From positions 11,129-75,128 of the forward strand of contig CAYWRI010000002.1 in NCBI GenBank assembly GCA_964461035.1: a DNA stretch of 64,000 bases, read 5' to 3'. The DNA is from an uncultured Methanosarcinales archaeon (GTDB taxonomy: Archaea > Nanobdellota > Nanobdellia > Woesearchaeales > CAYZNE01). A model generated the notes under the pieces. The model did not search any database. It was not told where the DNA came from and was given only the letters and a program-made list of their open reading frames with translations. Below, in pieces: positions 1-64,000 of the stretch. Made by a program: the position numbers and the translations under genes. Positions within the stretch are counted from its first letter, which is position 1. The number at the start of each line of letters is the position of its first letter.

Positions 1-441
1 ATGAGGTAGTAAATCCATAATATAATAACCTCCACCAATAAAGTAATTATCTTTGTAATTAAGCATGTGTTCAAACAAAGATTTTATTCCTTCTTTACCT
101 CTGAAAATTTCAATGTTTATTTTGGGTTTTTTAGAATTATAAATTTTATTTATATCTGGAAGAATATTTTGAAGTTCGTTCAATTTTTTCTTTTGTTCAA
201 ATATTTCTTCTTGAAGTTTATTTGGTGGTGCAATCTGATATGTTCTCTTATTTTTTTCAATAGTATAAGTGATTAAACCTTTTTTTATTAGTTTGTTAAT
301 AATATCATAAATTGCTCTTCGTTCAAAACCTGTTTTTTCATGAATTTCATTAATACTTGATATTCCAATATTTAGAATTGCAGTATAAACTTTGATTTCT
401 CCTTGACTTAATCCTAATATTTTTAGTTCTTTTAATTCCAC
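1..441 (-). CDS. TrmB-family transcriptional regulator (paralogue of 1427..2173). Partial: the C-terminus runs off the window. GTG start at 441.
   Basis: My own reverse-strand translation gives VELKELKILGLSQGEIKVYTAILNIGISSINEIHEKTGFERRAIYDIINKLIKKGLITYTIEKNKRTYQIAPPNKLQEE..., which is collinear with the N-terminal winged-HTH of the 248-aa ORF at 1427..2173. The frame stays open to position 1. The six-frame track does not list it because there is no stop inside the window. Confidence 0.55.
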   Translation of the reverse strand, partial: MELKELKILGLSQGEIKVYTAILNIGISSINEIHEKTGFERRAIYDIINKLIKKGLITYTIEKNKRTYQIAPPNKLQEEIFEQKKKLNELQNILPDINKIYNSKKPKINIEIFRGKEGIKSLFEHMLNYKDNYFIGGGYYIMDLLPH

Positions 442-470
442 ATAATTTGGAGTATTTAATAAATATATAA

Positions 471-1394
471 ATGTTGTGGTATAATACTACCCCACATATG
501 TTTAAATACTTCATTTGTTTCCACTATTACATGGCAATAAAAGGACTGGATTTAACCCAAAAAATTAATAATATTATTAAATATTATCCTAAATCGATAG
601 AAAAAGTAACCGAGGCAATTCAAAATATTAGTGAATTAAAAACTGGTAAACTCTATGTTAATCCTCTTTGGATTTCTCTAAAAGATCCAGTCTGTAAATA
701 CACTATACACTATCTTGTTTTATTAAATGCTGAAAATCCACTTATTGAAATTACCACTTTTTCAAAACTAGAAATAATAACTAGAAAAATAAATTCTACA
801 ACTAAAATATCTAAACCTTCTCCTTCACAACCTGATTATCAAATATTATCTTTTTTATTAGATTATAAGAATATAAATTATGAGTATATTTCAATGGTTG
901 CTAAATTTATTACAAATGAATCAAATGATAGTTTCAAAATGGACCAACCTAAAGAATTAAAAGATAAAAAATTAGAAATTTACTGGAACGAAGAAAATAA
1001 AAATACTGAATGTAATATAACAAGAATAAATAATTTTTTTTATGCAAACGCAAACTCTTACAAATTAAAGCTATCAAATGTTCTTATTGGAGAAGACATA
1101 ATTTGTGAAAAAATAAAACCTGAACTCTTAGGTTTATATTTAGAATTTTTGCAGAGTATAAATAAATCTATGAACTGGAAAAAAACAATGAAAACAAGAT
1201 TTTTACAGTTATGGTCTAACGAAAAGTATTTTACAAAACAAGAAGATGGAATAACTCGACCAACAGCTCTCGGATTAGAAAGACTGATGAAAGAAGGATT
1301 TGGTTCGATAAAATATTCTGCGACAGACTTTTCTTTACAAACAGGAATTGTTGTGAATCCTTACGAATTATGTCAAGAATATTCTAAAAAATGA
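471..1394 (+). CDS. Hypothetical protein sitting between two divergently oriented TrmB-like genes. The start may be the internal Met at about 531 (MAIKGLDL...).
   Basis: 307-codon ORF with no recognisable motifs. Its position between two TrmB paralogues on the opposite strand suggests it is a regulated cargo gene. Confidence 0.45.
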   Translation: MLWYNTTPHMFKYFICFHYYMAIKGLDLTQKINNIIKYYPKSIEKVTEAIQNISELKTGKLYVNPLWISLKDPVCKYTIHYLVLLNAENPLIEITTFSKLEIITRKINSTTKISKPSPSQPDYQILSFLLDYKNINYEYISMVAKFITNESNDSFKMDQPKELKDKKLEIYWNEENKNTECNITRINNFFYANANSYKLKLSNVLIGEDIICEKIKPELLGLYLEFLQSINKSMNWKKTMKTRFLQLWSNEKYFTKQEDGITRPTALGLERLMKEGFGSIKYSATDFSLQTGIVVNPYELCQEYSKK

Positions 1395-1426
1395 AAACAA
1401 AGAATTAAAAAAGAATTAAATAAAAA

Positions 1427-2173
1427 TCAAGTTTTATTAGCAACAGGCCATAAAGTGTTAAAGAATACTTTAAAAGATAAAACAATATCTGGATGTTTAA
1501 TTAATAGGCAGGATGATTCTTCACCATACGTTGTTATAAGAATTGAATCTCCAACAATACCTATTGATGCAGGAGTTATTCCTTTTAAGATTTTAGTTTG
1601 AGTTTTTTTCATTTGTTTAAACACTTTGAAATATTTAGAATTATTTTCAGAAAATAACATTTTACAAGCAATATTTTTTTTAATTCTTTTACTATGCCAA
1701 TGTTTCCACATAATATTATATTTAATATCTCTTGAAAGATTTATTCCCATGATCAAAATCTCATCTTTTGAAGAAATATTATTAAGTGTGTCAAAAATAA
1801 CTGTTTTAATACCTTCATATCCTACATACAATTGAGAATCATATTTTATTGCCGTATTTTTCAAAGAAAAAAGAGAGGGTAATTGATCTTCTATTTTTTC
1901 TTTTTTTTCCTTCAATAATTCTTCTTTTTCATCTATATAATTAAGAATCTTATTAGGATGCGCTGCACTAAAATGCTTTATATTTTTTTTAATAATATAA
2001 CTGACAAGACCTTTTTTTATTAATTTATTTAGAATTACATATATTTTTCCACCAGATATATCTGCTTTATCTAATATGTTTCCAGTTGTTGCTTGTCCAA
2101 GATTAAGTAATGCAAGATAAACTTTAATTTCTCCTTTAGTAAGACCTATATCTTCAAGTAATTGAACATCCAT
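1427..2173 (-). CDS. TrmB-family transcriptional regulator (N-terminal wHTH plus a C-terminal sugar-binding-like domain).
   Basis: N-terminus LEDIGLTKGEIKVYLALLNLGQATTGNILDKADISGGKIYVILNKLIKKGLV is a typical TrmB wHTH. At 248 aa the size matches TrmB-like regulators. Confidence 0.6.
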   Translation of the reverse strand: MDVQLLEDIGLTKGEIKVYLALLNLGQATTGNILDKADISGGKIYVILNKLIKKGLVSYIIKKNIKHFSAAHPNKILNYIDEKEELLKEKKEKIEDQLPSLFSLKNTAIKYDSQLYVGYEGIKTVIFDTLNNISSKDEILIMGINLSRDIKYNIMWKHWHSKRIKKNIACKMLFSENNSKYFKVFKQMKKTQTKILKGITPASIGIVGDSILITTYGEESSCLLIKHPDIVLSFKVFFNTLWPVANKT

Positions 2174-2209
2174 AATTGGATAATATTTATTCTAATTAAT
2201 AAAGTTTTC

Positions 2210-2227
2210 TATTGCTCCCTACTAGGT
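2210..2227. promoter_or_regulatory. Inverted repeat CTCCC-N8-GGGAG in the divergent promoter region between the TrmB gene and ORF 2287. A TATA-like 'ctattatatatt' lies just downstream. Candidate operator.
   Basis: Seen directly: gctccctactaggtgggagg. This is a GC-rich palindrome in an otherwise AT-rich intergenic region, immediately upstream of a TATA-like element about 35-45 nt before the ATG at 2287. Confidence 0.25.
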
Positions 2228-2286
2228 GGGAGGGAACTATTATATATTCTATAAGCACTCCTAATAAGTAAACACAGGTGATAAAC

Positions 2287-2979
2287 ATGAAAAATTACTT
2301 ATCAAAACTAAAAAATAAATTCGGAAAAAACAATACCCCTCCCAATAACAATGCATTTCAAAATTTTTTATATGTACTAATAGCAATGGTTGTTTCGGGA
2401 GGATCTCAGAAATTACAGGCTAATTCAATTGAATTAATTTATGGTCAAAAAGATCAAACCAAAAATTGGACATTGGATCAAAAAATTACTACAGATGTTG
2501 GTCCAGTAAATATTTTTCTAAGAAATAAAATAAAAGGAGAACAAGGTAAAGATGATGTAAATTATTTTGGAATAGTTGATTTAACATATCCTTTGAATCA
2601 GGGTATAGAAATTGTTGGAGAAGCTCAATTAATTCAGGGAGTAGGTATTGATTATAGAATAGGACTTAGTATATTCAAACAAGCTGGAGACTTTAGTATT
2701 TTTTCAGTAGGAACAGCATCTACAAAAACTCCTGGAAATATAGAACTTTTAACTGATTCAAACTATGAGATTCAGTTAACTAAAGACCAATATATAAATT
2801 TAGGTCTTGAAACAGTTACAAACATGACTTATGAAGATCTTAATTTTAGTACTGAAAAATTAAGCATAATGTTCAGTCCAAATGAGGGCACATTTTCTTT
2901 TGGTCCTAATGTAACTGTTTCGCAAAGCAATATTGCTCCAACTTATAATGTTGGTGCAAGTGCTAAATTAAAGTTCTAA
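2287..2979 (+). CDS. Hypothetical beta-rich protein with an internal hydrophobic segment (FLYVLIAMVVSGG) and a C-terminal Phe. The track start at 2278 is GTG; the ATG at 2287 is preferred.
   Basis: SD-like 'aggtga' lies 5 nt upstream of the ATG at 2287. The sequence shows an alternating polar/hydrophobic pattern and ends ...SAKLKF. Confidence 0.45.
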   Translation: MKNYLSKLKNKFGKNNTPPNNNAFQNFLYVLIAMVVSGGSQKLQANSIELIYGQKDQTKNWTLDQKITTDVGPVNIFLRNKIKGEQGKDDVNYFGIVDLTYPLNQGIEIVGEAQLIQGVGIDYRIGLSIFKQAGDFSIFSVGTASTKTPGNIELLTDSNYEIQLTKDQYINLGLETVTNMTYEDLNFSTEKLSIMFSPNEGTFSFGPNVTVSQSNIAPTYNVGASAKLKF

Positions 2980-2988
2980 AATAATAAA

Positions 2989-3672
2989 ATGAACGCAAAA
3001 ATAGATATGGAAGAAATTTATGCAATTCAAAGAGGCATGCAGAGTAATTTTACTAACACACCTCTTGAAGGAAAAATCGTAAAATATTTGGATAAAGAAT
3101 TTATTGTTTTTCCAACAGTTTTTCATCCTTCTGAAGATAGTAAAGCTTTAGTACAACATTTAATAAGAACTAATAAATTTAAAGATAAAAAAGTATTGGA
3201 TTTATGCACGGGTTCTGGAGTTATTGCGATTTATGCGGCAATTTATGGTGCAGAAAGTGTTGTTGCTTTAGATATTAATCCTGAAGCAATAAGAGCTACA
3301 AAAGAAAATGCACAAAGATATAATGTTTCAAAAATTATAGAAGCTAAAGTTTCTGATATGTATTCAAGTTTAGATCCTTCAGATAGATTTGACGTAATCA
3401 CTATGAATCCACCGTTTACGCCTCATGAAGCAAGTAACTATGTTGAACAAACAATGTGGGATAATAATTTTCAAGTACATCATGATTTTTTTAAAAAATT
3501 AAATAATTATCTTGCATATAATGAGCATGCACATATTACACAATCAAGTTTTGGCGCAGTAAATGAAATGAAAGAAATGGCAGACCAAGCAGGTTTCAAT
3601 TGTTTACTTGTAGGAAAAAACTATGTTGATGAACTCAGAACATTCTATGCTTTTCAATTAAGTAGAAAATAA
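2989..3672 (+). CDS. Class I SAM-dependent methyltransferase, HemK/Mtq2-like (MTS domain).
   Basis: SAM-binding motif I LDLCTGSGVIAI, the NPPF motif (ITMNPPFTP) typical of HemK/PrmC/Mtq2 and N6-MTases, and an N-terminal FPTVFHPSEDSKALV that resembles Mtq2. Confidence 0.7.
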   Translation: MNAKIDMEEIYAIQRGMQSNFTNTPLEGKIVKYLDKEFIVFPTVFHPSEDSKALVQHLIRTNKFKDKKVLDLCTGSGVIAIYAAIYGAESVVALDINPEAIRATKENAQRYNVSKIIEAKVSDMYSSLDPSDRFDVITMNPPFTPHEASNYVEQTMWDNNFQVHHDFFKKLNNYLAYNEHAHITQSSFGAVNEMKEMADQAGFNCLLVGKNYVDELRTFYAFQLSRK

Positions 3673-3723
3673 AATAAATAAAATAAATAAAAAAATTAAA
3701 ATAAATTAATAAAAGAAAAAAAA

Positions 3724-6207
3724 CTAAAACCCAACACTAAAGTCGCCATCTTTGAAATCAATGTTTTTTATTTTGATTGTGGACTTGATTGTTTTTTCGA
3801 AAAGCAAAATTAGATCTTTTTCTTCAGCATTACAAGTTATTGTTGCATTAGATAATTCTTCGTTCAAAGACATTTTATTATCCGATTTATATTTTCTAAC
3901 ATTTGCAATAATTTTAACTGCTAATTCTCCTGCATTTTCTATTTTTTCATCCCTATTCTTATCAGAATATTCAGGCCACTTAGATATGTGTATGCTTTTT
4001 TCACCTTCAAAATTTTTGAAAAACATTTGATAAATTTCTTCTGTTATGAAAGGTGTGAATGGGGCAAAGAGTTTTAATATGTTCAATAATGTGTTGTATA
4101 AAGTGAACTTAAAACTTTCTAGTTCTTCTTGAGAATAAGCTTCTGAATTGAATACTTTATCTTTAACCATTTCAAGATAATAATCACAAAAAGTATTCCA
4201 AAAGAAATTATCTACAACCGCCTTTGCTTTTGAAAATTCATAATTATCAAACTCTTCTGTTGCAGATTTTATCACATCACGCAATTTGCTTATTAACCAT
4301 TTATCTGTATTTGATAGTTTTTCAAAATGAATTTCTTTTGGAGTGTAATCCTGAAGATTCATAATGGCAAAACGAGATGCATTCCAAAGTTTTGTTATTG
4401 TTTTTTTACCTGTTACTATATCTTTTTCTGGAAAAGCAAGATCTTCACCAAGTTTACAAGACGCAGACATATATCTTAATGCATCAGCGCCATATTTGTC
4501 TATTATTATTTTAGGTTCAATAACATTGCCTTTTGATTTAGACATCTTTTTTCCTTTTGGATCGAGCATCCAACCATTAATAAAACAAACATCCCAAGGT
4601 TTCATATTAAAATGTAAATTACTTTTTACAACTGTGTTAAATAACCAAAAAGAAATTATATCATGCCCTTGAGGTCTTAAGCTCATAGGATTGTCTATAA
4701 GCTGTTGATAAACAGGTTTTCCTTTAAATAATTCTTTAACTATTGTTGGAGTTAAAGATGATGTTGACCAAGTATTTAGTATGTCTGTTTCAGGAATAAA
4801 TTCTGTGCAACCACATTTAGGACATTTATCTACAGGTGCTTTATCTTCAATAGGATCAACAGGTAAATCTTCTTCTTTTGCAAGAATTATTTCATCACAA
4901 TTTTTACAATACCAAACTGGAAAAGGTATTCCAAATGGAAGTTGACGAGAAATACACCAATCCCATGCAAGACCATTTACCCAATTATCAAATCTGTTTT
5001 TCATGTGACTAGGATGCCATTCAAGAGTGTTTCCCCATTTAAACATTTCATCTTTTAAGTCAAGGTATTTGATAAACCATTGTTTTGAATGAACAAACTC
5101 TATTGGTGTTCCACATCGTTCATGTACATTAACCGCATGTTTAATTGGTTTTTGAGATTTCAAAAGATCTTGAGATTTCATGTCTTCAATAATTTGTTTT
5201 CTTGCTTCTTCTATTTTTAGACCTTGATATTTTTCTGCAAGAGCAGTCATTTTTCCATCCCTGCCGATTGCTTCTTTTATGGGGAGCTTGTGTATTTTTT
5301 GCCATTCCATATCTGTTTGATCTCCAAAAGTACAACACATAACTATTCCTGTTCCTTTTTCAGGATCTGCTCTTTCGTCTTCCATAATTGGAACTTCAAT
5401 GTCAAACAAAGGAACTTTTGCTTTTTTACCTTTCAAATGTTGATACCGTTTATCTGTTGGATGATAGAATACTGCAACGCATGCAGGTAATAATTCAGGT
5501 CTTGTAGTTGCAATAATTAATTCTTTTCCATCAACTTTGAAAACAATATCATTAAAAAAAGAATCTATGTCTTTGTCCTCACATTCTACTTGAGATATTG
5601 CAGTTCTACACTTTGGACAATACATTGCAGGTGCTTCTGTTCTATATTCTCTTCCTTGATTATACAAATCAATAAATGATTTTTGAGATATTTTCTGACA
5701 ATGAGGATCAATAGTTGAATAATTAACATCAAAATCACAACTTATTCCTAATCGTTTCCAATCTTGAATATACTTTGGTTTAAGTTCATCATTCAATGTT
5801 TTTAAACACAATTCTCTGAATTCTTTTTTACCAATGTTTCCTGCTCTTAATTTTTTTAATTTTTCAATTAACAACTTAGTTGGAAGACCATTATCGTCAG
5901 TTCCAAATGGTTGAAGAACATTATAACCCTTCATTCTTTTGTATCTTGCAATAAAATCTTGCTGAGAATTTCCAAAAGCATGACCTAGATGCATTTTTCC
6001 ACTAACAGTTGGGGGAGGTGTATCAATAGAATATATATTTTCAGGATTTTCAGCATCAAAAGAATAAATATTATTTTCTTCCCAAAATTTCTGCCATTTT
6101 ATTTCTGATTCTGCAGGATTATATTTTTTAGGAAGCTCTTTTTCATTTGTGAGGTTCTGTTTTTCAAGGGTATTTTCCCTATTAGTTTTATTTTCCATTT
6201 TTATCAA
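3724..6207 (-). CDS. valS: Valyl-tRNA synthetase (class I aaRS).
   Basis: HIGH-type motif PPPTVSGKMHLGHAF, KMSKS motif KMSKSKGNVIEP, GTDDNGLPT, and WCISRQ (typical of ValRS/IleRS). 827 aa fits an archaeal ValRS. Assignment to Val over Leu or Ile is by motif resemblance only. Confidence 0.7.
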   Translation of the reverse strand: MIKMENKTNRENTLEKQNLTNEKELPKKYNPAESEIKWQKFWEENNIYSFDAENPENIYSIDTPPPTVSGKMHLGHAFGNSQQDFIARYKRMKGYNVLQPFGTDDNGLPTKLLIEKLKKLRAGNIGKKEFRELCLKTLNDELKPKYIQDWKRLGISCDFDVNYSTIDPHCQKISQKSFIDLYNQGREYRTEAPAMYCPKCRTAISQVECEDKDIDSFFNDIVFKVDGKELIIATTRPELLPACVAVFYHPTDKRYQHLKGKKAKVPLFDIEVPIMEDERADPEKGTGIVMCCTFGDQTDMEWQKIHKLPIKEAIGRDGKMTALAEKYQGLKIEEARKQIIEDMKSQDLLKSQKPIKHAVNVHERCGTPIEFVHSKQWFIKYLDLKDEMFKWGNTLEWHPSHMKNRFDNWVNGLAWDWCISRQLPFGIPFPVWYCKNCDEIILAKEEDLPVDPIEDKAPVDKCPKCGCTEFIPETDILNTWSTSSLTPTIVKELFKGKPVYQQLIDNPMSLRPQGHDIISFWLFNTVVKSNLHFNMKPWDVCFINGWMLDPKGKKMSKSKGNVIEPKIIIDKYGADALRYMSASCKLGEDLAFPEKDIVTGKKTITKLWNASRFAIMNLQDYTPKEIHFEKLSNTDKWLISKLRDVIKSATEEFDNYEFSKAKAVVDNFFWNTFCDYYLEMVKDKVFNSEAYSQEELESFKFTLYNTLLNILKLFAPFTPFITEEIYQMFFKNFEGEKSIHISKWPEYSDKNRDEKIENAGELAVKIIANVRKYKSDNKMSLNEELSNATITCNAEEKDLILLFEKTIKSTIKIKNIDFKDGDFSVGF

Positions 6208-6356
6208 CTTTGATGATTATTTAATATATTTATTTATAGACTTTAAATTTTTTCTTGTTATAGAATTTATTTAATCGTTTTAGTATCTAATCAAGAAAGC
6301 CTATGAATGTGCTTACTGCACCACTAAAATGACATTTACTCTCATAATCATATAGG

Positions 6357-6554
6357 ATGGTTAAATTATTTAAAAATGTTTTTTATTTTTCTAATAAAGA
6401 AAGCTCTGATTTCGAAATTGAGTTAGTGATAAAAGATCTTACAGAATTGTTAAAAATTATGAACGATATAAAAAAAAGATTCAAAGATGTACTTAGAAAC
6501 GCAAGTTACTTTAGTTATTCAACTTATTTCTTACTAAATTATGTACCTGATTAA
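6357..6554 (+). CDS. Small hypothetical ORF (65 aa) in the 500-bp valS / ORF 6707 intergenic region. Uncertain.
   Basis: This is the only ORF in a long intergenic gap. There is no motif support. Confidence 0.15.
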   Translation: MVKLFKNVFYFSNKESSDFEIELVIKDLTELLKIMNDIKKRFKDVLRNASYFSYSTYFLLNYVPD

Positions 6555-6706
6555 ATGTGGGTAAAGAAATAAAATTTATTAATAAAAGAAATCATAAAAA
6601 AATAGACATTATTAATGTGTTGAAGATTTTTACAGACGCTCATCGCTTATTTTATAAATCTCCGCAATACCACATATTTAAAAAGTAATGTGCATTCTTC
6701 TCTAAA

Positions 6707-7711
6707 ATGTTAGAACAAATGTTGGGACAATTAGGGAATTTAAATATAAATAACTCAGAAATGAATAACTCACAAGATTTTATTCATATTTATAGAAAAA
6801 ATCATTTAGATTCTTCATATTATATAATAGAATTTGGTGTGCCTGAAAATAAATCCCAAGCAGATTTGCTTAGAATATTTGAATATAGATTTGAAGCAAG
6901 AGATCAAAGATACACTCGTGAAATTGATGATAGATTTGAATATTATCCAACTAAAACAAAACTAACTTGCACTGTGGTAGAATTAGCAGAAACATTTTTT
7001 GCTAAATACACTTCAGAAGAATTTGCAGAATTATTAAGACCTCATTTAAAAGAATCTGATTCAGAATACAGAATTCTTGACACTATAAAAATTCTCGATA
7101 AATATTTTCAATATGGATTCATATTCGAAGAATCAAGAACTCGTGATAAAACAAAATTTTGGAGGATTTATTCTCCTGAATTAACAAATGAAGAACTGGA
7201 AAAACTTATTCCTAAAAAATATTGGAGTAAATCAATATATCATAAAATAAATGGAGAAAGTCATTTTTCTCCATTATTGAAAAAAGGTAGAAATATTGAT
7301 TACAAAAAAGCATTCACGAATAGATATTCAGGAGTTCCTAAAAAAGATGAATTCAAAATTATTAAAGCTAAATCAAATAAGGGTAAAATAGATTCATTTG
7401 ATGAATTAAGATTTAGATATTTAAGAAGATGGCATCACCCATTTATGTTACTATATCCTGATCAAAATAGGTGGACTGGTAAAGATGAATTGCTTCCTAA
7501 TCCAAATTTATTTGAAGAAGCAGAACCTATCAAAGAAAGAATGGGTACCCTAGAATATAATTATCCAAGATTAAGAAGTCCAGAACTAAAACAAGACTTA
7601 GAAGAAATGAAAAACTCTGATCCAACTATAAAAGAAGTTCGAGAGTTAACTGACACACTTAGAGATTTCGGATTAGCTATGAGTATAATGGCAAAAGCAT
7701 TGGATCAATAG
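6707..7711 (+). CDS. Hypothetical protein (334 aa, charged, no TM segment).
   Basis: Long ORF with coding-like composition and no recognisable motifs. Confidence 0.5.
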   Translation: MLEQMLGQLGNLNINNSEMNNSQDFIHIYRKNHLDSSYYIIEFGVPENKSQADLLRIFEYRFEARDQRYTREIDDRFEYYPTKTKLTCTVVELAETFFAKYTSEEFAELLRPHLKESDSEYRILDTIKILDKYFQYGFIFEESRTRDKTKFWRIYSPELTNEELEKLIPKKYWSKSIYHKINGESHFSPLLKKGRNIDYKKAFTNRYSGVPKKDEFKIIKAKSNKGKIDSFDELRFRYLRRWHHPFMLLYPDQNRWTGKDELLPNPNLFEEAEPIKERMGTLEYNYPRLRSPELKQDLEEMKNSDPTIKEVRELTDTLRDFGLAMSIMAKALDQ

Positions 7712-7745
7712 TTTATCAAAAATCAATCTACTCAAAAAATCTAAA

Positions 7746-8303
7746 TCAATGCAAAAATCGTTTAATTCTATAAATTAGAAAAGGCCAGAATTGGATAAAA
7801 GAATGTATGAAGAAAAAACAATGTTTTGAATTAATATATTTACCTGACATTCCTGCAACTATTGGATCAAAAAAACACCAAAAAGATAAAATCTTTATAT
7901 TTTTCAATTTTAAAGATTGTAGTTTTTTAAGTAATTCTGTATTGGGTTTTAAATCCATTAAACCTTTAAATTTCTTTGGGAACAAGTAAGACAAAAATGA
8001 ACCCTTAAATGGAGAATATATGCTAACAAATTTATCGCATTTTGAAGAATCAAGCTTTTTTAAGTAATATTCAGCAACTATTCCTCCAGCACTTAAACCA
8101 ATAATAATTATTTTTTCATTTTTTCTAAGTTTTAATAGATCTATAAAATATTTAAGCTTACGTGATAGGACTTCAATAGATTCTAATAATCTTGTATCGT
8201 ATTGAAAAATTATTAATTCATAATCTGAAAGAATTTTCTTGAACAATAAATGATCAAATTTTGTTCCGAAAAAACCACCTATGAAAATTATTTTTTTATT
8301 CAT
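7746..8303 (-). CDS. Alpha/beta-hydrolase fold esterase/lipase-like protein.
   Basis: Nucleophile elbow G-L-S-A-G-G (IIIGLSAGGIVA) after a beta-strand, with downstream Asp (FFDPIV) and His candidates. 185 aa. Confidence 0.5.
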   Translation of the reverse strand: MNKKIIFIGGFFGTKFDHLLFKKILSDYELIIFQYDTRLLESIEVLSRKLKYFIDLLKLRKNEKIIIIGLSAGGIVAEYYLKKLDSSKCDKFVSIYSPFKGSFLSYLFPKKFKGLMDLKPNTELLKKLQSLKLKNIKILSFWCFFDPIVAGMSGKYINSKHCFFFIHSFIQFWPFLIYRIKRFLH

Positions 8304-8362
8304 CTTTAATTTTTTAATAATATTTTTTATAAAACTTATTAAAAAATATGAGTATCACGTAA

Positions 8363-11300
8363 TTAGTTACTACATATTCCTGTTGCGACAGTACAAATAT
8401 ATCCAAGTGAATAGCAATCCAAATCATTTCTACAATCGCAAGCAACATCCGTTCCAGTCCATCTAGGTATATTATCATAGAATAGTGGATCTCCCGTTGT
8501 GATTTGACAATTAGTTTGTTGACAAGTAGAATCACATATGTTTAATTCATGAACATAACCTATTGAGTGTTCATCACAAAAACTACTCGCACCACATCCT
8601 TCTTCGCACACTCCAGGATTAAGATTTCCTAAACCTTGTTCATGCGAAATGTCATTACAATCAACACAATCTTCTCCGCCCGGTGTTGAATCACAAGAAT
8701 AATAAATACTGCATTGATCATTACTATTACATTCACCATAACATCCAAAATCACTCGAGCCAGGATCAAAAGTTGTATTAAAAGAATAAGGTAAACAACC
8801 TATTACTCCACAACTCATTAAACAACCTTTTTCATATCTATTTGCAGGAACTGGGCCCGGAAGTTCTGTAAAACTATATCCTGGATCTTCTGTATCACAT
8901 CTAGAATCCCCATTACAATTAGAACTACAATAGCAATCAGTATCTGTAGTTTGTTGACAATTACCTGTATCAATATTTTCAGTATTTCCTCCGCAGAATG
9001 CTCGCGTACAATAAATTGCATTTCCTGGAGCAGTACCTACAGCAAAGACATTTGTTGCTAGACCATTCTTTCCTTTCATAACGTTTATATCTGTACTGTT
9101 GTAACATGCCTGGTTTCTACAAGGATAATAATGAGTTGGTAAGGGGTTATTGAATTCTTTAAATGTATCTCCAGGGTCATATATTTTACATCCAGAAGGA
9201 ACAGTTAGATCTGTAGAATCAAAATAAGCTGGGGGAGGACCAATACATTTAGCTATTTGATTTGCAGGCATATTATCATAACACTGAAAAGAATTATCAT
9301 AGTCTGCATCCGCATTTCCTTGACAAATATTTCCTCTTGTTCCGTCACAATTTCTTTTGAATGTTCTTAAAAATATATCATTTTCATAAATCACATCAGT
9401 TGTAAAGCTTGCAAAATCATTTGTGAAAACTCCTCCACCTTCTGAATCATTAATAAATCCAGTATACCATTCGTCTGTGTTTTGAAAAAAATATTTATAA
9501 GAAGAATATTCTGAAATATTAAAACATTCATTTGAACTATCTTCTATTTCACCCCAAGTTCCAGATGTATTAGAACAACAAACATGTTCTGCTTGAAAAT
9601 TATTTATAGTAGAATAAAAATGAGTAGAATACGGAAATGGAATTGGATAATTAGTACTTCTATGAGGAAGACATTGGTAAATATCGACAAATATTTCATC
9701 AATAGAATTTATACCCTGACCATATTGAATATTTCCTCCTCCAATATCAAGACCTGTTTCTAATCTTATCATCACATTTTCTCTAGAAGTTTCACCAGAA
9801 TTAAAACTTTCATTTTTAAAAAATTCAGCTATAATTGTAAATATGTTAAAAGGTGTATTCGGAAGAATTGTTATTGCATTAGTTGTTCCAGTTGTTGTGT
9901 AAGGATCAAAGTTTTCATGCCACAAAAACCAAGTATCTGAAGAAGGATTAAATGGATCATTTATAATGACATAGGAGTTTGATGCATCTAAAATATAAAC
10001 ATCTTCAACTGATGCATTTCCATCACCAATATCATCATACTCATTAGACCCATTTGCAATGGCAGAAGGAAAATCTCTAACCAAAATATTTATGTCTTGC
10101 CAATCTTCTAAACCATTGGAATCCCAAGTTGTTAATTTAACTGTGTGTAATCCTAAATCTGAAAGATTAGTTTCGTAAGTCGCATTTCTTGATGTTAAGA
10201 AAAAACTTGGTGATGTTTGCCAATAATTATGAGGGTCAGATATTTGAGGTCCTTGACAATCTAAAGCATTTCCACTTGGAGGTGGCCAACAATTAATATC
10301 AAATACAGTATAATTATCTGCTCTCCAACCTTCATATTTATATCCTAAAACATCTGAATCAGGATCATAACCCTGGGGATCAAGAACAATTGTCTTATTA
10401 TTAAATACAACCATATTGATTTCATCCGATAAATGTCTATTTATATAATCAAGAGCAGGTCTTCTGTTTTCTATTAAAAAATTAAATAGTGATGGTTTAC
10501 CTTTCAGTATTGATGCATTATCTTTAATGACAACTAAATCAATACCATTCTGAACATTTTCTATTTTATTTACACTTATTTGGTTATCAAAACATCTTGT
10601 TCCATCTCTGAGTGTGCATGGAATTTGCGAGGATCTAGATATGTTTTTATAGTCCTGAACATCAAAAAATATATCAAATGATTCATATTTAAGTATTGAA
10701 TATATTAATTCATAAATTTTAGTCATTCTCACATTTTTAAAATCTTGAAACTTTAAAATTTCAGATACTGGCTCGCCTTTTGGCCAAGTTAATATAACTG
10801 GATAATCAATTTCAACACCGATTGAATCTATTGAAAAACTCACTTTGGCTGTGACATTTCCTGTTGATATATTATAACTTCTTTGAGTTTTTAATCTTGA
10901 AATATTTACACACTCAGCCACTTTATCTTCAATATAGTATTCTAATTGACTTTGAATTGTAGTCAAATTAAAATTGTTATATATGTTATAATTTGAATGG
11001 TGATAACATTCACTAAACTGATTGCATAATTTAGGATAACTTATTTCACCATATAATCCTTCAGATCTATCTGGCTCTGGCCACCTTCTGAATCCGTTTA
11101 TCCTTTGAATAAAACTATCTGGAAGTATAATATAAGGTTCTGCTTCTTGAGGATATGCGGGAGCATTTTGAAAAGAACTAGATAAATAAGGTGGATATTG
11201 TCCTGAAGTATTAGTAATCTTGAGTCCTAAACTTATATTAACAAATTTAGACTTATTTCCTTCAGAATAAGGATTTTCTGAACTTAAAGTTATATTACTA

Positions 11301-11647
11301 ATGTTTAAATTTACATAATTTTCCCCTAAAACATAATTTACTGTAGACATTGCTCCGCCTTGATAATCATAAATAATGCCTCCTTGTAGTGTTATTTTTT
11401 CAATTGCATCCGCACTAACTTGATCAAGGCAAGCGCTTATATAATGTTCAACACTCGATGTTTCTATAAATGTGTGGAGTGCTTTTTTAGATTCTGCCTT
11501 TATTTTTAAGCTAGCAGTATCTGCAACAAGAAATATCATTAATCCAAAGACTATAATTATGACGATGCCCATAACAAAAAATATAGTCATTTGGGCAGTA
11601 TTATCTACTTTATTCCCCTTTTTTTTAATAGCCATACCAATAGCCAT
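8363..11647 (-). CDS. Giant secreted or membrane-anchored Cys-rich surface protein (1094 aa). It has an N-terminal TM/signal segment, many N-x-S/T sequons, and a C-terminal ~330 aa that is extremely Cys-rich.
   Basis: N-terminus MAIKKKGNKVDNTAQMTIFFVMGIVIIIVFGLMIFLV, dense NxS/T sequons, and dozens of Cys residues in the last third. Confidence 0.7.
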   Translation of the reverse strand: MAIGMAIKKKGNKVDNTAQMTIFFVMGIVIIIVFGLMIFLVADTASLKIKAESKKALHTFIETSSVEHYISACLDQVSADAIEKITLQGGIIYDYQGGAMSTVNYVLGENYVNLNISNITLSSENPYSEGNKSKFVNISLGLKITNTSGQYPPYLSSSFQNAPAYPQEAEPYIILPDSFIQRINGFRRWPEPDRSEGLYGEISYPKLCNQFSECYHHSNYNIYNNFNLTTIQSQLEYYIEDKVAECVNISRLKTQRSYNISTGNVTAKVSFSIDSIGVEIDYPVILTWPKGEPVSEILKFQDFKNVRMTKIYELIYSILKYESFDIFFDVQDYKNISRSSQIPCTLRDGTRCFDNQISVNKIENVQNGIDLVVIKDNASILKGKPSLFNFLIENRRPALDYINRHLSDEINMVVFNNKTIVLDPQGYDPDSDVLGYKYEGWRADNYTVFDINCWPPPSGNALDCQGPQISDPHNYWQTSPSFFLTSRNATYETNLSDLGLHTVKLTTWDSNGLEDWQDINILVRDFPSAIANGSNEYDDIGDGNASVEDVYILDASNSYVIINDPFNPSSDTWFLWHENFDPYTTTGTTNAITILPNTPFNIFTIIAEFFKNESFNSGETSRENVMIRLETGLDIGGGNIQYGQGINSIDEIFVDIYQCLPHRSTNYPIPFPYSTHFYSTINNFQAEHVCCSNTSGTWGEIEDSSNECFNISEYSSYKYFFQNTDEWYTGFINDSEGGGVFTNDFASFTTDVIYENDIFLRTFKRNCDGTRGNICQGNADADYDNSFQCYDNMPANQIAKCIGPPPAYFDSTDLTVPSGCKIYDPGDTFKEFNNPLPTHYYPCRNQACYNSTDINVMKGKNGLATNVFAVGTAPGNAIYCTRAFCGGNTENIDTGNCQQTTDTDCYCSSNCNGDSRCDTEDPGYSFTELPGPVPANRYEKGCLMSCGVIGCLPYSFNTTFDPGSSDFGCYGECNSNDQCSIYYSCDSTPGGEDCVDCNDISHEQGLGNLNPGVCEEGCGASSFCDEHSIGYVHELNICDSTCQQTNCQITTGDPLFYDNIPRWTGTDVACDCRNDLDCYSLGYICTVATGICSN

Positions 11648-11709
11648 AACTGCAATTATTACCTAAGTATATATAAAATTTTTTAAATTATACTAGTTAT
11701 TTAGGTTTT

Positions 11710-13335
11710 ATGTTTACAAAATTTAAGGTTAAAACTGGAAAAACAAAAATTAAGCATAGTATTTTTCATAAGCCAGCTCATAGTTTACAAAAAAACACTA
11801 ATTCACTTAATAAAAAAGAGAATAATTCTAAAAATCATGTTTTTATATTAATAATTGTATTATTATTCATCTTTTTACTAAAACTCTGGCTTTCATTTAG
11901 TTTAAATAGTCTAAATATTGATTCTTATTATGCATTATATCAATCTAATCAGATTCGCAAAAACGGAATCATTGATTTTCAAATTCATTATCTTGATAAT
12001 TCCGCATTACCTTTAACTGAATATATTTTAACGGCAGGATCTTTGTTTGCTGACTTAGAAATTATTGCTAAAATACTCAGTGCATTATTTGTAACTCTTC
12101 TAAGCTTTTTAGTTTATTTAATAGCAAAAGAATTAACACAAAATAAATCCATAGGATTACAGGTGTTAATATTTTCTGGATTCATACCCATATTATTTTC
12201 AGAACTAATAAATAATTATACCAAGGAAATATTTATTTTACTTTGCTATTTAATCGCAACACTTTATTTTGTTAAATCAATTTCAGACATAAAATATTCT
12301 AGACATTTCATAATATCTTTGATAATTCTTATTTTGGTAAGTCCATTATCAATGTTATTTATCTTAAACTTTATAATTTACTTTTTAATGCTTAGCACTG
12401 AAAAAATCAAAATCAGAATGAGTGAATTAGAAACATTTGTGTTTTCTCTAATTTTGGGTGGGTGGATATACATAATATTATACAAAGATGCACTCGTTGC
12501 AAGAGGTATTCTTAAATTTCTACATCCCTTAATAGAAAATACCGCTGCAATTGGAAGCATAGTTTCTATCGCTGCTTTGATAGGAATAATACCTTTTTTG
12601 CTTGGCGTAATAGGTATGTATTATGTATTAGAACAAAAATCAAGCAGAGCAAATATGTTTATAATAAGTATAATTCTTTCAATAGTTCTTTCAATGTTTG
12701 TTGGAATAGTAACTCTATCATTTGGAATAATTTTACTTGGAATATACATAGTAATAATGTCAACAGTAACCTTAAATAAATTATTCAATAGTTATTCTCT
12801 TAGTAAAATTAAAAAAACATATAAATTTCTTATAGTTATTGGGATAATTCTTTTTCTAATTACATCTGTAGTTCCTAGTATCACAGGAAGTTTAGCATCA
12901 GTAAAAAAGTCTTTATCAAACCAAGATAAATTAGCACTTCAATGGTTAGGAAAAACTACTAACGGAGAACCTTTAATAATGAGTAAAAATGAAGAAGCAT
13001 ATGCTATTTCTTTTTTTACAGAAAAACATAGTATATTATCTAGTCCCAGATTTTCAAATGATGTTGATAAGGGCTTAATAGAGTTAAATGATTTTTTTGA
13101 AATATCTTTAAATGTTGAGGCCATTCGTGTTCTTTCAATCTATGACATTGATTATGTTTTCATATCGCAAAACTTAGCAGATTCTTTAACTGAAGAAAAT
13201 ATGTTAAAATTTCAAGATCCTTGTTTTGAAAGAGTTTATGGAAAGAACGATATTCAAATATTTAAAAGACTTTGTTCATTAAAAAATGAAGAAAAATATA
13301 ATAAAGAATTATTCGAGGATAATGATGACAACTAA
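11710..13335 (+). CDS. Polytopic membrane protein (about 10 or more TM helices) with a C-terminal soluble domain. Its topology resembles GT-C glycosyltransferases (unverified).
   Basis: Alternating long hydrophobic helices along the whole protein, followed by a C-terminal hydrophilic domain of about 130 aa. Catalytic motifs were not confirmed; WWDYG is absent. Confidence 0.55.
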   Translation: MFTKFKVKTGKTKIKHSIFHKPAHSLQKNTNSLNKKENNSKNHVFILIIVLLFIFLLKLWLSFSLNSLNIDSYYALYQSNQIRKNGIIDFQIHYLDNSALPLTEYILTAGSLFADLEIIAKILSALFVTLLSFLVYLIAKELTQNKSIGLQVLIFSGFIPILFSELINNYTKEIFILLCYLIATLYFVKSISDIKYSRHFIISLIILILVSPLSMLFILNFIIYFLMLSTEKIKIRMSELETFVFSLILGGWIYIILYKDALVARGILKFLHPLIENTAAIGSIVSIAALIGIIPFLLGVIGMYYVLEQKSSRANMFIISIILSIVLSMFVGIVTLSFGIILLGIYIVIMSTVTLNKLFNSYSLSKIKKTYKFLIVIGIILFLITSVVPSITGSLASVKKSLSNQDKLALQWLGKTTNGEPLIMSKNEEAYAISFFTEKHSILSSPRFSNDVDKGLIELNDFFEISLNVEAIRVLSIYDIDYVFISQNLADSLTEENMLKFQDPCFERVYGKNDIQIFKRLCSLKNEEKYNKELFEDNDDN

Positions 13336-14737
13336 ACATTCTTTAACTACCCTGGAAAAAATTGTAAACAATAAATTGGTAATATTCATATTTTTGTTTA
13401 TTATTTTGTTTGGAACTTTTAATTTTATTCGTTTCTCTACAAATAATGCTTTTCCTGATGACCTTAGTTATGTTTTCTTGAATAATCTTAATGATTATAA
13501 AACATTTCAAGTTGAAGGTGTAAATGTTTTTTATGAAATAATTCTCGAATTAAGTTTTATTATTAATGAAAATTTGGCGGCAATAATTATTATGATGCTA
13601 GTTTGGATAATAAATATTATAATCTTTAATGATATTTGTGATAGGTTAATTAAAGACAAAACTGAACAAGTGATAATAAACATTTTATTATTATTTTCCA
13701 GTATTCTAATTGCTTCCTCAATGATATTTTCCTATTTTCCTATTATCATTACAATATTGCTTTGGATTATTAGAAGTTCAATAAAAACTCCAAAATTAAC
13801 ATTTATTCCACTTATTGCAGCTTTACTAATAAATTTTCAACTATTTATTGCGAGTTTTATTACTGCAATAATAATTTATTTATTAATGCATTTTTTTAAA
13901 CATAGTAATTTGATAGAAATTATTAAACTAAGTGATTATATTAAACTTAATATTTTTATTCCTTTATTTGCTTTTTTAGCTTCTTATTTTTTGAAAATAT
14001 CTTCTTCTGAACTCATAGTTTTCAGTGGATTTAAATCAATAACTCCTGCTTTAAGTTATGTTGTTGATTTTTCATTAGTTTACATTGCATTAGCAATTAT
14101 TTCTTTGTTCCTTGTTTTAAAAAATAAGAAAATTACATTAATAACTATTTTACTTTTTTTCATTGCAATATTTAATGTTTATGCAAGAATTTTATTTTCA
14201 TTTTTGTGCATTTTTTTAGCTTCAAAAGGGTTTGTTCATTTAATTAAAAGAAATTGGTTTGTTAAAGAACTTAAAAAACCCACAATAATGCTTGTTGTTC
14301 TCTTGATAATGTTTTATGTAATAACACAATCAGAAGAACTTGTTAATTCAGAACCAACACAACAAACAATGTCTGACATTAAAAACATAAATACTTTTAT
14401 TTCTCAAGATATGACTTCTCAAAAAATATTAATGGATAATGAAGACATAAAGTTTTTCAAATATTTTGCTAATTTAAGTATTTATTACTCTGCTGATACT
14501 GAAATAGTAAATTTTACTCTTGAGAATAGTAATTATAAAAAAATGAATGAGTTTTTTACAACTCAAAACATTTCACACATTTACATATCTGATAGGGTAT
14601 TGAATAAAAGATGGACTCGTTCTGATAAAGGAATTCTGCTTTTATTAACTCAAAGTGATAGTTTTATTCAGCACAATATAACAACAAATTCTATCTTTTA
14701 CACTTACAAAAGAAATCAGACCTTAACTTCTAATTAA
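13322..14737 (+). CDS. Second polytopic membrane protein with a C-terminal soluble domain, similar in topology to the upstream gene. The start is adjusted to the ATG at 13322, giving a 14-nt overlap.
   Basis: The MMTTKHSL start overlaps the stop of the previous gene. The protein has more than 10 hydrophobic helices and a hydrophilic C-terminus. Confidence 0.5.
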   Translation: MMTTKHSLTTLEKIVNNKLVIFIFLFIILFGTFNFIRFSTNNAFPDDLSYVFLNNLNDYKTFQVEGVNVFYEIILELSFIINENLAAIIIMMLVWIINIIIFNDICDRLIKDKTEQVIINILLLFSSILIASSMIFSYFPIIITILLWIIRSSIKTPKLTFIPLIAALLINFQLFIASFITAIIIYLLMHFFKHSNLIEIIKLSDYIKLNIFIPLFAFLASYFLKISSSELIVFSGFKSITPALSYVVDFSLVYIALAIISLFLVLKNKKITLITILLFFIAIFNVYARILFSFLCIFLASKGFVHLIKRNWFVKELKKPTIMLVVLLIMFYVITQSEELVNSEPTQQTMSDIKNINTFISQDMTSQKILMDNEDIKFFKYFANLSIYYSADTEIVNFTLENSNYKKMNEFFTTQNISHIYISDRVLNKRWTRSDKGILLLLTQSDSFIQHNITTNSIFYTYKRNQTLTSN

Positions 14738-14942
14738 GAACAGAGTTGCTGAGAATTAAGTACTGCGTTGCGAACATAGTTCTATAATTCATTTAATTTT
14801 ACTTGGAAATCTTTCATTAAAGAGGAATGTGTCCTGTAATTTGTTGTACATTATACACTCTACAAATAAAAACATATTTAAATAGTAATATCAAAAATAT
14901 ACATATCATTTAAATCATATGTATTTTGAGGGGGAGAGAAGT

Positions 14943-17900
14943 ATGAACAATAAAACACTTTTTAACATTCTAGTATCACTCATTTTTTTATTAATATTCA
15001 CATCTAATATTGTTGCAGACCCTCCGAACTATGCAAATACTCTTGAAGAGCTTTTAATTGGTGAGGATGTTTTTTGTAATACAACTTTACAAAATAGTAA
15101 TCCTGATGATTGTCATTTAGTAATTACTTGTGATGGAACAACTTTTGATAGTTTTGTACTATACACTAATTACTACTTTAATTATCTTATAACAGAACTT
15201 ACATCTACAACTCATTTTATACAAGATTGTCCTGGTGTTTTTGAATATGAGTATAATACTCCCGAATATCCTACAGGTTGCAATCCAGTTGGTTTAACTT
15301 GTGCATATGGTAATTGTATATATGAAGATGGTGAAACTTCAAACATACCCTCTGAATTTACTGATCATTGTTTTTGCGATGATGATGCACAAGCCGATTC
15401 AACCCATCCTTATTGTTGCGTTGTTGATGAATTGGGTATAGTATATGATGTTGAAACAGATTGTGGTTCAGGCATAGCTTATGATACTTATTCAATGAGT
15501 GGTTCTATTATTCCTAATCCTAGTTCTCCAATACTTTTGAATACTTCTTATTATACTAGTTTTGTTATTAGTACGAATGGACAACAAACTAATCCTGATT
15601 CCTTAGGAGCTTTTACTATTCAGAATCTTATTTCAGGAATTTATACATTATCTGCAGAATTAACTTATCCTTCAGGAACTTCTAATGTTTATTGTTTGGG
15701 TCAAGTTATTAGAACAATTTCTAATGCACCTATTATTAATGCAGACATATCTGTTACTTGTAGTCTTTTACCTGGTGGTGAACCAAGTGCATGTGATAAT
15801 GGTTGTTATGATGAGGGTTGGCAAAACTCAGGAACTTTAGATTATTGTAATGCTGAAATCTTAACAACTTTTGCTCTCATCGATGATTATTGTGTGGCTT
15901 GTCCAACATCTCAATTATGTGATGGTCAATGCACTCCAAATGATTGTGATGAAACATATCATAGATTCTGTGATGCTAATTCTATATGGCACGATTATTT
16001 TGATGAGCACACCCTTTATTGTGACGAATGTTTTGGAGATGAAATATGTGATGAAATGCCTTGTGAAGCGCCTTATAATTGTGATGGTGAAATTAATGGT
16101 TATTGTCTAACAGTTTTCGATGATCCTGATGTAGGTTCAGGTTTGTGTACTTATACACTTACTTCTGGTGATTTTTTAACAGATTATCTTTCGATTAGTA
16201 GTAATCCACTTCTAGAGCACGCTTGGTGTGATAGGGAGCATAGTGATTGGGTTTATGCAGACAGCATTGTTCCTGTCGATTTAGAAACATATTGTGCTCA
16301 TTGTTCTGGAGATTTAGAATATTGTACAGAGCCTGTTTGTGGTGATGGGCAAGTTACTGGTTTAGAAACTTGTGATTTAGGATATCCTTGGGGAAATTCT
16401 GAACTTTTTGTTCCTTGTTCAGGGGCTTTTGTTTGTGGTCAACCTCAGGGATCATTTTCTTGTCAATGTATTATTGATAGTTGTGGTACTGGAGGATACC
16501 AACCAGGATTAGAAGACTGTGAAGAAGATACAGATTGTATTAATCCCGCATTTATCTGTAATGATCAATGTGAATGTGTAATGAGTACTAGTTGTGATTT
16601 TGAAGATTTTTCAACTTTAGCAAATGTTACTTATAATGAAGTTATGTGTACAGATGACTTAATAATAGTAGTAACCTTACTTCCAGCATGCTCTGATTTA
16701 ATTGATGAAATTATAATGTTTGAAATCATTACAGGCGTTCCTTATGTGCTAGATACTCAAGAAATTACTAATCCAAACATTCTTACTTACGAATTTACTG
16801 ATACACTTCCTGCTGAAACAGAAAAACAATATCAAATAGAATTAATTAGCCATTCTGAGTTTGTAGATATTACTGCGTCTTTAACTTCCGAACCTATTGA
16901 TGCGGGCGATCCTGCTTGTGTGAATTGGAATCCTATTGAGGGAGATTGTCAGGACTTTAGATGTAATGATACTGGCACTTCTAGATTATGGTGTGGGTTT
17001 GAAAATGAATTAAGTGAAGAAGGTTGCACTGGTAATTGTATCTATAATCTTGATAGTATTGCAGTTTGTGATAATGATGCATATTCTTTAGATGCATGTC
17101 AAAGTTGTATGGGTATGGCTGGTTTATTTTACAATCCTAACACGGTTTTTTCTGGAACTAATGACTTTTGTTACTCTTTTTTCCCTCCATTCGGTGCAAA
17201 TATTGAATGTTTTTTAGATTCTTGGTTTACTATTGTTGATCAGGCAAGATCTTGCGCTGAAGTAACAAGTTGTTATGATTATAACTCAAAAGATAATTGT
17301 GTTGGTAATGATAATTATGTTGCAGATCCTTGTGGTATTTCTAATGCAGATGGTTGTGAATGGGTTAATTATAATGTTCAAACATCAAGAGGTATTTGTA
17401 GGCCAAGCAATCCTGCTTTATATGATTGTTCATCAGCAATGAATAAAAACACAAATTCATTATTTCTTTATAATCAACGTGGCGACACCACCACTAATAA
17501 TGTTTTATTGTCAAAAAGAGTTTGTGAACTTTATGGTGATTGTTTTTATACAGATATAGACAATCCTGTGCCATCTAGTGGCTTACAAGAGGGTTATAAT
17601 TGTGTAAATTATGATGGATTAAAATGTTCTTATTTTACAACGCAGAATGCTTGTGAAAATAATTCTGTTTTTGCAATAACTCATTCAACATTTTCTCCAA
17701 TTTCTTTTGCAAGCAATCTTATTAGTTCAGATCATGCTAAATGTAGTTGGACTAATAATAAATGTATTAGAGATGCAAATGATAATAATATTGATGATCA
17801 TTTGCCTAATGAGGGGTTTGATTCTAATTATCCATTAATTCCTAAATCTGAATATAATTTTATTATGTCGCCATATGCTTTAAATGAAATACAAAGAGAC

Positions 17901-20900
17901 TTTTATGCACCCGTAACCACAATAAGTTCATTACCTGAAGGTAATTTATTTGGTAAAGATGTTGTCATAAATTTTTTAAGAGAAGATAATCTTCATCCTC
18001 CTGAAAATATTCATACTTATGCTTGTCTTTATGAAGGAGAATTTGATTCTACAGGTCAAAATCTAATTCCTGATGAATGTAATCCTGCAAGTGAAGGAAA
18101 TGATTGGGACTATCTTGAAGATGGAAATTTTGAACACTTATTTGAACCCCGATCACTTTCTACTATTTTAGTTTATACTTTATATTATTTCTCAGCAGAT
18201 GAATCTAATAATTTTGAAACAATAAAAAGTGAAGTACTTCATATTAATCCAACTCTTCCTTTAATCAATGTTAGTTATTCTTATGAATCATATCCTATAA
18301 ATAATCAATACTTTAACGATTTAGCTGTAACTATATTAGTAACATCTGAGTTTCCAGCGCTTTGTCAAATACAACTTTATTCTGGGCTTGGTGAAGAAAT
18401 TTATCCTGGAGAAGGAATCAATGAACCAATATCATTTATAATTAATTCAGGGGATACAATAGATTTTCCATATTACGAATTATCTGATGGTATTTATAAT
18501 TTTCAAGTTCAATGCACTGATACTTTTTTAGGAAATTCTAATTCTGCATCAAAAGAAATGAGAATACAGGGAGATACAAGAATAAATTCTTCACCCTTTT
18601 ATGAAGTTCTTAAACAAGAATATGTTAACTTTACTGTTCAAACAGCAAATCCTGCTGAATGCTATTATTTAATTAATAATATAAAACACAATTCTGACTT
18701 CGAAACTGTTTATGATCGAGATTCCCAATCTTATAGTGTTATGAAATCTTATTTTGAATCTTCACAAGACTTATCTGATGAAAACTTTGTTGTTAAACAG
18801 TTTGATTCTTCAGAAGAACCTGAAGAAGATGGTTTATATTATCATTATGCTAACGATGTAAACTTTTCAAATCCAAGAAATGTTTCAGGAGTTTATGTTT
18901 ACAATGTTGCATGTAATATAACTATTTACGATCCAGAATTAGAACAAAATGTTTCTGAAATTGTAGAAGGAAATCCAATGCACAGGATAGTTTTTTCTCA
19001 GGATTATACTGCTCCACAAACAGCAATTAAAATGAAAGATTGGAATGATGATTCTTTTGAAGTTTATAATCTTAATTCTGTTTGGAGTCTCGGGCCAAAT
19101 GTTAGTTTTGCATGTAAAGATTTAAATTATTTTGATGATTATTTACCTCTTTGGTTAGAATATGATTCTGATCCAAGAAGAAATTATTTTGTAGAATCAA
19201 ATGTGAATCTTTCAGCAGGTTGTCTAGAACAAAGTAGTTTGAATTTTTGTAGAGTCGGCATGGGTGAAAGTCCTTGCGATCTTCAGCCAATATCGGTTCA
19301 ACCATATACTTTTCTTTTCGAAGATTATGATTGCGAAATTGTAGGATACATTACGGGTATTTGCGAAGTGGTTGGTGTTGGAGGTAATACTGGAGGTCAT
19401 TATAAGAGAGTTTGTTACAATACTATTGATGCACTTGGAAATCAAAGACCAACTTTTTGTGGTGATGTTAAAGTAGACAATGTCGCTCCAGCGTATAATA
19501 GGATAAGTAATAACGATTTTATAGTTTATATGCAACCAATGAGTGAACCACTTACAACAATCGGTCTGGGCTATTATCAGATAGAAATAATTGTTGACGA
19601 AGTTCCTGCAGATTATGATATAAGTCTTTCTATTGCATCAGAAATACTGATTGATCTTGATGAATTTTTTGATGAAGATTCAATGACTCTTTCAGCAACA
19701 TTTATTCCTCATCATTATTTTCCCGAATTATATAATATTAGTGAAAACTTAACATTTAAAATTTATTTAGAAGATGCGCATGGTGTTAGTGATACTTATT
19801 ATAAATATAATTACCTTATTAATACAACTTCTCCGCCAGTACCTCTATTTGAGCCGTTACTTAATGAATTTCATAAACTCAATTATCAAATATTAGATAT
19901 TTTAGGAAATATTTATCCCTTGTTTTATGTTCCAGAGTATTTACTTGATGCAAATGCATATTCATTAGCAAATTTTGATTTAAATGAAACTTTCTTCACT
20001 TATCTTGATGATTTAATAATTACAGGGTTTAGTAGTGCAGATAGTTTTGAACTTGTTCTTAATGACTTAGTAGATGAAAACGCTTTGAATATTCATACTA
20101 TTGATACTTTTATTGCTAATGAGCACGAGTTTATTGACGAGACTGTGCCATTATTAACTGTTCCAATTGTTAATTCTATTGATTACAATAGACAAGGAGA
20201 TATAGAAATATATCTTCCTCACAATGATAATTTAGAAGATATGGTTGGTGCAAGATTAGGTTTACCTATTGATGAAAATAATTATGATTTTGGTTTAGCA
20301 CACGCAGAACAAAAGCAAACTGCATATGGTTCATATTCAAAATTCTATACAGTGCTTAGTATTGCTGAGGATCATATTACTTTAAATGGCGTAGAAGATT
20401 TTCATGTTACAAAATACACTCTTGATGTGTCATTAGAAGAAGATTTGGAATTAGATAAGAATGTTAGTATATATTCCTCGTCTAGTTTAATAGAATCTTA
20501 TCCAAGTAATTACGTGGCTCTTCAGATGCGGGATGTTGAATATAAACAAACTTGTGATCCTAATTCTGGCGGTAATTTCTATGATCTTTCTATTCGTTCA
20601 AAATTTGGAAATGCTGCAACAACAATTGATTCAGAAAAAGTTTTTGTCGATACTGAAAGTCCAAGAGTTGCATACATAACTTTACCACAAGGAACTTATT
20701 CAGAATTAACTCCTGAAATTGGATTTAGCATTATTGAAGGGTCTTGCGGTTCAGGAATAAATATTGATGATTCAAATCTTAATATTATTATAACTGAAAC
20801 GGGTGAATTATATCGACAAATTTCATTATCAGAAATTTTAGTTGATATTTCAGAACCATTCAGTGGAATTGATGTTGCTTATAGCTTTTTATATCAGACT

Positions 20901-22091
20901 CCTGACACTGAACCTTTTGAAAATAATGATTATACAATAGTTGTTGATGCATATGATTATGCAATGAATCCTGTAAGAGCTAATACTTGGTCGTTAAACA
21001 TTAATGATAATGCACCTTCAACACCAATTGTTGAAGTTACAAATGCAGATCCAAATTACGGATTTTGGAATAACATATTCTTTGTGGCTGAATCACCAAT
21101 TATTCAATTAACATTTGCAGAGGGCGAATTAGTTGATTTGATAAGTGTCAAATTATTAACTGAAACTTCTGGTTTTAATTTAGATTGTCGTCAAGTATTT
21201 GATGGGAGTTTTATTTGCACTGTTGACAATCCTGCTTTAATTGAAAATAAAATTTCAATTATTGAAATATCTGCACAATTACTTGACACTGGCGGTTATC
21301 CACTTCGTGTTTCAATAGCTCATTGGTATGATAAACAAGTATCTTTTGACACGGGCGTTCCGAATTTCGAAGTTGATAATTTACCTGGTGCAATTCAACC
21401 AACTGAAGAATTTTCTTGGACAAATTTTTTGATTCTTCTAACGAATCCCGAATTAGATTTATTAGTTAATATATCTGAAGTTCTTGGTGAAGGTTCTCCT
21501 TGTTCAAATTATTTGTTATCTAATTTAAGCAGAAGTACAGATAATTTAACTTATTCTGCAATGTTAAATGCATCTTACTTTGGATGGGCGAGTTATAATA
21601 ATTACGAATTTCAAATAAGTGTTTTTGATAGGGCAATGAATCAAGTTTCTTCAGAATATAATATCTGGGTTGACGATATTCCTCCTGAAATAAACATTAC
21701 TGAATTTAAATCAAACGGAATATATATTTCGCCAGAAGAATTAAATATAACAACAAGCGATTTAAATATATCCATAGGTGGTGTTGTAAATGATTCTGCC
21801 ATGAAACATATTTGTTTAAATGTTTCCAGCGATGCAACATCATATCCTGAAATAACATGTCAATATCCCTGTCTTGAAGGTCAGACATCAGATTGTATAA
21901 CTGAAGATAATTTATTTACTTTTAATTTTACAATGTCCTTTGACTCTTATGTGAATCAAGGTGGACTTGTTTGGAATTATATAAATTTAGTTGCAACAGA
22001 TGATGCATTAAATAAAGAGCAGGCAAATTTAACTGCTTTGCTTGACTTAGAACCACCAACTGTTATAGGTGTATTTGTAGATATAGAGTGA
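14943..22091 (+). CDS. Giant secreted adhesin-like protein (about 2382 aa). It has a Sec signal peptide, a Cys-rich N-terminal region and multiple Ig-like domains. The track start at 14919 is replaced by the ATG at 14943.
   Basis: A strong SD-like 'gagggggagagaagt' sits 0-8 nt before the ATG at 14943. Signal peptide MNNKTLFNILVSLIFLLIFTSNIVA|DPP. Repeated domain-boundary motifs of the D-x-[ST]-x-P type: VDTESPRV, DNVAPAY, DTGVPNF, VDDIPPEI, LDLEPPTV. Very acidic. Confidence 0.8.
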   Translation: MNNKTLFNILVSLIFLLIFTSNIVADPPNYANTLEELLIGEDVFCNTTLQNSNPDDCHLVITCDGTTFDSFVLYTNYYFNYLITELTSTTHFIQDCPGVFEYEYNTPEYPTGCNPVGLTCAYGNCIYEDGETSNIPSEFTDHCFCDDDAQADSTHPYCCVVDELGIVYDVETDCGSGIAYDTYSMSGSIIPNPSSPILLNTSYYTSFVISTNGQQTNPDSLGAFTIQNLISGIYTLSAELTYPSGTSNVYCLGQVIRTISNAPIINADISVTCSLLPGGEPSACDNGCYDEGWQNSGTLDYCNAEILTTFALIDDYCVACPTSQLCDGQCTPNDCDETYHRFCDANSIWHDYFDEHTLYCDECFGDEICDEMPCEAPYNCDGEINGYCLTVFDDPDVGSGLCTYTLTSGDFLTDYLSISSNPLLEHAWCDREHSDWVYADSIVPVDLETYCAHCSGDLEYCTEPVCGDGQVTGLETCDLGYPWGNSELFVPCSGAFVCGQPQGSFSCQCIIDSCGTGGYQPGLEDCEEDTDCINPAFICNDQCECVMSTSCDFEDFSTLANVTYNEVMCTDDLIIVVTLLPACSDLIDEIIMFEIITGVPYVLDTQEITNPNILTYEFTDTLPAETEKQYQIELISHSEFVDITASLTSEPIDAGDPACVNWNPIEGDCQDFRCNDTGTSRLWCGFENELSEEGCTGNCIYNLDSIAVCDNDAYSLDACQSCMGMAGLFYNPNTVFSGTNDFCYSFFPPFGANIECFLDSWFTIVDQARSCAEVTSCYDYNSKDNCVGNDNYVADPCGISNADGCEWVNYNVQTSRGICRPSNPALYDCSSAMNKNTNSLFLYNQRGDTTTNNVLLSKRVCELYGDCFYTDIDNPVPSSGLQEGYNCVNYDGLKCSYFTTQNACENNSVFAITHSTFSPISFASNLISSDHAKCSWTNNKCIRDANDNNIDDHLPNEGFDSNYPLIPKSEYNFIMSPYALNEIQRDFYAPVTTISSLPEGNLFGKDVVINFLREDNLHPPENIHTYACLYEGEFDSTGQNLIPDECNPASEGNDWDYLEDGNFEHLFEPRSLSTILVYTLYYFSADESNNFETIKSEVLHINPTLPLINVSYSYESYPINNQYFNDLAVTILVTSEFPALCQIQLYSGLGEEIYPGEGINEPISFIINSGDTIDFPYYELSDGIYNFQVQCTDTFLGNSNSASKEMRIQGDTRINSSPFYEVLKQEYVNFTVQTANPAECYYLINNIKHNSDFETVYDRDSQSYSVMKSYFESSQDLSDENFVVKQFDSSEEPEEDGLYYHYANDVNFSNPRNVSGVYVYNVACNITIYDPELEQNVSEIVEGNPMHRIVFSQDYTAPQTAIKMKDWNDDSFEVYNLNSVWSLGPNVSFACKDLNYFDDYLPLWLEYDSDPRRNYFVESNVNLSAGCLEQSSLNFCRVGMGESPCDLQPISVQPYTFLFEDYDCEIVGYITGICEVVGVGGNTGGHYKRVCYNTIDALGNQRPTFCGDVKVDNVAPAYNRISNNDFIVYMQPMSEPLTTIGLGYYQIEIIVDEVPADYDISLSIASEILIDLDEFFDEDSMTLSATFIPHHYFPELYNISENLTFKIYLEDAHGVSDTYYKYNYLINTTSPPVPLFEPLLNEFHKLNYQILDILGNIYPLFYVPEYLLDANAYSLANFDLNETFFTYLDDLIITGFSSADSFELVLNDLVDENALNIHTIDTFIANEHEFIDETVPLLTVPIVNSIDYNRQGDIEIYLPHNDNLEDMVGARLGLPIDENNYDFGLAHAEQKQTAYGSYSKFYTVLSIAEDHITLNGVEDFHVTKYTLDVSLEEDLELDKNVSIYSSSSLIESYPSNYVALQMRDVEYKQTCDPNSGGNFYDLSIRSKFGNAATTIDSEKVFVDTESPRVAYITLPQGTYSELTPEIGFSIIEGSCGSGINIDDSNLNIIITETGELYRQISLSEILVDISEPFSGIDVAYSFLYQTPDTEPFENNDYTIVVDAYDYAMNPVRANTWSLNINDNAPSTPIVEVTNADPNYGFWNNIFFVAESPIIQLTFAEGELVDLISVKLLTETSGFNLDCRQVFDGSFICTVDNPALIENKISIIEISAQLLDTGGYPLRVSIAHWYDKQVSFDTGVPNFEVDNLPGAIQPTEEFSWTNFLILLTNPELDLLVNISEVLGEGSPCSNYLLSNLSRSTDNLTYSAMLNASYFGWASYNNYEFQISVFDRAMNQVSSEYNIWVDDIPPEINITEFKSNGIYISPEELNITTSDLNISIGGVVNDSAMKHICLNVSSDATSYPEITCQYPCLEGQTSDCITEDNLFTFNFTMSFDSYVNQGGLVWNYINLVATDDALNKEQANLTALLDLEPPTVIGVFVDIE

Positions 22092-25000
22092 TAACTTTAA
22101 AAAATAAAAAAAGAGGTGTAGGGCTTTCAGTTAAGAGCTTAAATTTTTTTATTTCTTTCTTATTATTAGTTATGACTATATCATTACTTACTTTACCCGT
22201 AAACGCAGATGATATTATTAAGTATTCAAATAATGCTTATCCTGAATTAACAATAAGTTTTTCAGAACCTATTTTACTAAGTAATGTAACTGCAAATGTT
22301 CGTTGTGCAAATGAAGATGGAAATTGTTTTCAACTATATGACACTCTTGATTCATTTGCAACAGTTTCAAATGATGGAATATCTGTTCAATATGGTCCAA
22401 ATTCAGACAGTTCTGTAATAGTATATTCATTAAATAGACCTTTGTTAAGTGATACATATTTATTTGAAACAACGGTTTCAGACTTACTTGGAAATGAATT
22501 AATTGATTATGAAATTACTTTAATTGTAGATTCTGAATCAGAAAGTATTGAGCTTATTGAACCAATTCAGGGTTGGGCAAATTCAACTTCATTTGATATT
22601 GTTGTTGAAACTCAATTACCCGGTTCTTGTTGGGCTAATCAAGAAGATTTTAAATTTTCACCAAATTTAGATAACACACATCTTTTTACTGATTCAACTT
22701 CAGGAATGCGACACACAATATCTAATATCGCTATTTGGGGAGATGATGCAATGGTTCGACATTCGCCATATGATCTTTATGTTGTTTGTAATTCTTCTAA
22801 TGCGGCAAACTCAAATAAAATTTATCTAGGTCATTTTATATTGGCGTGGGATGATACTCCGCCTAATTTAAATTATCATCCTGAATTTCAATATACTGTT
22901 CTTGATATTACAGAACCCTATGTGGATATGATTATTGAATCAGATTATATAACTGGAGATCCTCCCGATGAAATTGCTTGTAGATTAAAAAATTTAACAG
23001 AAGACGGAATTTCAATACAAAATTCACCCTATGAATTTTTTCCTAATATTAATTATTCTGACTTATGGAATTACACAAAAACAAATACGAAGCGTTTAGA
23101 TTTTTCATATATTCTTGACGGTGGAACGCCTAATGGTGGAGTGCATGAGCCCCATGAGTATAGATTTGAGGTTTCTTGTAGAAATACTGCTAGACTCAAA
23201 CCAACACCTTTTGAAAGAATATATGATATCACTGTGCAATTTGCTGATACATTTAGAATTGAAAAATTACTCCCTCATGATTATGTTAATGCAAATCCGG
23301 TTTTTATAGAAGTAAAAACTTCTGTTGTAACAGACGCTTGTAATATATCTGCTGAAGGTGCATCCTTAGATGAAATAGAACAAATGGTTCAAATTGTTGA
23401 TGAAAAAACATATGCTATATCTTTAAGTGGCTTAGAAGAGGGAACTCATTCTTACGAAGTAACTTGTTACTCTCACATATATACTAGCTCAGGATTGTTA
23501 AGCTTTGATTTTGTTGTTGATAGAACATCACCTTCACTCTTAGATATAAATTCTCTTGTCAAAACTTGCTCGCTTAATTCTTTTGAATTTGAATTATATG
23601 CAGAAGACAATGTCGGTCTTAATTATTTTAAATATAATTTTACGGGAGTTAATGTAAGTATTCAAAACATCATTAATTCAGAAGATACGGAGGACACTGT
23701 AAATGTAGAATTTGATGATTTAGAGTTAATTGAAAATCAAACTTACACAATAACTGCGTGGGTTTATGATCTTGCTAATAATTCTAAAGGTCCTGTAACA
23801 AAAACAATTACTGCTTCAAAACCTAATGATCTTGTTTGTGATTTATATCCTCCATCAATAACACTTAATGTTATTAATGAGTCTATGGGAGAAGTTACTG
23901 TAAAACTAAATTGTCAAGACTCTGGAAGTGGATGTTCTGATAATTATATTTTAGAAAGATTAGGAAATCTATCACATGCTTGCTCTTATTATAGTGGTCA
24001 CGAAATGCCTTTCTCAGACAATATTATAATTTCCTATGACACAAAAATATGTGCGCAAGCACACGATTTATCAGGTAATAGTGTGAATAAATCTTGGATA
24101 ATTGAAGTTCCAACAAATCTTCCTCAATATTGTCAGAATAATGTTAAAGATGAAGATGAATCAGGGATAGATTGTGGTGGTAGTTGTGTGGGGTGTTCTT
24201 TAGATTCTCCTTGTTTTTCAAGCACTGATTGTGTTTCAGGCATGTGGTGCGATCCTACTTTAAATCTTTGTAAATGGGCATCTTGTGATGATAAAATAAT
24301 GAATGGTCAAGAAACAGATATTGATTGTGGCGGTCCAGATTGTACAACTTGTTCAATTAATAGCTCTTGTTTAACATCTGATGATTGTGATAGTAATTAT
24401 TGTACTGCAGAAGGTATTTGTTCTTTATCATCCTGTTCTGATGGAATCATGAATGGTTTTGAAACTGATGATGATTGTGGCGGTCCAGATTGTACACCCT
24501 GTCAAAACGAAAAGGATTGTGATTTTGACACAGATTGTCAAAGTGGTTGTTGTAATTACGGAACTTGCGATGATTGTTCTAGTTCACCTTCACCTCTACC
24601 ACCTCCCCCTCCAAAAGATATTGTTTCGCTCATATTATTAATAGTTGGAATAGTTTTAATTTTGGCAGGAAGCGCTTATCTTTATTACTTGCATGCTAAT
24701 AAATTAAATTCTTCAAATACGCAAATAGGTTTTTCAGATTCTTTATCAGATTCTCGTATTTCAAAATCTAAACAATTAAAAACTCATTTAACAAAAGAGC
24801 AATTATTATCTTTAACCAATAGAAAAAAGCAAATGCGTAACAAATTTAAATCTAGAAAAACAGATAGATTATCTGAAATAGAAACAACCATGTCAGAATT
24901 TGATGAAAAAACTCTCGGAGTAAAAAAAGAAAAAAAAGACCAAACAACTAAAAAAGTTGAAAAACTTGTTGATAATATGGATTTAAAAAATAAGCAAGAT

Positions 25001-25735
25001 AATAATAAAACAGACGATGATAATAAAAAAATAAAAGAAAAACTTTCTGTTGATTTTCCTGCAAAAGATTTTATTTCGCTTAAAGAATTAGAAGAAAGTT
25101 CTGTAGAATTAATGAATAAAGATAAGAAGTTTAAGGATAAAGTTATGACTGATGTTTTTGCGCAATTAGAAAAATTACACGCAACAAAACCAGAAATAAA
25201 AAAAGCAAAGCAAAAAGATAAATTATCTGTTTATTATGATGGAGTTATTCCTGTTGAAGATGAATCTCCTATAGAAACTTTAGAAAAAACTAATTCCTCT
25301 AAAAAAGATTCTTCAAAGACAACTTCTAAAACAGCTTTAAAAATAACTTCAAAAATATCTAAAAATTCAAACAGTAAAAAATCAAAGTCTACAAATTCTA
25401 TGCCGTCTTCTAAAAAAGACGATGATGTTTTTTTGGCTCTAGAAAAAATTTCAAATTCCTCTTCAAAAACATCTTCTAAAAAAGATATAGAACTTAAATC
25501 TGATTCAATTAATTTTAAAAATAATCTTAACGCAGATACGGATAGTATGATTAACTTATTTAAAACTAATGAGTTAAATATTGATGTGTTTAAAGTAATA
25601 CTGTCCGAACTTTTAAACTCAAAAAAACTAAATAAACAAGATGTTTCAGGAATAATATTTAGACTTCTTGAACAAAAACTAATAAAAGAATCTAAAGCAA
25701 ATAAAATATTAACAGAATTAGGGTTATTAAATTAA
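22088..25735 (+). CDS. Type-I membrane surface protein (1215 aa). Order: signal peptide, Ig-like domains, three tandem Cys-rich modules, poly-Pro stalk, TM helix, and a ~350-aa Lys/Ser-rich cytoplasmic tail.
   Basis: GTG start overlaps the stop of the previous gene (GTGA). Signal peptide ...LLTLPVNA|DD. Ig-like boundary motifs WDDTPPNL, VDRTSPSL, CDLYPPSI. Three modules of the form D-x-D-CGG-x2-C-x2-C...MNG-x-ET. Stalk LPPPPPK, TM IVSLILLIVGIVLILAGSAYLYYL, then a K/S/D low-complexity tail. Confidence 0.8.
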   Translation: MITLKNKKRGVGLSVKSLNFFISFLLLVMTISLLTLPVNADDIIKYSNNAYPELTISFSEPILLSNVTANVRCANEDGNCFQLYDTLDSFATVSNDGISVQYGPNSDSSVIVYSLNRPLLSDTYLFETTVSDLLGNELIDYEITLIVDSESESIELIEPIQGWANSTSFDIVVETQLPGSCWANQEDFKFSPNLDNTHLFTDSTSGMRHTISNIAIWGDDAMVRHSPYDLYVVCNSSNAANSNKIYLGHFILAWDDTPPNLNYHPEFQYTVLDITEPYVDMIIESDYITGDPPDEIACRLKNLTEDGISIQNSPYEFFPNINYSDLWNYTKTNTKRLDFSYILDGGTPNGGVHEPHEYRFEVSCRNTARLKPTPFERIYDITVQFADTFRIEKLLPHDYVNANPVFIEVKTSVVTDACNISAEGASLDEIEQMVQIVDEKTYAISLSGLEEGTHSYEVTCYSHIYTSSGLLSFDFVVDRTSPSLLDINSLVKTCSLNSFEFELYAEDNVGLNYFKYNFTGVNVSIQNIINSEDTEDTVNVEFDDLELIENQTYTITAWVYDLANNSKGPVTKTITASKPNDLVCDLYPPSITLNVINESMGEVTVKLNCQDSGSGCSDNYILERLGNLSHACSYYSGHEMPFSDNIIISYDTKICAQAHDLSGNSVNKSWIIEVPTNLPQYCQNNVKDEDESGIDCGGSCVGCSLDSPCFSSTDCVSGMWCDPTLNLCKWASCDDKIMNGQETDIDCGGPDCTTCSINSSCLTSDDCDSNYCTAEGICSLSSCSDGIMNGFETDDDCGGPDCTPCQNEKDCDFDTDCQSGCCNYGTCDDCSSSPSPLPPPPPKDIVSLILLIVGIVLILAGSAYLYYLHANKLNSSNTQIGFSDSLSDSRISKSKQLKTHLTKEQLLSLTNRKKQMRNKFKSRKTDRLSEIETTMSEFDEKTLGVKKEKKDQTTKKVEKLVDNMDLKNKQDNNKTDDDNKKIKEKLSVDFPAKDFISLKELEESSVELMNKDKKFKDKVMTDVFAQLEKLHATKPEIKKAKQKDKLSVYYDGVIPVEDESPIETLEKTNSSKKDSSKTTSKTALKITSKISKNSNSKKSKSTNSMPSSKKDDDVFLALEKISNSSSKTSSKKDIELKSDSINFKNNLNADTDSMINLFKTNELNIDVFKVILSELLNSKKLNKQDVSGIIFRLLEQKLIKESKANKILTELGLLN
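24165..24580 (+). repeat. Three tandem copies of a Cys-rich module of about 48 aa (about 145 nt) within CDS 22088..25735.
   Basis: IDCGGSCVGCS..., DIDCGGPDCTTCS..., DDDCGGPDCTPCQ.... The stretch 'gattgtggcggtccagattgtaca' is identical in copies 2 and 3. Confidence 0.7.
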
Positions 25736-25771
25736 CTATTAAATTTCAAACAGTGCGTTAAAGGTGATAAT

Positions 25772-26260
25772 GTGAATAAAAAAGCAATAACAAAACAAAT
25801 CTTTACTTTTCTAATGGTTGCGATATTAATAGGACTACTCTTTTTATTTGGCATAATTAGTGCTAAAAACTTATTAACTCAAACTTGCAAAGCACAAAAA
25901 GCGCTATCTCAAAAAGATATTATGGACGCAATATCTGATTATAATAGTAAAGATTCAGCGCATACAGAATCAATAATTCTTTCCTGTGATTATACTGAAA
26001 TATGTTTTTTAGATGCGGAAAGACTTAAAACAAACTCTCCACCAATAACCAACATTCCTTACAAAGTAATGCAAGATGTAGTAACTATTCAAGGAGATTA
26101 TAATATATTTTTCGTAAAAGGAGATGTTGTTGAACCAATTGGATTTTCAAATAAATTAACTGTTGAAGGTGATGGAAGTCTTTGTGTTACTTCAACAGGC
26201 AATAGTTTTAAAATTATTTTTGTGGGTAAGGGAAGAACAACAGCAGTAAGAACAAGTTAA
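25772..26260 (+). CDS. Type IV pilin-like protein (class III signal peptide), 162 aa.
   Basis: SD-like 'aggtga' before the GTG start. N-terminus NKKAITKQIFTFLMVAILIGLLFLFGI is a short basic region followed by an uninterrupted hydrophobic helix. Confidence 0.55.
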   Translation: MNKKAITKQIFTFLMVAILIGLLFLFGIISAKNLLTQTCKAQKALSQKDIMDAISDYNSKDSAHTESIILSCDYTEICFLDAERLKTNSPPITNIPYKVMQDVVTIQGDYNIFFVKGDVVEPIGFSNKLTVEGDGSLCVTSTGNSFKIIFVGKGRTTAVRTS

Positions 26261-26270
26261 TAATTTTAAA

Positions 26271-26720
26271 ATGATATTTTCAAAAAAAGCATTTACAATA
26301 CAATTTAGTTGGATTTTTATTTTAATAGTTGGATTTTTTGTAATGTTTCTAGTAATAAGAATAATAACTTCCCAGACAGATGTATCTAAACAAGAAATAA
26401 ATTTGGATTTATCTAAGAATATAGATTCTATTTTATCAAGTGCAGAACAAAGCACAGACACTTTCAAAATAGTTCATACACCTGAACTCAAATTAACTTA
26501 TTTGTGTTTTGAAGATTACACCGCATATTCTGTTCAGAAAAATATAAATAAAATAGAAAATTCAATAATGTTTTCTTCTTCATCAATATCTGGAAGAAAT
26601 ATTTATACTTGGACAAAAGAGTATAAAATGCCTATGAAAATAACAAATGTTCTCTATGTTACTGACCCGCTTCATAAATTTATTTTTGTTGACGGGTATC
26701 CTGTTATTGATTATTGTTAG
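26271..26720 (+). CDS. Type IV pilin-like protein, 149 aa.
   Basis: N-terminus MIFSKKAFTIQFSWIFILIVGFFVMFLVI. Confidence 0.5.
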   Translation: MIFSKKAFTIQFSWIFILIVGFFVMFLVIRIITSQTDVSKQEINLDLSKNIDSILSSAEQSTDTFKIVHTPELKLTYLCFEDYTAYSVQKNINKIENSIMFSSSSISGRNIYTWTKEYKMPMKITNVLYVTDPLHKFIFVDGYPVIDYC

Positions 26721-26725
26721 ATTTA

Positions 26726-27289
26726 ATGCCTTCAAATATAACTAGGGAAGTTGTTAATAGTATTAATGACATAACTGATAATAATTATAATCAGTATATA
26801 ATAATGACTGCTACTTCGTTATCAGGAACTATTTTAAATGGTTTTTCCCCCATGTTTCTTAGAAAAATAATAGCTTTACAAATAACAACAGTTCCGGGTC
26901 AAGAAAATAAAGGACAAATTACTTTTTACAAATTTGATGATAATGGTCAGTCAGCAGTTGTCGGAGAAAACGAGTATGACTATATTGATGAAACTCTTTT
27001 GTTTGGCGCAATATTTACTGCAGATCCTTATTTGTACAATTGTACTGCAAATAAACTATTTGAAAAATCAAAATCAATATATCAAATATATAATTACACC
27101 GCAACAAAAATGAATCAAGCAACAACAAGAGTGATATGCAAAGATCCTTCAAGAGGGTATCTTTCTGTTATTAGTATATTGGAAGATATGATTACTTCAG
27201 ATTCTTCTAATACGATTTACGAAGATGCAATTCAGCTTCGATCTAGAAATACTTATCTTCAAAGAAGCGATTGTCCTCTTGCATATTAA
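26726..27289 (+). CDS. Hypothetical protein in the pilin operon (187 aa, no N-terminal helix). The track start at 26714 is TTG; the ATG at 26726 is preferred.
   Basis: Sits between pilin-like genes in the same orientation. Confidence 0.4.
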   Translation: MPSNITREVVNSINDITDNNYNQYIIMTATSLSGTILNGFSPMFLRKIIALQITTVPGQENKGQITFYKFDDNGQSAVVGENEYDYIDETLLFGAIFTADPYLYNCTANKLFEKSKSIYQIYNYTATKMNQATTRVICKDPSRGYLSVISILEDMITSDSSNTIYEDAIQLRSRNTYLQRSDCPLAY

Positions 27290-27339
27290 TTGTTAGTTCA
27301 TAATTGTTGTAGATTTAATAAATGAGCTAAAAATAAACA

Positions 27340-27849
27340 ATGACACTAAAAACATTAAATAAAAAAGCGCAACTTCAAATAACTGAAAATGTAGTTATAA
27401 TTATAATCATAATTTTCATATTTATTATTGGAATTGTTTTTTATAATAATGTTAAAAAAATTACGTATGTTGAAACAGTAAATGAATATTCTGACCTTGA
27501 TTTAGTAAAAGCAAGCCAAAAAATAACAAATTTACCCGAATTAAGTTGTTCTTTTAATGAGCAAGTAGAAGTAGGTTGTGTTGATGAATTAAAACTTGAA
27601 GCAGTTATTGCATTAGATTTATTGAATACATCATATTCTTATTATTATTCCATATTTGGAAAATCAAAAGTCATAATAAATACAACTTTTCCAGAACAGG
27701 GCAAAGGTTTTGTTATTTATGATAGTAAATTATCTGGAGACTATAATCAAATTCCTTTAGTTATTCCTATAAAAGTTTACAATCCTATAAACATGACAAC
27801 CAACTTAGGTTATGTTCAAATATTAAAATACACAGAGGTTTTTAATTAA
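27340..27849 (+). CDS. Type IV pilin-like protein, 169 aa.
   Basis: N-terminus MTLKTLNKKA|QLQITENVVIIIIIIFIFIIGIVFY. It has K-K-A|Q with Gln at +1 and Glu at +6, matching the archaeal FlaFind-type pattern. Confidence 0.65.
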   Translation: MTLKTLNKKAQLQITENVVIIIIIIFIFIIGIVFYNNVKKITYVETVNEYSDLDLVKASQKITNLPELSCSFNEQVEVGCVDELKLEAVIALDLLNTSYSYYYSIFGKSKVIINTTFPEQGKGFVIYDSKLSGDYNQIPLVIPIKVYNPINMTTNLGYVQILKYTEVFN

Positions 27850-27851
27850 TA

Positions 27852-28370
27852 ATGGTGTACTCAAAATTTCCTTCAAAAAAGGCACAAGTTGAAATTATGG
27901 GTCTTGTAATAATAGTTATTTTAATTGTAATAATAATATTTGTTGTTCTTGTTTTCATGTTAAATAAAAAACCGAATGAGGTTGTTTCAAAGTATTCTGA
28001 TTCTCAGTATCCCACCGCATTTATTCTTGCACTTTTAGACACAAGTTCTATGTGTCAAGACCATGTTCCAATAAAAAGTTTAATTTATGATTGTGCTGTT
28101 GACAAGAGAATTCATTGTCCAAGTTCAGATACTTCTTCTTGTAAATATTTGAATGAATCTCTTACACAAATATTTGATTCAACATTAAATGCGTGGGGAG
28201 AAAATTATGAATTTAAAATGGATCACGCAGCATTTATTCACTACAATAATTTTACTTTTTCATCTGGTTGTGGTCCTTATTCAACTGTTGAAACTAATCC
28301 CTTTCAAATTATTCCTTTGTGGCCAAGAAGGGATTTTGTCAGAGTAAGCATGAAAATATGTTCTAATTAA
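27852..28370 (+). CDS. Type IV pilin-like protein, 172 aa.
   Basis: N-terminus MVYSKFPSKKA|QVEIMGLVIIVILIVIIIFVVLVF. Confidence 0.65.
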   Translation: MVYSKFPSKKAQVEIMGLVIIVILIVIIIFVVLVFMLNKKPNEVVSKYSDSQYPTAFILALLDTSSMCQDHVPIKSLIYDCAVDKRIHCPSSDTSSCKYLNESLTQIFDSTLNAWGENYEFKMDHAAFIHYNNFTFSSGCGPYSTVETNPFQIIPLWPRRDFVRVSMKICSN

Positions 28371-28415
28371 AATAATTTATGTGTTTGAGAATATTATATT
28401 TTAATAAAATGAATT

Positions 28416-29105
28416 TTAATTTTCAGTAACGTGAATATTAAATTCTTTTGTAAATAAAGGCATTTTAGAATCCATTTTTTCATAGGCTTCAAGAATTATT
28501 GTACAATAGCCTGATTTTATTTTATTCATGTCAAATTTATTAAGATCACTTATTGGTTTTGGTAACTCAAGTTTGAATATGAGTGGTCCGTCAGGATTAA
28601 AACAAGGAGTTCCATCATTTAATTTAATTTCAAATTGTATGACGGAATAATTAAAATATCTGTGTGGTGCATATAACTCAAAATGTATTACTTCAGGTTC
28701 ATCTATTTCAATTAGATTTTCTTTTTCTATTTTAGGAAATAAATATTGCTTATCTGCAATACTATTAAAATAATAATTAAATTCAATTTTATCTGTAGGA
28801 TTGATTTCAGGTATACAACAAACTAAATCTTTTGTTGCTTCTTTTGTGTCTTCATTTGTTAAATCTAAACAAGCTCCTCTAAATGTAGAAACTCTTTCAC
28901 TTGAAAGACACATATCTTTACTTGTAACACAAATACCTGGTTCTCCAGGAACTATAAAACATTCTCCATGTTTTTCTAAAGCTGGATTTATTATATCAAC
29001 CACATTAGGTATTATGTTTAGAGAGATTAATAAAACTATAATAACTATTATCAGGGTGGCTATCATCCACATTACATTAGAATCCGCTTTTTTAGTATTT
29101 TTCAT
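28416..29105 (-). CDS. Type IV pilin-like protein with a Cys-rich knot ending in the 'VCCIP' motif, 229 aa.
   Basis: N-terminus MKNTKKA|DSNVMWMIATLIIVIIVLLI, then C-x-C-x-C...LVCCIPE. Confidence 0.6.
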   Translation of the reverse strand: MKNTKKADSNVMWMIATLIIVIIVLLISLNIIPNVVDIINPALEKHGECFIVPGEPGICVTSKDMCLSSERVSTFRGACLDLTNEDTKEATKDLVCCIPEINPTDKIEFNYYFNSIADKQYLFPKIEKENLIEIDEPEVIHFELYAPHRYFNYSVIQFEIKLNDGTPCFNPDGPLIFKLELPKPISDLNKFDMNKIKSGYCTIILEAYEKMDSKMPLFTKEFNIHVTEN

Positions 29106-29172
29106 TTTTTGATTTGTTCAAATTGTTTTATGTTTGTTAAATACGTATAAATTATTATTTTTAATACAATTT

Positions 29173-29439
29173 TTATTCAGGTTTTTCTCCACCACAGCAA
29201 ACATAATTAGGATTTGTTTCTTTTTTACAATTTATATCGCTACCTGCAAGATGAATAGTTCCTTCTGGGCAAGTTGTTCCTGCCTGACAAAATGAGGCTG
29301 CATAAGCTCCGCAACCTTTTTCTAGTTTTACGTTGTGAAATATATCTGTATAATAATAAATACCCAATCCTAAGCCTATAACCGCTAAAATAATCATAAT
29401 CACTTGAAATGACATTTGTGCTTTTTTATGTTTATTCAT
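29173..29439 (-). CDS. Small Cys-rich pilin-like protein (88 aa from the internal Met). The track ORF extends to 29532 and overlaps the upstream gene.
   Basis: MNKHKKA|QMSFQVIMIILAVIGLGLGIYYY, then GCGAYAASFCQAGTTCPEG...NYVCCGGEKPE. Confidence 0.55.
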   Translation of the reverse strand: MNKHKKAQMSFQVIMIILAVIGLGLGIYYYTDIFHNVKLEKGCGAYAASFCQAGTTCPEGTIHLAGSDINCKKETNPNYVCCGGEKPE

Positions 29440-31270
29440 TTTCTTGTGCCTCACATTCTTCTTCTGAATTATTCCATTCGCAAATAGAACATTGATCACA
29501 TTGATACTCATTACTAAGTCTATCACAATCATCTTTGTTTTGAGGACAAGTGCTACAGTAGTTAGTTAAAAAGCCCTTTTCTTCTTTATCTTCTCGTTCC
29601 CAATAACAATTTGCACCGGGTAAACAAGGATTTTGAATACAAGCATTTTTTCTTGCATAAATTTTACAATTCAAATTAGTTTGAGTTGCTTGAGCACAGG
29701 GCACACAATCATAATTTTCATCGCTATCACCACTACGTTTATCAGAATAACATTGATATTGCGGATTAGTACTACTACAAAAAGAATCAGCACTGCTATA
29801 AGGTGGACTATTAATAAAATAATTATTATAAATCTCGGCTTTAGTAGGATCTACAAAATTATATCCCAAATGTTCAGAAGTTATTTGACTATGAACTGAA
29901 TTACATATTTGTTCATACATAGTGTTGCCTCCCGCTCTCGATATGGCATCGCATTCAGCTATATCGCAAGTATTTGATGGACTGCTTTTTTCAGGATTCA
30001 CATAGTATATTTTTGAACAAGATAAGTGAGATTCTACAAAAATTGATTTTGTTGCAGGTGCAAAACCCATAATGCATATTTTTGATTCTGTTATTGGCGA
30101 ACTATAAACACCATCATTTTGAACTTGACCATTTTCTGCAAAAATAAATGAATCATAATATGATTCATATTGTTCAGGATTTGTTAGAGAAATTAAATTA
30201 TTAGGACATTTTTCTGATGACTTTTTTAGACTTATTCCAACAAATTCACAAGGATAATCTCTTGAATCATCTGTTTTTCTTGCTTTACAATATATGTCGC
30301 AGACTGTTCCCATTCCATTAACACCTAAAACGGGTCTTGACTCAATATTAAAAGAAATAGAATCAAAAGTTTCAGGAGTTGTTATTTCGTCTTCTAAGAT
30401 TTCAGGAACATCAACAAAAGTTCTTATGTACTGAGACTTATCATCACTATTACCATTCCATCCTTTCATTAAGAGCATGAACATTGCGTCTTTATCTCTT
30501 CTTTCTGGTTGTGCATAATTACTACATGATGCAAATGGTAATTTGGATTCCCAAACTTCTTTATTAAATGCTATGTCATTGGTTCTTTTAAAATAAACAG
30601 GGCCACTAATACTGCATTCACCTTTTGCATTTTTTGTTCCTGTAGCAATTTTCTTTGATTCATCAGCATAACTTGGATTATTTGATTCATCCATCCAATT
30701 AATCCTTAATTCACAATGTTCAACATCGGTCATGTTCCCATAAAATATGACTTTACCATCAGGATTTAGTCCATTTATTTCTACACCTACATTATCTCTT
30801 ACTTGATGACAGTTATGAATAACATTATTCCATTTACTAATTGGTCTTATTCCTGTAGCAGTTGCATCATTTCCCACGTTTTTATAAAATAATTGATCAG
30901 ATGATTTTGAATCTGGATCACCAGGTAGTATTTGTGAGCCTGGTGTTGTTCCATTATTATCTGATTTAGAACCACCCAAAATATTCAAATAACAGTTTTC
31001 TCCTACAACAATTTTTTCATTTTTTTCATTAAAACAATCAAGAAAACTTATTTTTATTCCCATTGCAGGCCTAACATCTGAACAAGACATTAAGGGATTA
31101 TAAGATTCACATTTAAACATTGATAAACCAAGACCTAAAGCAGAATTTATAAAATAAAGTGACACTCCAAGCACTACAAGCACTACAACCGCAGAAAGAA
31201 CTAATCCGAGTCCTGAATTCTCGCCTTTAGTATTTATTCGATGTTTCATTTTGTTATTTATCTCACACAT
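29432..31270 (-). CDS. Large pilin-like or secreted protein (612 aa) with an N-terminal hydrophobic helix and a Cys-rich C-terminus.
   Basis: N-terminus MKHRINTKGENSGLGLVLSAVVVLVVLGVSLYF. The C-terminal ~110 aa holds more than 20 Cys (CVPCAQATQTNLNCKIY...CSTCPQNKDDCD...). Confidence 0.65.
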   Translation of the reverse strand: MCEINNKMKHRINTKGENSGLGLVLSAVVVLVVLGVSLYFINSALGLGLSMFKCESYNPLMSCSDVRPAMGIKISFLDCFNEKNEKIVVGENCYLNILGGSKSDNNGTTPGSQILPGDPDSKSSDQLFYKNVGNDATATGIRPISKWNNVIHNCHQVRDNVGVEINGLNPDGKVIFYGNMTDVEHCELRINWMDESNNPSYADESKKIATGTKNAKGECSISGPVYFKRTNDIAFNKEVWESKLPFASCSNYAQPERRDKDAMFMLLMKGWNGNSDDKSQYIRTFVDVPEILEDEITTPETFDSISFNIESRPVLGVNGMGTVCDIYCKARKTDDSRDYPCEFVGISLKKSSEKCPNNLISLTNPEQYESYYDSFIFAENGQVQNDGVYSSPITESKICIMGFAPATKSIFVESHLSCSKIYYVNPEKSSPSNTCDIAECDAISRAGGNTMYEQICNSVHSQITSEHLGYNFVDPTKAEIYNNYFINSPPYSSADSFCSSTNPQYQCYSDKRSGDSDENYDCVPCAQATQTNLNCKIYARKNACIQNPCLPGANCYWEREDKEEKGFLTNYCSTCPQNKDDCDRLSNEYQCDQCSICEWNNSEEECEAQENE

Positions 31271-31326
31271 ATCTATTTACTTTTATAAATTCTAAAAATT
31301 ATAAATAAAAATTAAATATTATTTTT

Positions 31327-31584
31327 TTAGCTAGTACTTAGGATACAGCATTCCTGATTTCCAGGGCAAACCAATTCATTACCTTCATTATCATAAGAAT
31401 AATCTGCAAAAGCGCCATCACAAGATTCTCTGCACATTCCCATCTTAGAACTGCAACTTATTCCACTATCAATAGGCTTAATCATACTAACAACGAAGTA
31501 GATTATTACTCCTAAAACTAATAACCCAAGAACTGCCACTATTACTGTATGTAAACTTAAGCTCTGTGCTTTTTTATTCAACAT
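31327..31584 (-). CDS. Small Cys-rich pilin-like protein, 85 aa.
   Basis: MLNKKA|QSLSLHTVIVAVLGLLVLGVIIYFVV, then a Cys-rich tail ending ECCILSTS. Confidence 0.65.
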   Translation of the reverse strand: MLNKKAQSLSLHTVIVAVLGLLVLGVIIYFVVSMIKPIDSGISCSSKMGMCRESCDGAFADYSYDNEGNELVCPGNQECCILSTS

Positions 31585-31607
31585 TTTTTATTACCTCATT
31601 AGTTTTT

Positions 31608-31850
31608 TTAGATTGGTATGCAACATACAGGATCTTCTTCGGGGCATCCTCTCTGTCCACTTTCTAAATAGCCATCACCACACCAGCCAGAATCATCACA
31701 TCTTGCTCCAGATATTCCAGTACAACTTGTCTGATCAAAAAGTTCTCCACCTGTATTCAAAACAAGGGTTGCAAGAATTACTAGGACAAGTAATGATACT
31801 GCTGCAATAATGATTGTATTCATACTTAATCCTTGTGCTTTTTTATTCAT
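31608..31850 (-). CDS. Small Cys-rich pilin-like protein, 80 aa (tandem paralogue of 31327..31584).
   Basis: MNKKA|QGLSMNTIIIAAVSLLVLVILATLVL, then a Cys-rich tail ending PVCCIPI. Confidence 0.65.
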   Translation of the reverse strand: MNKKAQGLSMNTIIIAAVSLLVLVILATLVLNTGGELFDQTSCTGISGARCDDSGWCGDGYLESGQRGCPEEDPVCCIPI

Positions 31851-31960
31851 TTTTTCACCTCATTAATCTTTTTATGTTTAATGTAACTTAACCCATTCTT
31901 TATTTTTATTACCTTTATATATAAATTTATTGATAACTTTTATGTTTTTTTTGATATTTT

Positions 31961-32671
31961 TTACACTAAAGTCCATTCATATTCTCCATTAACTTTTTTA
32001 CATTGATATTCTATTCCATCACTTTTAATTACATTTTTTTGAAGATTTTCTTTTGTTTCTTTGCTAAATTCTTCTGTGCATTTAAACCAATAATAGTACT
32101 TTCCAGCATCTATTTTTGCACATAATAATCCTTTTGGTTTTGAATTTAATAATTGAATTATCGTGTTATCTGCAGTTGCGGTTATTGTTGTTATTGAAGT
32201 AAGATCCATTTCACTTAATATTCCATTGAAGTTTCCTAGTTTTCCATTAGGTTCAAATAAAAATGGTTCTTCAAATGTATCTGTGTCCTTAGTATATCCC
32301 TTAATAAAACAACCAAATCTATCCATAAAGTTAATTGGATATTGTTGTTCAAAAACATCTTTTGAAATATGTTCAAATTCTATGAATTTATCATAATCAA
32401 AAGTTTCAAATTTATTATCAACAACAAGTATAAATTCATAAGCAATCTTTTCAAACTGAATGTATTCTGCTGGAAATTTGTCACCTTCCACTTCTGCATC
32501 CATATAACTTTTGAATATTTCTTTTATAGAAATTATCATAGAATCTAATCCTTTTGTTATTGTTTTTGGAGAAAAATCTGATAATAATAAACTTGCAAGT
32601 ATAACGACGAATATTATGATTGTAACTACCATAGAATAATTTGCTTTTTTCTGTGAAATTATTTTCATCAT
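31961..32671 (-). CDS. Type IV pilin-like protein, 236 aa.
   Basis: MMKIISQKKANYSMVVTIIIFVVILASLLLS. Confidence 0.55.
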   Translation of the reverse strand: MMKIISQKKANYSMVVTIIIFVVILASLLLSDFSPKTITKGLDSMIISIKEIFKSYMDAEVEGDKFPAEYIQFEKIAYEFILVVDNKFETFDYDKFIEFEHISKDVFEQQYPINFMDRFGCFIKGYTKDTDTFEEPFLFEPNGKLGNFNGILSEMDLTSITTITATADNTIIQLLNSKPKGLLCAKIDAGKYYYWFKCTEEFSKETKENLQKNVIKSDGIEYQCKKVNGEYEWTLV

Positions 32672-32710
32672 TTTATTGCTCTATACTACTCTTTCATTCA
32701 TATACCTTAT

Positions 32711-32851
32711 TCATATTCGGATTAAGCCTCTTATAACATCTATAAATCCCTTGCTTGCATCTTGCTGTTGTGACATACCAACTATAATAACTATTAGGAA
32801 TAGAAGTGATAGGACTATCCAGAATACAATTGAATACATTCCTTTTTTCAT
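32711..32851 (-). CDS. Mini-pilin-like peptide (46 aa from the internal Met MKKG...). The track ORF 32711..32956 is longer.
   Basis: MKKG|MYSIVFWIVLSLLFLIVIIVGMSQQQDASKGFIDVIRGLIRI. It consists only of the signal region plus the hydrophobic helix. Confidence 0.4.
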   Translation of the reverse strand: MKKGMYSIVFWIVLSLLFLIVIIVGMSQQQDASKGFIDVIRGLIRI

Positions 32852-32936
32852 ATTATTACCTCTTTTTTTGATATTTATAATCTTTTTGATTAAATCATGC
32901 AGTTTGACGAACTTACACTTGAAAGTCAAAATTTTT

Positions 32937-34001
32937 TTATTTTTCAAATTCCACACTCATTTCACAATTCATCGATGATATCATCCATGTTTCATATGGT
33001 ACAACATACATTGCTGAGATTATTATTTTTTTTCCATTAGAACTTATATGATTTATTTCATAAAAAACAATTCCGTAGTATGTGTATTTATCTTGTTTTT
33101 TATAATCTTGAAGTGTTCCAGTTTCATAATACTCTTTGAGGTTTGCTTCAAGAACCGCAAGATGTTCCTTAATCTTTTGATCCTTAGCTTCTGTATTAGC
33201 AATTTCACCCATTCTCGTAGTTTGACTGAGCGCAAGTATATATGATTTTGAACCTTCACTTTGAGTTTCTAAAGGAATTTCGGTAACTAAGTGGGCATAT
33301 CCTAGATAACAGTTTTCAACCCAGTTTTTATATTCTGGATAGTCATCTTTGAATGAATCATGATGAAATCCCGTAATTGCAAAAAAATTAGAATAACTAC
33401 TGTAAATATTAACTACCTGATTAAAATAATGATCATCATTTCTTTTAAGATATTCTTCAATAGTTATAGTATTATCTGAACTTGTAGGAAACAATTCTTT
33501 GATATTAGTATAGTATAATATGTTCGACCAATTATTCATTTGAAAATTTTCATTAAATCTAACAACATATCTTACATGACAAAATGCATCTTTAGTAATA
33601 TCAGGATAAAACATTTTCTCTCCTTCACCAAATTCATTCCATGTTTTGACAGTTAATTTTATTAGCTCTTTTTGAGCTTCTTCTTTAGTTTCAGCCTTAG
33701 ATTTTATCATTTTTGTATTACATTCTATTGGAGGAACATTAGTTTTATCTACGTCAAACAAATAAGCTAGCAAACCAATATTTTCATCAATTTTTTTCTC
33801 TGTTCTTAATAACGCTTCAACAAAATTTTTATGAGTTTCTATTGAAGCAATACAATTAGTTTCTTCAATTTCGTCTTTAAACTTAGAACCTATTAAGCTA
33901 TTTACCAAAATCGACATTATTATGATACTTATGCAAATAATTATTATCACATTTACTATATCTTTCAAATCTGTTTCTGCTTTCTTTCTTTTAATTATCA
34001 T
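32937..34001 (-). CDS. Type IV pilin-like protein with a large C-terminal domain, 354 aa.
   Basis: MIIKRKKA|ETDLKDIVNVIIIICISIIIMSILV. Confidence 0.55.
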   Translation of the reverse strand: MIIKRKKAETDLKDIVNVIIIICISIIIMSILVNSLIGSKFKDEIEETNCIASIETHKNFVEALLRTEKKIDENIGLLAYLFDVDKTNVPPIECNTKMIKSKAETKEEAQKELIKLTVKTWNEFGEGEKMFYPDITKDAFCHVRYVVRFNENFQMNNWSNILYYTNIKELFPTSSDNTITIEEYLKRNDDHYFNQVVNIYSSYSNFFAITGFHHDSFKDDYPEYKNWVENCYLGYAHLVTEIPLETQSEGSKSYILALSQTTRMGEIANTEAKDQKIKEHLAVLEANLKEYYETGTLQDYKKQDKYTYYGIVFYEINHISSNGKKIIISAMYVVPYETWMISSMNCEMSVEFEK

Positions 34002-34010
34002 TTTTAAACA

Positions 34011-35123
34011 TTAACCCATTGGAAGGTAAAGTCCCTGAAATTTTGCGATTTCAGTTTCAGGACGTAGTATTTGTAAATTATACGGGATGGCAACCAGCAA
34101 ATTCATGTTTATTATGTTACCCGCTAAGGTGCTTGTTTCAGCAACTAAATATTCCACATTTATATTATATTGAATGGTAGTATCTATTTTATTATCTCTA
34201 TTTTCTCCTATTACCATTTGTTTTAGATTATTTTTAAAATTAAATGCGGCCACATTTTGTTCTGAAATAGTTTTAATTCTTTCCATATATCTTTCAACCA
34301 TAAGATTATAATTATCTAAGAATACCGAGTCATCAATTTTTTTATCTGGAGCAAAGGGTGCAAGATATTTTTTTCTAAAATAGTCTGCATAAAACATATC
34401 ATCTGTATCTTTTGTTTTTAGAATACTTGCAAAATTATATAATTCCGTTAATTCAGTATTTAAAAATACTTTTGAATCAAAGTTAAAAGATACACAGGGT
34501 TTTGCCATAATCATGTTGCTTGGTTCAATACCTGATAGGTTTACTAGTTTTTCAGTTCCTGCACCCATAATTGATTTACCGTTTATTATTTCTTTAATAA
34601 CGTCTACACTATAAACATCTGCAGGTGAACTGATGGCGGTTTGTTTCATGAGTTTCATTGTTATTTCATTAACATCTCCTTTAAAGTTTACAACCGCTCT
34701 TGATATTAACATACTATCAACATAATAAATATTATCGCATAGTTTCATTTCCTGTAATATTATAGAGTATACTGCGTATTCTCTTTCTTTCTCTTCAGGA
34801 AAATAAATATGCTCATTTTTTAGTTTTTGAATTTCTTTTGAATACGAATAAGTAAATATTTTTTCTTTCTTATCACTTAAAAGATCATATTTAACTGCCT
34901 CTTTTTCTCCAAACTTAAGAATATATTCATGACAAGTACTAAAACCTACAGGAACTCCTTTTGCTGACAGTGCGATTTGTGTTTTACAAGCTTGATAGTT
35001 CGTATTGTTTGTAATCAGAGTTATTATCATGATTGATAAACCAATTAAAATAAGAGCTCCAATGAAAAGCAATATTATCTTTACTGAGCTGTCAATCATT
35101 GCTTTTTTTGTTTTTAATTTCAT
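34011..35123 (-). CDS. Type IV pilin-like protein with a large C-terminal domain, 370 aa.
   Basis: MKLKTKKA|MIDSSVKIILLFIGALILIGLSIMIITLI. Confidence 0.55.
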   Translation of the reverse strand: MKLKTKKAMIDSSVKIILLFIGALILIGLSIMIITLITNNTNYQACKTQIALSAKGVPVGFSTCHEYILKFGEKEAVKYDLLSDKKEKIFTYSYSKEIQKLKNEHIYFPEEKEREYAVYSIILQEMKLCDNIYYVDSMLISRAVVNFKGDVNEITMKLMKQTAISSPADVYSVDVIKEIINGKSIMGAGTEKLVNLSGIEPSNMIMAKPCVSFNFDSKVFLNTELTELYNFASILKTKDTDDMFYADYFRKKYLAPFAPDKKIDDSVFLDNYNLMVERYMERIKTISEQNVAAFNFKNNLKQMVIGENRDNKIDTTIQYNINVEYLVAETSTLAGNIINMNLLVAIPYNLQILRPETEIAKFQGLYLPMG

Positions 35124-35251
35124 TTTGGAACCATCTTTTGTAATATTCCTTTAATTATTAAGAATGCGAGAAACCCAATCAATAATGAAATTATAAGTGT
35201 TGCAATTGTTTCCTTTAATTCTGCTTTCTTGTTTGCATTTTTTTTATTCAT
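35120..35251 (-). CDS. Mini-pilin-like peptide, 43 aa. Not in the supplied track. It overlaps the start of the downstream gene (ATGA).
   Basis: My own translation gives MNKKNANKKA|ELKETIATLIISLLIGFLAFLIIKGILQKMVPK*. It is the first gene of the minus-strand pilin operon, and its stop overlaps the ATG at 35123. Confidence 0.45.
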   Translation of the reverse strand: MNKKNANKKAELKETIATLIISLLIGFLAFLIIKGILQKMVPK

Positions 35252-35375
35252 ATTAAACCATTTCTCATTTATATCCTATCTACACTATCATCCTTAATTA
35301 TATTATTTATAAAATTTATTGTATTTTACTTAATCGAACCCAAACAATTATAAATAATTCTGCTTCTCTAAATAT

Positions 35376-35954
35376 ATGAAATTCGAGTTTTCAAAAAAAG
35401 AATTAATGGATTTGTTTATCACTGCACTCATGCTTGCACTTGCATTTTCTTTTCTATTTAAAGGAATTTCTTTAGATGTAATCTTAATATTTCCTTTAAT
35501 GTTACTTGTAGTGTTATTTAGTTTTATTATTCATGAAATTGCTCATAAATATTTTGCTCAAAAATATCATTATATTGCAGAATTCAGAGCAAACTTTAAA
35601 TTTCTTATAGTCACAGTTTTATTAAGCTTAATAGGTTACATTGTTGCTGCTCCAGGAGCAGTTTACACTATAGGACCTGACAACAAAAGAAAACAGGGAA
35701 TTATCGCATTAGCAGGACCTGCTTCAAATATTTTTTTAGCAGCATTATTTTTAATATTAACTATTTTAACACCAATATCTTATCTAAATTCTGTTTTTTC
35801 ACACATTTATTTTATTAATGCTATTTTAGGATTGTTTAATATGCTTCCAGCTCCAGGATTTGACGGTCACAAAGTTTGGAAGTGGAATAAACTTATTTTC
35901 TTTTCTTCAGGGTTATTGGCTCTAGCCCTTTGGAGTGTTTTGTTATTATCTTAG
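35376..35954 (+). CDS. Site-2-protease-like zinc metalloprotease (M50 family), polytopic membrane protein.
   Basis: HEIAH sits inside a TM helix, and the downstream motif FNMLPAPGFDGHK matches the M50 NxxPxxxLDG signature. Confidence 0.65.
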   Translation: MKFEFSKKELMDLFITALMLALAFSFLFKGISLDVILIFPLMLLVVLFSFIIHEIAHKYFAQKYHYIAEFRANFKFLIVTVLLSLIGYIVAAPGAVYTIGPDNKRKQGIIALAGPASNIFLAALFLILTILTPISYLNSVFSHIYFINAILGLFNMLPAPGFDGHKVWKWNKLIFFSSGLLALALWSVLLLS

Positions 35955-36069
35955 ACATATTATTCTAAGCAGTCTTGCACAATAGAAAACTATATAAAAC
36001 ATTTAAACTCCAGTATATTAAAAAGGGTGAGAAGATTAAAAAGATAGAAATATGTCGAGAGTGTGAAAT

Positions 36070-36699
36070 ATGGTCAAATTAGGTTTTTTATTAAAAAAAT
36101 TTTTCAGAAGTATATTTAAAGGTAGAAGAGATATAAAACTGGGTTTATATGGCCCGCCAAATGGTGGAAAAACAACTTTAGCTAACACAATTTGTAAAGA
36201 TTGGCTTGGTGAAGAGATGGGTTCTGTTTCTAATGTTGCTCATGAAACAAGAGAAGTTCAAATAAAAGAAGAAGTCACCATAAAAAATAAAGCTGGAAAA
36301 GAATTAAAATTTAATCTGGTTGATACTCCAGGAATTGCTACAAAAATAGATTATGAAGATTTTCTGAAATCTGGAATGAAAGAAGCTAAAGCAAAAGAAA
36401 GGGCAAAAGAGGCAACCAAAGGAGTTATTGATTCAATAAAATGGCTTGATGATATGGATGCAGTAATAGTTGTTTTAGATAGTACAATAGATCCATATAG
36501 TCAGGTAAACATAACTATAATGGGAAATTTGCAGGCAAGAGATATTCCTGTTCTTGTTGTAGGAAATAAAGTAGACTTGAAAAAAGCAAATCTTAAGAAA
36601 CTTCAAGCAGCATTCCCTCAATATGATGTTATAGGAATTAGTGCTAAATATGGAAAAAATATAGAAGAACTATATGATTCAATTTTTAAATTAGTTTAA
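36070..36699 (+). CDS. Small P-loop GTPase (Ras/Arf-like superfamily).
   Basis: G1 GPPNGGKTT, G3 DTPG, G4 NKVD. Confidence 0.7.
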   Translation: MVKLGFLLKKFFRSIFKGRRDIKLGLYGPPNGGKTTLANTICKDWLGEEMGSVSNVAHETREVQIKEEVTIKNKAGKELKFNLVDTPGIATKIDYEDFLKSGMKEAKAKERAKEATKGVIDSIKWLDDMDAVIVVLDSTIDPYSQVNITIMGNLQARDIPVLVVGNKVDLKKANLKKLQAAFPQYDVIGISAKYGKNIEELYDSIFKLV

Positions 36700-36715
36700 A
36701 AGAGCGTGAGAAAAG

Positions 36716-37102
36716 ATGTTAACATTTCAATTTGTACCATATGAGGATATAAGAGGACTTGATTCAGATCAGAGAATAAAGCGACTTTTAAGCATGGTTA
36801 AATCAGAAAAAATAATTCTGTTAGCAGGTCATCTTAAAAGTCAAGAAGAGGCAGAACTAATAAAAAGAACAATGGAAGCAATATCTAAAACCTTTAAAGG
36901 AATAGAGATAGGTTCTATTTCTCCAAGACATGCTAACAAGTTTAAAGAATTTTTGCTCAGAACTTTTTTCGGTGAAGAAACAGGATTTACAATTATAGGT
37001 CCTGCATCTGTAATAAAAGAAATAAAACAAGATCCAGGTAAAATTCAATTATTTATGAATGAAGCTGAAGGAAAAAAATCTATTAATAAGAGAAAAAGAT
37101 AA
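36716..37102 (+). CDS. Small conserved protein, DUF2073-like, that partners the GTPase.
   Basis: 128 aa, directly downstream of the GTPase and upstream of the Zn-ribbon gene. The family assignment is from memory of this conserved archaeal trio and was not verified. Confidence 0.4.
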   Translation: MLTFQFVPYEDIRGLDSDQRIKRLLSMVKSEKIILLAGHLKSQEEAELIKRTMEAISKTFKGIEIGSISPRHANKFKEFLLRTFFGEETGFTIIGPASVIKEIKQDPGKIQLFMNEAEGKKSINKRKR

Positions 37103-37103
37103 A

Positions 37104-37490
37104 ATGCCACATCAATGTGTTAAATGCGGAGAAATATATGATTCTGGTACAGATGTTATTCTAAAAGGATGTAGAAAATGTGGTGGAAAGATGTTCTTTT
37201 TTATTAAAAAAGATGCATTAGCTAAAAGAAAAAATATTGTTAAAAATCTTTCTGAAGAAGAAAAAATTCAAATAGAAAAAGATGTTTATGACATTATGGG
37301 TGAAGATATAGATAAGGAAAAGCCTATAATACTTGATATTGAATCAATAAACATTCTTAAACCAGGAAAATATGAACTCGACCTTGTTAATCTCTTCAAG
37401 AAAAAACAACCACTGATTTATAAACTCGAAGATGGCAAATATATTATTGATTTAATTGAAACTTTTAATAAATTTCTAGGTAAAAAGTGA
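37104..37490 (+). CDS. Zn-ribbon protein (DUF2072-like).
   Basis: MPHQCVKCGE...GCRKCGG gives a CxxC...CxxC ribbon. The start is adjusted to the ATG immediately after the upstream stop. Confidence 0.5.
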   Translation: MPHQCVKCGEIYDSGTDVILKGCRKCGGKMFFFIKKDALAKRKNIVKNLSEEEKIQIEKDVYDIMGEDIDKEKPIILDIESINILKPGKYELDLVNLFKKKQPLIYKLEDGKYIIDLIETFNKFLGKK

Positions 37491-37741
37491 ATTAATATTG
37501 TTAATTATAGTTAACTATCACACATTACTAAAATACTTGAGGTGAACTTACGAAAAAAATATTTTTAGTATTACTTTGTTTAGCAGTTTTATTAGTTTCT
37601 GGTTGTGGTCATCAAACAACTATTAACAATAATGAAACTGAGAGTGTTGTTCCTTCAACAGAACTTCTTGTAAATGCATTAAATACTATTGAGTTTCCTG
37701 AGGTTCATGGCGAATTAAAACTTCCTGCTTTTTTCACTTCT

Positions 37742-38347
37742 TTGACAGATAATGAATTGATTGCATACCCTGTTTTAAGAGGTTCAACTAATTTCTATGC
37801 TGCACAATCATATGAAGTTGATTTACCTTCTCAAGAAATTATGAATTTATCTAACGACGAAATAATTTCTTATTTTGAAACTTTAAGCTTTAATAATTTC
37901 AATACTTATTGTTATGTTGAAAACAATGATGATTCAGAATTAAATAGAAACATTATTTGTGATGAATTCTCTTTTTCTGATTCTTGTGAAGTATCAACTT
38001 ATATTTTTCCAGAAGATGTTTTAGCTGTGTTTCCAGATTTATCTTCTATAGAATTTGAAAAGTGCTCTTTTGAGTTTCCTGGTTCAACAGATAGTAATAT
38101 TTTAATTAGTGACAATTATTTGATTATTGATAAAAAAACATATAGATCTCAAGGATATCCTGAAGTTCCTCATATTTTAATTCTGACTGGTGTTGTTCCT
38201 ACAAATTTTGAAGAAACTGATTATGTTTGTCAAATTCAAACTTCAGACTTAGAATATTATCAATACATAGAATCTCAAACTCCTTGTGAAGAAATACAAT
38301 CAAGTTCAACAATGCTTAGATTATTATCTAATTCATTATTGAATTAG
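37742..38347 (+). CDS. Secreted lipoprotein, as called by the track. The true N-terminus (signal peptide plus lipobox) is probably upstream and out of frame; see the finding at 37538-37745.
   Basis: The frame is open from 37541 and encodes ...KKIFLVLLCLAVLLVSGCGHQ... without a start codon. GTG at 37542 is in the +1 frame. Confidence 0.6.
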   Translation: MTDNELIAYPVLRGSTNFYAAQSYEVDLPSQEIMNLSNDEIISYFETLSFNNFNTYCYVENNDDSELNRNIICDEFSFSDSCEVSTYIFPEDVLAVFPDLSSIEFEKCSFEFPGSTDSNILISDNYLIIDKKTYRSQGYPEVPHILILTGVVPTNFEETDYVCQIQTSDLEYYQYIESQTPCEEIQSSSTMLRLLSNSLLN

Positions 38348-38472
38348 TTTTTTCTTTTTTATTTACTTTTTGTCATAAGTTCTGCATATTTTTGAGTTGC
38401 GTTTTTTGCAAATTCTTCATAAGTTGCTTTAAGTTCTTCAGGAGTGTTAGCGTTTGAAAATTTTTGTACGAA

Positions 38473-38757
38473 TCAGGACCCACAATGTCCATGTGTCGAT
38501 ACTAAGTGTAATCGCTCTTTATCTATTTTTGAGTCTATTGAATCTTTTAAGTTTTTCCTTATTGAATCGTCTAGTTCACGAATTTTTTTACGGCTTTCTC
38601 CGTCTCCAAGCATATAAACTAATTTATAATAAATATCACTAAATGAAATACCATTTTTAGAATTATTTAATGTCATTGTAGCTTTAAATCTGGTAGCTTT
38701 AGAAATAATTATGTCAGAATCAAAGTACTTATGCACTTGAGCGTCTATATAATTCAT
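38473..38757 (-). CDS. Hypothetical protein that ends ...HGHCGS at a TGA. The same frame continues for 38 more codons to a TAA at 38359.
   Basis: See the finding at 38359-38757. Confidence 0.5.
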   Translation of the reverse strand: MNYIDAQVHKYFDSDIIISKATRFKATMTLNNSKNGISFSDIYYKLVYMLGDGESRKKIRELDDSIRKNLKDSIDSKIDKERLHLVSTHGHCGS

Positions 38758-38834
38758 AACTTGAAAACAATATGTTAATTTAAACTCTTTTTATGTTAAA
38801 ACTTATATAAACAGATTTTAAAAAAATAAAAAAA

Positions 38835-40274
38835 TTATAAAGATTTTTGCAAATGATATTTATCAAATACCATCTTAACAATCTCTTTACTTTGTCCAAT
38901 ATATTTAGTTGGATTAGTTATTTGAACTATTGTATCGTTACTTAATCTTGAAGTTACTTCATCGCTTTCAAGAAGCACATTTACAAAAGGAATTTTATTA
39001 TTCCATGCATAAGTTGCTAATGCACCCATTAAATCATGAGCTTCTGATCTAGTCATAGGATTATCTGTTTTATTGTTATCTGTTAGATAAGTCATAACTT
39101 GTTGAGATGTAGTACAACCATAACTCCTTAAAACTCTTTCTTTAGATCGTTTTGCACGTATTTGAATATCATACATTATTCTACTCAATCTTCTAATTCC
39201 ATGATCCAAAAACTTGAATCCGTCTTCTAAATTTATTCTTGCGTTTGAAGATGCAGATAAATCTCTTGCATATAACATTTGACAATTCATCATTCCCGTA
39301 GTTAAATTTCCAACTAAATAGTTAGCAATAGACATAACTTGTTCTTCTGCAGTGGGATTTCCTCCTTTTACATCTTTATGAGGCATTGCTGAACTACCCT
39401 TCATTTTTTTACCTGTGTTAACAAAAATATTTACATCATCACTTCGTCCCCATGCAATGTATCTTGCTAAGTTATTCATTGTTGTTCCAAGTCTGGCAAT
39501 AGCATAAAAAATATCTGCTTCAAATTCTAAGCCTGGAAGTTGTGCAGGTGCCATCATCCATCCAATACCTAAATCTTTACAATATTCTTCTTGTAATTTT
39601 ATTCCATCAACACCTAATGCTGTTGCTGAATGATTATTTCCTGTAGCATCTACCCATTTTCCAATAATTGAATTATTGTAAACAAATTTTATAACATTAA
39701 GATCAGATTGAAGCATTTCTGCATAAAAACTAAGAGGTCTTCCAGCAACAGTTGGTAGAGCATCATATAAATGAGACGTATCCATGTGGGGAACATCAAT
39801 CCAAGCTATAGATTTTTCCAAAACAATATCTCTTAAATTTTCAACAGAATTTGTTATTACTTCAAGAGCTTCTTTAACTTGGAGTGCTCTTGCAGGTTGA
39901 GTTGTATCTGCACTTGTTTTGAACTGGTTAATATGTGTTCCAGCATCATGACTTACAACTTCTTCTAAAGCAGTGTTAATTGCAATAACATCATGACCTG
40001 TTTGTTCTTCAAGTACTCTAATTCTATTTGCATCTATATGCTTTAAAGAAGCCTTTTCTTTTAATTCTTTAGCACATTTTGGAGGAACAATTCCTGGATA
40101 TAATCTAGATAATGTTTCTGCAGCTTGACCTTGAACATTTAAACTTTTTTCAAATGTTTGTTCAGGTCCAAAAATATTAATCATTTCTAAAGTTCCGTAC
40201 CTTCCTGCAGCTAATGAAGAAACATCTGGTTCAAAATTTTTTGGAAATCTTGCTTTTGGTTCAGTTTTTATCAT
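38835..40274 (-). CDS. purB: Adenylosuccinate lyase (fumarate-lyase superfamily).
   Basis: Signature GSSAMPHK...NP. 479 aa. Confidence 0.7.
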   Translation of the reverse strand: MIKTEPKARFPKNFEPDVSSLAAGRYGTLEMINIFGPEQTFEKSLNVQGQAAETLSRLYPGIVPPKCAKELKEKASLKHIDANRIRVLEEQTGHDVIAINTALEEVVSHDAGTHINQFKTSADTTQPARALQVKEALEVITNSVENLRDIVLEKSIAWIDVPHMDTSHLYDALPTVAGRPLSFYAEMLQSDLNVIKFVYNNSIIGKWVDATGNNHSATALGVDGIKLQEEYCKDLGIGWMMAPAQLPGLEFEADIFYAIARLGTTMNNLARYIAWGRSDDVNIFVNTGKKMKGSSAMPHKDVKGGNPTAEEQVMSIANYLVGNLTTGMMNCQMLYARDLSASSNARINLEDGFKFLDHGIRRLSRIMYDIQIRAKRSKERVLRSYGCTTSQQVMTYLTDNNKTDNPMTRSEAHDLMGALATYAWNNKIPFVNVLLESDEVTSRLSNDTIVQITNPTKYIGQSKEIVKMVFDKYHLQKSL

Positions 40275-40431
40275 TTAAATACACCCCGCATAACATATCT
40301 TGAAAAACAATTATATTATTTAATACTTTCTATTATTTTGAAGTCAGAATGTCTTTGCTTTTAAACTTAGGTTTATTCTTTAATTCAAGCAATGATAATT
40401 GTGGGTCTCACAACACTAATTGTGGGAACAG

Positions 40432-40720
40432 TTGTCTTTATTTATTTACAAAAAAGCCAATACTATAACCTATGCAAAAATGAAAAATCAAAGATTTTTA
40501 GTCATGTCTTCGACATAAACCAGAGGTTTTTGAAATACAAAATTGTAAATTTTGGTCATTATTGATTGAAAATCAATAATAAACGAAAAACAGAGTTTTT
40601 GGTCACGATAAAGCGTAAATCGAAGATTTAGGTTGTAGATGTAGGCTTTTTTGGATGCCATCCTTTTTGTTGGATACCGCATTCTTTAGGTTGTGAAAGG
40701 ATGTCATTTTATCAGGTAGT
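40432..40720 (+). repeat. Intergenic repeat element, copy A (about 280 nt). It is related to 61645..61870 and to a partial copy near 44040..44095.
   Basis: Shared blocks: aaaaaagccaa[tc]ac[tc]ataa[ct]ctatgcaaaaa; c[at]gaggtttttgaaa; cgaaaaacagagtttttggt[ct]ac[ga]ataaagcgtaaatcgaagatttaggttgta[ga]atgtaggcttttttg; tttaggttgtg...ggatgt[ct]attt. Confidence 0.6.
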
Positions 40721-41174
40721 TGTTCTCAATTAGGTTTTTGCCAGGATCAATATCTTCCTTTTCATAACTTTCTTGTAACTTTTTGTATTTAGATAATGGT
40801 TGTATGGTTGTTAAAATATGTTCCCTTAAAATATTCGGGTTGTTAGCTATGTTAGTTTTATTGTCAGAATCTTCTCCTTGGTTTAATATTTCTTGTTTTT
40901 TTATATATGCATCATTAATATCTTCAACAGTTCTTAGATTATCTTCGGGTTTTTCATAACCGTTTACACCTAAAAAATTAGCAATATGATGATTTTGAGT
41001 CTCACGACTTGGAATACTTATTTTATTTAATACCTTTCCTACATAATTTACTACATTTCCTATATTTTTTAATATATTTTTTCTCCATTTTAAATCACAT
41101 CCTTTTATGATTAAATTAAGTAATTTATAGTGGTAAATTATAACTAGTATATAGGTGTTTCGATTGTTTATCAC
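40704..41174 (-). CDS. Hypothetical protein (156 aa).
   Basis: ORF only. Confidence 0.35.
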   Translation of the reverse strand: MINNRNTYILVIIYHYKLLNLIIKGCDLKWRKNILKNIGNVVNYVGKVLNKISIPSRETQNHHIANFLGVNGYEKPEDNLRTVEDINDAYIKKQEILNQGEDSDNKTNIANNPNILREHILTTIQPLSKYKKLQESYEKEDIDPGKNLIENNYLIK

Positions 41175-41303
41175 TAATGAGTAATAACGTGTATGTTTTT
41201 ATTCATTCATAAATAATTTATTATTATTAAGAATTTTTAAAAATGAGATATATAATAATATAAAAAGTTATAAATCATTAAAGTAAATTTTAAGTTTATT
41301 AGT

Positions 41304-43997
41304 ATGGTTGACTTCAAAAATATTCATAAAATTCCCTTAAAAGATTTTTATAAGATAGTTAATGCAACTGAACAAGGATTATCTTCAGAAGAAGCAGAAA
41401 AAAGATTAAAAAAATTTGGTAAAAACATTCTTGTTACAAAAAAGAAAACATCTTTTCTTCTTAATTATCTTAAGCAATTTACTAATTTTTTTGCAATATT
41501 GCTACTTGTTGGATCATTGTTATCATTCTTAGCAAACTATCTTTATCCTGGTGAAGGAAATTTATATATTGCTATTGTCCTTTTAGTTGTTGTTTTTCTT
41601 AATGCAACTTTTACTTTTATTCAAAAATATCAAAGTGAAAAAATTATGGAATCATTTAAAAACATGCTTCCTTCAGAAGTTACAGTTCTTAGAGATAAAA
41701 AACGTATTAAGATACTTACAGAAAATCTTGTTTCTGGAGATATGATTTTTCTTGAAGAGGGAGATAAAATACCTGCAGATGCAAGAATTATAGAAACAAA
41801 TAATATGAAAGTGGATGTTGCTTCTATTACGGGAGAATCAGAACCTCAATTAAGAAAAGATATTGCAACACATGATAATATTTTAGAATCTAGAAATATA
41901 CTTTTTTCAGGAACACTTGTTCAAACAGGTGATGGAAAAGCAGTTGTTTATGGAACAGGAATGAATACCCAAATTGGAAAAATTGTAAAACTTACTAAAG
42001 AAACAAAAAGTACTAATTCGCCTTTACATAAAGAACTTAATCATTTTATTAAAATCATTTCAAGAATAGCAATAATATTAGGTGTTTTATTTTTTCTTAT
42101 TAGTCTTTTCTCAGGTAATATTGCAACTGCAAGTTTGGTTTTTGCAATAGGAATAATTGTTGCAAATGTTCCTGAAGGATTATTACCAACTGTTACTCTT
42201 TCATTATCAATGGCTGCTAAAAGAATGGCCAAAAAAAATGCATTAATAAAAAATTTAGAGTCAGTTGAAACATTAGGCTCTACAACAGTAATTTGTACAG
42301 ATAAAACTGGAACCCTAACAGAAAATAAGATGAGATTAGAAACCATTTTTATGAATATGGAAGAGACTACTGCAGAAACATTAATTATAAAAAATAAAAA
42401 ATGTTTTTCTCATCTTATAAAAACAATGGTTCTTTGCAATAATGCATACATAGGTGACAAAGGAAAACTTTTTGGTGATCCAACAGAAACTGCGCTAATA
42501 AAATTTTCTAATAAATATGAGAATATTGGGTTGCTAAATAATAAACTGAAAAGACTTAGAGAATCCCCTTTTGATTCTAAAACAAAACGAATGATTACTT
42601 ATAATAAATATAAAAAAGGAATTCGAGCGTATCTTAAAGGTGCACCCGAAGTTGTTGTAAAAAAGTGTACTAAAATACGTGTTAATCAAAAAGTTAGAAA
42701 GTTAACAATAAAAGATAAAAAATTAATCATAAATAAGTATAAAGAAGTTGCTTCTAGAGGAGAAAGAGTTTTAGGGTTTGCATATAAAGATGTTAAAACA
42801 ATTAATAGTTCTGAAAAAAACTATATTTTTACAGGATTAATTGGAATGATGGATCCACCTAGAAAAGAAGTTCCTGCAGCACTAAAAGCTTGTAAAACTG
42901 CAGGAATTAAGGTTATTATGATTACAGGAGATCATCCGCTTACAGCAGAAGCTATTGCTAGAAAAGTTGGGCTTATAACTAAAAAAGCTAATATTATAGT
43001 TGGAGGAGAGCTTGCAAAAATGACAAGTAATAAACTAAAAGCTTTCTTAAAAAAAGATAATATATTATTTGCAAGAACAGCACCCGCTCAAAAATTACAA
43101 ATTGTAAAAGCCCTACAATCCATGAATGAAATAGTTACAGTTACAGGGGATGGGGTTAATGATGCACCGGCACTGAAAAATGCAGATATGGGTGTAGCCA
43201 TGGGAAAAATGGGTACAGAAGTTGCAAGAGAAGCTAGTGACATGATTTTAATGGATGATAACTTTGCTACAATAATTGGTGCAATTAAAGAAGGTAGAAC
43301 AATTTTTGAAAATATTAAAAAGTTTGTAGCATACGTCTTAACAAGTAACATTCCTGAAATACTACCATTTATTGTATTTGTAGCACTAGGATTACCGTTA
43401 CCTTTAACAGTTATACTTATTCTTTCTATTGACCTAGGAACAGATCTTTTGCCTGCATTGGGCTTAGGTTCTGAAAAACCAGAATCTGATGTTATGACTA
43501 AAAAACCAAGATCAAGAAAAGAGAGATTACTTACTAAAAACTTATTATTTATGTCTTATGGCATAATAGGTTTTATACAAGCTGCTGCAGGATTTGCAAC
43601 ATACTTTTTCATTTTATATTCAGGAGGATGGATGTGGGGTCAAGAATTAGCAACAACTAGTCCATTATATTTAAGAGCAGTTACTGGTTTCTTTGTAAGC
43701 ATAATAATTGCTCAGATTGCAGATGTTCTCATATGTAGAACAAGAAGAGAATCAATATTTAAAATTGGATTTGGTAAAAATAAGTTGATACTGTTAGGAA
43801 TACTAACAGAAATATTATTAGTTGGTTTTATTGTTTATACTTCAATAGGCAACAAATTCTTTGGAACAGCACCATTAACATTGCTGGAATTAAGCATTAG
43901 TATTCCTTTTGCATTATTAATTTTCTTTGGTGATGAACTCAGAAAGAAGTTTGTAAGAAAAAACAATAAATTTGTTTTGAATTATTTGACTTGGTGA
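41304..43997 (+). CDS. P-type cation-transporting ATPase (type II, Ca2+/cation).
   Basis: DKTGTLT phosphorylation motif, PEGL in TM4 (not CPC), and the GDGVNDAPAL hinge. 897 aa. Confidence 0.8.
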   Translation: MVDFKNIHKIPLKDFYKIVNATEQGLSSEEAEKRLKKFGKNILVTKKKTSFLLNYLKQFTNFFAILLLVGSLLSFLANYLYPGEGNLYIAIVLLVVVFLNATFTFIQKYQSEKIMESFKNMLPSEVTVLRDKKRIKILTENLVSGDMIFLEEGDKIPADARIIETNNMKVDVASITGESEPQLRKDIATHDNILESRNILFSGTLVQTGDGKAVVYGTGMNTQIGKIVKLTKETKSTNSPLHKELNHFIKIISRIAIILGVLFFLISLFSGNIATASLVFAIGIIVANVPEGLLPTVTLSLSMAAKRMAKKNALIKNLESVETLGSTTVICTDKTGTLTENKMRLETIFMNMEETTAETLIIKNKKCFSHLIKTMVLCNNAYIGDKGKLFGDPTETALIKFSNKYENIGLLNNKLKRLRESPFDSKTKRMITYNKYKKGIRAYLKGAPEVVVKKCTKIRVNQKVRKLTIKDKKLIINKYKEVASRGERVLGFAYKDVKTINSSEKNYIFTGLIGMMDPPRKEVPAALKACKTAGIKVIMITGDHPLTAEAIARKVGLITKKANIIVGGELAKMTSNKLKAFLKKDNILFARTAPAQKLQIVKALQSMNEIVTVTGDGVNDAPALKNADMGVAMGKMGTEVAREASDMILMDDNFATIIGAIKEGRTIFENIKKFVAYVLTSNIPEILPFIVFVALGLPLPLTVILILSIDLGTDLLPALGLGSEKPESDVMTKKPRSRKERLLTKNLLFMSYGIIGFIQAAAGFATYFFILYSGGWMWGQELATTSPLYLRAVTGFFVSIIIAQIADVLICRTRRESIFKIGFGKNKLILLGILTEILLVGFIVYTSIGNKFFGTAPLTLLELSISIPFALLIFFGDELRKKFVRKNNKFVLNYLTW

Positions 43998-44118
43998 AAA
44001 ACTATTTTATATTATTGGATGAGTATTTAAGTTAGACTGTGTTTATTGTTCGCAAAAAACCAATATCATAATCCTATAAAAATCATAGAGCTTTAGTGTG
44101 CTAAAAACTTTTTGTTAT

Positions 44119-44712
44119 TTAGATTATTATAACTTCTCCATCTTTTAGTGCTTTGAATTTAATATTTTTATTTTTTAACGAATCAATAAGTTTTTGTGCA
44201 TTATCAGACTCGCTATGATTAGACTGAAAATGAGGCACAATCACAAAATCAATAAGTCCGAGGCCATCCCAAACAATATCTGTGTTATAAGGATTCAGAT
44301 TTGGATCATCCATGATTCTAAATTCTTTAACACTATCTGAAAGCACGCAGACTCCCGCACTATATCCTCCATAAATTATGTTAATTTCAGAAAGAATTTC
44401 ATCAAATCTGCTAAGTTTCATTGCTTGTCTGAGAACAAAAACATTACCTCCTCTAACCCAAACTATATCAAATGATTCTAATTTTTTCTTTAATTTTTTC
44501 TTTTTTCCAAAATAAGTTCTAAGATCTATTTTATCTACTGAGAATCCTAATTCCTGTAATTCATCAATGTCTTTTTGTTCACTTATTTTACGTCTTTTAA
44601 AATCATCTGAGTAGTCCAGAGCATTGGATATGTATGCTAATTTCTTACCCTCTAAAGATTTTAGCTTGTCAAACTTATTCCCTAATTTATATGATGAAAG
44701 GTAAAATCTCAT
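44119..44712 (-). CDS. Peptidase S51 family (dipeptidase E / cyanophycinase-like).
   Basis: RGGNVF...GGYSAGVCVL is the S51 nucleophile region, and VIVPHF is the catalytic His region. Confidence 0.55.
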   Translation of the reverse strand: MRFYLSSYKLGNKFDKLKSLEGKKLAYISNALDYSDDFKRRKISEQKDIDELQELGFSVDKIDLRTYFGKKKKLKKKLESFDIVWVRGGNVFVLRQAMKLSRFDEILSEINIIYGGYSAGVCVLSDSVKEFRIMDDPNLNPYNTDIVWDGLGLIDFVIVPHFQSNHSESDNAQKLIDSLKNKNIKFKALKDGEVIII

Positions 44713-44795
44713 ATTACCTTATTGAATGATAACACTTTAAATAATTTTTGTATTTAAGAAAGATATTTAAATTTGTTGTACTTACTTAGAATATT

Positions 44796-46013
44796 ATGGG
44801 TGAAGAAAAATTTCAGAAGTTAGTTAAGGCTGCTAAGATATCGGCTAATACTTATCCTGTAAAGGGTGTGGACATATTATTGCCTTTAGGTAAAGCGATT
44901 CTTTCTAATATTGAAAATTTATGTTTATCTTCCTATAAAGACATTGGTTATAAAGAAGTTAGTCTTCCAACAGTATTACCTGAAAAACTTATAGCGCACT
45001 TGAGAAAAGACGGATTGTTTAAATTCAATAATGAATTTGGGCAATATTTTCTTGCTCCAGGCTATGAAACTCAAGCAGTTCTAATGTTTAATGATATTAT
45101 CGATAATTATACTATGTTTCCAGTAAAAATATTCAATATTGGCAGTGCTTATAGACAAACTGCTAAAACACATCTTATTAAGAATTTAGAATTTAGAATT
45201 ATTGAATTTAACTCCTTTTTTAAACTAAGAGAAGACGCTGAAAACGAACTTGATAAATTTAATAAAATTGTTCCGAGAAATCTTAATGCTTTAGAAATTC
45301 CTTGGATTAAATCTAAAGATTCTAAAAATCCTAATGCACAACATAAGTTTTTCGCTTTCTTTCCACACTCTGAACGATTTGGTAGTGTGGCTTGTAATTT
45401 GATAGCAGATTATAAATACACTCAAGCACATGCAATTTCTCTAATCGATGAAAATCATAATCATTTTTATCCTGTTCAATTAAATGCTAGTTTTACAGGA
45501 AGGATGCTCGCAGCGTACTTATCGAATCATATGTATGAAGAAAGAGGTTTCATGTTAGGAAATAATATTTCTCCATATATGGTCCTAGTTAATGAATTAG
45601 ATTTTGATAAACAAGAACTAACTGGATTGACAAGAAGATTTCGTGAAAGTAATATATCTTATCTTCTCTTAAGACAAAAGAGTAATACTCCCAGTTATAA
45701 ACAGTTCATTGCATCAGGCATACCTTTTCAGTTAGGATCAGGAAAACATGATTTGAAAATTAGGAAGAGAGGAGAGGATGTCATCTGGGTAAATTCTAAT
45801 AATGTTATTGAAAGACTTTTATCTCTTAATGAAAATACATTTTCTGTAGATGCTAAGGTTATAAAAGTCATTGAGATAAGCGAAATTCGTAAAGAATATG
45901 CTTCAGATGCAGTATATGTAACAGATAATCCTGCTTTCAATCCGCAAAATAAACTTAAGTTTATTGGTTTTAACGAAGAGAATCAGAGATTGTTCGTGAA
46001 GATGAAGTATTAA
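44796..46013 (+). CDS. Prolyl-tRNA-synthetase-like class IIa aaRS paralogue (archaeal/eukaryotic type, C-terminal Tyr). Motif 2 looks divergent.
   Basis: N-terminus YPVKGVDILLPLGKAILSNIENL...GYKEVSLPTVLPEKL is like archaeal ProRS. The class IIa anticodon-binding region is ISPYMVLVNEL. The protein ends ...KMKY. However, motif 2 reads YRQTAKTHLIKNLEFRIIEF, where the usual fRxE...R(E)F..EGH residues appear substituted, and at 405 aa it is short. Confidence 0.5.
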   Translation: MGEEKFQKLVKAAKISANTYPVKGVDILLPLGKAILSNIENLCLSSYKDIGYKEVSLPTVLPEKLIAHLRKDGLFKFNNEFGQYFLAPGYETQAVLMFNDIIDNYTMFPVKIFNIGSAYRQTAKTHLIKNLEFRIIEFNSFFKLREDAENELDKFNKIVPRNLNALEIPWIKSKDSKNPNAQHKFFAFFPHSERFGSVACNLIADYKYTQAHAISLIDENHNHFYPVQLNASFTGRMLAAYLSNHMYEERGFMLGNNISPYMVLVNELDFDKQELTGLTRRFRESNISYLLLRQKSNTPSYKQFIASGIPFQLGSGKHDLKIRKRGEDVIWVNSNNVIERLLSLNENTFSVDAKVIKVIEISEIRKEYASDAVYVTDNPAFNPQNKLKFIGFNEENQRLFVKMKY

Positions 46014-46999
46014 TGATTAATTATTTTTATCTCGGGATTATTAATATTTGCATCTATAGCTGCATATCCTCCTATTGGAAATATGTTTTTAGGATTGGTG
46101 TGACCAAAATCGGCATTCATTATTGTGGGAACATAAAGACCTATCTTGTCAAGAGCATCAGTTATGGCTTCTGTGGTTATTCCTAATGAACTTTGAAATC
46201 TTCCGAATACAATTCCTTTTAATCCATAGAAACCGTCAAATTGAGATATGGCAAAAAGCATCTCTCGAAAAAACTTAGAATGGTTCTTCATTTTTCTATC
46301 TGCCGTTTCAAGAAAGAGTATTTCTCCTTCAAGGTTTAAGATGTATTTTTGATTTAGCATTACAAGTGTGTCTATGTTTCCTCCAAGTATTGATCCTTTT
46401 GCAGACCCTTCTCTTAAAACTTTTAATCCATTACTTTTCTTAAAATCTCTGTTTATCTGATTTACCGCCCAATAATCATTACTCCAAAATTCAGAAGATC
46501 GTAGAATGTAAGCTTCTTCTTTAAACAGCACGTCTTTAATAGAATTATAAGATAATTCAAAATTTTTCTTCTCTGCAAAATCAAAGAAATTAATACCGTA
46601 ATATGTTACTAGTTCTGCTTTTTTTAATAAAGCATTCTGCAAAGAAGTAATATTCGAATAACCTATAAATATCTTCGGATTTTTTCTTATTATATCATAA
46701 TTGATGAAATTTAAAAGTTCACCGCAGTTGTAACCTCCGATAGTTGATATAATTGCTTTTACATCAGGATCTAAAAAAGCTTCTTCCAAATCTTGCAAAC
46801 GAGATTTAATACTTGTAGTGTCAGAATTTGAAGATCCTTCAGAATTTTTTCCATATGTGACGTAAAGACCTAATGACTCTATTTTTTTCTGGCTTAGGAT
46901 TGGAATGTCTGATGAAATACTTCTTATGAATTTGATTGATCTTGCTGGAGAAATTACTCTAATTTGATCACCTTTACTAAGTTTGGCTGGAAAATTCAT
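46010..46999 (-). CDS. Peptidase S66 family (LD-carboxypeptidase LdcA / microcin-C immunity MccF-like).
   Basis: Nucleophile motif GYSNITSL (GYSDxTxL-like) and the DFGH catalytic His region. It sits 7 nt downstream of ThrRS on the same strand. Confidence 0.6.
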   Translation of the reverse strand: MNFPAKLSKGDQIRVISPARSIKFIRSISSDIPILSQKKIESLGLYVTYGKNSEGSSNSDTTSIKSRLQDLEEAFLDPDVKAIISTIGGYNCGELLNFINYDIIRKNPKIFIGYSNITSLQNALLKKAELVTYYGINFFDFAEKKNFELSYNSIKDVLFKEEAYILRSSEFWSNDYWAVNQINRDFKKSNGLKVLREGSAKGSILGGNIDTLVMLNQKYILNLEGEILFLETADRKMKNHSKFFREMLFAISQFDGFYGLKGIVFGRFQSSLGITTEAITDALDKIGLYVPTIMNADFGHTNPKNIFPIGGYAAIDANINNPEIKIINH

Positions 47000-47006
47000 T
47001 ATAAGA

Positions 47007-48464
47007 TTACTTGAATAAAACTCTTTTGCTAATTAAAGGATTTAGCATCAATCTTTCATAAGGGAAATTTTCAATACGCTTATGTATTGTATTGTAAAGT
47101 TGTTCAGGGCTTGTTTCAAAAGTTTCTTTATCCGCTCTAACTCTTACAGGGATAAGTTTTGATTCTAGTTCTTTTTCGCCAATAACAACTATGTAGGGAA
47201 CCCAGTCTTTTTCAGCAAGTCTTATTTTTTTTCCAACACTAAGATTTCTATCATCTACTTCTGTTCTTATTTTTTTACTGTCAAAGTAATTTAGTAGTTC
47301 TATTGAATGATCTAAATAGGACTCTGATACAGGCACTATTCTTAATTGTGACGGTGCTAACCAAAAGGGAAATTCTGGAACTTTACCTTCTCTTTGATCT
47401 ATTGCGGTATTTTCAAGGATGCTACATAGAGCCCTTTCAATACTTCCAAAACTTGAAGCGTGAAGTATAACTTCTGCAGGTCTCTTTTTTCCGTCGATAG
47501 TAGGTCCAATTCCAAAACGTTCACCATTTTTCACATCCCATTGAACAGTTGAAATTTGAATATTTGATCCATCTGAATTTATACTTTGATACTCATTCTT
47601 AAATGCAAAATAATGTGACATTTCGGGCATTAGTTTGATAAGTGCAGGAACATTAAGATTATCACTTACTGATTTGAACCAATCTTTATTCTTATCAAAG
47701 TATTCATTAGTAGTTTCCCATCCCATAACCCATCTGTCTTTTGCAATTACATTATTCATAAGTCCTGCAAAGAGTTCTGATAATTCTTCAAACTCTTGTT
47801 TTGCTTGTTCGCCGGTATCATAAACTCCGTGCATATCAGTCATAATAAACCATCGCATTCTTTTTAGTCCTGATACTGAACCTTCTAATTCATTTCTGAA
47901 GCAATAAGCTTCTTCATAAACCTTTAGCGGTGATTGTTTTTCAGAATAGATAAGGTTTTGCATGAATGGAAAACCTAGCGGGTCTGAAGCATATCTTAAG
48001 TAAGCTTTTCCTCTTCCACCATCAACAGTATAATTGTTTTCGTGAAATTCGCCCATTAGTTTCATAACCAATTCGTTGTCAGCCTTCATTATTAAAGGAT
48101 TGCCCATTTCTAATGCACCCCATTTATAGGCTAATTCTTTTGCATAATCAAGCATCAGGTTTCTCATTACCATTCCCTTTGGATACCATTTCATATGACC
48201 TTTTTCTGAAACGTCGCAATAGTCTACAAGATCATGTCTTTTCATTAATTCTATGTGGCTTACCTTATTATTTGCGGGTTTAGTAGTCGTTTCTAAATTC
48301 AATTCATTATTTATGAATTGTTGTAAGAATTTTGCTTGATAATTCGTTTTCTTAAAATAAGGATGCTTTTTAAAATTTTCGTCATGTATTTGTATGATGT
48401 CTGTTCCTGGTGCTGTCCAGTAAAAGCTTTTAAATTTTCCTCGCTCTATATTTGATTCGACCAT
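47007..48464 (-). CDS. thrS: Threonyl-tRNA synthetase, catalytic plus anticodon-binding domains only. It has no N-terminal TGS or editing domains.
   Basis: Motif 2 SPLKVYEEAYCFRNELEGSVSGLKRMRWFIMTDMHGV aligns residue for residue with ThrRS LPLR..E...CHRNE.SG.L.GL.RVR.F.QDD.H, including the Zn-ligand Cys and His. Also HIELMKRHDLVDY / GHMKWYPKG at the start of the domain. Class IIa anticodon domain WLAPSQLRIVPVSE. 485 aa, against about 620-640 for a full-length ThrRS. Confidence 0.75.
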   Translation of the reverse strand: MVESNIERGKFKSFYWTAPGTDIIQIHDENFKKHPYFKKTNYQAKFLQQFINNELNLETTTKPANNKVSHIELMKRHDLVDYCDVSEKGHMKWYPKGMVMRNLMLDYAKELAYKWGALEMGNPLIMKADNELVMKLMGEFHENNYTVDGGRGKAYLRYASDPLGFPFMQNLIYSEKQSPLKVYEEAYCFRNELEGSVSGLKRMRWFIMTDMHGVYDTGEQAKQEFEELSELFAGLMNNVIAKDRWVMGWETTNEYFDKNKDWFKSVSDNLNVPALIKLMPEMSHYFAFKNEYQSINSDGSNIQISTVQWDVKNGERFGIGPTIDGKKRPAEVILHASSFGSIERALCSILENTAIDQREGKVPEFPFWLAPSQLRIVPVSESYLDHSIELLNYFDSKKIRTEVDDRNLSVGKKIRLAEKDWVPYIVVIGEKELESKLIPVRVRADKETFETSPEQLYNTIHKRIENFPYERLMLNPLISKRVLFK

Positions 48465-48548
48465 GTAAATTAGAAGTGGTTTAAACTTTATAAATTTATC
48501 TTAATTCTTAAGTGACTAAATTCTTTTTTGGGTCATAAATATCTTGAT

Positions 48549-49352
48549 TTATCTTGAGGATAAGTTGTTCTTTTGTTTTTCATTCCATAAATAAAGATAT
48601 TTGGGTAGAAATTTGTCCAGAAAAGAGGTTATTTTTTCTTTGTCATTCATAGGGTTCATTTCATACATCAGAACTTTTTTTATGTCTACTGAAAGTTGAG
48701 GAAATTCTGTAGATATAATTTCTGCACATTTGTGGAGGTTAGGAGTATATACTGCTTTTTTAAACATGACTAATCCAAGACCCGACCTTAATATTGTTCT
48801 CATAGTCCATCTGCACCAGAATTCAGGCGCTCTAACTCTGGATAAGTATGAACGTGACTCATCATTTTTGAAATAGTTATAAAAATCAAGTAATTCTTTA
48901 TTAATATTAGAGTACATAAAAAGAGCGAGTTTCTTATTGGCTTTGAAAGGGGTTATGTCTGAAATCACGTCTTTGCCATATAATAAACACGATTGCGTTT
49001 TAAGATAAACTCTTAATCTCTTATATTTAGAGGACATTAATAGTTTATGCGTTAGAATAGTTATATCTACTTCAGAAACAATTGAAAACTCGTGTTCCAA
49101 AGAATCTATAATTTGTAAGACTTTCTTTATTTCTTTTTTATCAGATGTAGATTCCTTAAAAACTACAATGTCAATATCTGACATATATTTTAATCCTTTA
49201 CCTTCAGATAAGCTTCCTCTTAAATATATTGAAATCGGCTTAAGCTCCAAAGTTATTCTTTTCATTGCTTCTTCAGTTAATTTCTTGAAAGTAGGTTGAA
49301 TCTTCTTTATGTTACTTTCATTTAAAATAGTTCCATTATCCAATATTTTCAT
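48549..49352 (-). CDS. Nucleotidyltransferase-fold protein (Pol-beta superfamily).
   Basis: LRGSLSEGKGLKYMSDIDIVVF matches the GS...DxD minimal NTase motif. Confidence 0.45.
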   Translation of the reverse strand: MKILDNGTILNESNIKKIQPTFKKLTEEAMKRITLELKPISIYLRGSLSEGKGLKYMSDIDIVVFKESTSDKKEIKKVLQIIDSLEHEFSIVSEVDITILTHKLLMSSKYKRLRVYLKTQSCLLYGKDVISDITPFKANKKLALFMYSNINKELLDFYNYFKNDESRSYLSRVRAPEFWCRWTMRTILRSGLGLVMFKKAVYTPNLHKCAEIISTEFPQLSVDIKKVLMYEMNPMNDKEKITSFLDKFLPKYLYLWNEKQKNNLSSR

Positions 49353-49355
49353 TTT

Positions 49356-51122
49356 TCACACGAAATCTTTAATTCCAAACAAATCTAGGTGTATTATAAA
49401 TGCATCAATACAATCAGTTCTGTGAAGTCCACAAAAAACCATAGAACAGTATTTATTTATATAATTGTCTTTTGTAGGTAAACCAAACATAGATCTTAAA
49501 GAATCATCTTTTTTATTTTGATATGCTTTGAAATGTCCAATATCTGAGTTCAATCTTTTAATAGTTTCTCCGTTCTCATGTTTAAGAATTAAAACTTGGA
49601 AATTCTCTCCAAAATTAGATTTTTTATATGCTTCTTGAAATATGTCTGTTATTTTTTTGTCAGGATAATCAGCTGAATACATTTGAGACACTTTATCTGA
49701 GAATTTATTTAGTTTATAAGAGTTAAGTATTTTATATCCTCTTCTGATTACTTCTGATTTGATTTCTTCAAATCTGTTCATTGATTCAGGTCTGACTACA
49801 AGCATTGAAACATCAAGCTTTTTTACCTGTTGATATCTGCTGTTACTTTGACGGGCTCTACCATTAAAAAGATCAATCCTTCCTGAAACAACATCTTTTA
49901 GTATATAATCTTCCTGATCTGAAAAAATAATTGTTGTGTTTTCGGTTTCATAATATTCTTTTATAAAAATCATAATATTTTTGATAGATTGGGAATCTAA
50001 TCCTGCAAATGGTTCATCTATTATGAGTAGTTCTGGTTTTTTCATCAACGTTGAAGCAATAAGTAATAATTGTTTTTGACCTCTGCTTAGAAAAAAAGGG
50101 TGTTCTTCTTTTTTATGTTCTAAATTTATTCTTGTTAGTACTCTTAGAAGCTCTTTTTTAGTGAAATTACTCTCAAAGTTTAGTTCTTCCAAGACAGAGT
50201 TAGCGAAGAGTTGTTTTTCGGGCTCTTGCATTATCATTGCACAGGATTTAAAATTTAGATTAATGTTCCCTTTTGATTTTTTAATATTATTTGTTATGAT
50301 ATTCAGGAGGGTTGTTTTTCCGGATCCATTAGGTCCGAATATTCCAAAAATCTGACCTTTTTTTATATTAAAATTAATATCTTTGAGTGCAATTGTTCTG
50401 TCCGAATAAGTTTTATGAACGTTTCTGAATCTAATCAGATCATTTCTTGATTTTTTTTCTTTAAATTTTACAAGTTTAATTTTTTCAGGTATGTTACCTT
50501 TTATCCATTTTCCATTATTATAACTTATTATTTTATTTCCAATCCTAAAAAGTTTATCGTCATGAGTGCATAATACGATTATTTTATTAGGGGATATTAG
50601 TTTGAGATGTGAAACAAGCCTTTTTCTATGTTCGTTGTCTAGGTTAGATGTCGGTTCATCAAGAAGTATTATGTCTTTATCCTGTGCCAGCACCGAAATA
50701 ATAGATAAGATTTTTCTCTGTCCTGTAGATAAATCCTTTAGACTCTTTGATTTGAGATTTTCTACATGAAAATACTTTAAGAGATTATCTGCAAGGAACT
50801 GTTTGTTGCGAGATATTGAAAAAAATAATTCGTGTTCCAATGTGCTAAGTATAAATTGATTTTCAGGTTCTTGAAATGCGAAAGAAATATGTTTTCTGAG
50901 ATTATTTAAATCTTCTTCTTTTCCATAAGTTATTTTTCCTGAGAAAATAGATTCTTGAATTTCAGGAATTAATCCGGAAATTGCTTTTAGCAAAGTTGTC
51001 TTTCCGCAACCAGTACTTCCTATTAGGACTAATAGGTCTCCTTTCTTCAACTTTAATGAAAAGTTTTCCATTAGTAGTTCTTTCTCAAATCCGAGTTTAT
51101 TTATTTGTATGTTTAAAATCAT
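49356..51122 (-). CDS. ECF-type ABC transporter ATPase with two fused ABC domains (EcfA-EcfA') and an extra C-terminal domain of about 165 aa that resembles nucleoside-diphosphate kinase.
   Basis: Two Walker A sites (GSTGCGKTT and GPNGSGKTT), two signature/Walker B sites (LSTGQRK...LLDEPTSNLD and LSRGQKQ...IIDEPFAGLD), then a C-terminal domain; see the finding at 49356-49880. Confidence 0.75.
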   Translation of the reverse strand: MILNIQINKLGFEKELLMENFSLKLKKGDLLVLIGSTGCGKTTLLKAISGLIPEIQESIFSGKITYGKEEDLNNLRKHISFAFQEPENQFILSTLEHELFFSISRNKQFLADNLLKYFHVENLKSKSLKDLSTGQRKILSIISVLAQDKDIILLDEPTSNLDNEHRKRLVSHLKLISPNKIIVLCTHDDKLFRIGNKIISYNNGKWIKGNIPEKIKLVKFKEKKSRNDLIRFRNVHKTYSDRTIALKDINFNIKKGQIFGIFGPNGSGKTTLLNIITNNIKKSKGNINLNFKSCAMIMQEPEKQLFANSVLEELNFESNFTKKELLRVLTRINLEHKKEEHPFFLSRGQKQLLLIASTLMKKPELLIIDEPFAGLDSQSIKNIMIFIKEYYETENTTIIFSDQEDYILKDVVSGRIDLFNGRARQSNSRYQQVKKLDVSMLVVRPESMNRFEEIKSEVIRRGYKILNSYKLNKFSDKVSQMYSADYPDKKITDIFQEAYKKSNFGENFQVLILKHENGETIKRLNSDIGHFKAYQNKKDDSLRSMFGLPTKDNYINKYCSMVFCGLHRTDCIDAFIIHLDLFGIKDFV

Positions 51123-51768
51123 ATTCTTTCAAAATATACGCTTGATTCAATAGTTCTATTTTCTTAAAATTGGATAGCAAAATAACCACGCCTATGTAAA
51201 ATATTCTCTTGAGTTTTTTCTTGATGCTATTTGCAACAAACCCCCTTGATTTTAAGGCAGAGTTTATTTTTGTGATATCGCCCAGTGTGAATCCAATAGT
51301 GTTAAACGCTATTGTAAACATGAATATTAAATTTATTGGCGCTTTGATTTTTAACATGGAGTTAATAATATCTTTTTCTGAACTGATTGCCATAAAAAAT
51401 GTTCCTGCAAGCACCACAACAATCCATCTTGATGCAGCAAGGAGCATAAGTGATAAAGTATTATTTGAAAAAAATGTTCCCCAGGGTAATGTAAATATAA
51501 TTTCCCCTTGAATTTTGCTCAAAAATATCCAAAAAAGAGAAAAGATAATTATTGCTATTGAAAGAGATTTATATACTGTCAAATTATAAAACTTTATTGA
51601 CATCAAAAGTAATATCAATAAAACCATAATTGTAAAATTTAGAATTAAGTTTTTATTTAGAACTCCTATCATACTTATAATAATAAAAAAAAGGAGTTTA
51701 AATAAAAAACTCACTTTATTAAAAAAAGAACAACTTTCTAAGTAATGAATAAATGTGGGCTCTTTCAT
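51097..51768 (-). CDS. ECF transporter transmembrane (T) component, CbiQ/EcfT-like.
   Basis: 223-aa polytopic membrane protein immediately upstream of the ATPase and overlapping it. Confidence 0.5.
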   Translation of the reverse strand: MKEPTFIHYLESCSFFNKVSFLFKLLFFIIISMIGVLNKNLILNFTIMVLLILLLMSIKFYNLTVYKSLSIAIIIFSLFWIFLSKIQGEIIFTLPWGTFFSNNTLSLMLLAASRWIVVVLAGTFFMAISSEKDIINSMLKIKAPINLIFMFTIAFNTIGFTLGDITKINSALKSRGFVANSIKKKLKRIFYIGVVILLSNFKKIELLNQAYILKEYDFKHTNK

Positions 51769-51778
51769 TAAGCTACCT

Positions 51779-52345
51779 TTACCAAAATTTCTTTACGAAT
51801 AATGATGTTTTTTTGATAAAAGGACTTAAATATTTTAGTAAAGGTATTCCTATAATTATTGAAACTATTACGTCACCTATTAACCAACCATAAATTGAAG
51901 CGACTATTGCTTCTGCAGGCATTATTCCAAAATAATAGAATCCTGTTAGTACCCACGCTGATGAGATAACACTTTGTAATATTGTGACGGAAATTATAAA
52001 TCCTAGAAAATCTTTAGGTTTTTTTAATTCCATATTAAACCATTTTTTAAAGAATATCATGGGGATTATCACACCTATAACATTTCCCCAAGCCAACAAA
52101 AATGCATAAATTGTGAAAGTACCTGAAATTAAGGCACCTAACAAGAGTCCGATGTATATGGATATAAGTGCTTTTCCTTTAAACCAAATTGCGAATGCGG
52201 TGTAGAATGCTGAACCAATATAGAATGCAGAAGCGCCCATTATTCCAATTGGAAAAATAATGACTCCAATATAGTCAAGTATTGCAACAAGTCCTGCAAT
52301 AACACCTATTAATATAAAATCGTTTAGTTTATTTGTTTCTTCCAT
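51779..52345 (-). CDS. ECF transporter substrate-specific (S) component-like membrane protein.
   Basis: 188 aa, 5-6 TM helices, first gene of the S-T-AA' block. Confidence 0.45.
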   Translation of the reverse strand: MEETNKLNDFILIGVIAGLVAILDYIGVIIFPIGIMGASAFYIGSAFYTAFAIWFKGKALISIYIGLLLGALISGTFTIYAFLLAWGNVIGVIIPMIFFKKWFNMELKKPKDFLGFIISVTILQSVISSAWVLTGFYYFGIMPAEAIVASIYGWLIGDVIVSIIIGIPLLKYLSPFIKKTSLFVKKFW

Positions 52346-52380
52346 AAACTCATTGAGAGTTACTTTTATTTAAAAAGTTA

Positions 52381-52797
52381 ATGATTGATATTACATTAAT
52401 AATATTTATAAGCGCTGAATTCTTTCGGAATCATATGAATTGGTTAAAAGTAAAACGTGATCGTAGCCCAGTTGAAAAAAAACATGTTGAATATTCCTCA
52501 CCTCAATCAATTGAGGGTATTATTCTTGACAAAATTAGTAATTTTAATGAATATTTATTTCAACCATTGTTGTTCTTCAGATCATTTTATTCTTTAGTTA
52601 TTAAGACAGATTTGTTTACACACATATTAAGTGATTCTTTTTTTTGTGATGCTTTAGAACCTGGAACTGAAGTGATAGTAACTTATAGACTTAGAACAAC
52701 ATCTTTTTTGGAGTATTCAGATTCAAAGCTTGTTACAGAAAATTTATTATCTAAGTTTAAAACAGATTATTTTATTGATTCAATAGATTGTAAATAA
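52381..52797 (+). CDS. Hypothetical small protein (138 aa). Uncertain.
   Basis: ORF in a gap between minus-strand genes. No motifs. Confidence 0.2.
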   Translation: MIDITLIIFISAEFFRNHMNWLKVKRDRSPVEKKHVEYSSPQSIEGIILDKISNFNEYLFQPLLFFRSFYSLVIKTDLFTHILSDSFFCDALEPGTEVIVTYRLRTTSFLEYSDSKLVTENLLSKFKTDYFIDSIDCK

Positions 52798-52868
52798 ATC
52801 AAGAATGTTTTAATCTGAAAATATTATATGAATTTTTAAAAAAATAATTAGAGTGTATCAATTTGTGA

Positions 52869-53546
52869 TTAATCATTACTACTTTTCACTAAAAAGCTAT
52901 TACTGATTTTATTGATTATTGTTGGTTTTTTAATACTTCCAATATATTCAACTTGCTTGTGAAAAATACTTTCTGGATTAAAAAAATCAATATGTCCAAA
53001 ATTACAAAATTCATTAATTTCATCAATAGAATCAACAACACAAATATATACTCCTGAATCCCCCATCATATTATGATAAGTTTTATTTAATGCATCAGGT
53101 CTTCTATAATCATCACTATTTATCAACTCAGCTTCACCATCAATATAATAATAACCTTTTTCAATCGCTTTGATTGTGAGAGTATCAAACACTTTTTCTT
53201 CTTCATAGGGATTTATTTCTAGCATTATAGTTTGATTTTCTTCATAATTTTCTACTTTAATTCCTTTACCTATTTTTTCAAAAGTGAACTTTACTTGTCC
53301 GGGAATACTTTTATTATTATAACCTTGAATAAGTCTGCCAACTAAATTTAATTGAAATTCATCTCCTGGTGCCACAATAAAACTAACATGATCTTTTTCA
53401 GAACGTAAACCTACTTCTACGGGAAAAGACATTTTATTACTAGAATCATCATAAATATTATTTGAATTACATCCAGTTAAAACTAAACTTCCGAATATAA
53501 TTAAACTTGCTAATATGATTCCTACTAAAAGTGTGTGTAATTTCAT
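52869..53546 (-). CDS. Lipoprotein (lipobox LTGC).
   Basis: MKLHTLLVGIILASLIIFGSLVLTG|C. Confidence 0.55.
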   Translation of the reverse strand: MKLHTLLVGIILASLIIFGSLVLTGCNSNNIYDDSSNKMSFPVEVGLRSEKDHVSFIVAPGDEFQLNLVGRLIQGYNNKSIPGQVKFTFEKIGKGIKVENYEENQTIMLEINPYEEEKVFDTLTIKAIEKGYYYIDGEAELINSDDYRRPDALNKTYHNMMGDSGVYICVVDSIDEINEFCNFGHIDFFNPESIFHKQVEYIGSIKKPTIINKISNSFLVKSSND

Positions 53547-53651
53547 CTTAAATATGTATAAATCATAAATCCTATTTAAACATTCTCTTAACTTTAACTG
53601 TAATAGAAACTAAACAATATTGAATAAATATAAAATTGCATAAAGATGTAA

Positions 53652-56600
53652 TCAATTATTAAACTTGTTTATATAAGAATCTAAGTCTTCAGTTTTTTGT
53701 TTTTCTTTTTTAATTGTTTTAGTGAGCAATCTTTTTTTTCTAAAATTGTTAACAAAAAGAAAAAGGAAAATAAGAATTAAGAAAAACGCAACTGAAACAA
53801 GAAGGATTTTCCAACCATCATCTTTTTCTTTAAAGACTATGTCCTTTTGATCTATGTTTAAATTATAATTAATTAGTTCATTACAACTTTTTATAGAACT
53901 TTCAAGTAATAGATTTGCATTTTCAAAATTAGAAGAATTAATCTTTTCTTTTATTTTATCAAAGTTACTTATCAACTCATTACAAATAGGATTATTCGAA
54001 ATTAAATGTTCAGCAAATTTTAATTTTGTAATTAAATCGTCTTTAATAGTTGTGTCTTTTAATAATGCAGTAATGTAAAGATACTCTGTTTCTGTAAAGT
54101 CAGGAGAAGTGCTATGTATCAACAATTTAAGAGTGTGATTTCCAGTTTTATTTTTAGAAGAGAATTGACCTTCAATTGATTTTTTCTGATTTGAAATCAA
54201 ATCCAAGTGTGATTGAAATAATGAACATGTACCCGTATTACATTCAAGATCTAATTCCAAATCATTAAGAGTTTGATTCAACTTGTTTTTTACATGAATT
54301 ATAAAGTAAACTGTTCGATTTGAAGATATGGTTAAAGGATCAGGCATTGTTATTTCTAAGGGTTCTGAATAAACATTATTCGTCACAGGAAGAGTTATTG
54401 TTCGAGTTGAACTTCCACCAGATGAAGAAGATGAACTTAAATCTTCATCTCCATCAGTTGAACCATCTTCTTCTTGTCCAGAAATATTAAAATTTATAGT
54501 AATGTTCTGTGAAGAAACAACTTCGTAAGTATCATTGAGTGTGAAGTAAATAGTTTCTTGCAAATTGTTATTATTATTTGAGTTAAAAGTTACTGAATTA
54601 GTAATGTTATTTATTGTAACAATCATATTATTATATCCTAAAGCGGCATAAATTAATGTATCATCTGAATCATAATCATAAAAAAAGTTATCCAGATCTA
54701 CCCAGTCTTCAAGTATTTGAGTGTTGAGAGTTGAATTTCTAAGAAACTTTTTTAAGAATAAGTTCTGAATTATTGGTGTTTGAGAAGTATCATTAGTTAA
54801 CATAATAATTTTGTATTGAAAATATTTTCCCTCACTAGGTATCAAATTTTGATAATCATTTTCTATGGTTATCCATTCTGACCAAGAACCATTATTATAA
54901 TCTGAAGAGTATCCTGTTCTTGCAAAACAAGATATTGAAGTGTTAATAAAAGTTGTATTAGTAAAATTAAAAGATGCGTAATATCTTGACTCCTGCCATT
55001 CTATTATGGGTGAAGTATAAGTTCCATTGTTTGAGTAATTTCCATTTGAAGTATTTAAAGAAAAACTTGTTTCATAAAATAAATTATGAAAAATTCCATT
55101 TGAAAAAGAAGAATGGTTGAATAAGTCAAGTTCCATTGCATAATGAGGTAGCCTATTAAGATTTATGACTGAAACATTCCAATAACGTGTTTTATAAAAG
55201 TTACCATCAAACACTTGTAAAGTAATATTATGATTACCTGCAGAAGTATAATTAAAATATACTGAAATATTAGCAGACGAAGAATAAATAACTGAATCCA
55301 AAAACCAAGTATAACTTAAATTATCTCCATCTAAATCATAAGAAGAATGATTAAAATCCACTGTGTCTGTTTCATTAATAGTTATGTTAACACCTATAGG
55401 TGTATCAATACTTATGTTTGGAGGGTTATTTTGAGTGATGTTTAAAGTAAAACTTGCTTGAGTCATGTTTCTAGAATCATTTAAATCACAAGTTATTTTT
55501 GCCAAACCAATAAAATTATTTAGTGCGGTAACTTTTAACAATTTAAGAACATTGGTCATAGATAAATTGAGTTCCGAATTTGTTAAATTGGAAGAACAAT
55601 TCCACATTAACTCAGTTAATAAATTATCTTCATCAAAAGAAGAATTTGTAAAATTCAAGTATCTAAAAGTGTTTTGAATAAGTAAAGAATTATTGAACGC
55701 CGTAAAATTTATATTCGGAATATCATTTTTTTCTGTTAAGTTAAAAGTAAAATTTTCAGAATCCCATAAAGGTTCAAAATCCTCAACAGAATAATTTATT
55801 ACAAACTCTTGAACACCATCAATTTCATCAATAACAGTATAATTAAATCGATAAGAATAAAGAAAGTTTTGATTAGCTCTATTTAAACTCAAATTAGCGT
55901 TTAAATCAAACAAAGATAGTAAATTTGAATCCAAATAAATAAATGCTCTATACATATTAGTTTCAGAATCTATTGAGGTAAAGTTAAAGTATATTGTATC
56001 TCCTTCACAAACATTAGTAGGTACTAAGCTATTTGTTATTATTGGAGGCATATTATTTCCCACCCCAAAACAATTTGAACACAAACGACTAGTTGAGTTT
56101 TCTGAATCAGAAGCTTCTAGTAAATATTTGTAAGTGCCAGCATCAGAAAAATTTGTTTGCCAAATAATATCTACTTGCCAAAGATGATTTTCATAAGTTA
56201 AATTGGATAAAGTAATGTTAAAAGACTGATTAAAAGTACAAACACCCTCAGTTTGGTCATATTCATCTAAAGAAACATTACAAGAATATATCCATGTACA
56301 ATTATTAGAATTGCAAGGAGCAGAACAATTACAAATATAATACGAAAAATTAATTAAATCTTCATCTTCGTCTCCAATAGCACCATGTCCGGAAGAAGAA
56401 TCTCCTTCGCTCGTGCCAGACCCAGAATTACCTGTAACATTAATTAATCTGTTAACATTAGTTATATTTATGTACCAATAATGAAAATCGTATTTAGTTG
56501 GAATGCCAACAGAATCAGATGCTCGCATGCTGACTCTGTGTGTTCCCTCAGGTTCTGAGGAATAACTTGTTTCTGCATCATCATAATCTGCAAAATAAGT

Positions 56601-57527
56601 ATAACAAGAATAATTTGAAGTATAATTAATTTGAACAGAACCAGAATTAAAAAACCAAAACCCTGAAAGAGAATTACCATCAGGATCTGTGTAATTAGCA
56701 CAAAAAGTTATGTTTTCTTCTTCAGTTATAGTTATATTACTGGTTAAATCCTCAGATTCTTCAACTATTGAAGAGTTTGAGTCATTGCTTGGAAAATGCC
56801 AATAAATAAATGGTGGACGATTATAACTCATGATTGTTAAATTCCAAGTTAGAGAAGTACACGCAGAATTATTGTCACAAATTGTTGCGTTTATTATGTA
56901 GTTACCATCTGATTCACAATCAGGCAAAAAACAATAACTTGCATTTAATTCAGAATTTGGAGAAGGGTTTTGTATAGATGTATTGATGGCTTGAAAAACA
57001 TCTTCATTAAACCAAGTTACGTTTAATTCATCATTAGTGGGATCAATATCCATAAAAAAAGCTGTAAAACATATTGATTGATTTTCTTCAGTTACAGGTG
57101 TTGAATTAAAGTGTTCTGTTCCTAAATATGCTTGCCAAGATTGATTTAAAACAATTGGAACATCATTAGTATTAATAATATAGATAGGTATGAAACCAGT
57201 TTCTAATTTATCCGCAGGATTTGAAATATTAAATACTTTAATTCCTCGCTCATAGTAAATATCATAATTATCCAAATTATCTGCAATATCTTGAAATAAA
57301 CCATTTTCAGATATGTTTCTTAAAATCGTTGATTGATCGACTGCATCAATATAAATGGAGTAATTAACTAAACTTTCATCACAAGTAACATTGAAATCAA
57401 AAGAAAAAATACTATCTTCTATTAATGTAAAATTAGCGGGAACTGATTGATCCCAATTAAATGATGCAGCCAAAACTACTGAAATATTCAAAATTGCGAA
57501 AAATAGTAAAAATATTTGTTTTTTCAT
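53652..57527 (-). CDS. Giant Asn-rich surface protein (1291 aa). It has a signal peptide, dozens of N-x-S/T sequons, and a C-terminal TM anchor with a basic tail.
   Basis: Signal peptide MKKQIFLLFFAILNISVVLAASF. C-terminus ...WKILLVSVAFFLILIFLFLFVNNFRKKRLL. The composition is very N/S/T-rich. Confidence 0.75.
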   Translation of the reverse strand: MKKQIFLLFFAILNISVVLAASFNWDQSVPANFTLIEDSIFSFDFNVTCDESLVNYSIYIDAVDQSTILRNISENGLFQDIADNLDNYDIYYERGIKVFNISNPADKLETGFIPIYIINTNDVPIVLNQSWQAYLGTEHFNSTPVTEENQSICFTAFFMDIDPTNDELNVTWFNEDVFQAINTSIQNPSPNSELNASYCFLPDCESDGNYIINATICDNNSACTSLTWNLTIMSYNRPPFIYWHFPSNDSNSSIVEESEDLTSNITITEEENITFCANYTDPDGNSLSGFWFFNSGSVQINYTSNYSCYTYFADYDDAETSYSSEPEGTHRVSMRASDSVGIPTKYDFHYWYINITNVNRLINVTGNSGSGTSEGDSSSGHGAIGDEDEDLINFSYYICNCSAPCNSNNCTWIYSCNVSLDEYDQTEGVCTFNQSFNITLSNLTYENHLWQVDIIWQTNFSDAGTYKYLLEASDSENSTSRLCSNCFGVGNNMPPIITNSLVPTNVCEGDTIYFNFTSIDSETNMYRAFIYLDSNLLSLFDLNANLSLNRANQNFLYSYRFNYTVIDEIDGVQEFVINYSVEDFEPLWDSENFTFNLTEKNDIPNINFTAFNNSLLIQNTFRYLNFTNSSFDEDNLLTELMWNCSSNLTNSELNLSMTNVLKLLKVTALNNFIGLAKITCDLNDSRNMTQASFTLNITQNNPPNISIDTPIGVNITINETDTVDFNHSSYDLDGDNLSYTWFLDSVIYSSSANISVYFNYTSAGNHNITLQVFDGNFYKTRYWNVSVINLNRLPHYAMELDLFNHSSFSNGIFHNLFYETSFSLNTSNGNYSNNGTYTSPIIEWQESRYYASFNFTNTTFINTSISCFARTGYSSDYNNGSWSEWITIENDYQNLIPSEGKYFQYKIIMLTNDTSQTPIIQNLFLKKFLRNSTLNTQILEDWVDLDNFFYDYDSDDTLIYAALGYNNMIVTINNITNSVTFNSNNNNNLQETIYFTLNDTYEVVSSQNITINFNISGQEEDGSTDGDEDLSSSSSSGGSSTRTITLPVTNNVYSEPLEITMPDPLTISSNRTVYFIIHVKNKLNQTLNDLELDLECNTGTCSLFQSHLDLISNQKKSIEGQFSSKNKTGNHTLKLLIHSTSPDFTETEYLYITALLKDTTIKDDLITKLKFAEHLISNNPICNELISNFDKIKEKINSSNFENANLLLESSIKSCNELINYNLNIDQKDIVFKEKDDGWKILLVSVAFFLILIFLFLFVNNFRKKRLLTKTIKKEKQKTEDLDSYINKFNN

Positions 57528-57536
57528 TTTTTAATA

Positions 57537-58454
57537 TCAGGGTTCTATCTTATATATTGTATTTATCAACACCAACTTTAACAAGTACAAAATAAGTAAT
57601 AGGATTAAAGAGTATGTAATTAACTGTTTTTCCTCTTGTACTACGGAATTTACTATAACTGAAGATTTTGCATTTGAAAAATCTCTATTTTTTAAGTTGA
57701 AATAAGTAATATCTTCTAAATCCCCAATTTTTTGAAAGGTTTCATCTAACTTGAAAGTTATATTGGTTTCGGGGATTACACCTCCTTCAATTGTTCCAAC
57801 ACCAATTATTGAAAGATGTAAATTCTTATTAACGATATAATCTAAAGCATTATCTAAATTTGCATCACTGAGAGAATCCGTTAATAAAACTAAATTTCCC
57901 ATTTCTTCTTCTTGAAATAAATTTGCTGAAGTTATTAATGCATCAACTAGTTGAGTGTTACTTTTTGTTGTTGGTTCTAATTTATTCAACGAGTTAAAAA
58001 AATCTTGTTTATTTGCACTTAACGATTGATGTATTTTAACATTAGAAGAATAACTCACTAAACCTAATTTTGAAGAAGAGGAAGAATCTTTAACTATGTT
58101 TTCTATGAATTCTTTACTAAGAAAGAATCTGGAAGTACCCACATCTTTAACAAGCATACTCACAGATGAGTCCAACACAAAAACATAATTAGATCCGCCC
58201 ATTTCCTTTTCATATAAGACAACTGGAGAAGATAAAGTAAAAATTAAGAGAATCAAAAAAAGTAATCTTATAATATCTAAAAAAAAGAAATTTGGTTCAC
58301 CAGCTATATTTATTGCTTTTTTTATTAAATCGAAGTTAGCAAAAGTAACTGAGTTTTTTTTGTATCTTTTTTTAAAAAATAAAAGTAAAACCGAGATAAT
58401 TGGAACTAGTACAAACAAAAACAAGTAGTTGGGGTTCGTAAATATTAATTCCAT
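57537..58454 (-). CDS. VWA-domain membrane protein (BatA-like).
   Basis: N-terminal TM helices plus the MIDAS-like motif VFVLDSSVSM. Confidence 0.55.
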   Translation of the reverse strand: MELIFTNPNYLFLFVLVPIISVLLLFFKKRYKKNSVTFANFDLIKKAINIAGEPNFFFLDIIRLLFLILLIFTLSSPVVLYEKEMGGSNYVFVLDSSVSMLVKDVGTSRFFLSKEFIENIVKDSSSSSKLGLVSYSSNVKIHQSLSANKQDFFNSLNKLEPTTKSNTQLVDALITSANLFQEEEMGNLVLLTDSLSDANLDNALDYIVNKNLHLSIIGVGTIEGGVIPETNITFKLDETFQKIGDLEDITYFNLKNRDFSNAKSSVIVNSVVQEEKQLITYSLILLLILYLLKLVLINTIYKIEP

Positions 58455-58455
58455 T

Positions 58456-59424
58456 TTATTTTTGTGCTATAAAATACTCCATTATTTGTGATTCGGAATC
58501 TTTTGACATACTTATTTCTACTAAATCATTTTCTTTTTCTAAAAAATGGTTTTTTAATCTGAATATGTTCTTTCTATATTCTTTGTGGTATAAATCCTTT
58601 ATTTTTTGGGAATCTATTAAAATATGACTGCTTGAAAAAGGATCGTTTAAAGAATACAATCCTTTTTTAGGGAGATTTTCTTCAACAGGATCCTTAATTA
58701 AAAAACCCGTTATGTCAAAACCAGCACACAATATATCTAAGTATTCTAATTGTTCTTTATGAAGTTGTGAAAAGTCCGAAATAATAAAAAGTAAAACATC
58801 CTTTTCTACAATCATTTCCCCAAGTTTCTTAAAAGTTTGTATATAATCTTTTTCATAGAAATAATTATCTTCATTTTGAAGTTCATTTAATAACTTAAAA
58901 TAATGATCAAGAGAGTTTGCAGGGGGAATAAATTTTTTTATACCCTTATTAAAAATTGCTAATCCAACATTGTCTTTAGATTCTATAATTGCAAAAGAAA
59001 GAGAAGCTGCTAACTCTGCAGCATATTCACATTTTAATTTATTTGAAGAACTGAAAAACATAGATTTGCTTGTATCTAAAGCTATAATTACGTTAGTGCT
59101 TCTTTGAGTTTTAAATTTCTTAACTAAAAGACTGGTTGTTTTATTCGAAGCAACCCAATCTATTTTATTAGCATCGTCTTCACCATAAATATATTCTTTG
59201 TACTCCTCAAACTCTATTCCTTGACCTTTAAACTTACTCAAATAAGCACCCGTTAATCTACTTGTAATGTTAGGATTTTTGGTTAAATCTTCTAATTCGT
59301 GAATATTATGTTTAAAATCTAAATTTAATGAAATCTTATTTGATTTAATCTTATTAGACCTTTTTCTATTAAACTTTAATTTTTGCATTTTATAAAACCT
59401 ATCTGACAATCGAAATAATCTCAT
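58456..59424 (-). CDS. DUF58 family protein (partner of the MoxR ATPase).
   Basis: G.GIEFEEYKEYIYGEDDANKIDW...VIIALDTSKSM matches the DUF58 pattern. Confidence 0.6.
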   Translation of the reverse strand: MRLFRLSDRFYKMQKLKFNRKRSNKIKSNKISLNLDFKHNIHELEDLTKNPNITSRLTGAYLSKFKGQGIEFEEYKEYIYGEDDANKIDWVASNKTTSLLVKKFKTQRSTNVIIALDTSKSMFFSSSNKLKCEYAAELAASLSFAIIESKDNVGLAIFNKGIKKFIPPANSLDHYFKLLNELQNEDNYFYEKDYIQTFKKLGEMIVEKDVLLFIISDFSQLHKEQLEYLDILCAGFDITGFLIKDPVEENLPKKGLYSLNDPFSSSHILIDSQKIKDLYHKEYRKNIFRLKNHFLEKENDLVEISMSKDSESQIMEYFIAQK

Positions 59425-60364
59425 TTATGATATGATCTGAAGTTAAATTTTTAGAACGACCTTCGTAATTAATAATAATTCTATGTCTAAGAATATCATT
59501 AACAACATTTAAAACATCATCTTCAACGACAAAATTTCTTCCTTGAATTAATGCTTCTGCTCTAGCAGCAGATATTAATTGTATGGTTCCTCTAGGACCC
59601 GAACCGAATTTAATGAATTTTCCAAGTTTCAAAGAATATTTTTTATAATTACGTGTTGCTTCTATTAAATTAACAACAAACAATTTTATTTTTGGATCTA
59701 CATAAATATTCCTTGAAAGAGATTGCATTTCTCTTATTATTTCAGAAGAAAGCAAAGTATTTATTTTATCTTCAAAAATTTGTATATCTCCAATTTTTCT
59801 TTTTAATATATTATATTCCTCCTGAATCGTAGGATAATTGATAAAGAGCTTGAACAAAAATCTATCTAGTTGTGCAGCAGGTAGAGGATACGTTCCTGCA
59901 GATTCAATTGGGTTTTCAGTTGCAAAAACCAGAAACGGAGATTCTAAATCAAAAGTATTATTACCTATAGTTACTCTTTTCTCGCCCATTGCTTCAATAA
60001 GTGCTGATTGAGTTTTGGGATTAACTCTGTTTATTTCATCCGCAAGTAATATGTTCGTAAAGATTGGTCCTTTAATAACATGAAAACCAACATCTTTTTG
60101 AAATGCATTTAATCCAAGAATATCTGAAGGTAATAAATCTGCTGTAAACTGAACTCTGTTAAAATTACAACCCAAAATTTTTGAAAGAACCCTGATCAAA
60201 GTTGTTTTTGCAAGACCTGGAACTCCCTCTATTAAAACATGACCTCCCGCGATTATTGCTCTTAAAAAAGCATTTATTATTTCATCTTGTCCAACTATAA
60301 CTTTTTTAACCTCTACTTTTAATTGGACAAGTAATTTTGAATAATGTTTTATTTTATCTTCCAT
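59399..60364 (-). CDS. MoxR-family AAA+ ATPase.
   Basis: Walker A GVPGLAKTT, at 321 aa the size and layout of MoxR, overlaps the DUF58 gene. Confidence 0.75.
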   Translation of the reverse strand: MEDKIKHYSKLLVQLKVEVKKVIVGQDEIINAFLRAIIAGGHVLIEGVPGLAKTTLIRVLSKILGCNFNRVQFTADLLPSDILGLNAFQKDVGFHVIKGPIFTNILLADEINRVNPKTQSALIEAMGEKRVTIGNNTFDLESPFLVFATENPIESAGTYPLPAAQLDRFLFKLFINYPTIQEEYNILKRKIGDIQIFEDKINTLLSSEIIREMQSLSRNIYVDPKIKLFVVNLIEATRNYKKYSLKLGKFIKFGSGPRGTIQLISAARAEALIQGRNFVVEDDVLNVVNDILRHRIIINYEGRSKNLTSDHIINEIISIVR

Positions 60365-60387
60365 TTTCTATCTATTGAATTTATATA

Positions 60388-61002
60388 TCATTTAATTGAA
60401 TCGGTGGAATTGATTTCTTTAACAGTTTTTTCTGGTTCAGAAAAGCATAATGTATTATGAATGAATCTATAATTATATCCTAAAAAATTTAGGAGAGGTA
60501 ATAACAAATCAGAAAACTTTTCTGTATGAATAAGAGCTTGGAAAGAAATAATTGTTTTTTTATTTTGTTCTTTAATCTTTTTTAATGACTCTAAATAATT
60601 TTCAGAATAAGTTCCCTCTATCAAATTAAGTAAAGAAGAATGAATGATATAATTGTTTAAACCAATATCGTAATTAATATAATCCCCCAATTTTGATTGC
60701 ATTTTAGAGTCTATTATTTTAGAATCGATTTCAGATTTTCCTTTCTTTGCAATGAGAATATTGGTTTCTTGACATTTTAAAATTTCTTCTTGTTTATCTT
60801 TAAGAAACGTTTTTACTTCTTTCAGGAAAGAATATATTTTATTAATCTCCAAATATTCCTTATGTAAATCCAAATTGAATAAAGAGAATTTTAGTGTCTT
60901 TTGAATTTTTTGTAGAGCTTCACTTTTATCTTTTATTAAATTTTTTTCTAAGGCTTGAAATAAAATCAGTTTAAAAAAACTTGTCATATGATCATAATTC
61001 AC
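60388..61002 (-). CDS. Hypothetical protein. It probably extends upstream to about 61306 across a C7 homopolymer.
   Basis: GTG start at 61002, but the same frame is open for 96 more codons upstream with no start codon. An ATG lies in the adjacent frame at about 61304-61306. Confidence 0.4.
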   Translation of the reverse strand: MNYDHMTSFFKLILFQALEKNLIKDKSEALQKIQKTLKFSLFNLDLHKEYLEINKIYSFLKEVKTFLKDKQEEILKCQETNILIAKKGKSEIDSKIIDSKMQSKLGDYINYDIGLNNYIIHSSLLNLIEGTYSENYLESLKKIKEQNKKTIISFQALIHTEKFSDLLLPLLNFLGYNYRFIHNTLCFSEPEKTVKEINSTDSIK

Positions 61003-61644
61003 TAAGTTTAATTCTCGGGTGTTGTAACATAGTTCCTGACAATGATTTAGAAAAAATAGGATAGACTTATTTAACTTAGCTTTTTCGGATTTAAGATTCG
61101 AATCATATAACAGATTATAAGCTTTTGTTAAAGGAACATTACTATCAATATTTAAAAAAAATGAAAAAACTATTTTAAACTTTCTAACATAATCATAATA
61201 TTCGGAATCATTAATACCTAATCCAGATAATGAAAAATTTTCATTGACAAAGTTCCGAAAGTTTATTTCTTGTTCTTTGACTTTAATATAACTCCCCCCC
61301 TAAACATCTAGAACTTACTTTTGATAAATAAATTAACTATTATGATTGAAGTAATTGTTTATAAAATTATCTATTTAAGTGGCTAATATGAAACTCGCTG
61401 TATTTTTGTGTTCGTTAGTGTCATTATTATCATTTTATTTAACTGAAAGTAAGATAATAATGGTTAGATTATCTAAATAACAACAGTGAGTGTAATGCAG
61501 ATTGATATATTAAGAAATTAATACTTCTAGATTCTATTAAAAAATGATTTGTAAATAGCAACTTGGAATTGAATTAAATTTATTCGTTGTTGATACTTAG
61601 TTTATGTTTCAGGGTTAAAGTTGAATTTTTATTGAGCATATTTT

Positions 61645-61870
61645 ATTCTAAAAAAAGCCAACACCATAATCTATGCAAAAACCTGAGGTTTTTGAAACGA
61701 AAAACAGAGTTTTTGGTTACACTAAAGCGTAAATCGAAGATTTAGGTTGTAAATGTAGGCTTTTTTTGTGACTATTAAACTTTGGTTAATGCTCAAAAAC
61801 TTGTTTTTGTATGAGCATTTTTTTTTTTTGATACTGTATCATTTAGGTTGTGTGAAGGATGTTATTTGAA
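61645..61870 (+). repeat. Intergenic repeat element, copy B (about 225 nt). It ends in a hairpin followed by T12.
   Basis: See copy A. The terminal hairpin aatgctca-N15-tgagcatt is followed by tttttttttttt (61788-61829). Confidence 0.6.
61788..61829 (+). terminator. Hairpin (8-bp stem) plus a T12 run, in plus-strand orientation.
   Basis: aatgctcaaaaacttgtttttgtatgagcatttttttttttt. Confidence 0.3.
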
Positions 61871-64000
61871 TAAATTTGATAAACTACTTATTATTCTACT
61901 TATATAATTTGATTGAGAATTACTTTGTTGATATGCTTTTCCTCCCAGATTTATTTGTTTCAATTTTGGAATTTTATTCAAAGATTTTTTTTCTTTTATT
62001 TCTTTTTTTTCAATTACAATTTCTTTTTTAATATCTGTATTATCAATACACTTATTTGTTTTTTTATCACAAATTAGGGGATTTGAACACCCACATTTTT
62101 GACAATTTTGAACCAATTTATTTTCATTACAATAATATGGTTGTTTTTCTGAACATGCACCTCTTGGAAGACTTTCACAAGTATTTTGTATGATGCATTG
62201 TCCATGTTCACAAAGTTCAGGACAATCATATCTTTCTTTTGCCATGTTATTGTTTACACAATAAAATTCAATAAGTGTTCGATCTTCACAGTAATCTGTA
62301 TAAGTTTCAGGATTGCTTTGAATTGTTCCGGATATTTCATAAGTGATTGTTCCTTGTACTTCATAATTTATTCCTTGATCTGAATCTTCACATATTCTTC
62401 CTTCACAAGTTCCATCCTGTAAACAAATTTCATTGTTTGAACATCCACATTCTTGACAATTTTCTACTAAATTAGTGTTTTCACAATATAAAGGTTGATT
62501 TATTGAACAGGCATTGTTTAAGGTTCCATCTTCACAATTAGTAATAATAACTTCTATTGCTATTGGTAAATAATCTTCTGCAAACTCAAATATGTAGGGA
62601 TCATCACAAATATCAAATGGTTCTTCATCATCATAACATTCATTATCACTCCAGTAATTTCCTATTATGTCACTATTCCAAAAATTAGTTCCTTCGTCAT
62701 AAGCATTTACATCGTTTTCAATAAATTCATTACCATAAATTAAATTATCATTTGAAAATTCACTTGATCTTATGCCCGTATAAAATGGATTATATTCATT
62801 TTCACAATTCAAACCATTAAATTTTATGTGATTGTAACTTATATTATTATATTTTACAGATGCATCAAAAATATGAATATCATTACCAAACAACCAAATA
62901 CCATCACATGCGTTATTTTCAATTTCATTATTATAGATTAGATTATAGTTAGAAGCAAACATCATAATTCCGTCCTTTTGGTTGTTAGAAATAGTATTGT
63001 TAATTACAGAACAATTATTAGATGCATAAATAATTAAGCCATATTCATCATGATCAAATATATTATTATTTTCAATAACATTTTCAATTCCAGTATTTAA
63101 AATAATTCCAGAACCAACACCTTCTCCATTAATAAAATTATTTCTAATTAAATTATAACTACTTCCTCTTTGCAAATCTATATTTCTATTTGAGTTTTCA
63201 TGAATATAACTTTCTTCAATAATATTATAGTTGCTAGGAACATTATTTTCTTTAACTAATTCTATTCCCTTATTGTTATTGTATATATCTAATTGGCTCA
63301 ATTCGTTATTAGTTGCTCCTTTCAGTGATACACCAATATCAAAATTAGTAAAAGAACAATCTATAATATTTATATTTGAACCACTACTCATTATGCCTGC
63401 CCCTGTGTTGTTACCAGTTATGGTCTTTCCATGACAATTTAATGTTATATCTTCAACGGTTGAATTAATTATAAATCCATTTTCTAAACAATTAATGTCA
63501 TCATAGAGATCATAATCTTCTGTTAGTTCAATATTACAATCATTTGTTTCAATTGATACTCCTAAAGCAATTGTTTTAAGTTGATTATCTCCTTCACAGT
63601 ATAGTCTGTTATAACTAGAAATATACTCGCAATTTGATGTCAATTCCCATCCTGTTAAACATTCTTCTGTTTCAAATGACCAATTTTCACAAGCATACAT
63701 TTTGAAATCTATGTTTTCTAAAGGTTCTTCTATGTTAAAGCTTTCAAAGTCAGTTATACTGATTATTTGTCCTGTATATCCATATTCTGTAACCCAATCT
63801 GTTTCAGTTGCATAGACTGCATATAATTGTTTATCTTCATCTATAATTGTTTCATTATAATATTCTGATGTTTGAATCATATAATCTTGAATATAAGAGT
63901 TTTCGTAATTAATAATAAATATTTTGCCTGAGTCTTCAAGAGAATTTTCATCAAAATCTTCTATATGTGCAATAATTATATCTTCTATTTCAGACGGATT
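61862..64000 (-). CDS. Parallel beta-helix (pectate-lyase-like repeat) surface protein with a Cys-rich C-terminal region. Partial: the N-terminus runs off the window.
   Basis: Repeated N-rich beta-helix rungs (ITGNNTGAGIMSSGSNINIIDCSFTNFDIGVSL..., NNNIFDHDEYGLIIYASNNCSVINNTISNN...). The frame is open to position 64000. The C-terminus has a duplicated motif C-x6-YC-x-N-x-[NK]LV-x-NCQ-x-CGCSN. Confidence 0.65.
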   Translation of the reverse strand, partial: NPSEIEDIIIAHIEDFDENSLEDSGKIFIINYENSYIQDYMIQTSEYYNETIIDEDKQLYAVYATETDWVTEYGYTGQIISITDFESFNIEEPLENIDFKMYACENWSFETEECLTGWELTSNCEYISSYNRLYCEGDNQLKTIALGVSIETNDCNIELTEDYDLYDDINCLENGFIINSTVEDITLNCHGKTITGNNTGAGIMSSGSNINIIDCSFTNFDIGVSLKGATNNELSQLDIYNNNKGIELVKENNVPSNYNIIEESYIHENSNRNIDLQRGSSYNLIRNNFINGEGVGSGIILNTGIENVIENNNIFDHDEYGLIIYASNNCSVINNTISNNQKDGIMMFASNYNLIYNNEIENNACDGIWLFGNDIHIFDASVKYNNISYNHIKFNGLNCENEYNPFYTGIRSSEFSNDNLIYGNEFIENDVNAYDEGTNFWNSDIIGNYWSDNECYDDEEPFDICDDPYIFEFAEDYLPIAIEVIITNCEDGTLNNACSINQPLYCENTNLVENCQECGCSNNEICLQDGTCEGRICEDSDQGINYEVQGTITYEISGTIQSNPETYTDYCEDRTLIEFYCVNNNMAKERYDCPELCEHGQCIIQNTCESLPRGACSEKQPYYCNENKLVQNCQKCGCSNPLICDKKTNKCIDNTDIKKEIVIEKKEIKEKKSLNKIPKLKQINLGGKAYQQSNSQSNYISRIISSLSNLFK

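Follow-up and report, generated by a model that had tools for sequence, protein, structure and literature searches.

DPANN archaea live attached to hosts, and for large uncultivated groups of the Woesearchaeota and Pacearchaeota type this raises the question of which machinery serves attachment and exchange. The question takes a concrete form in a 64-kb stretch of DNA from an uncultured archaeon (the window), where two neighbouring genes encode giant proteins with signal peptides: what do these proteins build, and with which partners? The preliminary description of the locus regarded them as a co-transcribed pair of giant adhesins. Homologues and synteny were followed by an exhaustive HMMER search and in 13 related archaeal contigs (L082, L083, L086, L087, L089, L090, L091, L092, L093, L094, L097, L099 and L103). 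We propose, as a reading with an even chance of being right, that the two proteins are the large subunits of an unannotated surface module of Woesearchaeota/Nanoarchaeota-type DPANN archaea, whose products would assemble into a membrane-anchored extracellular fibre or complex most likely used for attachment. Features described below lie on the + strand unless stated otherwise. Genes for TrmB and OapB/OapC, and a ValRS 65-71% identical to those of Woesearchaeota and Nanoarchaeota MAGs, point to a DPANN archaeon as the source of the DNA.

Two coupled genes

The first gene (gene B, protein p1) spans 14943..22091 within an ORF at 14919..22091 and encodes 2382 aa; the second (gene C, protein p2) spans 22088..25735, coinciding with its ORF, and encodes 1215 aa. 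The likely start of p1 is the ATG at 14943, which lies 7 nt downstream of an SD-like GGGGGAG (14929-14935) and opens an ordinary Sec signal peptide (aa 1-27, last nt 15023) with the N-terminus MNNKTLFNILVSLIFLLIFTSNIVA|DPPNY; the strong SD and the Sec signal peptide ending before DPPNY had both been described, and both were found. As read from the sequence, the region 5' of p1 (14877..14942) contains, besides the SD-like element, two archaeal TATA-like boxes, TTTAAATA (14877-14884) and TTTAAATC (14909-14916), which are putative promoter elements. The two genes overlap, at the sizes originally given, by the 4-nt start/stop sequence GTGA (22088..22091), formed by the GTG of p2 at 22088 and the TGA of p1 at 22089-22091.

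An identical 4-nt overlap joins B and C in the related locus L091; the two genes are adjacent in all 13 related loci and in most of them overlap or are separated by a few nt. This overlap and adjacency bear out the earlier claim of co-transcription, which is almost certain, and B, C and the following gene D are translationally coupled. ORFs of 7.1 and 3.6 kb with full-length homologues, in DNA of 28-33% GC, are not chance ORFs. Nevertheless, p1 and p2 of the window have no Pfam, NCBIfam or PDB sequence match, and all database names met for the proteins of the module were "hypothetical protein".

A conserved module with prepilin-like genes

The gene order A-B-C-D-E-F-G is fully or partly visible in 10 of the related loci, with B-C-D present in two distant loci and only B-C visible on one short contig. 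The B-C-D order is invariant in 12 of the 13, L091 ending in a truncated ORF after C; a D-sized gene lies 3' of C in 11 of the 13 (the short contigs L091 and L103 having a truncated ORF only), and the module was found beside every C homologue looked up, its order unchanged. The two genes described as a pair belong to a larger conserved module, with as many as seven genes, that includes prepilin-like proteins; these have class III signal peptide-like N-termini, recognised by a short basic leader that ends in [KR]-[GA] and precedes ~20 hydrophobic residues.

Gene D (25772..26260; 162 aa; N-terminus MNKKA|ITKQIFTFLMVAILIGLL) is 33-43% identical to the gene 3' of C in L082, L083, L086 and L087. 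It is followed by gene E (26271..27289; FSKKA|FTIQFSWIFILIVG), gene F (27340..27849; 169 aa; NKKA|QLQITENVVIIIII) and gene G (27852..28370; 172 aa; SKKA|QVEIMGLVIIVIL), all with prepilin-like N-termini; E is split in the window (26271-26720 and 26714-27289), its relatives being one ORF of 326-354 aa. Gene A (8363..11647, - strand; 1094 aa) is prepilin-like at its N-terminus (…NTA|QMTIFFVMGIVIII) and Cys-rich towards its C-terminus. In the window it is inverted, with two multi-TM genes intervening between it and B; alignments of 821-1095 residues give 31-38% identity with the gene immediately 5' of B in L083, L086 and L087. At the level of the motif, KK[AG] followed by Q, I or F and a hydrophobic helix is kept across five loci in D, E, F and G (and in A in L087). 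Proteins A and D-G have no Pfam pilin family match, and they could be uncleaved and N-terminally anchored. More pilin-like genes, including two candidate major pilins of 80-85 aa, lie at 28416-35123.

The window's ORFs of 90 aa or longer yielded no pilus ATPase (FlaI/PilB-like), TadC/FlaJ or prepilin peptidase, nor did the Pfam tables for the flanks of the related loci contain a pilus ATPase, TadC or prepilin peptidase; genes for the ATPase, platform and peptidase may lie elsewhere in the genome. The lack of a neighbouring ATPase or TadC platform gene speaks against pseudopilus-type export, in which D-G (with A) would make up a short pilus or pseudopilus for exporting or presenting B as an effector, and C would be an accessory platform in the membrane whose tail connects it to a cytoplasmic ATPase. 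The quartet D-G, small pilin-like proteins with one larger member (E, ~340 aa), resembles minor pseudopilin sets; B, moreover, has no anchor. However, B carries its own Sec signal peptide, and Pfam scans of B and its relatives detected no enzymatic or toxin domain. We judge such export improbable.

The secreted protein p1

p1 has a signal peptide and no TM anchor, and its full-length homologues (1935-2469 aa; 21-36% identity in the p1-family alignment) adjoin every p2 homologue. Its 97 Cys include 74 in aa 28-950, where 141 D+E stand against just 18 K+R. The N-terminal part is Cys-rich and acidic as first described, but this region (aa 45-945; 15075..17777) runs to about aa 945 and not to about 600, and the "many" CxxC spacings attributed to it dwindle on counting to four C-x-x-C in p1. 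The best-conserved stretch is aa 650-945, with ~20 invariant Cys, and the most variable is aa 45-560. Full-length collinear conservation with many invariant Cys suits an envelope structural component equally well as an adhesin.

A beta-sandwich (Ig-like) array follows at aa 986-2382 (17898..22088), marked by D-x3-P boundaries at 986, 1354, 1512, 1903, 2136, 2244 and 2368, all seven of them invariant in an alignment of 7 p1 homologues. Only 10 aa follow the last boundary (…DLEPPTVIGVFVDIE), and the B family keeps a conserved putative "orphan" beta-strand at this end, 8-12 aa past its last D-x3-P. Domain HMM scans left p1 and p2 of the window without a Pfam match, neither reaching the gathering threshold of Big_13, but did find Big_13 in relatives aligned over their full length (11/17 of the C family and 4/7 of the B family; E 2e-16 and 3e-11). 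Family profiles compared with PDB sequences matched SiiE BIg, titin, PKD and cadherin, the E values for SiiE BIg being 2e-7 (B family, 2yn3) and 2e-6 (C family). Internal repeats in p1 and p2 are absent by BLAST, and Pfam revealed no RTX family. The two proteins share a paralogous segment, p1 aa 1074-1363 (18162-19031) corresponding to p2 aa ~224-488 (hhalign of the B and C alignments, probability 95%, E 3e-8).

The chief rival to an attachment module is an S-layer-type pair, in which B would be the outer canopy and C the membrane-anchored stalk of a SlaA/SlaB-like envelope, the pilin-like neighbours having a separate role. As would befit a core envelope part, divergent lineages keep the module as a single, collinear unit, and the proposed S-layer candidates of Nanobdella aerobiophila share the traits of the pair (10.1101/2023.10.27.564410). 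On the other hand, searches of Pfam, NCBIfam and PDB sequences matched none of the S-layer families by sequence or by profile, B at 2382 aa far exceeds SlaA and the Nanobdella candidates in size and disulfide content, and in nearly every locus the pair is tightly linked in an operon to four or five prepilin-like genes. We keep "adhesin" as a plausible label for p1 and p2, with an S-layer-like role, possible although on balance unlikely, as its live rival.

The anchored protein p2 and its cytoplasmic tail

Full-length relatives of p2 include P0002 (41% identity), P0008 and P0012. Its only hydrophobic stretches are ~aa 11-40, within a Sec-type signal peptide (aa 1-40; 22088-22207), and aa 846-872, a single TM helix placed by hydropathy (24623..24703; helix 831-857 in the model, whose numbering is 15 lower); p2 is a type I membrane protein. 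The ectodomain at aa 43-672 (22214..24103) contains about six Ig-like/fibronectin-like sandwiches. An AlphaFold model computed with 17 homologues is all-beta here, with pLDDT 70-94, and Foldseek matched it in the PDB to PirB (3e-19) as well as RPTP-sigma, gp130 and titin; model and matches confirm the predicted Ig-like fold of p2. The Ig-like assignment as a whole draws on relatives, profiles and this one model, whose mean pLDDT is 70. The D-x3-P motifs of p2 (255, 478 and 585) coincide with domain breaks in the model, which upholds the Ig-like boundaries of the preliminary description.

The sandwiches are followed by three tandem ~50-aa modules of 8 Cys each (aa 682-830; 24131..24577), PPPPP (aa 838-842; 24599-24613), the TM helix and a Lys-rich tail of 343 aa (aa 873-1215; 24704..25732), as had been described. 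The 8-Cys module is widespread; ~6000 representative proteins contain it, and it matched nothing in Pfam, NCBIfam or the PDB sequences. The domain order, once thought unusual, proved to be the conserved layout of the whole family.

The tail contains 72 K+R (21%) and no Cys in 343 aa, compared with 36 K+R and 40 Cys in the 805 aa of the ectodomain, and this composition places it inside the cell. The same division is seen in 16 C-family members, with 28-44 Cys and 4-10% K+R in the ectodomain and no Cys and 15-31% K+R in the tail. Within the tail of p2 lie a basic juxtamembrane helix (aa 903-962; 24794-24973), two D-V-F-x2-L-E-K-[LI] motifs (25151-25177 and 25421-25450) and a C-terminal domain of four helices (aa 1143-1210; 25514-25717), modelled with pLDDT 82-90 and lacking a fold match in the PDB. 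Amphipathic D-[VI]-F-x2-L-x2-[IL] motifs are conserved across the C family, sometimes at the very C-terminus, and motifs and C-terminal domain persist down to ~25% overall identity. The tail is thus cytoplasmic, as the preliminary description had it, but not merely low-complexity.

These features weigh on several readings. Conserved amphipathic motifs would suit docking of a cytoplasmic partner in pseudopilus-type export; C, however, is N-out/C-in, the reverse of the orientation known from bitopic assembly proteins like GspL. The conserved cytoplasmic tail of C (140-370 aa) includes a folded domain, something that SlaB-type anchors, to our knowledge, do not have, and this argues against an S-layer-type pair. 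It is also possible to imagine two independent, fast-evolving, host-specific adhesins that simply share an operon, the tail being a disordered spacer that lacks a specific function: Ig-like arrays with a Cys-rich tip are typical of adhesins, and a large part of the tail has low pLDDT and biased composition. The conservation of its motifs and terminal domain, the near-invariant B-C-D order and the segment paralogous between B and C all weaken this account, which we disfavour as very improbable.

Proposed role of the module

The module most likely builds a disulfide-rich, membrane-anchored fibre or coat on the cell surface of DPANN archaea, which are tiny symbionts. In the attachment module that we propose, C would be the transmembrane anchor and stalk and would hold B at its far end, the variable N-terminus of B making the contact. 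The pilin-like proteins would contribute an associated part, pilus-like or of minor pilins; coupling and synteny suggest that B and C touch physically. Such a structure would serve cell-cell or surface attachment by an episymbiont, with the tail of C docking a cytoplasmic partner or driving oligomerisation. More speculatively, the terminal orphan beta-strand of B might, by strand complementation, fasten it to C or to one of the pilin-like subunits.

A bolder variant, which we regard as distinctly unlikely, makes C a receptor-like transmembrane coupler with the layout of a eukaryotic type I receptor, transmitting or organising host contact across the membrane. B would bind the host distally, and the tail motifs and four-helix domain of C would then bring cytoplasmic or membrane-remodelling factors to the place where the cells touch; were this true, the A-G module would be the core of a Woesearchaeales-type attachment organelle.

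Returning to the attachment module, its fixed order, its share of a very small genome (~13 kb), its uniformly "hypothetical" annotation and its linking of a giant extracellular protein with a conserved domain in the cytoplasm make it a concrete envelope or attachment candidate. For family curation it yields three uncharacterised units: the B family, the C family with its four-helix domain, and the widespread 8-Cys module without a Pfam entry.

Comparison with known systems

The SPEARE proteins of Nanohaloarchaeota are very long single chains in which a serine protease domain is combined with laminin-G/adhesion and type III restriction endonuclease domains (PMC6642349). They have a large ectodomain, a TM helix close to the C-terminus and a conserved C-terminal region in the cytoplasm, a topology that resembles the layout of p2 (signal peptide, 805-aa ectodomain, TM helix, conserved tail) and offers a DPANN precedent for it (PMC6642349). 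That p1 and p2 are themselves SPEARE members, a comparison raised in the preliminary description, is extremely improbable and fails on domain content: Pfam scans of p1, p2 and 24 relatives were negative for domains of the serine protease, laminin-G, toxin and type III restriction enzyme kinds, which refutes membership. The product is also split between two proteins of 2.4 and 1.2 kaa, compared with up to 8.5 kaa, and the cytoplasmic domain is different, its fold being unmatched.

Long arrays of bacterial Ig-like sandwiches are shared with Salmonella SiiE (PDB 2yn3/2yn5), a giant BIg-repeat adhesin. Unlike adhesins of the SiiE/LapA type, p1 and p2 have Sec signal peptides in place of a type I secretion C-terminal signal and no RTX, and in contrast to SiiE their domains differ from one another instead of forming near-identical tandem repeats, and the proteins are Cys-rich and archaeal.

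In bacteria, the PilY1 and FimU/PilVWX tip complex comprises a large Sec-signal non-pilin protein encoded with about four minor pilins. The module likewise encodes a large Sec-signal non-pilin protein alongside about four pilin-like genes, but lacks a PilY1/DUF2341 domain and has an additional TM-anchored partner, C, its pilus assembly being putative. The PilY1 tip complex has been invoked by analogy for archaeal pili (PMC4858521).

For Nanobdella aerobiophila, SlaA-like and SlaB-like candidates have been proposed, no DPANN S-layer protein having been determined to date (10.1101/2023.10.27.564410). An S-layer pair of the SlaA/SlaB type builds a two-dimensional lattice and ranks with the cell's most abundant proteins. 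Like these candidates and SlaA/SlaB of Sulfolobales, p1 and p2 are a co-transcribed large anchorless protein and a C-terminally anchored one, both rich in Ig-like domains. Homology was not detected, B is about twice the size with its 97 Cys, C has its three 8-Cys modules and its 343-aa cytoplasmic tail, and the pair shares an operon with pilin-like genes.

The type IV pilus loci of Pyrobaculum/Thermoproteus-group archaea encode two large accessory proteins together with Cys-rich minor pilins (Makarova, Koonin & Albers 2016; PMC4858521). As in the module, one large protein has a C-terminal TM ("S-layer-like") and the other a signal peptide only ("adhesin or minor pilin"), and class III-like signal peptides are found on several of the small proteins, with conserved cysteines throughout; these loci are a precedent for the proposed attachment module. 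The module, from a DPANN lineage, differs in having no secretion ATPase or TadC in or beside it, and as far as tested its protein families share no sequence relationship with those of the pilus loci. What further sets C apart from these pilus proteins is its long conserved cytoplasmic tail with a domain of its own.

Two giant surface-protein genes and their relatives

Two long open reading frames lie on the same strand of the window, at 14919..22091 and 22088..25735. In the first, an SD-like GGGGGAG at 14929-14935 stands 7 nt upstream of ATG 14943; given this start and an N-terminus reading MNNKTLFNILVSLIFLLIFTSNIVA/DPPNY, the product of gene B (p1, 14943-22091 (+)) measures 2382 aa and carries a Sec-type signal peptide. 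The second (gene C, 22088-25735 (+)) encodes p2, of 1215 aa, whose GTG at 22088 is the first possible start downstream of a stop and forms, with the TGA that ends p1, the overlap GTGA. The strong SD and Sec signal peptide of the first protein and the 4-nt overlap of the two genes all stand as first noted in the preliminary description.

A word-indexed protein search returned p2 alone when queried with p2, and nothing when queried with p1 or with an alignment of the ectodomain. These empty results are artefacts, because the low-complexity tail flooded the candidates and the giant proteins apparently lack an index entry. A related-locus search with p1 found none in genome contigs or metagenome contigs, and the same search with an alignment of closer relatives (A6) found 8 loci. 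Single-sequence PDB searches with p1 and p2 gave no match, and Pfam, NCBIfam and PDB-sequence searches with these two proteins were empty save for a sub-threshold match to Y_Y_Y. Exhaustive HMMER with p2 aa 1-875 retrieved 6121 proteins at E<=1e-3, most of them matched across the Cys modules only, in up to 18 segments each. Full-length relatives number about 25; they measure 950-1240 aa, show 41-29% identity and repeat the p2 layout of signal peptide, ectodomain, three Cys modules, TM helix and tail, and every name recorded for them in the source databases is 'hypothetical protein'. Given these homologues and those found by tblastn/BLAST on related loci, the reading of p1 and p2 as orphans was rejected. 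Three relatives of 1800-2100 aa (P0086, P0030, P0133) carry 2-3 tandem p2-type ectodomain segments N-terminal to the Cys modules and TM helix, indicating that the C ectodomain can be duplicated as a block.

A conserved gene module

Gene order was compared across 13 distinct related loci, comprising the coding sites of 11 p2 relatives and two metagenome loci. The order A-B-C-D-E-F-G, full or interrupted by a contig end, is found in L082, L083, L086, L087, L089, L092, L093, L094, L097 and L099; the most distant members, L090 and L103, one of them high-GC, keep B-C-D, and the 4.5-kb contig L091 has B-C only. The products measure ~1000 aa (A), 1935-2469 aa (B), ~160-175 aa (D), ~326-354 aa (E), ~154-193 aa (F) and ~147-183 aa (G), and in most loci the module genes overlap or sit a few nucleotides apart.

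In the window, D (25772-26260), F (27340-27849) and G (27852-28370) follow p2, while A is inverted (8363-11647, minus strand) and separated from B by two genes at 11710-14737 (+) for multi-TM proteins of 541 and 483 aa with a weak PMT_2/GT-C-like match (E 1.6e-4). Homologues of these two adjoin the ValRS gene in another locus (L002), and elsewhere A directly precedes B; their position here is a local rearrangement. Gene E, a single ORF of 326-354 aa in 10 related loci, is represented by two ORFs of 149 and 191 aa, 26271-26720 and 26714-27289 (+), overlapping at 26714-26720, and the sequence at the junction, …GATTATTGTTAG…, would fit the loss of 1 nt from a short run of T. Since the copy in the ENA is identical, the split may reflect either an error in assembly or a genuine pseudogene.

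Architecture of the C protein

Apart from the signal peptides, hydropathy analysis of p1 and p2 picks out a single strong TM segment, at p2 aa 846-872. It is preceded by three tandem 8-Cys modules (aa 682-830; 24131-24577 (+)) and a PPPPP run (aa 838-842) and followed by a tail of 343 aa, the same succession of Cys modules, proline run, single TM helix and tail that had been read from the sequence initially. An AlphaFold2 model of p2 from a 17-sequence alignment (mean pLDDT 70) shows an all-beta region of about six sandwich domains at aa 43-672 (pLDDT 70-94) and Cys modules with scarce regular secondary structure (pLDDT 65-85). The model breaks at D255-P259, D478-P482 and D585-P589, in agreement with the earlier proposal that D-x3-P motifs mark boundaries of Ig-like domains. 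Its matches in the PDB (Foldseek) are multi-Ig ectodomains (PirB at 3e-19, RPTP-sigma, gp130, titin) and the MG domains of alpha-2-macroglobulin; Big_13 was matched by 11/17 members of the C family (best E 2e-16), and the family profile matches the BIg domains of SiiE (2yn3, 2e-6), titin, and PKD and cadherin domains.

The 8-Cys module, ~50 aa long, follows the pattern C-x-[DN]-G-x2-[ND]-G-x-E-[ST]-D-[VI]-D-C-G-G-x-C-x2-C…D-C-x-S-x2-C…C (p2 aa 682-830; P0003-P0150). It is present in ~6000 representative proteins, some of them high-GC and bacterial-looking, in up to 23 tandem copies by pattern count. Pfam, NCBIfam and PDB-sequence searches gave no match to it, which makes it an abundant, uncurated module.

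The tail of p2 (aa 873-1215) is very probably cytoplasmic, as a cleaved N-terminal signal peptide and a single TM helix would dictate, and composition supports the location inside the cell claimed at the outset: across 16 members, ectodomains contain 28-44 Cys and 4-10% K+R, whereas tails contain 0 Cys and 15-31% K+R. Its description as merely low-complexity sequence did not hold. Conserved elements include a juxtamembrane helix (L-S-x-E-Q-L…K-F-K-x-K-S), the motif D-Y-V-x-L-x2-L, and 1-3 copies of [DE]-x-[VI]-F-x2-L-x2-[IL], which lie at the extreme C-terminus in short-tailed members. C-terminal to the Cys modules, the model of p2 shows the TM helix followed by a basic juxtamembrane helix of 60 residues, helices of low confidence at both DVF motifs, and a four-helix C-terminal domain. 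This domain of ~65 aa (…VFKVILSELLNSKKL-x-K-x-DVS-x-IIF-x-LLE…), present in 12/17 members, was modelled alone from 12 sequences with pLDDT 82-90 and, among all contigs examined, was found only at the C-termini of C proteins; a Foldseek search of the PDB with it yielded nothing significant (best E 0.6). A reading of the motifs as MIM1-like and of the domain as MIT-like, implying an ESCRT/Vps4 link, is unsupported: no MIT match was obtained, the helices are short (10-18 aa), and an ESCRT survey holds nothing on DPANN.

The giant B protein

Of the 97 Cys in p1, 74 fall within aa 1-950, where D+E number 141 and K+R only 18. The N-terminal part is thus Cys-rich and acidic, as the preliminary description stated, but it extends to about aa 945 rather than ~600, and in place of 'many CxxC spacings' only four C-x-x-C were counted. 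Seven B sequences align collinearly from end to end with ~40 invariant Cys; p1 is 33% identical to the B protein of L082 over 2544 columns, end to end, and 26-30% identical to the others. Conservation is lowest at aa 45-560 (14-20% identity, with indels), as expected for a contact end, and highest in the Cys-rich block at aa 650-945. At the D-x3-P motifs at 986, 1354, 1512, 2136, 2244 and 2368 both D and P are invariant in this alignment, and at 1903 D alone is listed as invariant.

Big_13 was matched by 4/7 B relatives, the B relatives in the two most distant loci contain strong CarboxypepD_reg repeats, and the B-family profile matches SiiE BIg at positions 1845-1935 (E 2e-7). Only profile-profile comparison (hhalign, probability 95%, E 3e-8) revealed homology between p1 aa 1074-1363 and p2 aa ~224-488, which makes B and C partly paralogous; BLAST detected neither the paralogy nor internal repeats. 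N-glycosylation sequons (31 in p1 and 19 in p2) are, by estimate, no commoner than composition predicts. Among 13 homologues, 11 stop 8-12 residues past a D-x3-P boundary in a hydrophobic stretch of alternating pattern, such as …DLEPPTVIGVFVDIE (p1 end 22059-22088; B homologues L082-L099). This stretch looks like the 'orphan' first strand of an absent Ig-like domain, and might hint at strand complementation with a partner.

Pilin-like neighbors

Across loci, the products of A and D-G carry at the N-terminus a short basic leader with KK[AG] at its end, then Q/I/F and ~20 hydrophobic residues, the pattern of a predicted archaeal class III (prepilin-like) signal peptide; no Pfam pilin family was matched. 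Eight further genes with prepilin-like N-termini of the KKA/Q type, also with no Pfam match, lie adjacent at 28416-35123 (-). Two paralogues, 31327-31584 (85 aa) and 31608-31850 (80 aa), are 37% identical with six Cys each and look like major-pilin candidates. Neither a pilus ATPase, TadC nor a prepilin peptidase was found in the window or in the flanks of the related loci. Together, 28416-35123 and 8363-28370 form a ~27-kb 'dark' surface-protein island.

Organism and genomic setting

The source organism belongs to the DPANN archaea and is of the Woesearchaeota/Nanoarchaeota type. The window, at 24-33% GC, encodes TrmB and the origin-associated proteins OapB and OapC; its ValRS shares 65-71% identity with the enzymes of MAGs bearing the labels Woesearchaeota, Nanoarchaeota or 'archaeon', and L21e and Rpb4 are present in related loci. 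The ENA (contig L001) and a JGI metagenome (contig L095) contain identical copies of the DNA; samples with this organism are ENA ERZ27317826 and the JGI metagenome of contig Ga0307990_1081136. The OapB and OapC genes adjoin a GTPase gene at 36716-37490 (+), cumulative GC skew has a local minimum at ~34-36 kb, and a replication origin may lie near OapB/OapC (36716-37490).

At 53652-60364 (-), a 1291-aa PKD/Big_9 protein is followed by VWA/BatA, DUF58 and MoxR AAA+ genes, a type of neighborhood for which a new secretion or membrane complex of archaea has been proposed (PMC5898192, arCOG01314 context). This 'putative secretion system' was considered as the identity of p1 and p2 and rejected, as it matches 53652-60364 instead. 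A 672-aa protein at 61862-63880 (-) has a NosD/right-handed beta-helix (pectin-lyase-like) domain; such proteins have been proposed as host-wall-degrading factors in Nanobdella (10.1101/2023.10.27.564410).

A proposed membrane-anchored extracellular assembly

The best-supported reading is that the products of A-G make one membrane-anchored extracellular assembly, in which C would be the anchor and transmembrane link, B the distal, disulfide-stabilised giant, and the pilin-like proteins an associated pilus-like part; we infer host or surface attachment as its most natural use in an episymbiont. The main rival, an S-layer-type canopy/anchor pair following the logic of SlaA/SlaB, draws on the S-layer candidates proposed for Nanobdella, which are Ig-like in fold and may or may not carry a C-terminal TM helix, and on the fact that no DPANN S-layer protein has yet been determined, but such a pair accords poorly with the size and Cys content of B, the long conserved tail of C and the tight linkage to pilin-like genes.

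Literature searches returned no family, name or paper describing the B family, the C family, the tail domain or the module. Domain content refutes membership among the SPEARE-like giants of DPANN, a comparison suggested at first. C and the SPEARE proteins do have a common layout of ectodomain, TM and cytoplasmic domain, which gives a long intracellular region a precedent in DPANN; that C is a receptor-like coupler linking host contact to the cytoplasm seems unlikely. In its plan the A-G module, read as one anchored assembly, matches some archaeal type IV pilus loci, in which small Cys-rich minor pilins accompany two large proteins, one C-terminally anchored ('S-layer-like') and one secreted ('adhesin or minor pilin') (PMC4858521). 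Systems of this kind, in which Ig-like surface giants occur with an anchored partner and beside pilin-like proteins, are already known.

Follow-up and report, generated by a model that had tools for sequence, protein, structure and literature searches.

The closest known system to the gene repertoire described here is probably that of the Epd-type, or ‘system 1’, pili. TFF system 1 (Epd type) has been reported in DPANN archaea, where it comprises numerous pilins, the major one being small (bioRxiv 10.64898/2026.04.22.720090). In M. maripaludis, pilin leaders are 5–13 aa long and the repertoire comprises pilins of 67–76, 130–156 and 200–299 aa, encoded at at least four loci (PMC3875500). The studied sites of EppA and PibD read KGQV/KGQI/RAQI and KAIS/KGIS (PMC4371748), and the DUF361 signature is QxSxExxxL (PMC2910488). 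Archaeal class III signals are also found on non-filament proteins, e.g. substrate-binding proteins (PMC2910488, PMC4371748).

The window considered here is the whole 64-kb stretch of DNA analysed. Its pilin-like island at 25772–35251 probably encodes the structural subunits of a type IV pilus-like surface apparatus in a DPANN archaeon of the Woesearchaeota type, the assembly machinery being encoded apart. The protein size classes of the island match those of the M. maripaludis repertoire, and its putative cleavage sites resemble the experimentally studied EppA and PibD sites. None of the families that make up the island is annotated; among them is a tiny candidate major pilin whose disulfide knot is defensin-like.

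Organization of the island and its N-termini

The original prediction of at least 14 pilin-like genes agrees with the 14 counted from the ORF listing and per-gene analysis, four on the plus strand and ten on the minus strand (Table 1). The ten minus-strand genes had been foreseen, but the plus strand had been given five, one of which, 26714–27289, lacks the signal and is the 3' half of 26271–26720. The sizes, 43 to 605/612 aa, span the range first given (43 to 612 aa). Genes on both strands are tightly spaced and operon-like, and the plus-strand members close a longer operon-like series headed by two giant-protein genes, with intergenic gaps of -4, 36, 10, 50 and 2 nt.

Table 1. Features of the island and related genes in the 64-kb window (a slash marks the putative cleavage site)
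Feature	Coordinates	Strand	Remark
Giant surface protein, 2390 aa, 97 Cys, Sec-type N-terminal signal, heads plus-strand run	14919..22091	+	4-nt overlap with next gene
1215-aa surface protein, Cys-rich ETDxDCGG repeats, C-terminal TM helix, Lys-rich cytoplasmic tail	22088..25735	+	
p01, 162 aa, pilin-like, KKA/ITKQIF, module gene 1	25772..26260	+	107 family matches, 66 loci
p02+p03, ~339 aa, pilin-like, KKA/FTIQFSWIF, module gene 2, frame change	26271..27289	+	orthologue collinearity
p04, 169 aa, pilin-like, KKA/QLQITE, module gene 3	27340..27849	+	single-copy family, 65 loci
p05, 172 aa, pilin-like, KKA/QVEIMG, module gene 4	27852..28370	+	
m15, 229 aa, KKA/DSNVMW, helix + Cys-rich domain + ~120-aa C-terminal domain	28416..29105	-	iterative HMM
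m14, 88 aa, KKA/QMSFQV, small six-Cys pilin-like	29173..29439	-	most likely internal-Met start
m13, 605-612 aa, 32-33 Cys, TKG/ENSGLG, large Cys-rich pilin-like	29432..31270	-	
m12, 85 aa, KKA/QSLSLH, small six-Cys pilin-like, candidate major pilin	31327..31584	-	
m11, 80 aa, KKA/QGLSMN, small six-Cys pilin-like, candidate major pilin	31608..31850	-	
m10, 236 aa, KKA/NYSMVV, pilin-like	31961..32671	-	
m09, 46 aa, KKG/MYSIVF, helix-only mini protein	32711..32851	-	paired with m08
m08, 354 aa, KKA/ETDLKD, pilin-like	32937..34001	-	
m07, 370 aa, KKA/MIDSSV, pilin-like	34011..35123	-	divergent member of ~290-aa family
m06, 43 aa, KKA/ELKETI, helix-only mini protein	35120..35251	-	heads minus-strand run
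1094-aa Cys-rich protein, 46 Cys, KKKG/NKVDNTAQMTIFFVMGIV N-terminus	8363..11647	-	outside island

All 14 products open with a basic leader of 4–11 aa, ending in K-K-A in 12 and in K-K-G and T-K-G in m09 and m13. Behind the putative site lies a polar spacer of 2–6 residues, charged in some of the proteins according to the per-gene analysis, and then exactly one N-terminal hydrophobic helix. To this extent the N-terminal pattern first described is found in 14/14; its Gln at +1 is limited to five (p04, p05, m11, m12 and m14), the other nine having E, M, D, N, I or F. In a strict scan that required [KR][KR][AG] together with a hydrophobic helix, 12 matches lay within 26283–35230 and one in the rest of the 64 kb, at the N-terminus of the 1094-aa protein. 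Tallied by gene, this type of N-terminus is present in 14/14 inside the island against ~1/37 outside (Fisher p ~1e-11, the number of outside genes being approximate). Other secreted proteins of the window bear ordinary Sec-type signals that lack this site.

None of the curated models for pilins or class III signals (such as Pfam Class_IIIsignal/DUF361 and Pilin_N; NCBIfam pilin/archaellin N-terminal) matches the island members or 118 + 107 of their relatives, so the search with DUF361 and archaeal pilin N-terminal models that was proposed at the outset came back empty for the island. Of the DUF361 signature, the island families have Q+1 only; textbook class III signals are stricter than the island sequences in both the +1 residue and the polar or charged spacer.

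Recurrence in Woesearchaeota and Nanoarchaeota

The island is not peculiar to its source genome and recurs across Woesearchaeota and Nanoarchaeota. Of the related loci, 45 exceed 15 kb, every one of them from a MAG of these two groups, and their class III-like N-termini number a median of 15 per ~20 kb; a pilin density once thought unusual is the norm for the lineage. The conserved core consists of tandem six-Cys proteins of ~80–90 aa (here m11, m12, m14 and m15), a four-gene module (p01, p02+p03, p04 and p05) and several families of 170–350 aa. Each family retains its own signature behind the site, e.g. Q+1/E+6 or Q+1/E+3/G+6, and position -3 is K or R in 64–96% of family members, a frequency not imposed by alignment anchoring. 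In hhalign comparisons distinct families align with one another over the first ~35–45 residues only (probabilities 70–96%), the helix similarity being partly compositional. Complete Woesearchaeal genomes carrying the island exist, e.g. chromosome OY970338.1 (locus L054).

The small six-Cys family

The small family numbers 238 copies in 86 loci, ~2.8 per locus. Q+1 is invariant in an alignment of 118 sequences; in 112 of them [KR][AGS]Q lies among the N-terminal 30 residues, and the median leader is 5 aa. The helix is the best-conserved segment, with 13 positions in residues 7–26 at least 90% conserved, despite an overall identity of 30–65%. As judged from this alignment, the conservation is that of a type IV pilin and not of a generic anchor. 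The AF2 model of m11, the member nearest to the consensus, has a pLDDT of 81 and shows a helix of residues 6–40 beginning exactly at Q+1, followed by a three-stranded sheet; no pilin is among the matches of the family profile to solved structures. We regard m11 and m12 as candidate major pilins. The extended m15 has 8 Cys overall and a Cys-rich domain like that of the small pilins, and was retrieved with the family by iterative HMM searches, and the translation of m14 most likely starts at an internal Met at 29439, ahead of the motif.

The four-gene module and the giant surface proteins

The module sits downstream of giant Cys-rich surface proteins, and this synteny of giant protein(s) and four pilin-like genes is repeated in L002, L006, L010 and L012. 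The giant-protein family is found in 57/93 related loci; the module families span 61–66 loci and are strictly single-copy in three of the four. The 1215-aa protein, for which the Pfam scan found no family, has a 1148-aa orthologue at the equivalent position in L002, and its ETDxDCGG repeats and tail are seen in L006. It begins with KKRG and a hydrophobic stretch and is likely to be cleaved by the Sec route at ...PVNA/DD, to judge from its sequence.

The p01 orthologues of the four syntenic loci retain [KR]-[KR]-[AGS] and, behind it, a conserved Gln. We read 26271–26720 and 26714–27289 as a single gene that a 1-nt frameshift interrupts (-1 change of frame, ~26710–26715). Repair by 1 nt yields a 339-aa product that is collinear with single orthologues of 338–354 aa and shares 41% identity with that of L002; the orthologues are single ORFs of 338, 349, 351 and 394 aa in L002, L006, L010 and L012, respectively, and the family, matched by both halves, is single-copy in 61–62 loci with a median length of 352–354 aa. 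The module may thus be impaired in the source genome, or the frameshift may be an assembly error. Members of the p04 family have Q+1 in 93% and E+6 in 90%, and Q+1, E+3 and G+6 are each present in 87% of the p05 family. The model of p05, the only mid-sized member modelled, resembles PAS/Cache sensor domains rather than pilins, and no pilin is among the matches of the p05-family profile to solved structures.

Assembly machinery

As originally noted, the window contains no PilB/FlaI ATPase, PilC/FlaJ platform protein or A24 peptidase; Pfam scans confirm this for nearly every ORF of at least 100 aa, apart from that of 2390 aa and some overlapping antisense ones. Nor was a secretion ATPase, a platform protein or a peptidase of this kind detected within ~10 kb of the small-pilin gene in any of the 93 related loci (~1.3 Mb), so linkage gives no evidence of a filament machine. 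A location of the machinery elsewhere would fit the literature: most Woesearchaeota MAGs are reported to carry flaI, flaJ and flaK (PMC11606122, PMC5994134), and pilin genes away from ATPase loci are common in archaea (PMC4858521).

Possible function and alternative explanations

A class III (prepilin-type) repertoire, as originally proposed, is the best reading found for the island proteins. It draws on the conserved family-specific residues behind the site, the short leaders and the conserved helix; the lack of a match to any curated pilin model and the PAS/Cache-like p05 tell against it. Precursors would enter the membrane and be cut after Ala or Gly by a FlaK-, PibD- or EppA-type class III signal peptidase whose gene lies elsewhere, and loss of the leader would expose an N-terminal Gln in many members. 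A FlaI/PilB-type ATPase and a FlaJ/TadC-type platform, also encoded elsewhere, could then drive the abundant tandem ~80-aa proteins (m11, m12, m14 and the extended m15) to polymerise via their conserved helices, giving a thin filament whose surface the small acidic three-disulfide heads would coat. The module proteins would be minor-pilin-like, priming or capping the filament, and the module may couple it to the two giant Cys-rich proteins encoded upstream, acting as adhesins. The remaining 230–610 aa members and the helix-only mini proteins would be accessory or alternative subunits. Attachment to a host cell or surface is the likely role.

The island products could instead be uncleaved, N-terminally anchored (signal-anchor, type II) surface proteins, forming a lineage-specific envelope or glycocalyx-like coat or serving as receptors; in a genome rich in Lys codons and AT, their basic leader would then simply reflect the positive-inside rule. 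The failure of pilin models to match, the linkage of assembly genes in 0/93 loci, the polar or charged spacers and the p05 ectodomain, whose PAS/Cache-like fold is typical of membrane-anchored sensors, all point this way. We nevertheless consider it unlikely, as a fixed small -1 residue, a (near-)invariant Gln and conserved Glu, Gly, Ser and Asn at fixed offsets in several unrelated families are left unexplained by the positive-inside rule. Nor does anchoring account for a helix better conserved than the ectodomain or for 43–46 aa proteins, and the Sec-type signals of other secreted proteins in the window lack the site. By analogy with the Sulfolobus bindosome or the pseudopili of type II secretion, class III processing might also serve a short, membrane-proximal platform for displaying or secreting the giant Cys-rich proteins. 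The position of the module directly downstream of them would suit such a platform, as would the class III signals of non-filament archaeal proteins (PMC2910488, PMC4371748) and the many heterogeneous 230–610 aa ‘pilins’, which are hard to accommodate in a thin fibre. It seems rather improbable given that a conserved, tandem-amplified ~80-aa family looks like a major filament subunit and that substrate-binding or enzymatic domains were detected in no island member, although sequence data alone cannot separate it from the pilus-like filament.

The head of the small proteins weakly resembles beta-defensins. Its Cys spacing, C-6-C-4-C-11-C-9-CC, is near theirs, 44/118 members weakly match Pfam Defensin_beta (best E 2.6e-4), a PDB profile search with the family finds beta-defensins, gallinacin-11 and crotamine at E 0.5–7, and defensin-type peptides are the best Foldseek matches for m11. 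These proteins might therefore be membrane-tethered or released toxins or antimicrobial peptides directed at host or competitor membranes, the helix being an export or anchoring signal. Such a role is highly improbable: every defensin match falls below conventional significance, and the Cys domain, with a median net charge of -3 and a positive charge in only 8.5% of members, is acidic, unlike the cationic defensins that act on membranes. The helix, moreover, is the most conserved part of the proteins, and their genes lie among other pilin-like genes.

Remaining members and an outside relative

Neither m13 nor m10 has sequence relatives in the 93 loci, and m10 has no Pfam match; L012 encodes a 603-aa, 50-Cys protein after two small pilin genes, with an N-terminus that differs from m13 and is non-pilin-like. 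For m07, a word-seeded search retrieved only itself, and iterative HMM searches gave 139 matches in 71 loci (median 287 aa). Both m06 and m09 consist of leader and helix and nothing more. The gene for m06 overlaps that for m07 by 4 nt and is annotated in an independent assembly (L001); m09 most likely starts at an internal Met at 32851, ahead of the motif. Nothing else of its size class follows m09. Pairs of a tiny and a ~300–340 aa protein like m09/m08 occur in L012 (53+341 and 73+304) and L010 (54+290). The 1094-aa protein outside the island is, from its sequence, a possible giant pilin-like adhesin; it has relatives in five other loci, and L012 encodes a 1000-aa protein with RRG/EIGFTF and a helix.

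The pilin-like genes and their N-termini

The pilin-like genes listed in the original prediction are present in the ORF listing, and their N-termini were re-derived quantitatively. Five plus-strand genes had been proposed; the region stands, but one of the five is not a separate gene. The sole listed ORF without the motif is part of the second gene (p02+03) of a four-gene module. In four related loci (L002, L006, L010 and L012) this gene is an uninterrupted ORF of 338-394 aa; its family is single-copy with a median length of 352-354 aa, and both halves from the window match it. Duplicating one base at ~26710-26715 gives a 339-aa protein whose collinearity with the L002 orthologue extends through the junction. 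There are therefore 14 genes, and the motif is found in all 14. The -1 frame change lies in ...GATTATTGTTAGATT... and may reflect a genuine mutation, variation within the population or a fault of the assembly; a second assembly spanning it was not found.

All 14 proteins begin with a basic leader of 4-11 aa ending in K-K-A (12 proteins), K-K-G (m09) or T-K-G (m13). After it come 2-6 polar, sometimes charged, spacer residues and then exactly one hydrophobic helix, N-terminal in every case; the remainder of the proteins is mostly acidic. A FlaFind-type rule (Lys/Arg at -2 and Gly/Ala/Ser at -1), applied in our own rule-based version rather than as the exact FlaFind expression, recognizes all 14, and the site is kept in orthologues. 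The hydrophobic stretch of ~20 residues, the single TM segment, is preceded by the polar spacer, which has a median of 1-8 residues across related families, and charged residues precede the core in some window genes. Gln occupies +1 in five of the window genes and another residue in nine. A strict motif scan of the 64 kb gave 12 sites in 26283-35230 and one elsewhere; counted by gene, the motif is present in 14/14 inside versus ~1/37 outside the island, the outside count being approximate (Fisher p ~1e-11). As predicted from sequence, these N-terminal features match those published for archaeal prepilins.

Curated models for DUF361 and the archaeal pilin N-terminal domain, to which the original prediction had looked, matched no island protein scanned. 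Class_IIIsignal PF04021, Pilin_N PF07790 and the NCBIfam flagellin/pilin N-terminal models gave no match in any of the 13 window ORFs scanned out of 15 (p01 to p05, m07, m08 and m10 to m15), at cut-offs of E<=1 against Pfam and NCBIfam for the first ten ORFs and E<=0.01 against Pfam only for m07, m08 and m10. Nor were curated pilin models matched by 118 small-family, 107 p05-family and 10 other-island-family members. The 14 genes comprise at least eight different families, and a first homology search with m07 returned m07 alone.

A 1094-aa protein with 46 Cys, encoded outside the interval originally reported, has a like leader, site and helix (KKKG followed at the site by NKVDNTAQMTIFFVMG...), and a similar N-terminus is found on a 1000-aa protein of L012. 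Both may be giant pilin-like adhesins.

Coordinates of features in the window and in related loci (L numbers)
Feature	Location	Position (strand)
Pilin-like gene island	window	25772-35251
1094-aa, 46-Cys protein	window	8363-11647 (-)
Overlapping membrane proteins, 541 and 483 aa	window	11710-14737 (+); ORFs 11710-13335, 13286-14737
Giant protein, 2390 aa	window	14919-22091 (+)
Giant protein, 1215 aa	window	22088-25735 (+)
Frame change in p02+03	window	26700-26720
Listed ORF without motif, part of p02+03	window	26714-27289 (+)
Small pilin-like gene with six-Cys knot in the C-terminal ~35-40 residues	window	31608-31850 (-)
Small pilin-like gene with six-Cys knot in the C-terminal ~35-40 residues	window	31327-31584 (-)
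Small pilin-like gene with six-Cys knot in the C-terminal ~35-40 residues	window	29173-29439 (-)
Small pilin-like gene with six-Cys knot in the C-terminal ~35-40 residues	window	28416-29105 (-)
M50 peptidase	window	35376-35954
GTPase, OapB and OapC	window	36070-37490 (+)
MoxR-DUF58-VWA/BatA operon and 1291-aa surface protein	window	53652-60364 (-)
Giant proteins	L002	1-7951
Giant proteins	L006	17-4615
AsnC/Lrp-type and AbrB/MazE-PhoU-like examples	L006	9799-10266, 8710-9681
AsnC/Lrp-type and AbrB/MazE-PhoU-like examples	L012	12172-12783
1000-aa protein with pilin-like N-terminus	L012	4454-7456
DUF6159-matching multi-TM protein	L010	9004-9888
DUF6159-matching multi-TM protein	L011	95-979
~304-aa multi-TM protein	L012	8844-9758
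~304-aa multi-TM protein	L013	516-1430

Recurrence across the lineage

The window is AT-rich (24-33% GC). Among its genes TrmB, OapB and OapC are archaeal markers, as are neighbouring aminoacyl-tRNA synthetases of archaeal type. Relatives of its genes were found only in Candidatus Woesearchaeota, Nanoarchaeota and Nanobdellota MAGs, plus bulk-submitted 'uncultured Methanosarcinales' MAGs, which makes the source organism a DPANN archaeon of Woesearchaeota type. The island, specific to Woesearchaeota and Nanoarchaeota, is also present in many reference MAGs with the title 'uncultured Methanosarcinales archaeon' (L015, L016, L022, L024, L025 and others); these titles look like placeholders or wrong taxonomy.

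A scan of reference genomes with the small-family profile gave 80 loci (best identity 54%), and the full set of related loci comprises 93, or ~1.3 Mb. Loci longer than 15 kb have a median of 15 class III-like N-termini (range 4-20). At the +1 position of such N-termini across the 93 loci, Gln occurs more often than any other residue (36%). By unbiased clustering the small family has 238 copies in 86 loci. The p05, p04 and p02+03 families, which have essentially one copy per locus, occur in 66, 65 and 61 loci, and the giant proteins in 57; an iterative HMM traced the p01 family to 66 loci (107 matches). Further single-helix families of ~303, ~327, ~171 and ~271 aa recur in 32-65 loci. Clustered at 50% identity, the p05 family has 1,888 representatives in public data.

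There is little to suggest that the island came from a mobile element or a virus: the GC of the region (27-31%) matches that of the window, Pfam scans of the window ORFs gave no integrase, and the island is kept in divergent genomes of 28-49% GC. Inside related islands AsnC/Lrp-type (14 loci) and AbrB/MazE-PhoU-like (11 loci) proteins recur as candidate regulators; neither gene is present in the island of the window.

The four-gene module and the giant proteins

On either strand the genes are spaced as in an operon. Those pilin-like genes that lie on the plus strand extend a run begun by two giant Cys-rich surface proteins, and the contigs of p05 relatives keep this order: giant protein(s), then proteins of ~165, 340, 160 and 165 aa. 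In L002 the minus-strand cluster is absent beside the four-gene module, so the two halves of the island are separable. Conservation is strong at Q+1 (93%) and E+6 (90%) of the p04 family and at Q+1, E+3 and G+6 (each 87%) of the p05 family.

The giant proteins of the window, L002 and L006 have in common Cys-rich repeats (G-x-E-T-D-x-D-C-G-G-x-x-C...), a TM helix at the C-terminus and, on the cytoplasmic side, a long tail rich in Lys. The Pfam scan covered the 1215-aa member of the window pair and gave no family for it. Pfam DUF7288 is weakly matched by 8 of the 107 aligned p05-family members (best E 2.6e-4); no literature on it was found.

The small six-cysteine family

A profile made from the three small six-Cys proteins of the window and their orthologue in L006 drew 681 word-seeded hits. 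These proteins, 77-126 aa long, are without exception annotated 'hypothetical', and none has a Pfam domain. In an alignment of 118 members Gln at +1 is invariant, and G+2, S+4, N+6 and ten helix positions are at least 90% conserved; overall identity is only 30-65%. Lys or Arg, then Ala, Gly or Ser, then Gln occur within the first 30 residues of 112/118, with a median leader of 5 aa. In the AF2 model of one window member, m11 (pLDDT 81), the long helix begins exactly at Q6.

Six Cys are present in 115/118 members, with a median spacing of 6, 4, 11, 9 and 0. This is close to the canonical C-6-C-4-C-9-C-6-CC of vertebrate beta-defensins (PF00711), although the last two loops are longer. The likeness is confined to a head of ~35 residues and includes the six Cys ending in CC, the G-G-x-C and C-P motifs, and a predicted three-stranded sheet as in the trans-defensin fold. 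Judged from these spacings, motifs and models the knot weakly resembles beta-defensins. In contrast to them, the head is archaeal and joined to a helix of pilin type. Homology is no more likely than convergence towards a minimal knot of three disulfides.

The search for assembly machinery

The window was originally said to contain no assembly machinery, and this was borne out: Pfam scans of nearly all ORFs of at least 100 aa found no T2SSE/FlaI ATPase, T2SSF/FlaJ platform or A24 peptidase, and the sole T2SSE-labelled match proved to be the P-loop of an ABC/ECF ATPase. Among the P-loop and multi-TM ORFs of the 93 loci (~1.3 Mb), listed for all but 21 single-member families, T2SSE, T2SSF and A24 were likewise absent. 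The conserved gene set contains neither an ATPase nor a polytopic membrane protein. Archaeal pilin genes commonly sit outside ATPase loci (PMC4858521), and most Woesearchaeota MAGs are reported to carry flaI, flaJ and flaK (PMC11606122, PMC5994134).

Two overlapping membrane proteins upstream of the giant genes were considered by size as an ATPase and platform pair and rejected, as one matches PMT_2 weakly and the other matches nothing. The M50 peptidase beside the island was rejected as a linked processing enzyme since it does not recur in related loci, and a presenilin-type SPP (GxGD) protease, found in two related loci, was too rare to be counted. A DUF6159-matching multi-TM protein of ~294 aa lies directly upstream of tandem small pilin genes in L010 and L011, and an unannotated ~304-aa multi-TM protein takes the equivalent position in L012 and L013; neither type is present in the window.

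Comparison with known pilus systems

EppA substrates are cut at sites such as KGQV, KGQI, KGQL and RAQI, and PibD substrates at KAIS, KGIS and RALS (PMC4371748). The prepilins of M. maripaludis have leaders of 5-13 aa and Gln at +1; its pilins are of 67-76, 130-156 and 200-299 aa, with genes over at least four loci (PMC3875500). The Epd type of filament (TFF 'system 1'), whose pilins are numerous and whose major pilin is small, is reported from methanogens, Thermococcales and DPANN (2026 preprint, bioRxiv 10.64898/2026.04.22.720090). The island resembles the M. maripaludis system in the short leader, the Lys/Arg before a small residue and the Gln at +1 of its core families, in a very small candidate major pilin (80-88 aa, against 74 aa), in the mid-sized and large pilin-like proteins that accompany it, and in having pilin genes apart from ATPase/platform genes at several loci. 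The invariant Gln at +1, an EppA-substrate/DUF361 trait, is found in the core families, but beyond it the DUF361 motif Q-x-S-x-E-x-x-x-L (PMC2910488, PMC3875500), including Glu at +5, is not: the small family has Q-G-I-S-I-N, p04 Q-x-x-x-x-E (Glu at +6) and p05 Q-V-E-I-M-G (Glu at +3). Unlike Epd pilins, the island proteins have no PF04021 match and carry Ala at -1 as often as Gly; the small pilin has a head with a six-Cys knot, and the major pilin of Epd pili has no globular head; N-glycosylation sequons are scarce (4/118 small-family members); and the peptidase gene is absent from the locus.

The island module recalls the minor-pilin sets with tip adhesin of bacterial T4aP and T2SS (FimU-PilVWX-PilY1; GspH-I-J-K) in its four different pilin-like genes, single-copy and in fixed order, one of which is much larger (~350 aa). 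It further resembles such sets in adjoining very large adhesin-like proteins and in a conserved Glu near the mature N-terminus in two of its four families (E+6 and E+3). This likeness is one of analogy only: no sequence similarity was found, the p05 model is unlike pseudopilins or minor pilins, and the organism is an archaeon. The giant proteins differ from PilY1 in being Sec-type with their own C-terminal anchor and in having no PilY1 or DUF2341 domain. Stand-alone PilA loci of Haloferax volcanii and other archaea are similar in that the pilins lie apart from pilB/pilC, share a conserved H-domain and include several paralogues (PMC4371748, PMC4858521), but the island families have no Pilin_N/DUF1628 match, and 14 genes of at least eight families are gathered in one island with giant surface proteins.

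Interpretation

The most economical reading, and in our view a probable one, is that the island encodes a set of prepilin-type proteins from which a type IV filament would be built. Its major subunit would be the amplified small proteins, and the single-copy four-gene module would supply minor pilins analogous to the bacterial T4aP/T2SS four, to which no homology is detectable. The giant proteins upstream would serve as adhesins, and genes for a motor and a peptidase would lie elsewhere. That the N-termini are a signal for recognition or assembly is supported by the alignment between different families, which is confined to the first ~35-45 columns, where hydrophobic-helix composition inflates such scores, and by position -3, not forced by the anchoring, at which 64-96% of family members have K/R. 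The claim is limited in that solved pilins gave no match to the small- or p05-family profiles and none of the known pilin folds (archaeal Ig-like, bacterial alpha-beta or pseudopilin globular domain) was found. Alternatively, the proteins could be signal-anchored envelope proteins that are never cleaved, which we consider unlikely.

Processing might also yield a short pseudopilus or bindosome-like platform rather than a fibre. This is less likely still. That the small family consists of defensin-like toxins is very improbable: the Cys spacing has a defensin character, but the Cys domain is acidic and not cationic as in beta-defensins, with a median charge of -3 and a positive charge in 8.5% of members.

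The filament reading can be carried further, though in its full form it is doubtful: a type IV filament specific to the Woesearchaeota/Nanoarchaeota lineage and built of families that databases do not recognize, with a major pilin of ~75 aa after cleavage that bears a beta-defensin-like three-disulfide knot, with four minor pilins in bacterial style coupling the fibre to giant Cys-rich adhesins, and with a conserved island never linked to its motor. If true, a fold of trans-defensin type would for the first time have been seen beyond animals, and for the first time on display on a pilus. As a kind of system, type IV pilin-like proteins of archaea, loci with pilins only and DPANN pili are already known. 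What is new is that the families are unrecognized by Pfam/NCBIfam, that they form a conserved island free of machinery genes in both Woesearchaeota and Nanoarchaeota, that a four-gene module goes with giant proteins, and that a candidate major pilin has a knotted head.

A host-attached way of life is assumed for DPANN archaea, and Woesearchaeota are among the most widespread groups. No published description of a Woesearchaeota attachment apparatus was found in the literature searched. The island offers a lineage-wide candidate parts list: an amplified knotted subunit, a single-copy four-gene module and giant adhesin-like proteins. As its proteins are annotated hypothetical and are invisible to Pfam/NCBIfam, standard surveys of DPANN pili would miss them, and family definitions would open metatranscriptomes, metaproteomes and cryo-ET data to direct search. 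A defensin-like head that is a real structural relative would bear on how the trans-defensin fold arose; should the proteins instead prove to be anchors that stay uncleaved, the island would mark out a new layer of the envelope.

Neighbouring genes

A scan for sigma-70 promoters was uninformative, giving 74 sites against an expectation of 72.8, and tRNA and Rfam scans of the window were empty. The PMT_2 match in the membrane-protein pair is to a GT-C glycosyltransferase-like family, and the two proteins might glycosylate surface proteins; a homologue occurs in only one related locus, L065. Farther from the island a MoxR (AAA_3)-DUF58-VWA/BatA operon is followed by a PKD/Big_9 surface protein, and vWA and MoxR proteins have been described as possible T4P regulators (Makarova et al. 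2016). The M50, GTPase/OapB/OapC and MoxR/DUF58/VWA genes recur in none of the related loci, so their adjacency is taken as incidental. The GTPase is of the MMR_HSR1 type and adjoins the island; OapB and OapC, which follow it, are origin-associated, so a replication origin may be nearby.

Follow-up and report, generated by a model that had tools for sequence, protein, structure and literature searches.

Small pilin-like proteins of a DPANN archaeon share a six-cysteine head that resembles animal beta-defensins

Introduction

Four minus-strand genes in a 64,000-nucleotide stretch of archaeal DNA (the window) have a common architecture, in which a class-III leader (K-K-A, then Q or D) is followed by a hydrophobic helix and then by a six-Cys module. 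Searches with this architecture reveal a large, unannotated family of ~85-residue pilin-like proteins that is conserved over its full length. The module, or head, looks like an animal beta-defensin in its sequence and predicted fold. On balance we favor reading the four genes as coding for minimal subunits of a type IV pilin-like (type-4-filament) kind in a DPANN archaeon of the Woesearchaeota/Nanoarchaeota group, where they would form a surface filament with a novel head.

Results

The four genes and their six-cysteine framework

The four ORFs of a preliminary description of this DNA exist on the minus strand with the sequences quoted there, at 31608-31850 (gene A, 80 aa predicted), 31327-31584 (gene B, 85 aa), 29173-29439 (gene C, 88 aa) and 28416-29105 (gene D, 229 aa). 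They had been called adjacent, which is not strictly so, because a 612/605-aa gene, here called Big, sits between B and C.

The shared six-Cys framework of genes A-D is real and non-random. The Cys spacings are 7,5,11,6,0 in A, 6,3,17,5,0 in B, 7,5,13,9,0 in C and 9,6,12,16,0 in D. When the 742 stop-to-stop ORFs of the window were searched with C-x4-10-C-x2-9-C-x7-30-C-x3-18-CC, with no other Cys allowed inside, four matched, exactly genes A-D. Residue-shuffled ORFs gave 0.22 matches on average and 2 at most (200 shuffles). The run had been described as 6-8 Cys ending in a vicinal pair; the pair stands, and the count within the module is six throughout, with the two additional Cys of the 229-aa protein falling in its C-terminal extension, outside the module. 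The proposed ending CC-[IG]-P is literal in the 80-aa (CCIPI) and 229-aa (CCIPE) proteins only, and the family consensus at the C-terminal Cys pair is CC-[IVL]-P-[LIVF].

Gene A is a canonical family member with leader MNKKA|Q, a helix at ~10-40 and a head containing C43, C51, C57, C69, C76 and C77 (head DNA ~31611-31724), CCIPI being its C-terminus. Its product matches public protein P0001 exactly. A strong ribosome-binding site of its own, GAGGTGA, lies 6 nt upstream of gene A, and oligo-T tracts follow gene B, which together are consistent with highly expressed major subunits.

Gene B (leader MLNKKA|Q, helix, head DNA ~31330-31455) was rightly taken for a tandem paralogue of A, and tandem arrays are found in 42 of 56 related genome loci. 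Its product, P0110, scores 68 bits against the full-length family HMM and 28.8 bits against the head-only HMM, two scores that are not fully independent because the sequences used to train the HMM included P0110. Across genomes, a strict A-type/B-type orthology of the tandem genes finds no support: in 35 of 37 loci the leading one is A-like, but the second is B-like in just 12 of 37.

Big is a 612-aa ORF at 29432..31270 on the minus strand, called publicly as 605 aa with its start at 31249. Its class-III-like leader and helix are followed by a degenerate module, which has four Cys and no CC, and after that by a long region rich in Cys (33 Cys). In other genomes its positional orthologues are proteins of 460-690 aa whose helix and six-Cys module are intact.

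The start of gene C overlaps the stop of Big by 8 nt. Its mechanical ORF extends to 29532, and the chosen start, MNKHKKAQ, fits the leader motif (MNKHKKA|Q) and equals public call P0171; a helix and a six-Cys head (DNA ~29176-29313) follow. Judged by profile comparison, the 88-aa head is a clear family member. It scores 12.8 bits against a leave-out head HMM, third best among the 742 window ORFs, and hhalign against a 138-head profile gives 83-86% probability (P ~6e-6 to 1e-5) with all six Cys aligned.

Gene D has leader MKNTKKA|D, a helix, a divergent six-Cys module (DNA ~28815-28961) and a C-terminal extension of 132 residues (28419-28814) with no assigned fold. A search of a 5.8-billion-protein set found no close relative except itself. 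Homologues with the same architecture at the same operon position are present in related loci L008 (248 aa, E 2.5e-11) and L007 (241 aa). The head of gene D resembles the family weakly (9.8 bits and fourth best ORF with the head HMM; hhalign 39%, P 3e-4), and its probable membership rests mainly on architecture and synteny.

A large family in DPANN archaea

A profile search found 3,913 clusters at 50% identity (E<=1e-3), 1,206 of them at E<=1e-10. Among 150 listed matches, 146 are 78-101 aa long and the other four 117-130 aa, and all 150 cover the N-terminal helix positions through the head, as expected if homologues share the pilin-type N-terminus. All labeled members derive from MAGs of Woesearchaeota, Nanoarchaeota or Nanobdellota. 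When the four proteins and their neighbors were scanned with Pfam and NCBIfam, only noise matches to transmembrane helices came up, and the sole names in databases are 'hypothetical protein', in agreement with the domain having been described as uncharacterized.

The Cys columns are conserved on alignment, with all six kept in 291 of 298 distinct heads and exactly six Cys in 163 of 169 members. The commonest spacing is C-x6-C-x3-6-C-x11-C-x5-6-CC, and GG precedes C2 in 107 of 159. Average identity is 63% over the N-terminal 33 residues versus 19% at head positions outside Cys, the pattern expected if the helix is an assembly interface and the head an exposed surface. The head is acidic (median net charge -4; 91% negative, 2% positive). 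The tail after CC is mostly 3-9 residues long and hydrophobic; the gene A protein ends with it.

Searching the 5.8-billion-protein index with a profile of the head alone returned 41 candidates, all of them full-length 80-108-aa proteins of the same kind and most already known, and so says little on the module outside pilin-like proteins.

Leader, helix and assembly machinery

Archaeal EppA-type pilins are cleaved at [K/R]-G/A|Q. The leader MNKKA|QGLSMNTIIIAAVSLLVLVILATLVL or an equivalent is present in all four genes and ~15 neighbors, and K3, K4 and Q6 are invariant across 30 aligned members. A leader followed by a hydrophobic stretch, as in archaeal class-III signal-peptide proteins, is found, the stretch being an AlphaFold helix at 10-40. 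In the models, a three-stranded mini-domain comes after this helix, which bears out the pilin-type N-terminus and compact Cys-rich head proposed earlier. A Sec signal peptide was rejected, as the hydrophobic stretch is ~24 residues and the conserved motif precedes rather than follows it.

Pilin or class-III-signal models of Pfam/NCBIfam gave no match at E<=1 to 10 among window proteins and 30 family members. The sole pilin-related match is N-terminal, to bacterial PilA chain 9laa, and is non-significant (E 0.6). We infer the label 'pilin' from the leader motif and gene context, not from a database match.

No prepilin peptidase, assembly ATPase or platform protein was found in the scanned window ORFs (~40 of the 53 ORFs of >=100 aa), nor in the +/-10 kb annotated around loci L001 and L003. 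A crude screen for the Walker-A and GEIR motifs of PilB/FlaI-type ATPases found none in window ORFs or in 57 related loci (976 kb). Together with the N-terminus matching no pilin model and a hydrophobic segment long enough for a membrane span, this would suit proteins that never polymerize. They would be membrane-anchored surface knobs with a signal-anchor or pseudopilin-like stub, displaying the disulphide head, for example as part of the envelope or at a contact site. On the other hand, the K-K-[A/G]-Q leader is nearly invariant, a helix so much better conserved than the head is unusual for a simple anchor, and ~15-20 co-oriented genes have the same leader. Moreover, archaeal pilin genes are often away from their machinery (10.64898/2026.04.22.720090, subsystems 4E/4F). 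Such knobs are, in our judgment, unlikely, and the type-4-filament reading is preferred.

The surrounding operon

The upstream part of the same operon (31961..35123, minus strand) encodes three larger class-III-leader proteins of 370, 354 and 236 aa, along with a head-less mini pilin-like gene of 46 aa (32711-32851, minus strand). Homologues among related loci number 5 for the 370-aa gene and 12 for the 354-aa gene, at the same relative position where gene order was inspected; none was found there for the 236-aa gene. Five plus-strand class-III-leader genes (25772..28370; 162, 149, 191, 169 and 172 aa) converge on the minus-strand block. They have homologues in 21-36 related loci, and elsewhere they lie upstream of the six-Cys genes and collinear with them.

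With ~15 neighboring genes sharing the K-K-[A/G] leader and helix, the six-Cys genes are clustered in a conserved operon of ~20 pilin-like genes with the same leader, found in Woesearchaeota and Nanoarchaeota MAGs. The module also directly follows the helix in larger proteins of related loci. Cys is very abundant in the neighboring surface proteins as well. In the window and in L001, a gene for an M50 intramembrane protease lies next to the cluster, an arrangement absent from L003, L016, L017 and L053. Rfam and tRNA scans of the window returned nothing.

Likeness of the head to beta-defensins

The AlphaFold head, modeled with moderate confidence (pLDDT 76; 63-87 per block), is predicted to form three strands, of which the first contains C2 and the third C5-C6. 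Its best Foldseek matches are defensin-type mini-proteins, none of them significant, and a Foldseek search of the PDB with the full-length model is uninformative apart from the same defensins.

The beta-defensin framework is C-x4-8-C-x3-5-C-x9-13-C-x4-7-CC. The 80-aa protein (7,5,11,6,0) and the family modes (6 / 3-6 / 11 / 5-6 / 0) agree with it; in the 85-, 88- and 229-aa proteins, loop 3 or loop 4 is longer than the usual range. The preliminary description of a previously uncharacterized knot-like head is kept for its absence from databases and dropped for the kind of knot, which carries a beta-defensin (trans-defensin) signature.

Profile similarity between the heads and beta-defensin-fold proteins goes beyond Cys spacing. 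The 138-head profile finds the C-domain of tick carboxypeptidase inhibitor as its best match among PDB sequences (E 9e-6, 29 bits), and beta-defensin-fold proteins make up 23 of the 24 PDB sequences at E<=10, including DLP-1, hBD-1, gallinacin-11, BNBD-12 and big defensins. With hhalign, the tick inhibitor reaches 93% probability (P 2.5e-7) and platypus DLP-1 95% (P 6.5e-8), scores that none of 60 Cys-preserving shuffles reached in either case; hBD-1 reaches 30%, a score met by 1 of 60. Alpha-defensin and knottin controls gave no hhalign alignment with the heads.

In Pfam scans of single members (n=138), Defensin_beta matched 16, Inhibitor_I68 13 and Defensin_beta_2 9. The PF00711 matches in these 16 of 138 are weak, provisional ones (best E 5e-5). 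The window proteins match no defensin model at all in Pfam scans; as none matches PF00711, they are not placed in the beta-defensin family proper.

True four-Cys variants (P0092, P0124 and L038_9998) lack C3 and C6 together in all three cases, which indirectly supports a C3-C6 bond as in beta-defensins. An alpha-defensin framework was rejected since its hhalign control fails and this co-loss contradicts the alpha-defensin C3-C5 pairing; a knottin framework was rejected because its control fails too.

The paired loss also bears on whether these are instead small membrane proteins in which the six Cys form no disulphides and hold metal at a Zn or Fe-S site. Habitats of DPANN archaea are presumed anoxic, so that such a site would be plausible, and invariant Cys among otherwise variable positions would suit it. 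However, Cys are lost as a pair, C3 with C6, the predicted topology puts the head outside the cell, and the neighboring surface proteins are very rich in Cys. The framework, GG-x-C and non-Cys similarity specifically match disulphide-rich extracellular beta-defensin-fold proteins. We regard metal binding as highly improbable.

Should the heads instead be released or displayed effectors, they might be antimicrobial or host-directed peptides, or metallocarboxypeptidase inhibitors like that of the tick. In the latter, the enzyme is plugged by the few hydrophobic residues that follow the last Cys and end the protein. A tail that may be comparable follows CC here (CC-[IVL]-P-[LIVF]), and that inhibitor is the best PDB sequence match (E 9e-6; hhalign 93%). 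The hypervariability of the heads is typical of effectors and toxins, and the M50 gene flanks the cluster in the window and L001. But M50 adjacency is missing in L003, L016, L017 and L053, with no evident target protease. Moreover, the heads are acidic, unlike membrane-active cationic defensins, and the hydrophobic helix would remain attached after class-III cleavage. Overall, an effector role seems quite doubtful to us, and we retain the reading as filament subunits.

Discussion

The preferred reading as type-4-filament subunits would proceed as follows. A class-III signal (prepilin) peptidase would remove the short basic K-K-[A/G] leader just before Gln. The conserved ~30-residue hydrophobic helix would then anchor in the membrane and later pack into the filament core. 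The ~40-residue C-terminal module would be the whole globular head, a three-stranded sheet with three disulphides in a beta-defensin-like arrangement, and these acidic, hypervariable heads would form the exposed filament surface. Genes A and B are likely to be the major subunits. In the products of genes C, D and Big the same module directly follows the helix, or did so in the past, and further domains may or may not come after it; these are likely to be minor or tip subunits of the same structure. Surface or host-cell contact is the most plausible function of such a filament.

A bolder proposal, which we offer tentatively and would not call probable, is that the head has a genuine beta-defensin-type (trans-defensin) fold with 1-5/2-4/3-6 disulphides. 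It would be the first outside animals, and its thousands of variants would each make up the whole globular part of a type-4-filament subunit. DPANN episymbionts would then bear a polymer of hypervariable defensin-like knobs that engages host cells by adhering to them, by inhibiting proteases or by perturbing the envelope. Nothing specific on trans-defensins in archaea, or on pilins in Woesearchaeota, turned up in literature searches.

Through this analysis, a very large unannotated family (at least 1,200-3,900 clusters at 50% identity) acquires a name and a structure that can be tested. The family is apparently a signature of Woesearchaeota-type DPANN archaea and bears on how they attach to other cells, and the ~20-gene conserved operon provides candidate parts of an undescribed DPANN surface appendage. 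If the filament reading is true, no other pilin head of defined fold would be as small, and a defensin-like disulphide module would be seen as a pilin head for the first time. With its shared framework and Gly motif and its significant profile similarity, this archaeal family reopens the question of where the trans-defensin scaffold came from, or presents a striking convergence; on the bolder proposal, the scaffold would either predate animals by far or have been reinvented, non-Cys motifs included.

Among solved relatives, the tick carboxypeptidase inhibitor C-terminal domain (Inhibitor_I68; PDB 2k2z, 1zlh) scores best, sharing C-x-G-x-G-G-x-C ... G-Q-x-CC-V and the short hydrophobic tail after CC. 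Unlike the heads, for which no carboxypeptidase target or inhibitory function is indicated, it belongs to a soluble two-domain secreted animal protein.

Archaeal type IV pilins, such as the EppA-processed Epd pilins of Methanococcus maripaludis, likewise begin with a short basic leader, whose last residues before Gln are [K/R]-[G/A], and continue with a ~25-30-residue hydrophobic helix. They too are clustered with many same-leader genes and combine a conserved helix with a variable exposed domain. The present family differs in having no Pfam/NCBIfam pilin match and no machinery genes nearby, and its head is a predicted ~40-residue three-disulphide mini-domain rather than an Ig-like domain or alpha/beta-roll. 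Minimal bacterial pilins (Flp/Tad pilins, Geobacter PilA) are similarly very short subunits, mostly helix, but have no disulphide-rich head and belong to bacterial systems with recognizable machinery and Pfam models. In DPANN genomes, 'dark matter' islands of predicted pilins have been described (PMC6393860).

Beta-defensins and big defensins (trans-defensin superfamily; PF00711, PF13841, PF14862) share with the heads the framework C-x6-C-x3-6-C-x9-13-C-x5-6-CC, G-G-x-C before C2 and the alignment of all six Cys in profile matches; the three-stranded antiparallel sheet is predicted for the heads, and the C3-C6 link is suggested by the paired Cys loss. Big defensins likewise have a beta-defensin domain preceded by a hydrophobic N-terminal region, and trans-defensins are stated to be animal-exclusive (PMC7203481). 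The likeness may come from either homology or convergence. The heads differ from beta-defensins in being archaeal and acidic rather than cationic, in their often longer loops 3 and 4, and in following a class-III leader and retained hydrophobic helix in place of a Sec signal and propeptide.

Four pilin-like genes with a six-cysteine module

The four genes of the preliminary description exist, with translations as quoted: gene A (80 aa, 31608-31850, -), gene B (85 aa, 31327-31584, -), gene C (88 aa, 29173-29439, -) and gene D (229 aa, 28416-29105, -). Each begins with a short basic leader (K-K-A, then Q or D), continues with a hydrophobic stretch of about 25-30 residues, and then contains six cysteines (C1 to C6) that define a C-terminal module or ‘head’. 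The Cys spacings are 7,5,11,6,0 in A, 6,3,17,5,0 in B, 7,5,13,9,0 in C and 9,6,12,16,0 in D. The Cys framework proposed to be shared is indeed common to the four, as a strict regular expression matches precisely genes A-D among 742 stop-to-stop ORFs of the window, while the six-Cys expression gives a mean of 0.22 matches on residue-shuffled ORFs. On the other hand, the literal CC-[IG]-P ending attributed to all is found in two of the four but not in the other two. The genes were also described as adjacent; they do lie in the same operon, but their series is broken by a 612-aa gene (29432-31270, -; 605 aa in public gene calls).

This tight operon runs from 35123 to 28416 (-) with products of 370, 354, 46, 236, 80, 85, 612, 88 and 229 aa in order, and gene C, starting at 29439, overlaps the stop of the 612-aa gene by 8 nt. 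Gene A has a Shine-Dalgarno ribosome-binding site, GAGGTGA, 6 nt before its ATG (region 31851-31960, -) and a TATA-like element, TTTATATATA, about 70 nt upstream, and several oligo-T tracts follow the gene B stop (31250-31326, -). Such signals would fit A and B being expressed separately and highly, with transcription terminating in part ahead of the 612-aa gene.

The window as a whole has a low G+C content of about 28% and carries housekeeping genes for class I and II aminoacyl-tRNA synthetases, a P-type ATPase, a MoxR ATPase, a TrmB regulator and adenylosuccinate lyase. Neither a tRNA scan nor an Rfam scan of the window gave a match.

Membership was examined using HMMs made from database homologues, with the 80-, 88- and 229-aa window proteins left out but P0110, a public protein identical to gene B, retained. 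With the head-only HMM, the 80-, 85-, 88- and 229-aa proteins ranked 1-4 among the 742 window ORFs at 42.9, 28.8, 12.8 and 9.8 bits, respectively. In profile comparison with 138 family heads, the gene C head reached 83-86% probability (P ~6e-6 to 1e-5) with all six Cys aligned, and the gene D type, aligned with two homologues, reached 39% (P 3e-4). Because the head match of D is just 39%, its membership rests mostly on architecture, with the module directly after the helix, on the six-Cys framework and on synteny.

Among the related loci, L008 best matches the window 612- and 229-aa proteins. Its gene order, A (87 aa), B (100 aa), Big (600 aa), C (105 aa) and D (248 aa), mirrors the window. 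Its 248-aa protein is homologous to the window 229-aa protein (E 2.5e-11), and its Big retains an intact helix and module. The Cys-rich 612-aa protein is the window Big orthologue by position, and its module is a decayed one with four Cys and no Cys-Cys. Positional Big orthologues that begin with an intact helix and six-Cys module are L008_7333, L017_10451, L016_10486, L003_11425, L036_4877 and L060_664.

A large family with a constant helix and variable heads

In a set of 5.8 billion proteins, the gene A protein has 31 relatives of 77-108 aa. When a family profile from 30 full-length members was searched against representatives clustered at 50% identity, 3,913 cluster representatives were matched at E<=1e-3 and 1,206 at E<=1e-10. 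Among the 150 matches listed, all span the profile from N-terminal helix positions through the head, with lengths of 78-101 aa for 146 and 117-130 aa for four.

Exactly six Cys are present in 163 of 169 retrieved members, the modal framework being C-x6-C-x3-6-C-x11-C-x5-6-CC. Gly-Gly precedes C2 in 107/159 members, and the tail is CC-[IVL]-P-[LIVF], of 3-9 residues. Conservation of the Cys columns holds across the family, since all six are kept in 291 of 298 distinct heads from proteins and genomic loci. Mean pairwise identity is 63% over the N-terminal 33 residues versus 19% at non-Cys head positions. Heads are acidic, with a median net charge of -4 (91% negative). Every source names the family members ‘hypothetical protein’ only, and Pfam and NCBIfam hold no model for the family.

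Scanning a single genome for each GTDB species yielded 57 loci, titled Woesearchaeota, Nanoarchaeota, Nanobdellota or unclassified ‘archaeon’ MAGs, with several ‘uncultured Methanosarcinales’. The title ‘uncultured Methanosarcinales archaeon’ stands on many operon-carrying third-party species-representative MAGs (L006-L009, L014, L019, L024, L027-L029, L037, L039, L044 and L057). Because these carry the same Woesearchaeota-type operon, the title is doubtful and looks wrong.

Operon organization

About 15 genes at 25.7-35.1 kb share one leader and helix type. In related genomes, about 20 genes with the same leader form a single collinear operon, which starts with a giant Cys-rich protein, followed by four or five 160-370-aa proteins homologous to the window (+) genes at 25772-28370, and then three to four 80-330-aa proteins, two of them homologous to the window 370- and 354-aa genes. 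Next come two to four six-Cys mini-proteins in tandem, then a Big protein beginning with helix and module, another small six-Cys protein, and further Cys-rich and pilin-like proteins. The two operon halves of the window, 14919-28370 (+) and 28416-35123 (-), converge at 28370/28416, whereas in L016, L017 and L053 a single strand carries both halves in collinear order, which indicates an inversion in the window genome.

The (+) half is headed by two giant Cys-rich surface-type proteins of 2390 aa (97 Cys, 14919-22091, +) and 1215 aa (40 Cys, 22088-25735, +), as it is by giant proteins in L016, L017 and L053. A third one, of 1094 aa (46 Cys, 8363-11647, -), has a class-III-like leader. A Pfam scan of the 1215- and 1094-aa proteins gave no match.

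Head genes are in tandem in 42 of 56 genome loci. The module itself is also repeated, three times in tandem in a 165-aa protein (L006 10553-11047) and twice in P0143 (120 aa, 12 Cys), and occurs internally at residues ~210-285 of 360-430-aa proteins with the same leader (L030 10759, L037 10767 and L040 10429).

Several neighbouring genes were noted in passing. The operon includes a head-less mini pilin-like gene of 46 aa (32711-32851, -; MKKGMYSIVFWIVLSLLFLIVIIVG...), and L001 (46 aa), L003 (43 aa) and L059 have genes of similar size in the corresponding place. A 149-aa ORF (26271-26720, +) and a 191-aa ORF (26714-27289, +) in different frames together match one 322-372-aa gene in L016, L017, L053, L058 and others; the pair results from a frameshift, a gene split or a misassembly of the window genome. 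The 35376-37490 (+) region encodes Peptidase_M50 and a small GTPase by Pfam, followed by two genes (36716-37490) placed where L001 and L002 have OapB and OapC. In the window, L001 and L002, but not in L003, this group lies beside the pilin-like cluster. The presence of an M50 intramembrane protease next to many single-pass N-in proteins may be either meaningful or coincidental.

Similarity to beta-defensin-fold proteins

The head framework and its G-G-x-C motif match those of beta-defensins, a resemblance that the following tests support. In a Pfam scan of 138 single heads, Defensin_beta was the commonest match (16 members, best E 5e-5), then Inhibitor_I68 (the tick carboxypeptidase inhibitor family; 13 members) and Defensin_beta_2 (9 members), followed by Toxin_12, Defensin_3 and Defensin_big. 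When the head profile was compared with all PDB sequences, 23 of 24 matches at E<=10 were beta-defensin-fold proteins with all six Cys aligned. They include the C-domain of the tick carboxypeptidase inhibitor (E 9e-6, 29 bits), platypus DLP-1, human beta-defensin 1 (hBD-1), gallinacin-11, bovine BNBD-12 and big defensins.

By hhalign, heads matched DLP-1 at 95% (P 6.5e-8), the tick inhibitor domain at 93% (P 2.5e-7) and hBD-1 at 30%. Shuffles with Cys positions fixed and the remaining residues permuted (60 trials per target) scored far lower, reaching the observed score in 0/60, 0/60 and 1/60 trials for the tick inhibitor, DLP-1 and hBD-1, respectively. Thus, the similarity exceeds Cys spacing. 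An alpha-defensin and a knottin, used as negative controls, failed to align with heads. The tick inhibitor match raises the reading that the proteins are released or displayed as effectors or inhibitors, which we regard as improbable.

AlphaFold2 models of the head alone (pLDDT 76, pTM 0.52) and of the full-length protein show a predicted three-stranded sheet whose first strand contains C2 and whose third contains C5-C6. Foldseek matches of heads in the PDB were mostly defensin-type mini-proteins (SCRiP1, alpha-defensins and sea-anemone toxins) at target-relative TM of 0.65-0.71, none of them significant (E>=0.9); non-significant scores are common for 40-residue domains.

The sole true four-Cys variants found (P0092, P0124 and the L038 ORF at 9998-10252) miss both C3 and C6, with Tyr in place of C6 (…C-Y-[VI]-P…). 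Loss of the two together points to a disulphide between C3 and C6, as paired in beta-defensins and not in alpha-defensins (PMC7203481); the full connectivity would presumably comprise three disulphides. That the six Cys are a metal site is highly improbable next to this paired loss. The variants offer possible natural tests of what the third disulphide does.

Discussion

The leader motif is consistent with archaeal pilin class-III signals. EppA-type cleavage takes place between [K/R]-[G/A] and Q, and the leaders would be cleaved likewise. A near-invariant helix, a hypervariable small exposed domain and a long same-leader operon match the evolution and organization of pilin subunits. These three features and the class-III-like leader lead us to read A-D and Big as type-4-filament-like subunits.

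We propose, with moderate confidence, that a Woesearchaeota-type DPANN archaeon builds them into a type-4-filament-like appendage on its surface, with a beta-defensin-like three-disulphide knob as the head. A and B would polymerize as the major subunits, C, D and Big would be minor or tip subunits, and the heads may act in contact with surfaces or hosts. Genes for an assembly ATPase, a platform protein or a prepilin peptidase were not found among about 40 of 53 window ORFs of >=100 aa that were scanned or in the annotated flanks of two loci, and a crude motif screen for the assembly ATPase was negative across 976 kb of related loci. The proteins might then be membrane anchors that do not polymerize, which seems unlikely to us alongside the pilin-like pattern of leader, helix and operon.

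Archaeal pilin-like proteins as such are already known, and islands of predicted pilins in DPANN ‘dark matter’ have been noted in general terms (PMC6393860); the novelty here lies in the head and the minimal architecture. In the literature, we found no description of this family or of an archaeal trans-defensin-like domain. According to a current review, trans-defensins arose exclusively in animals (PMC7203481). The resemblance of the archaeal head to animal beta-defensin-fold proteins could be due to either common descent or convergence.
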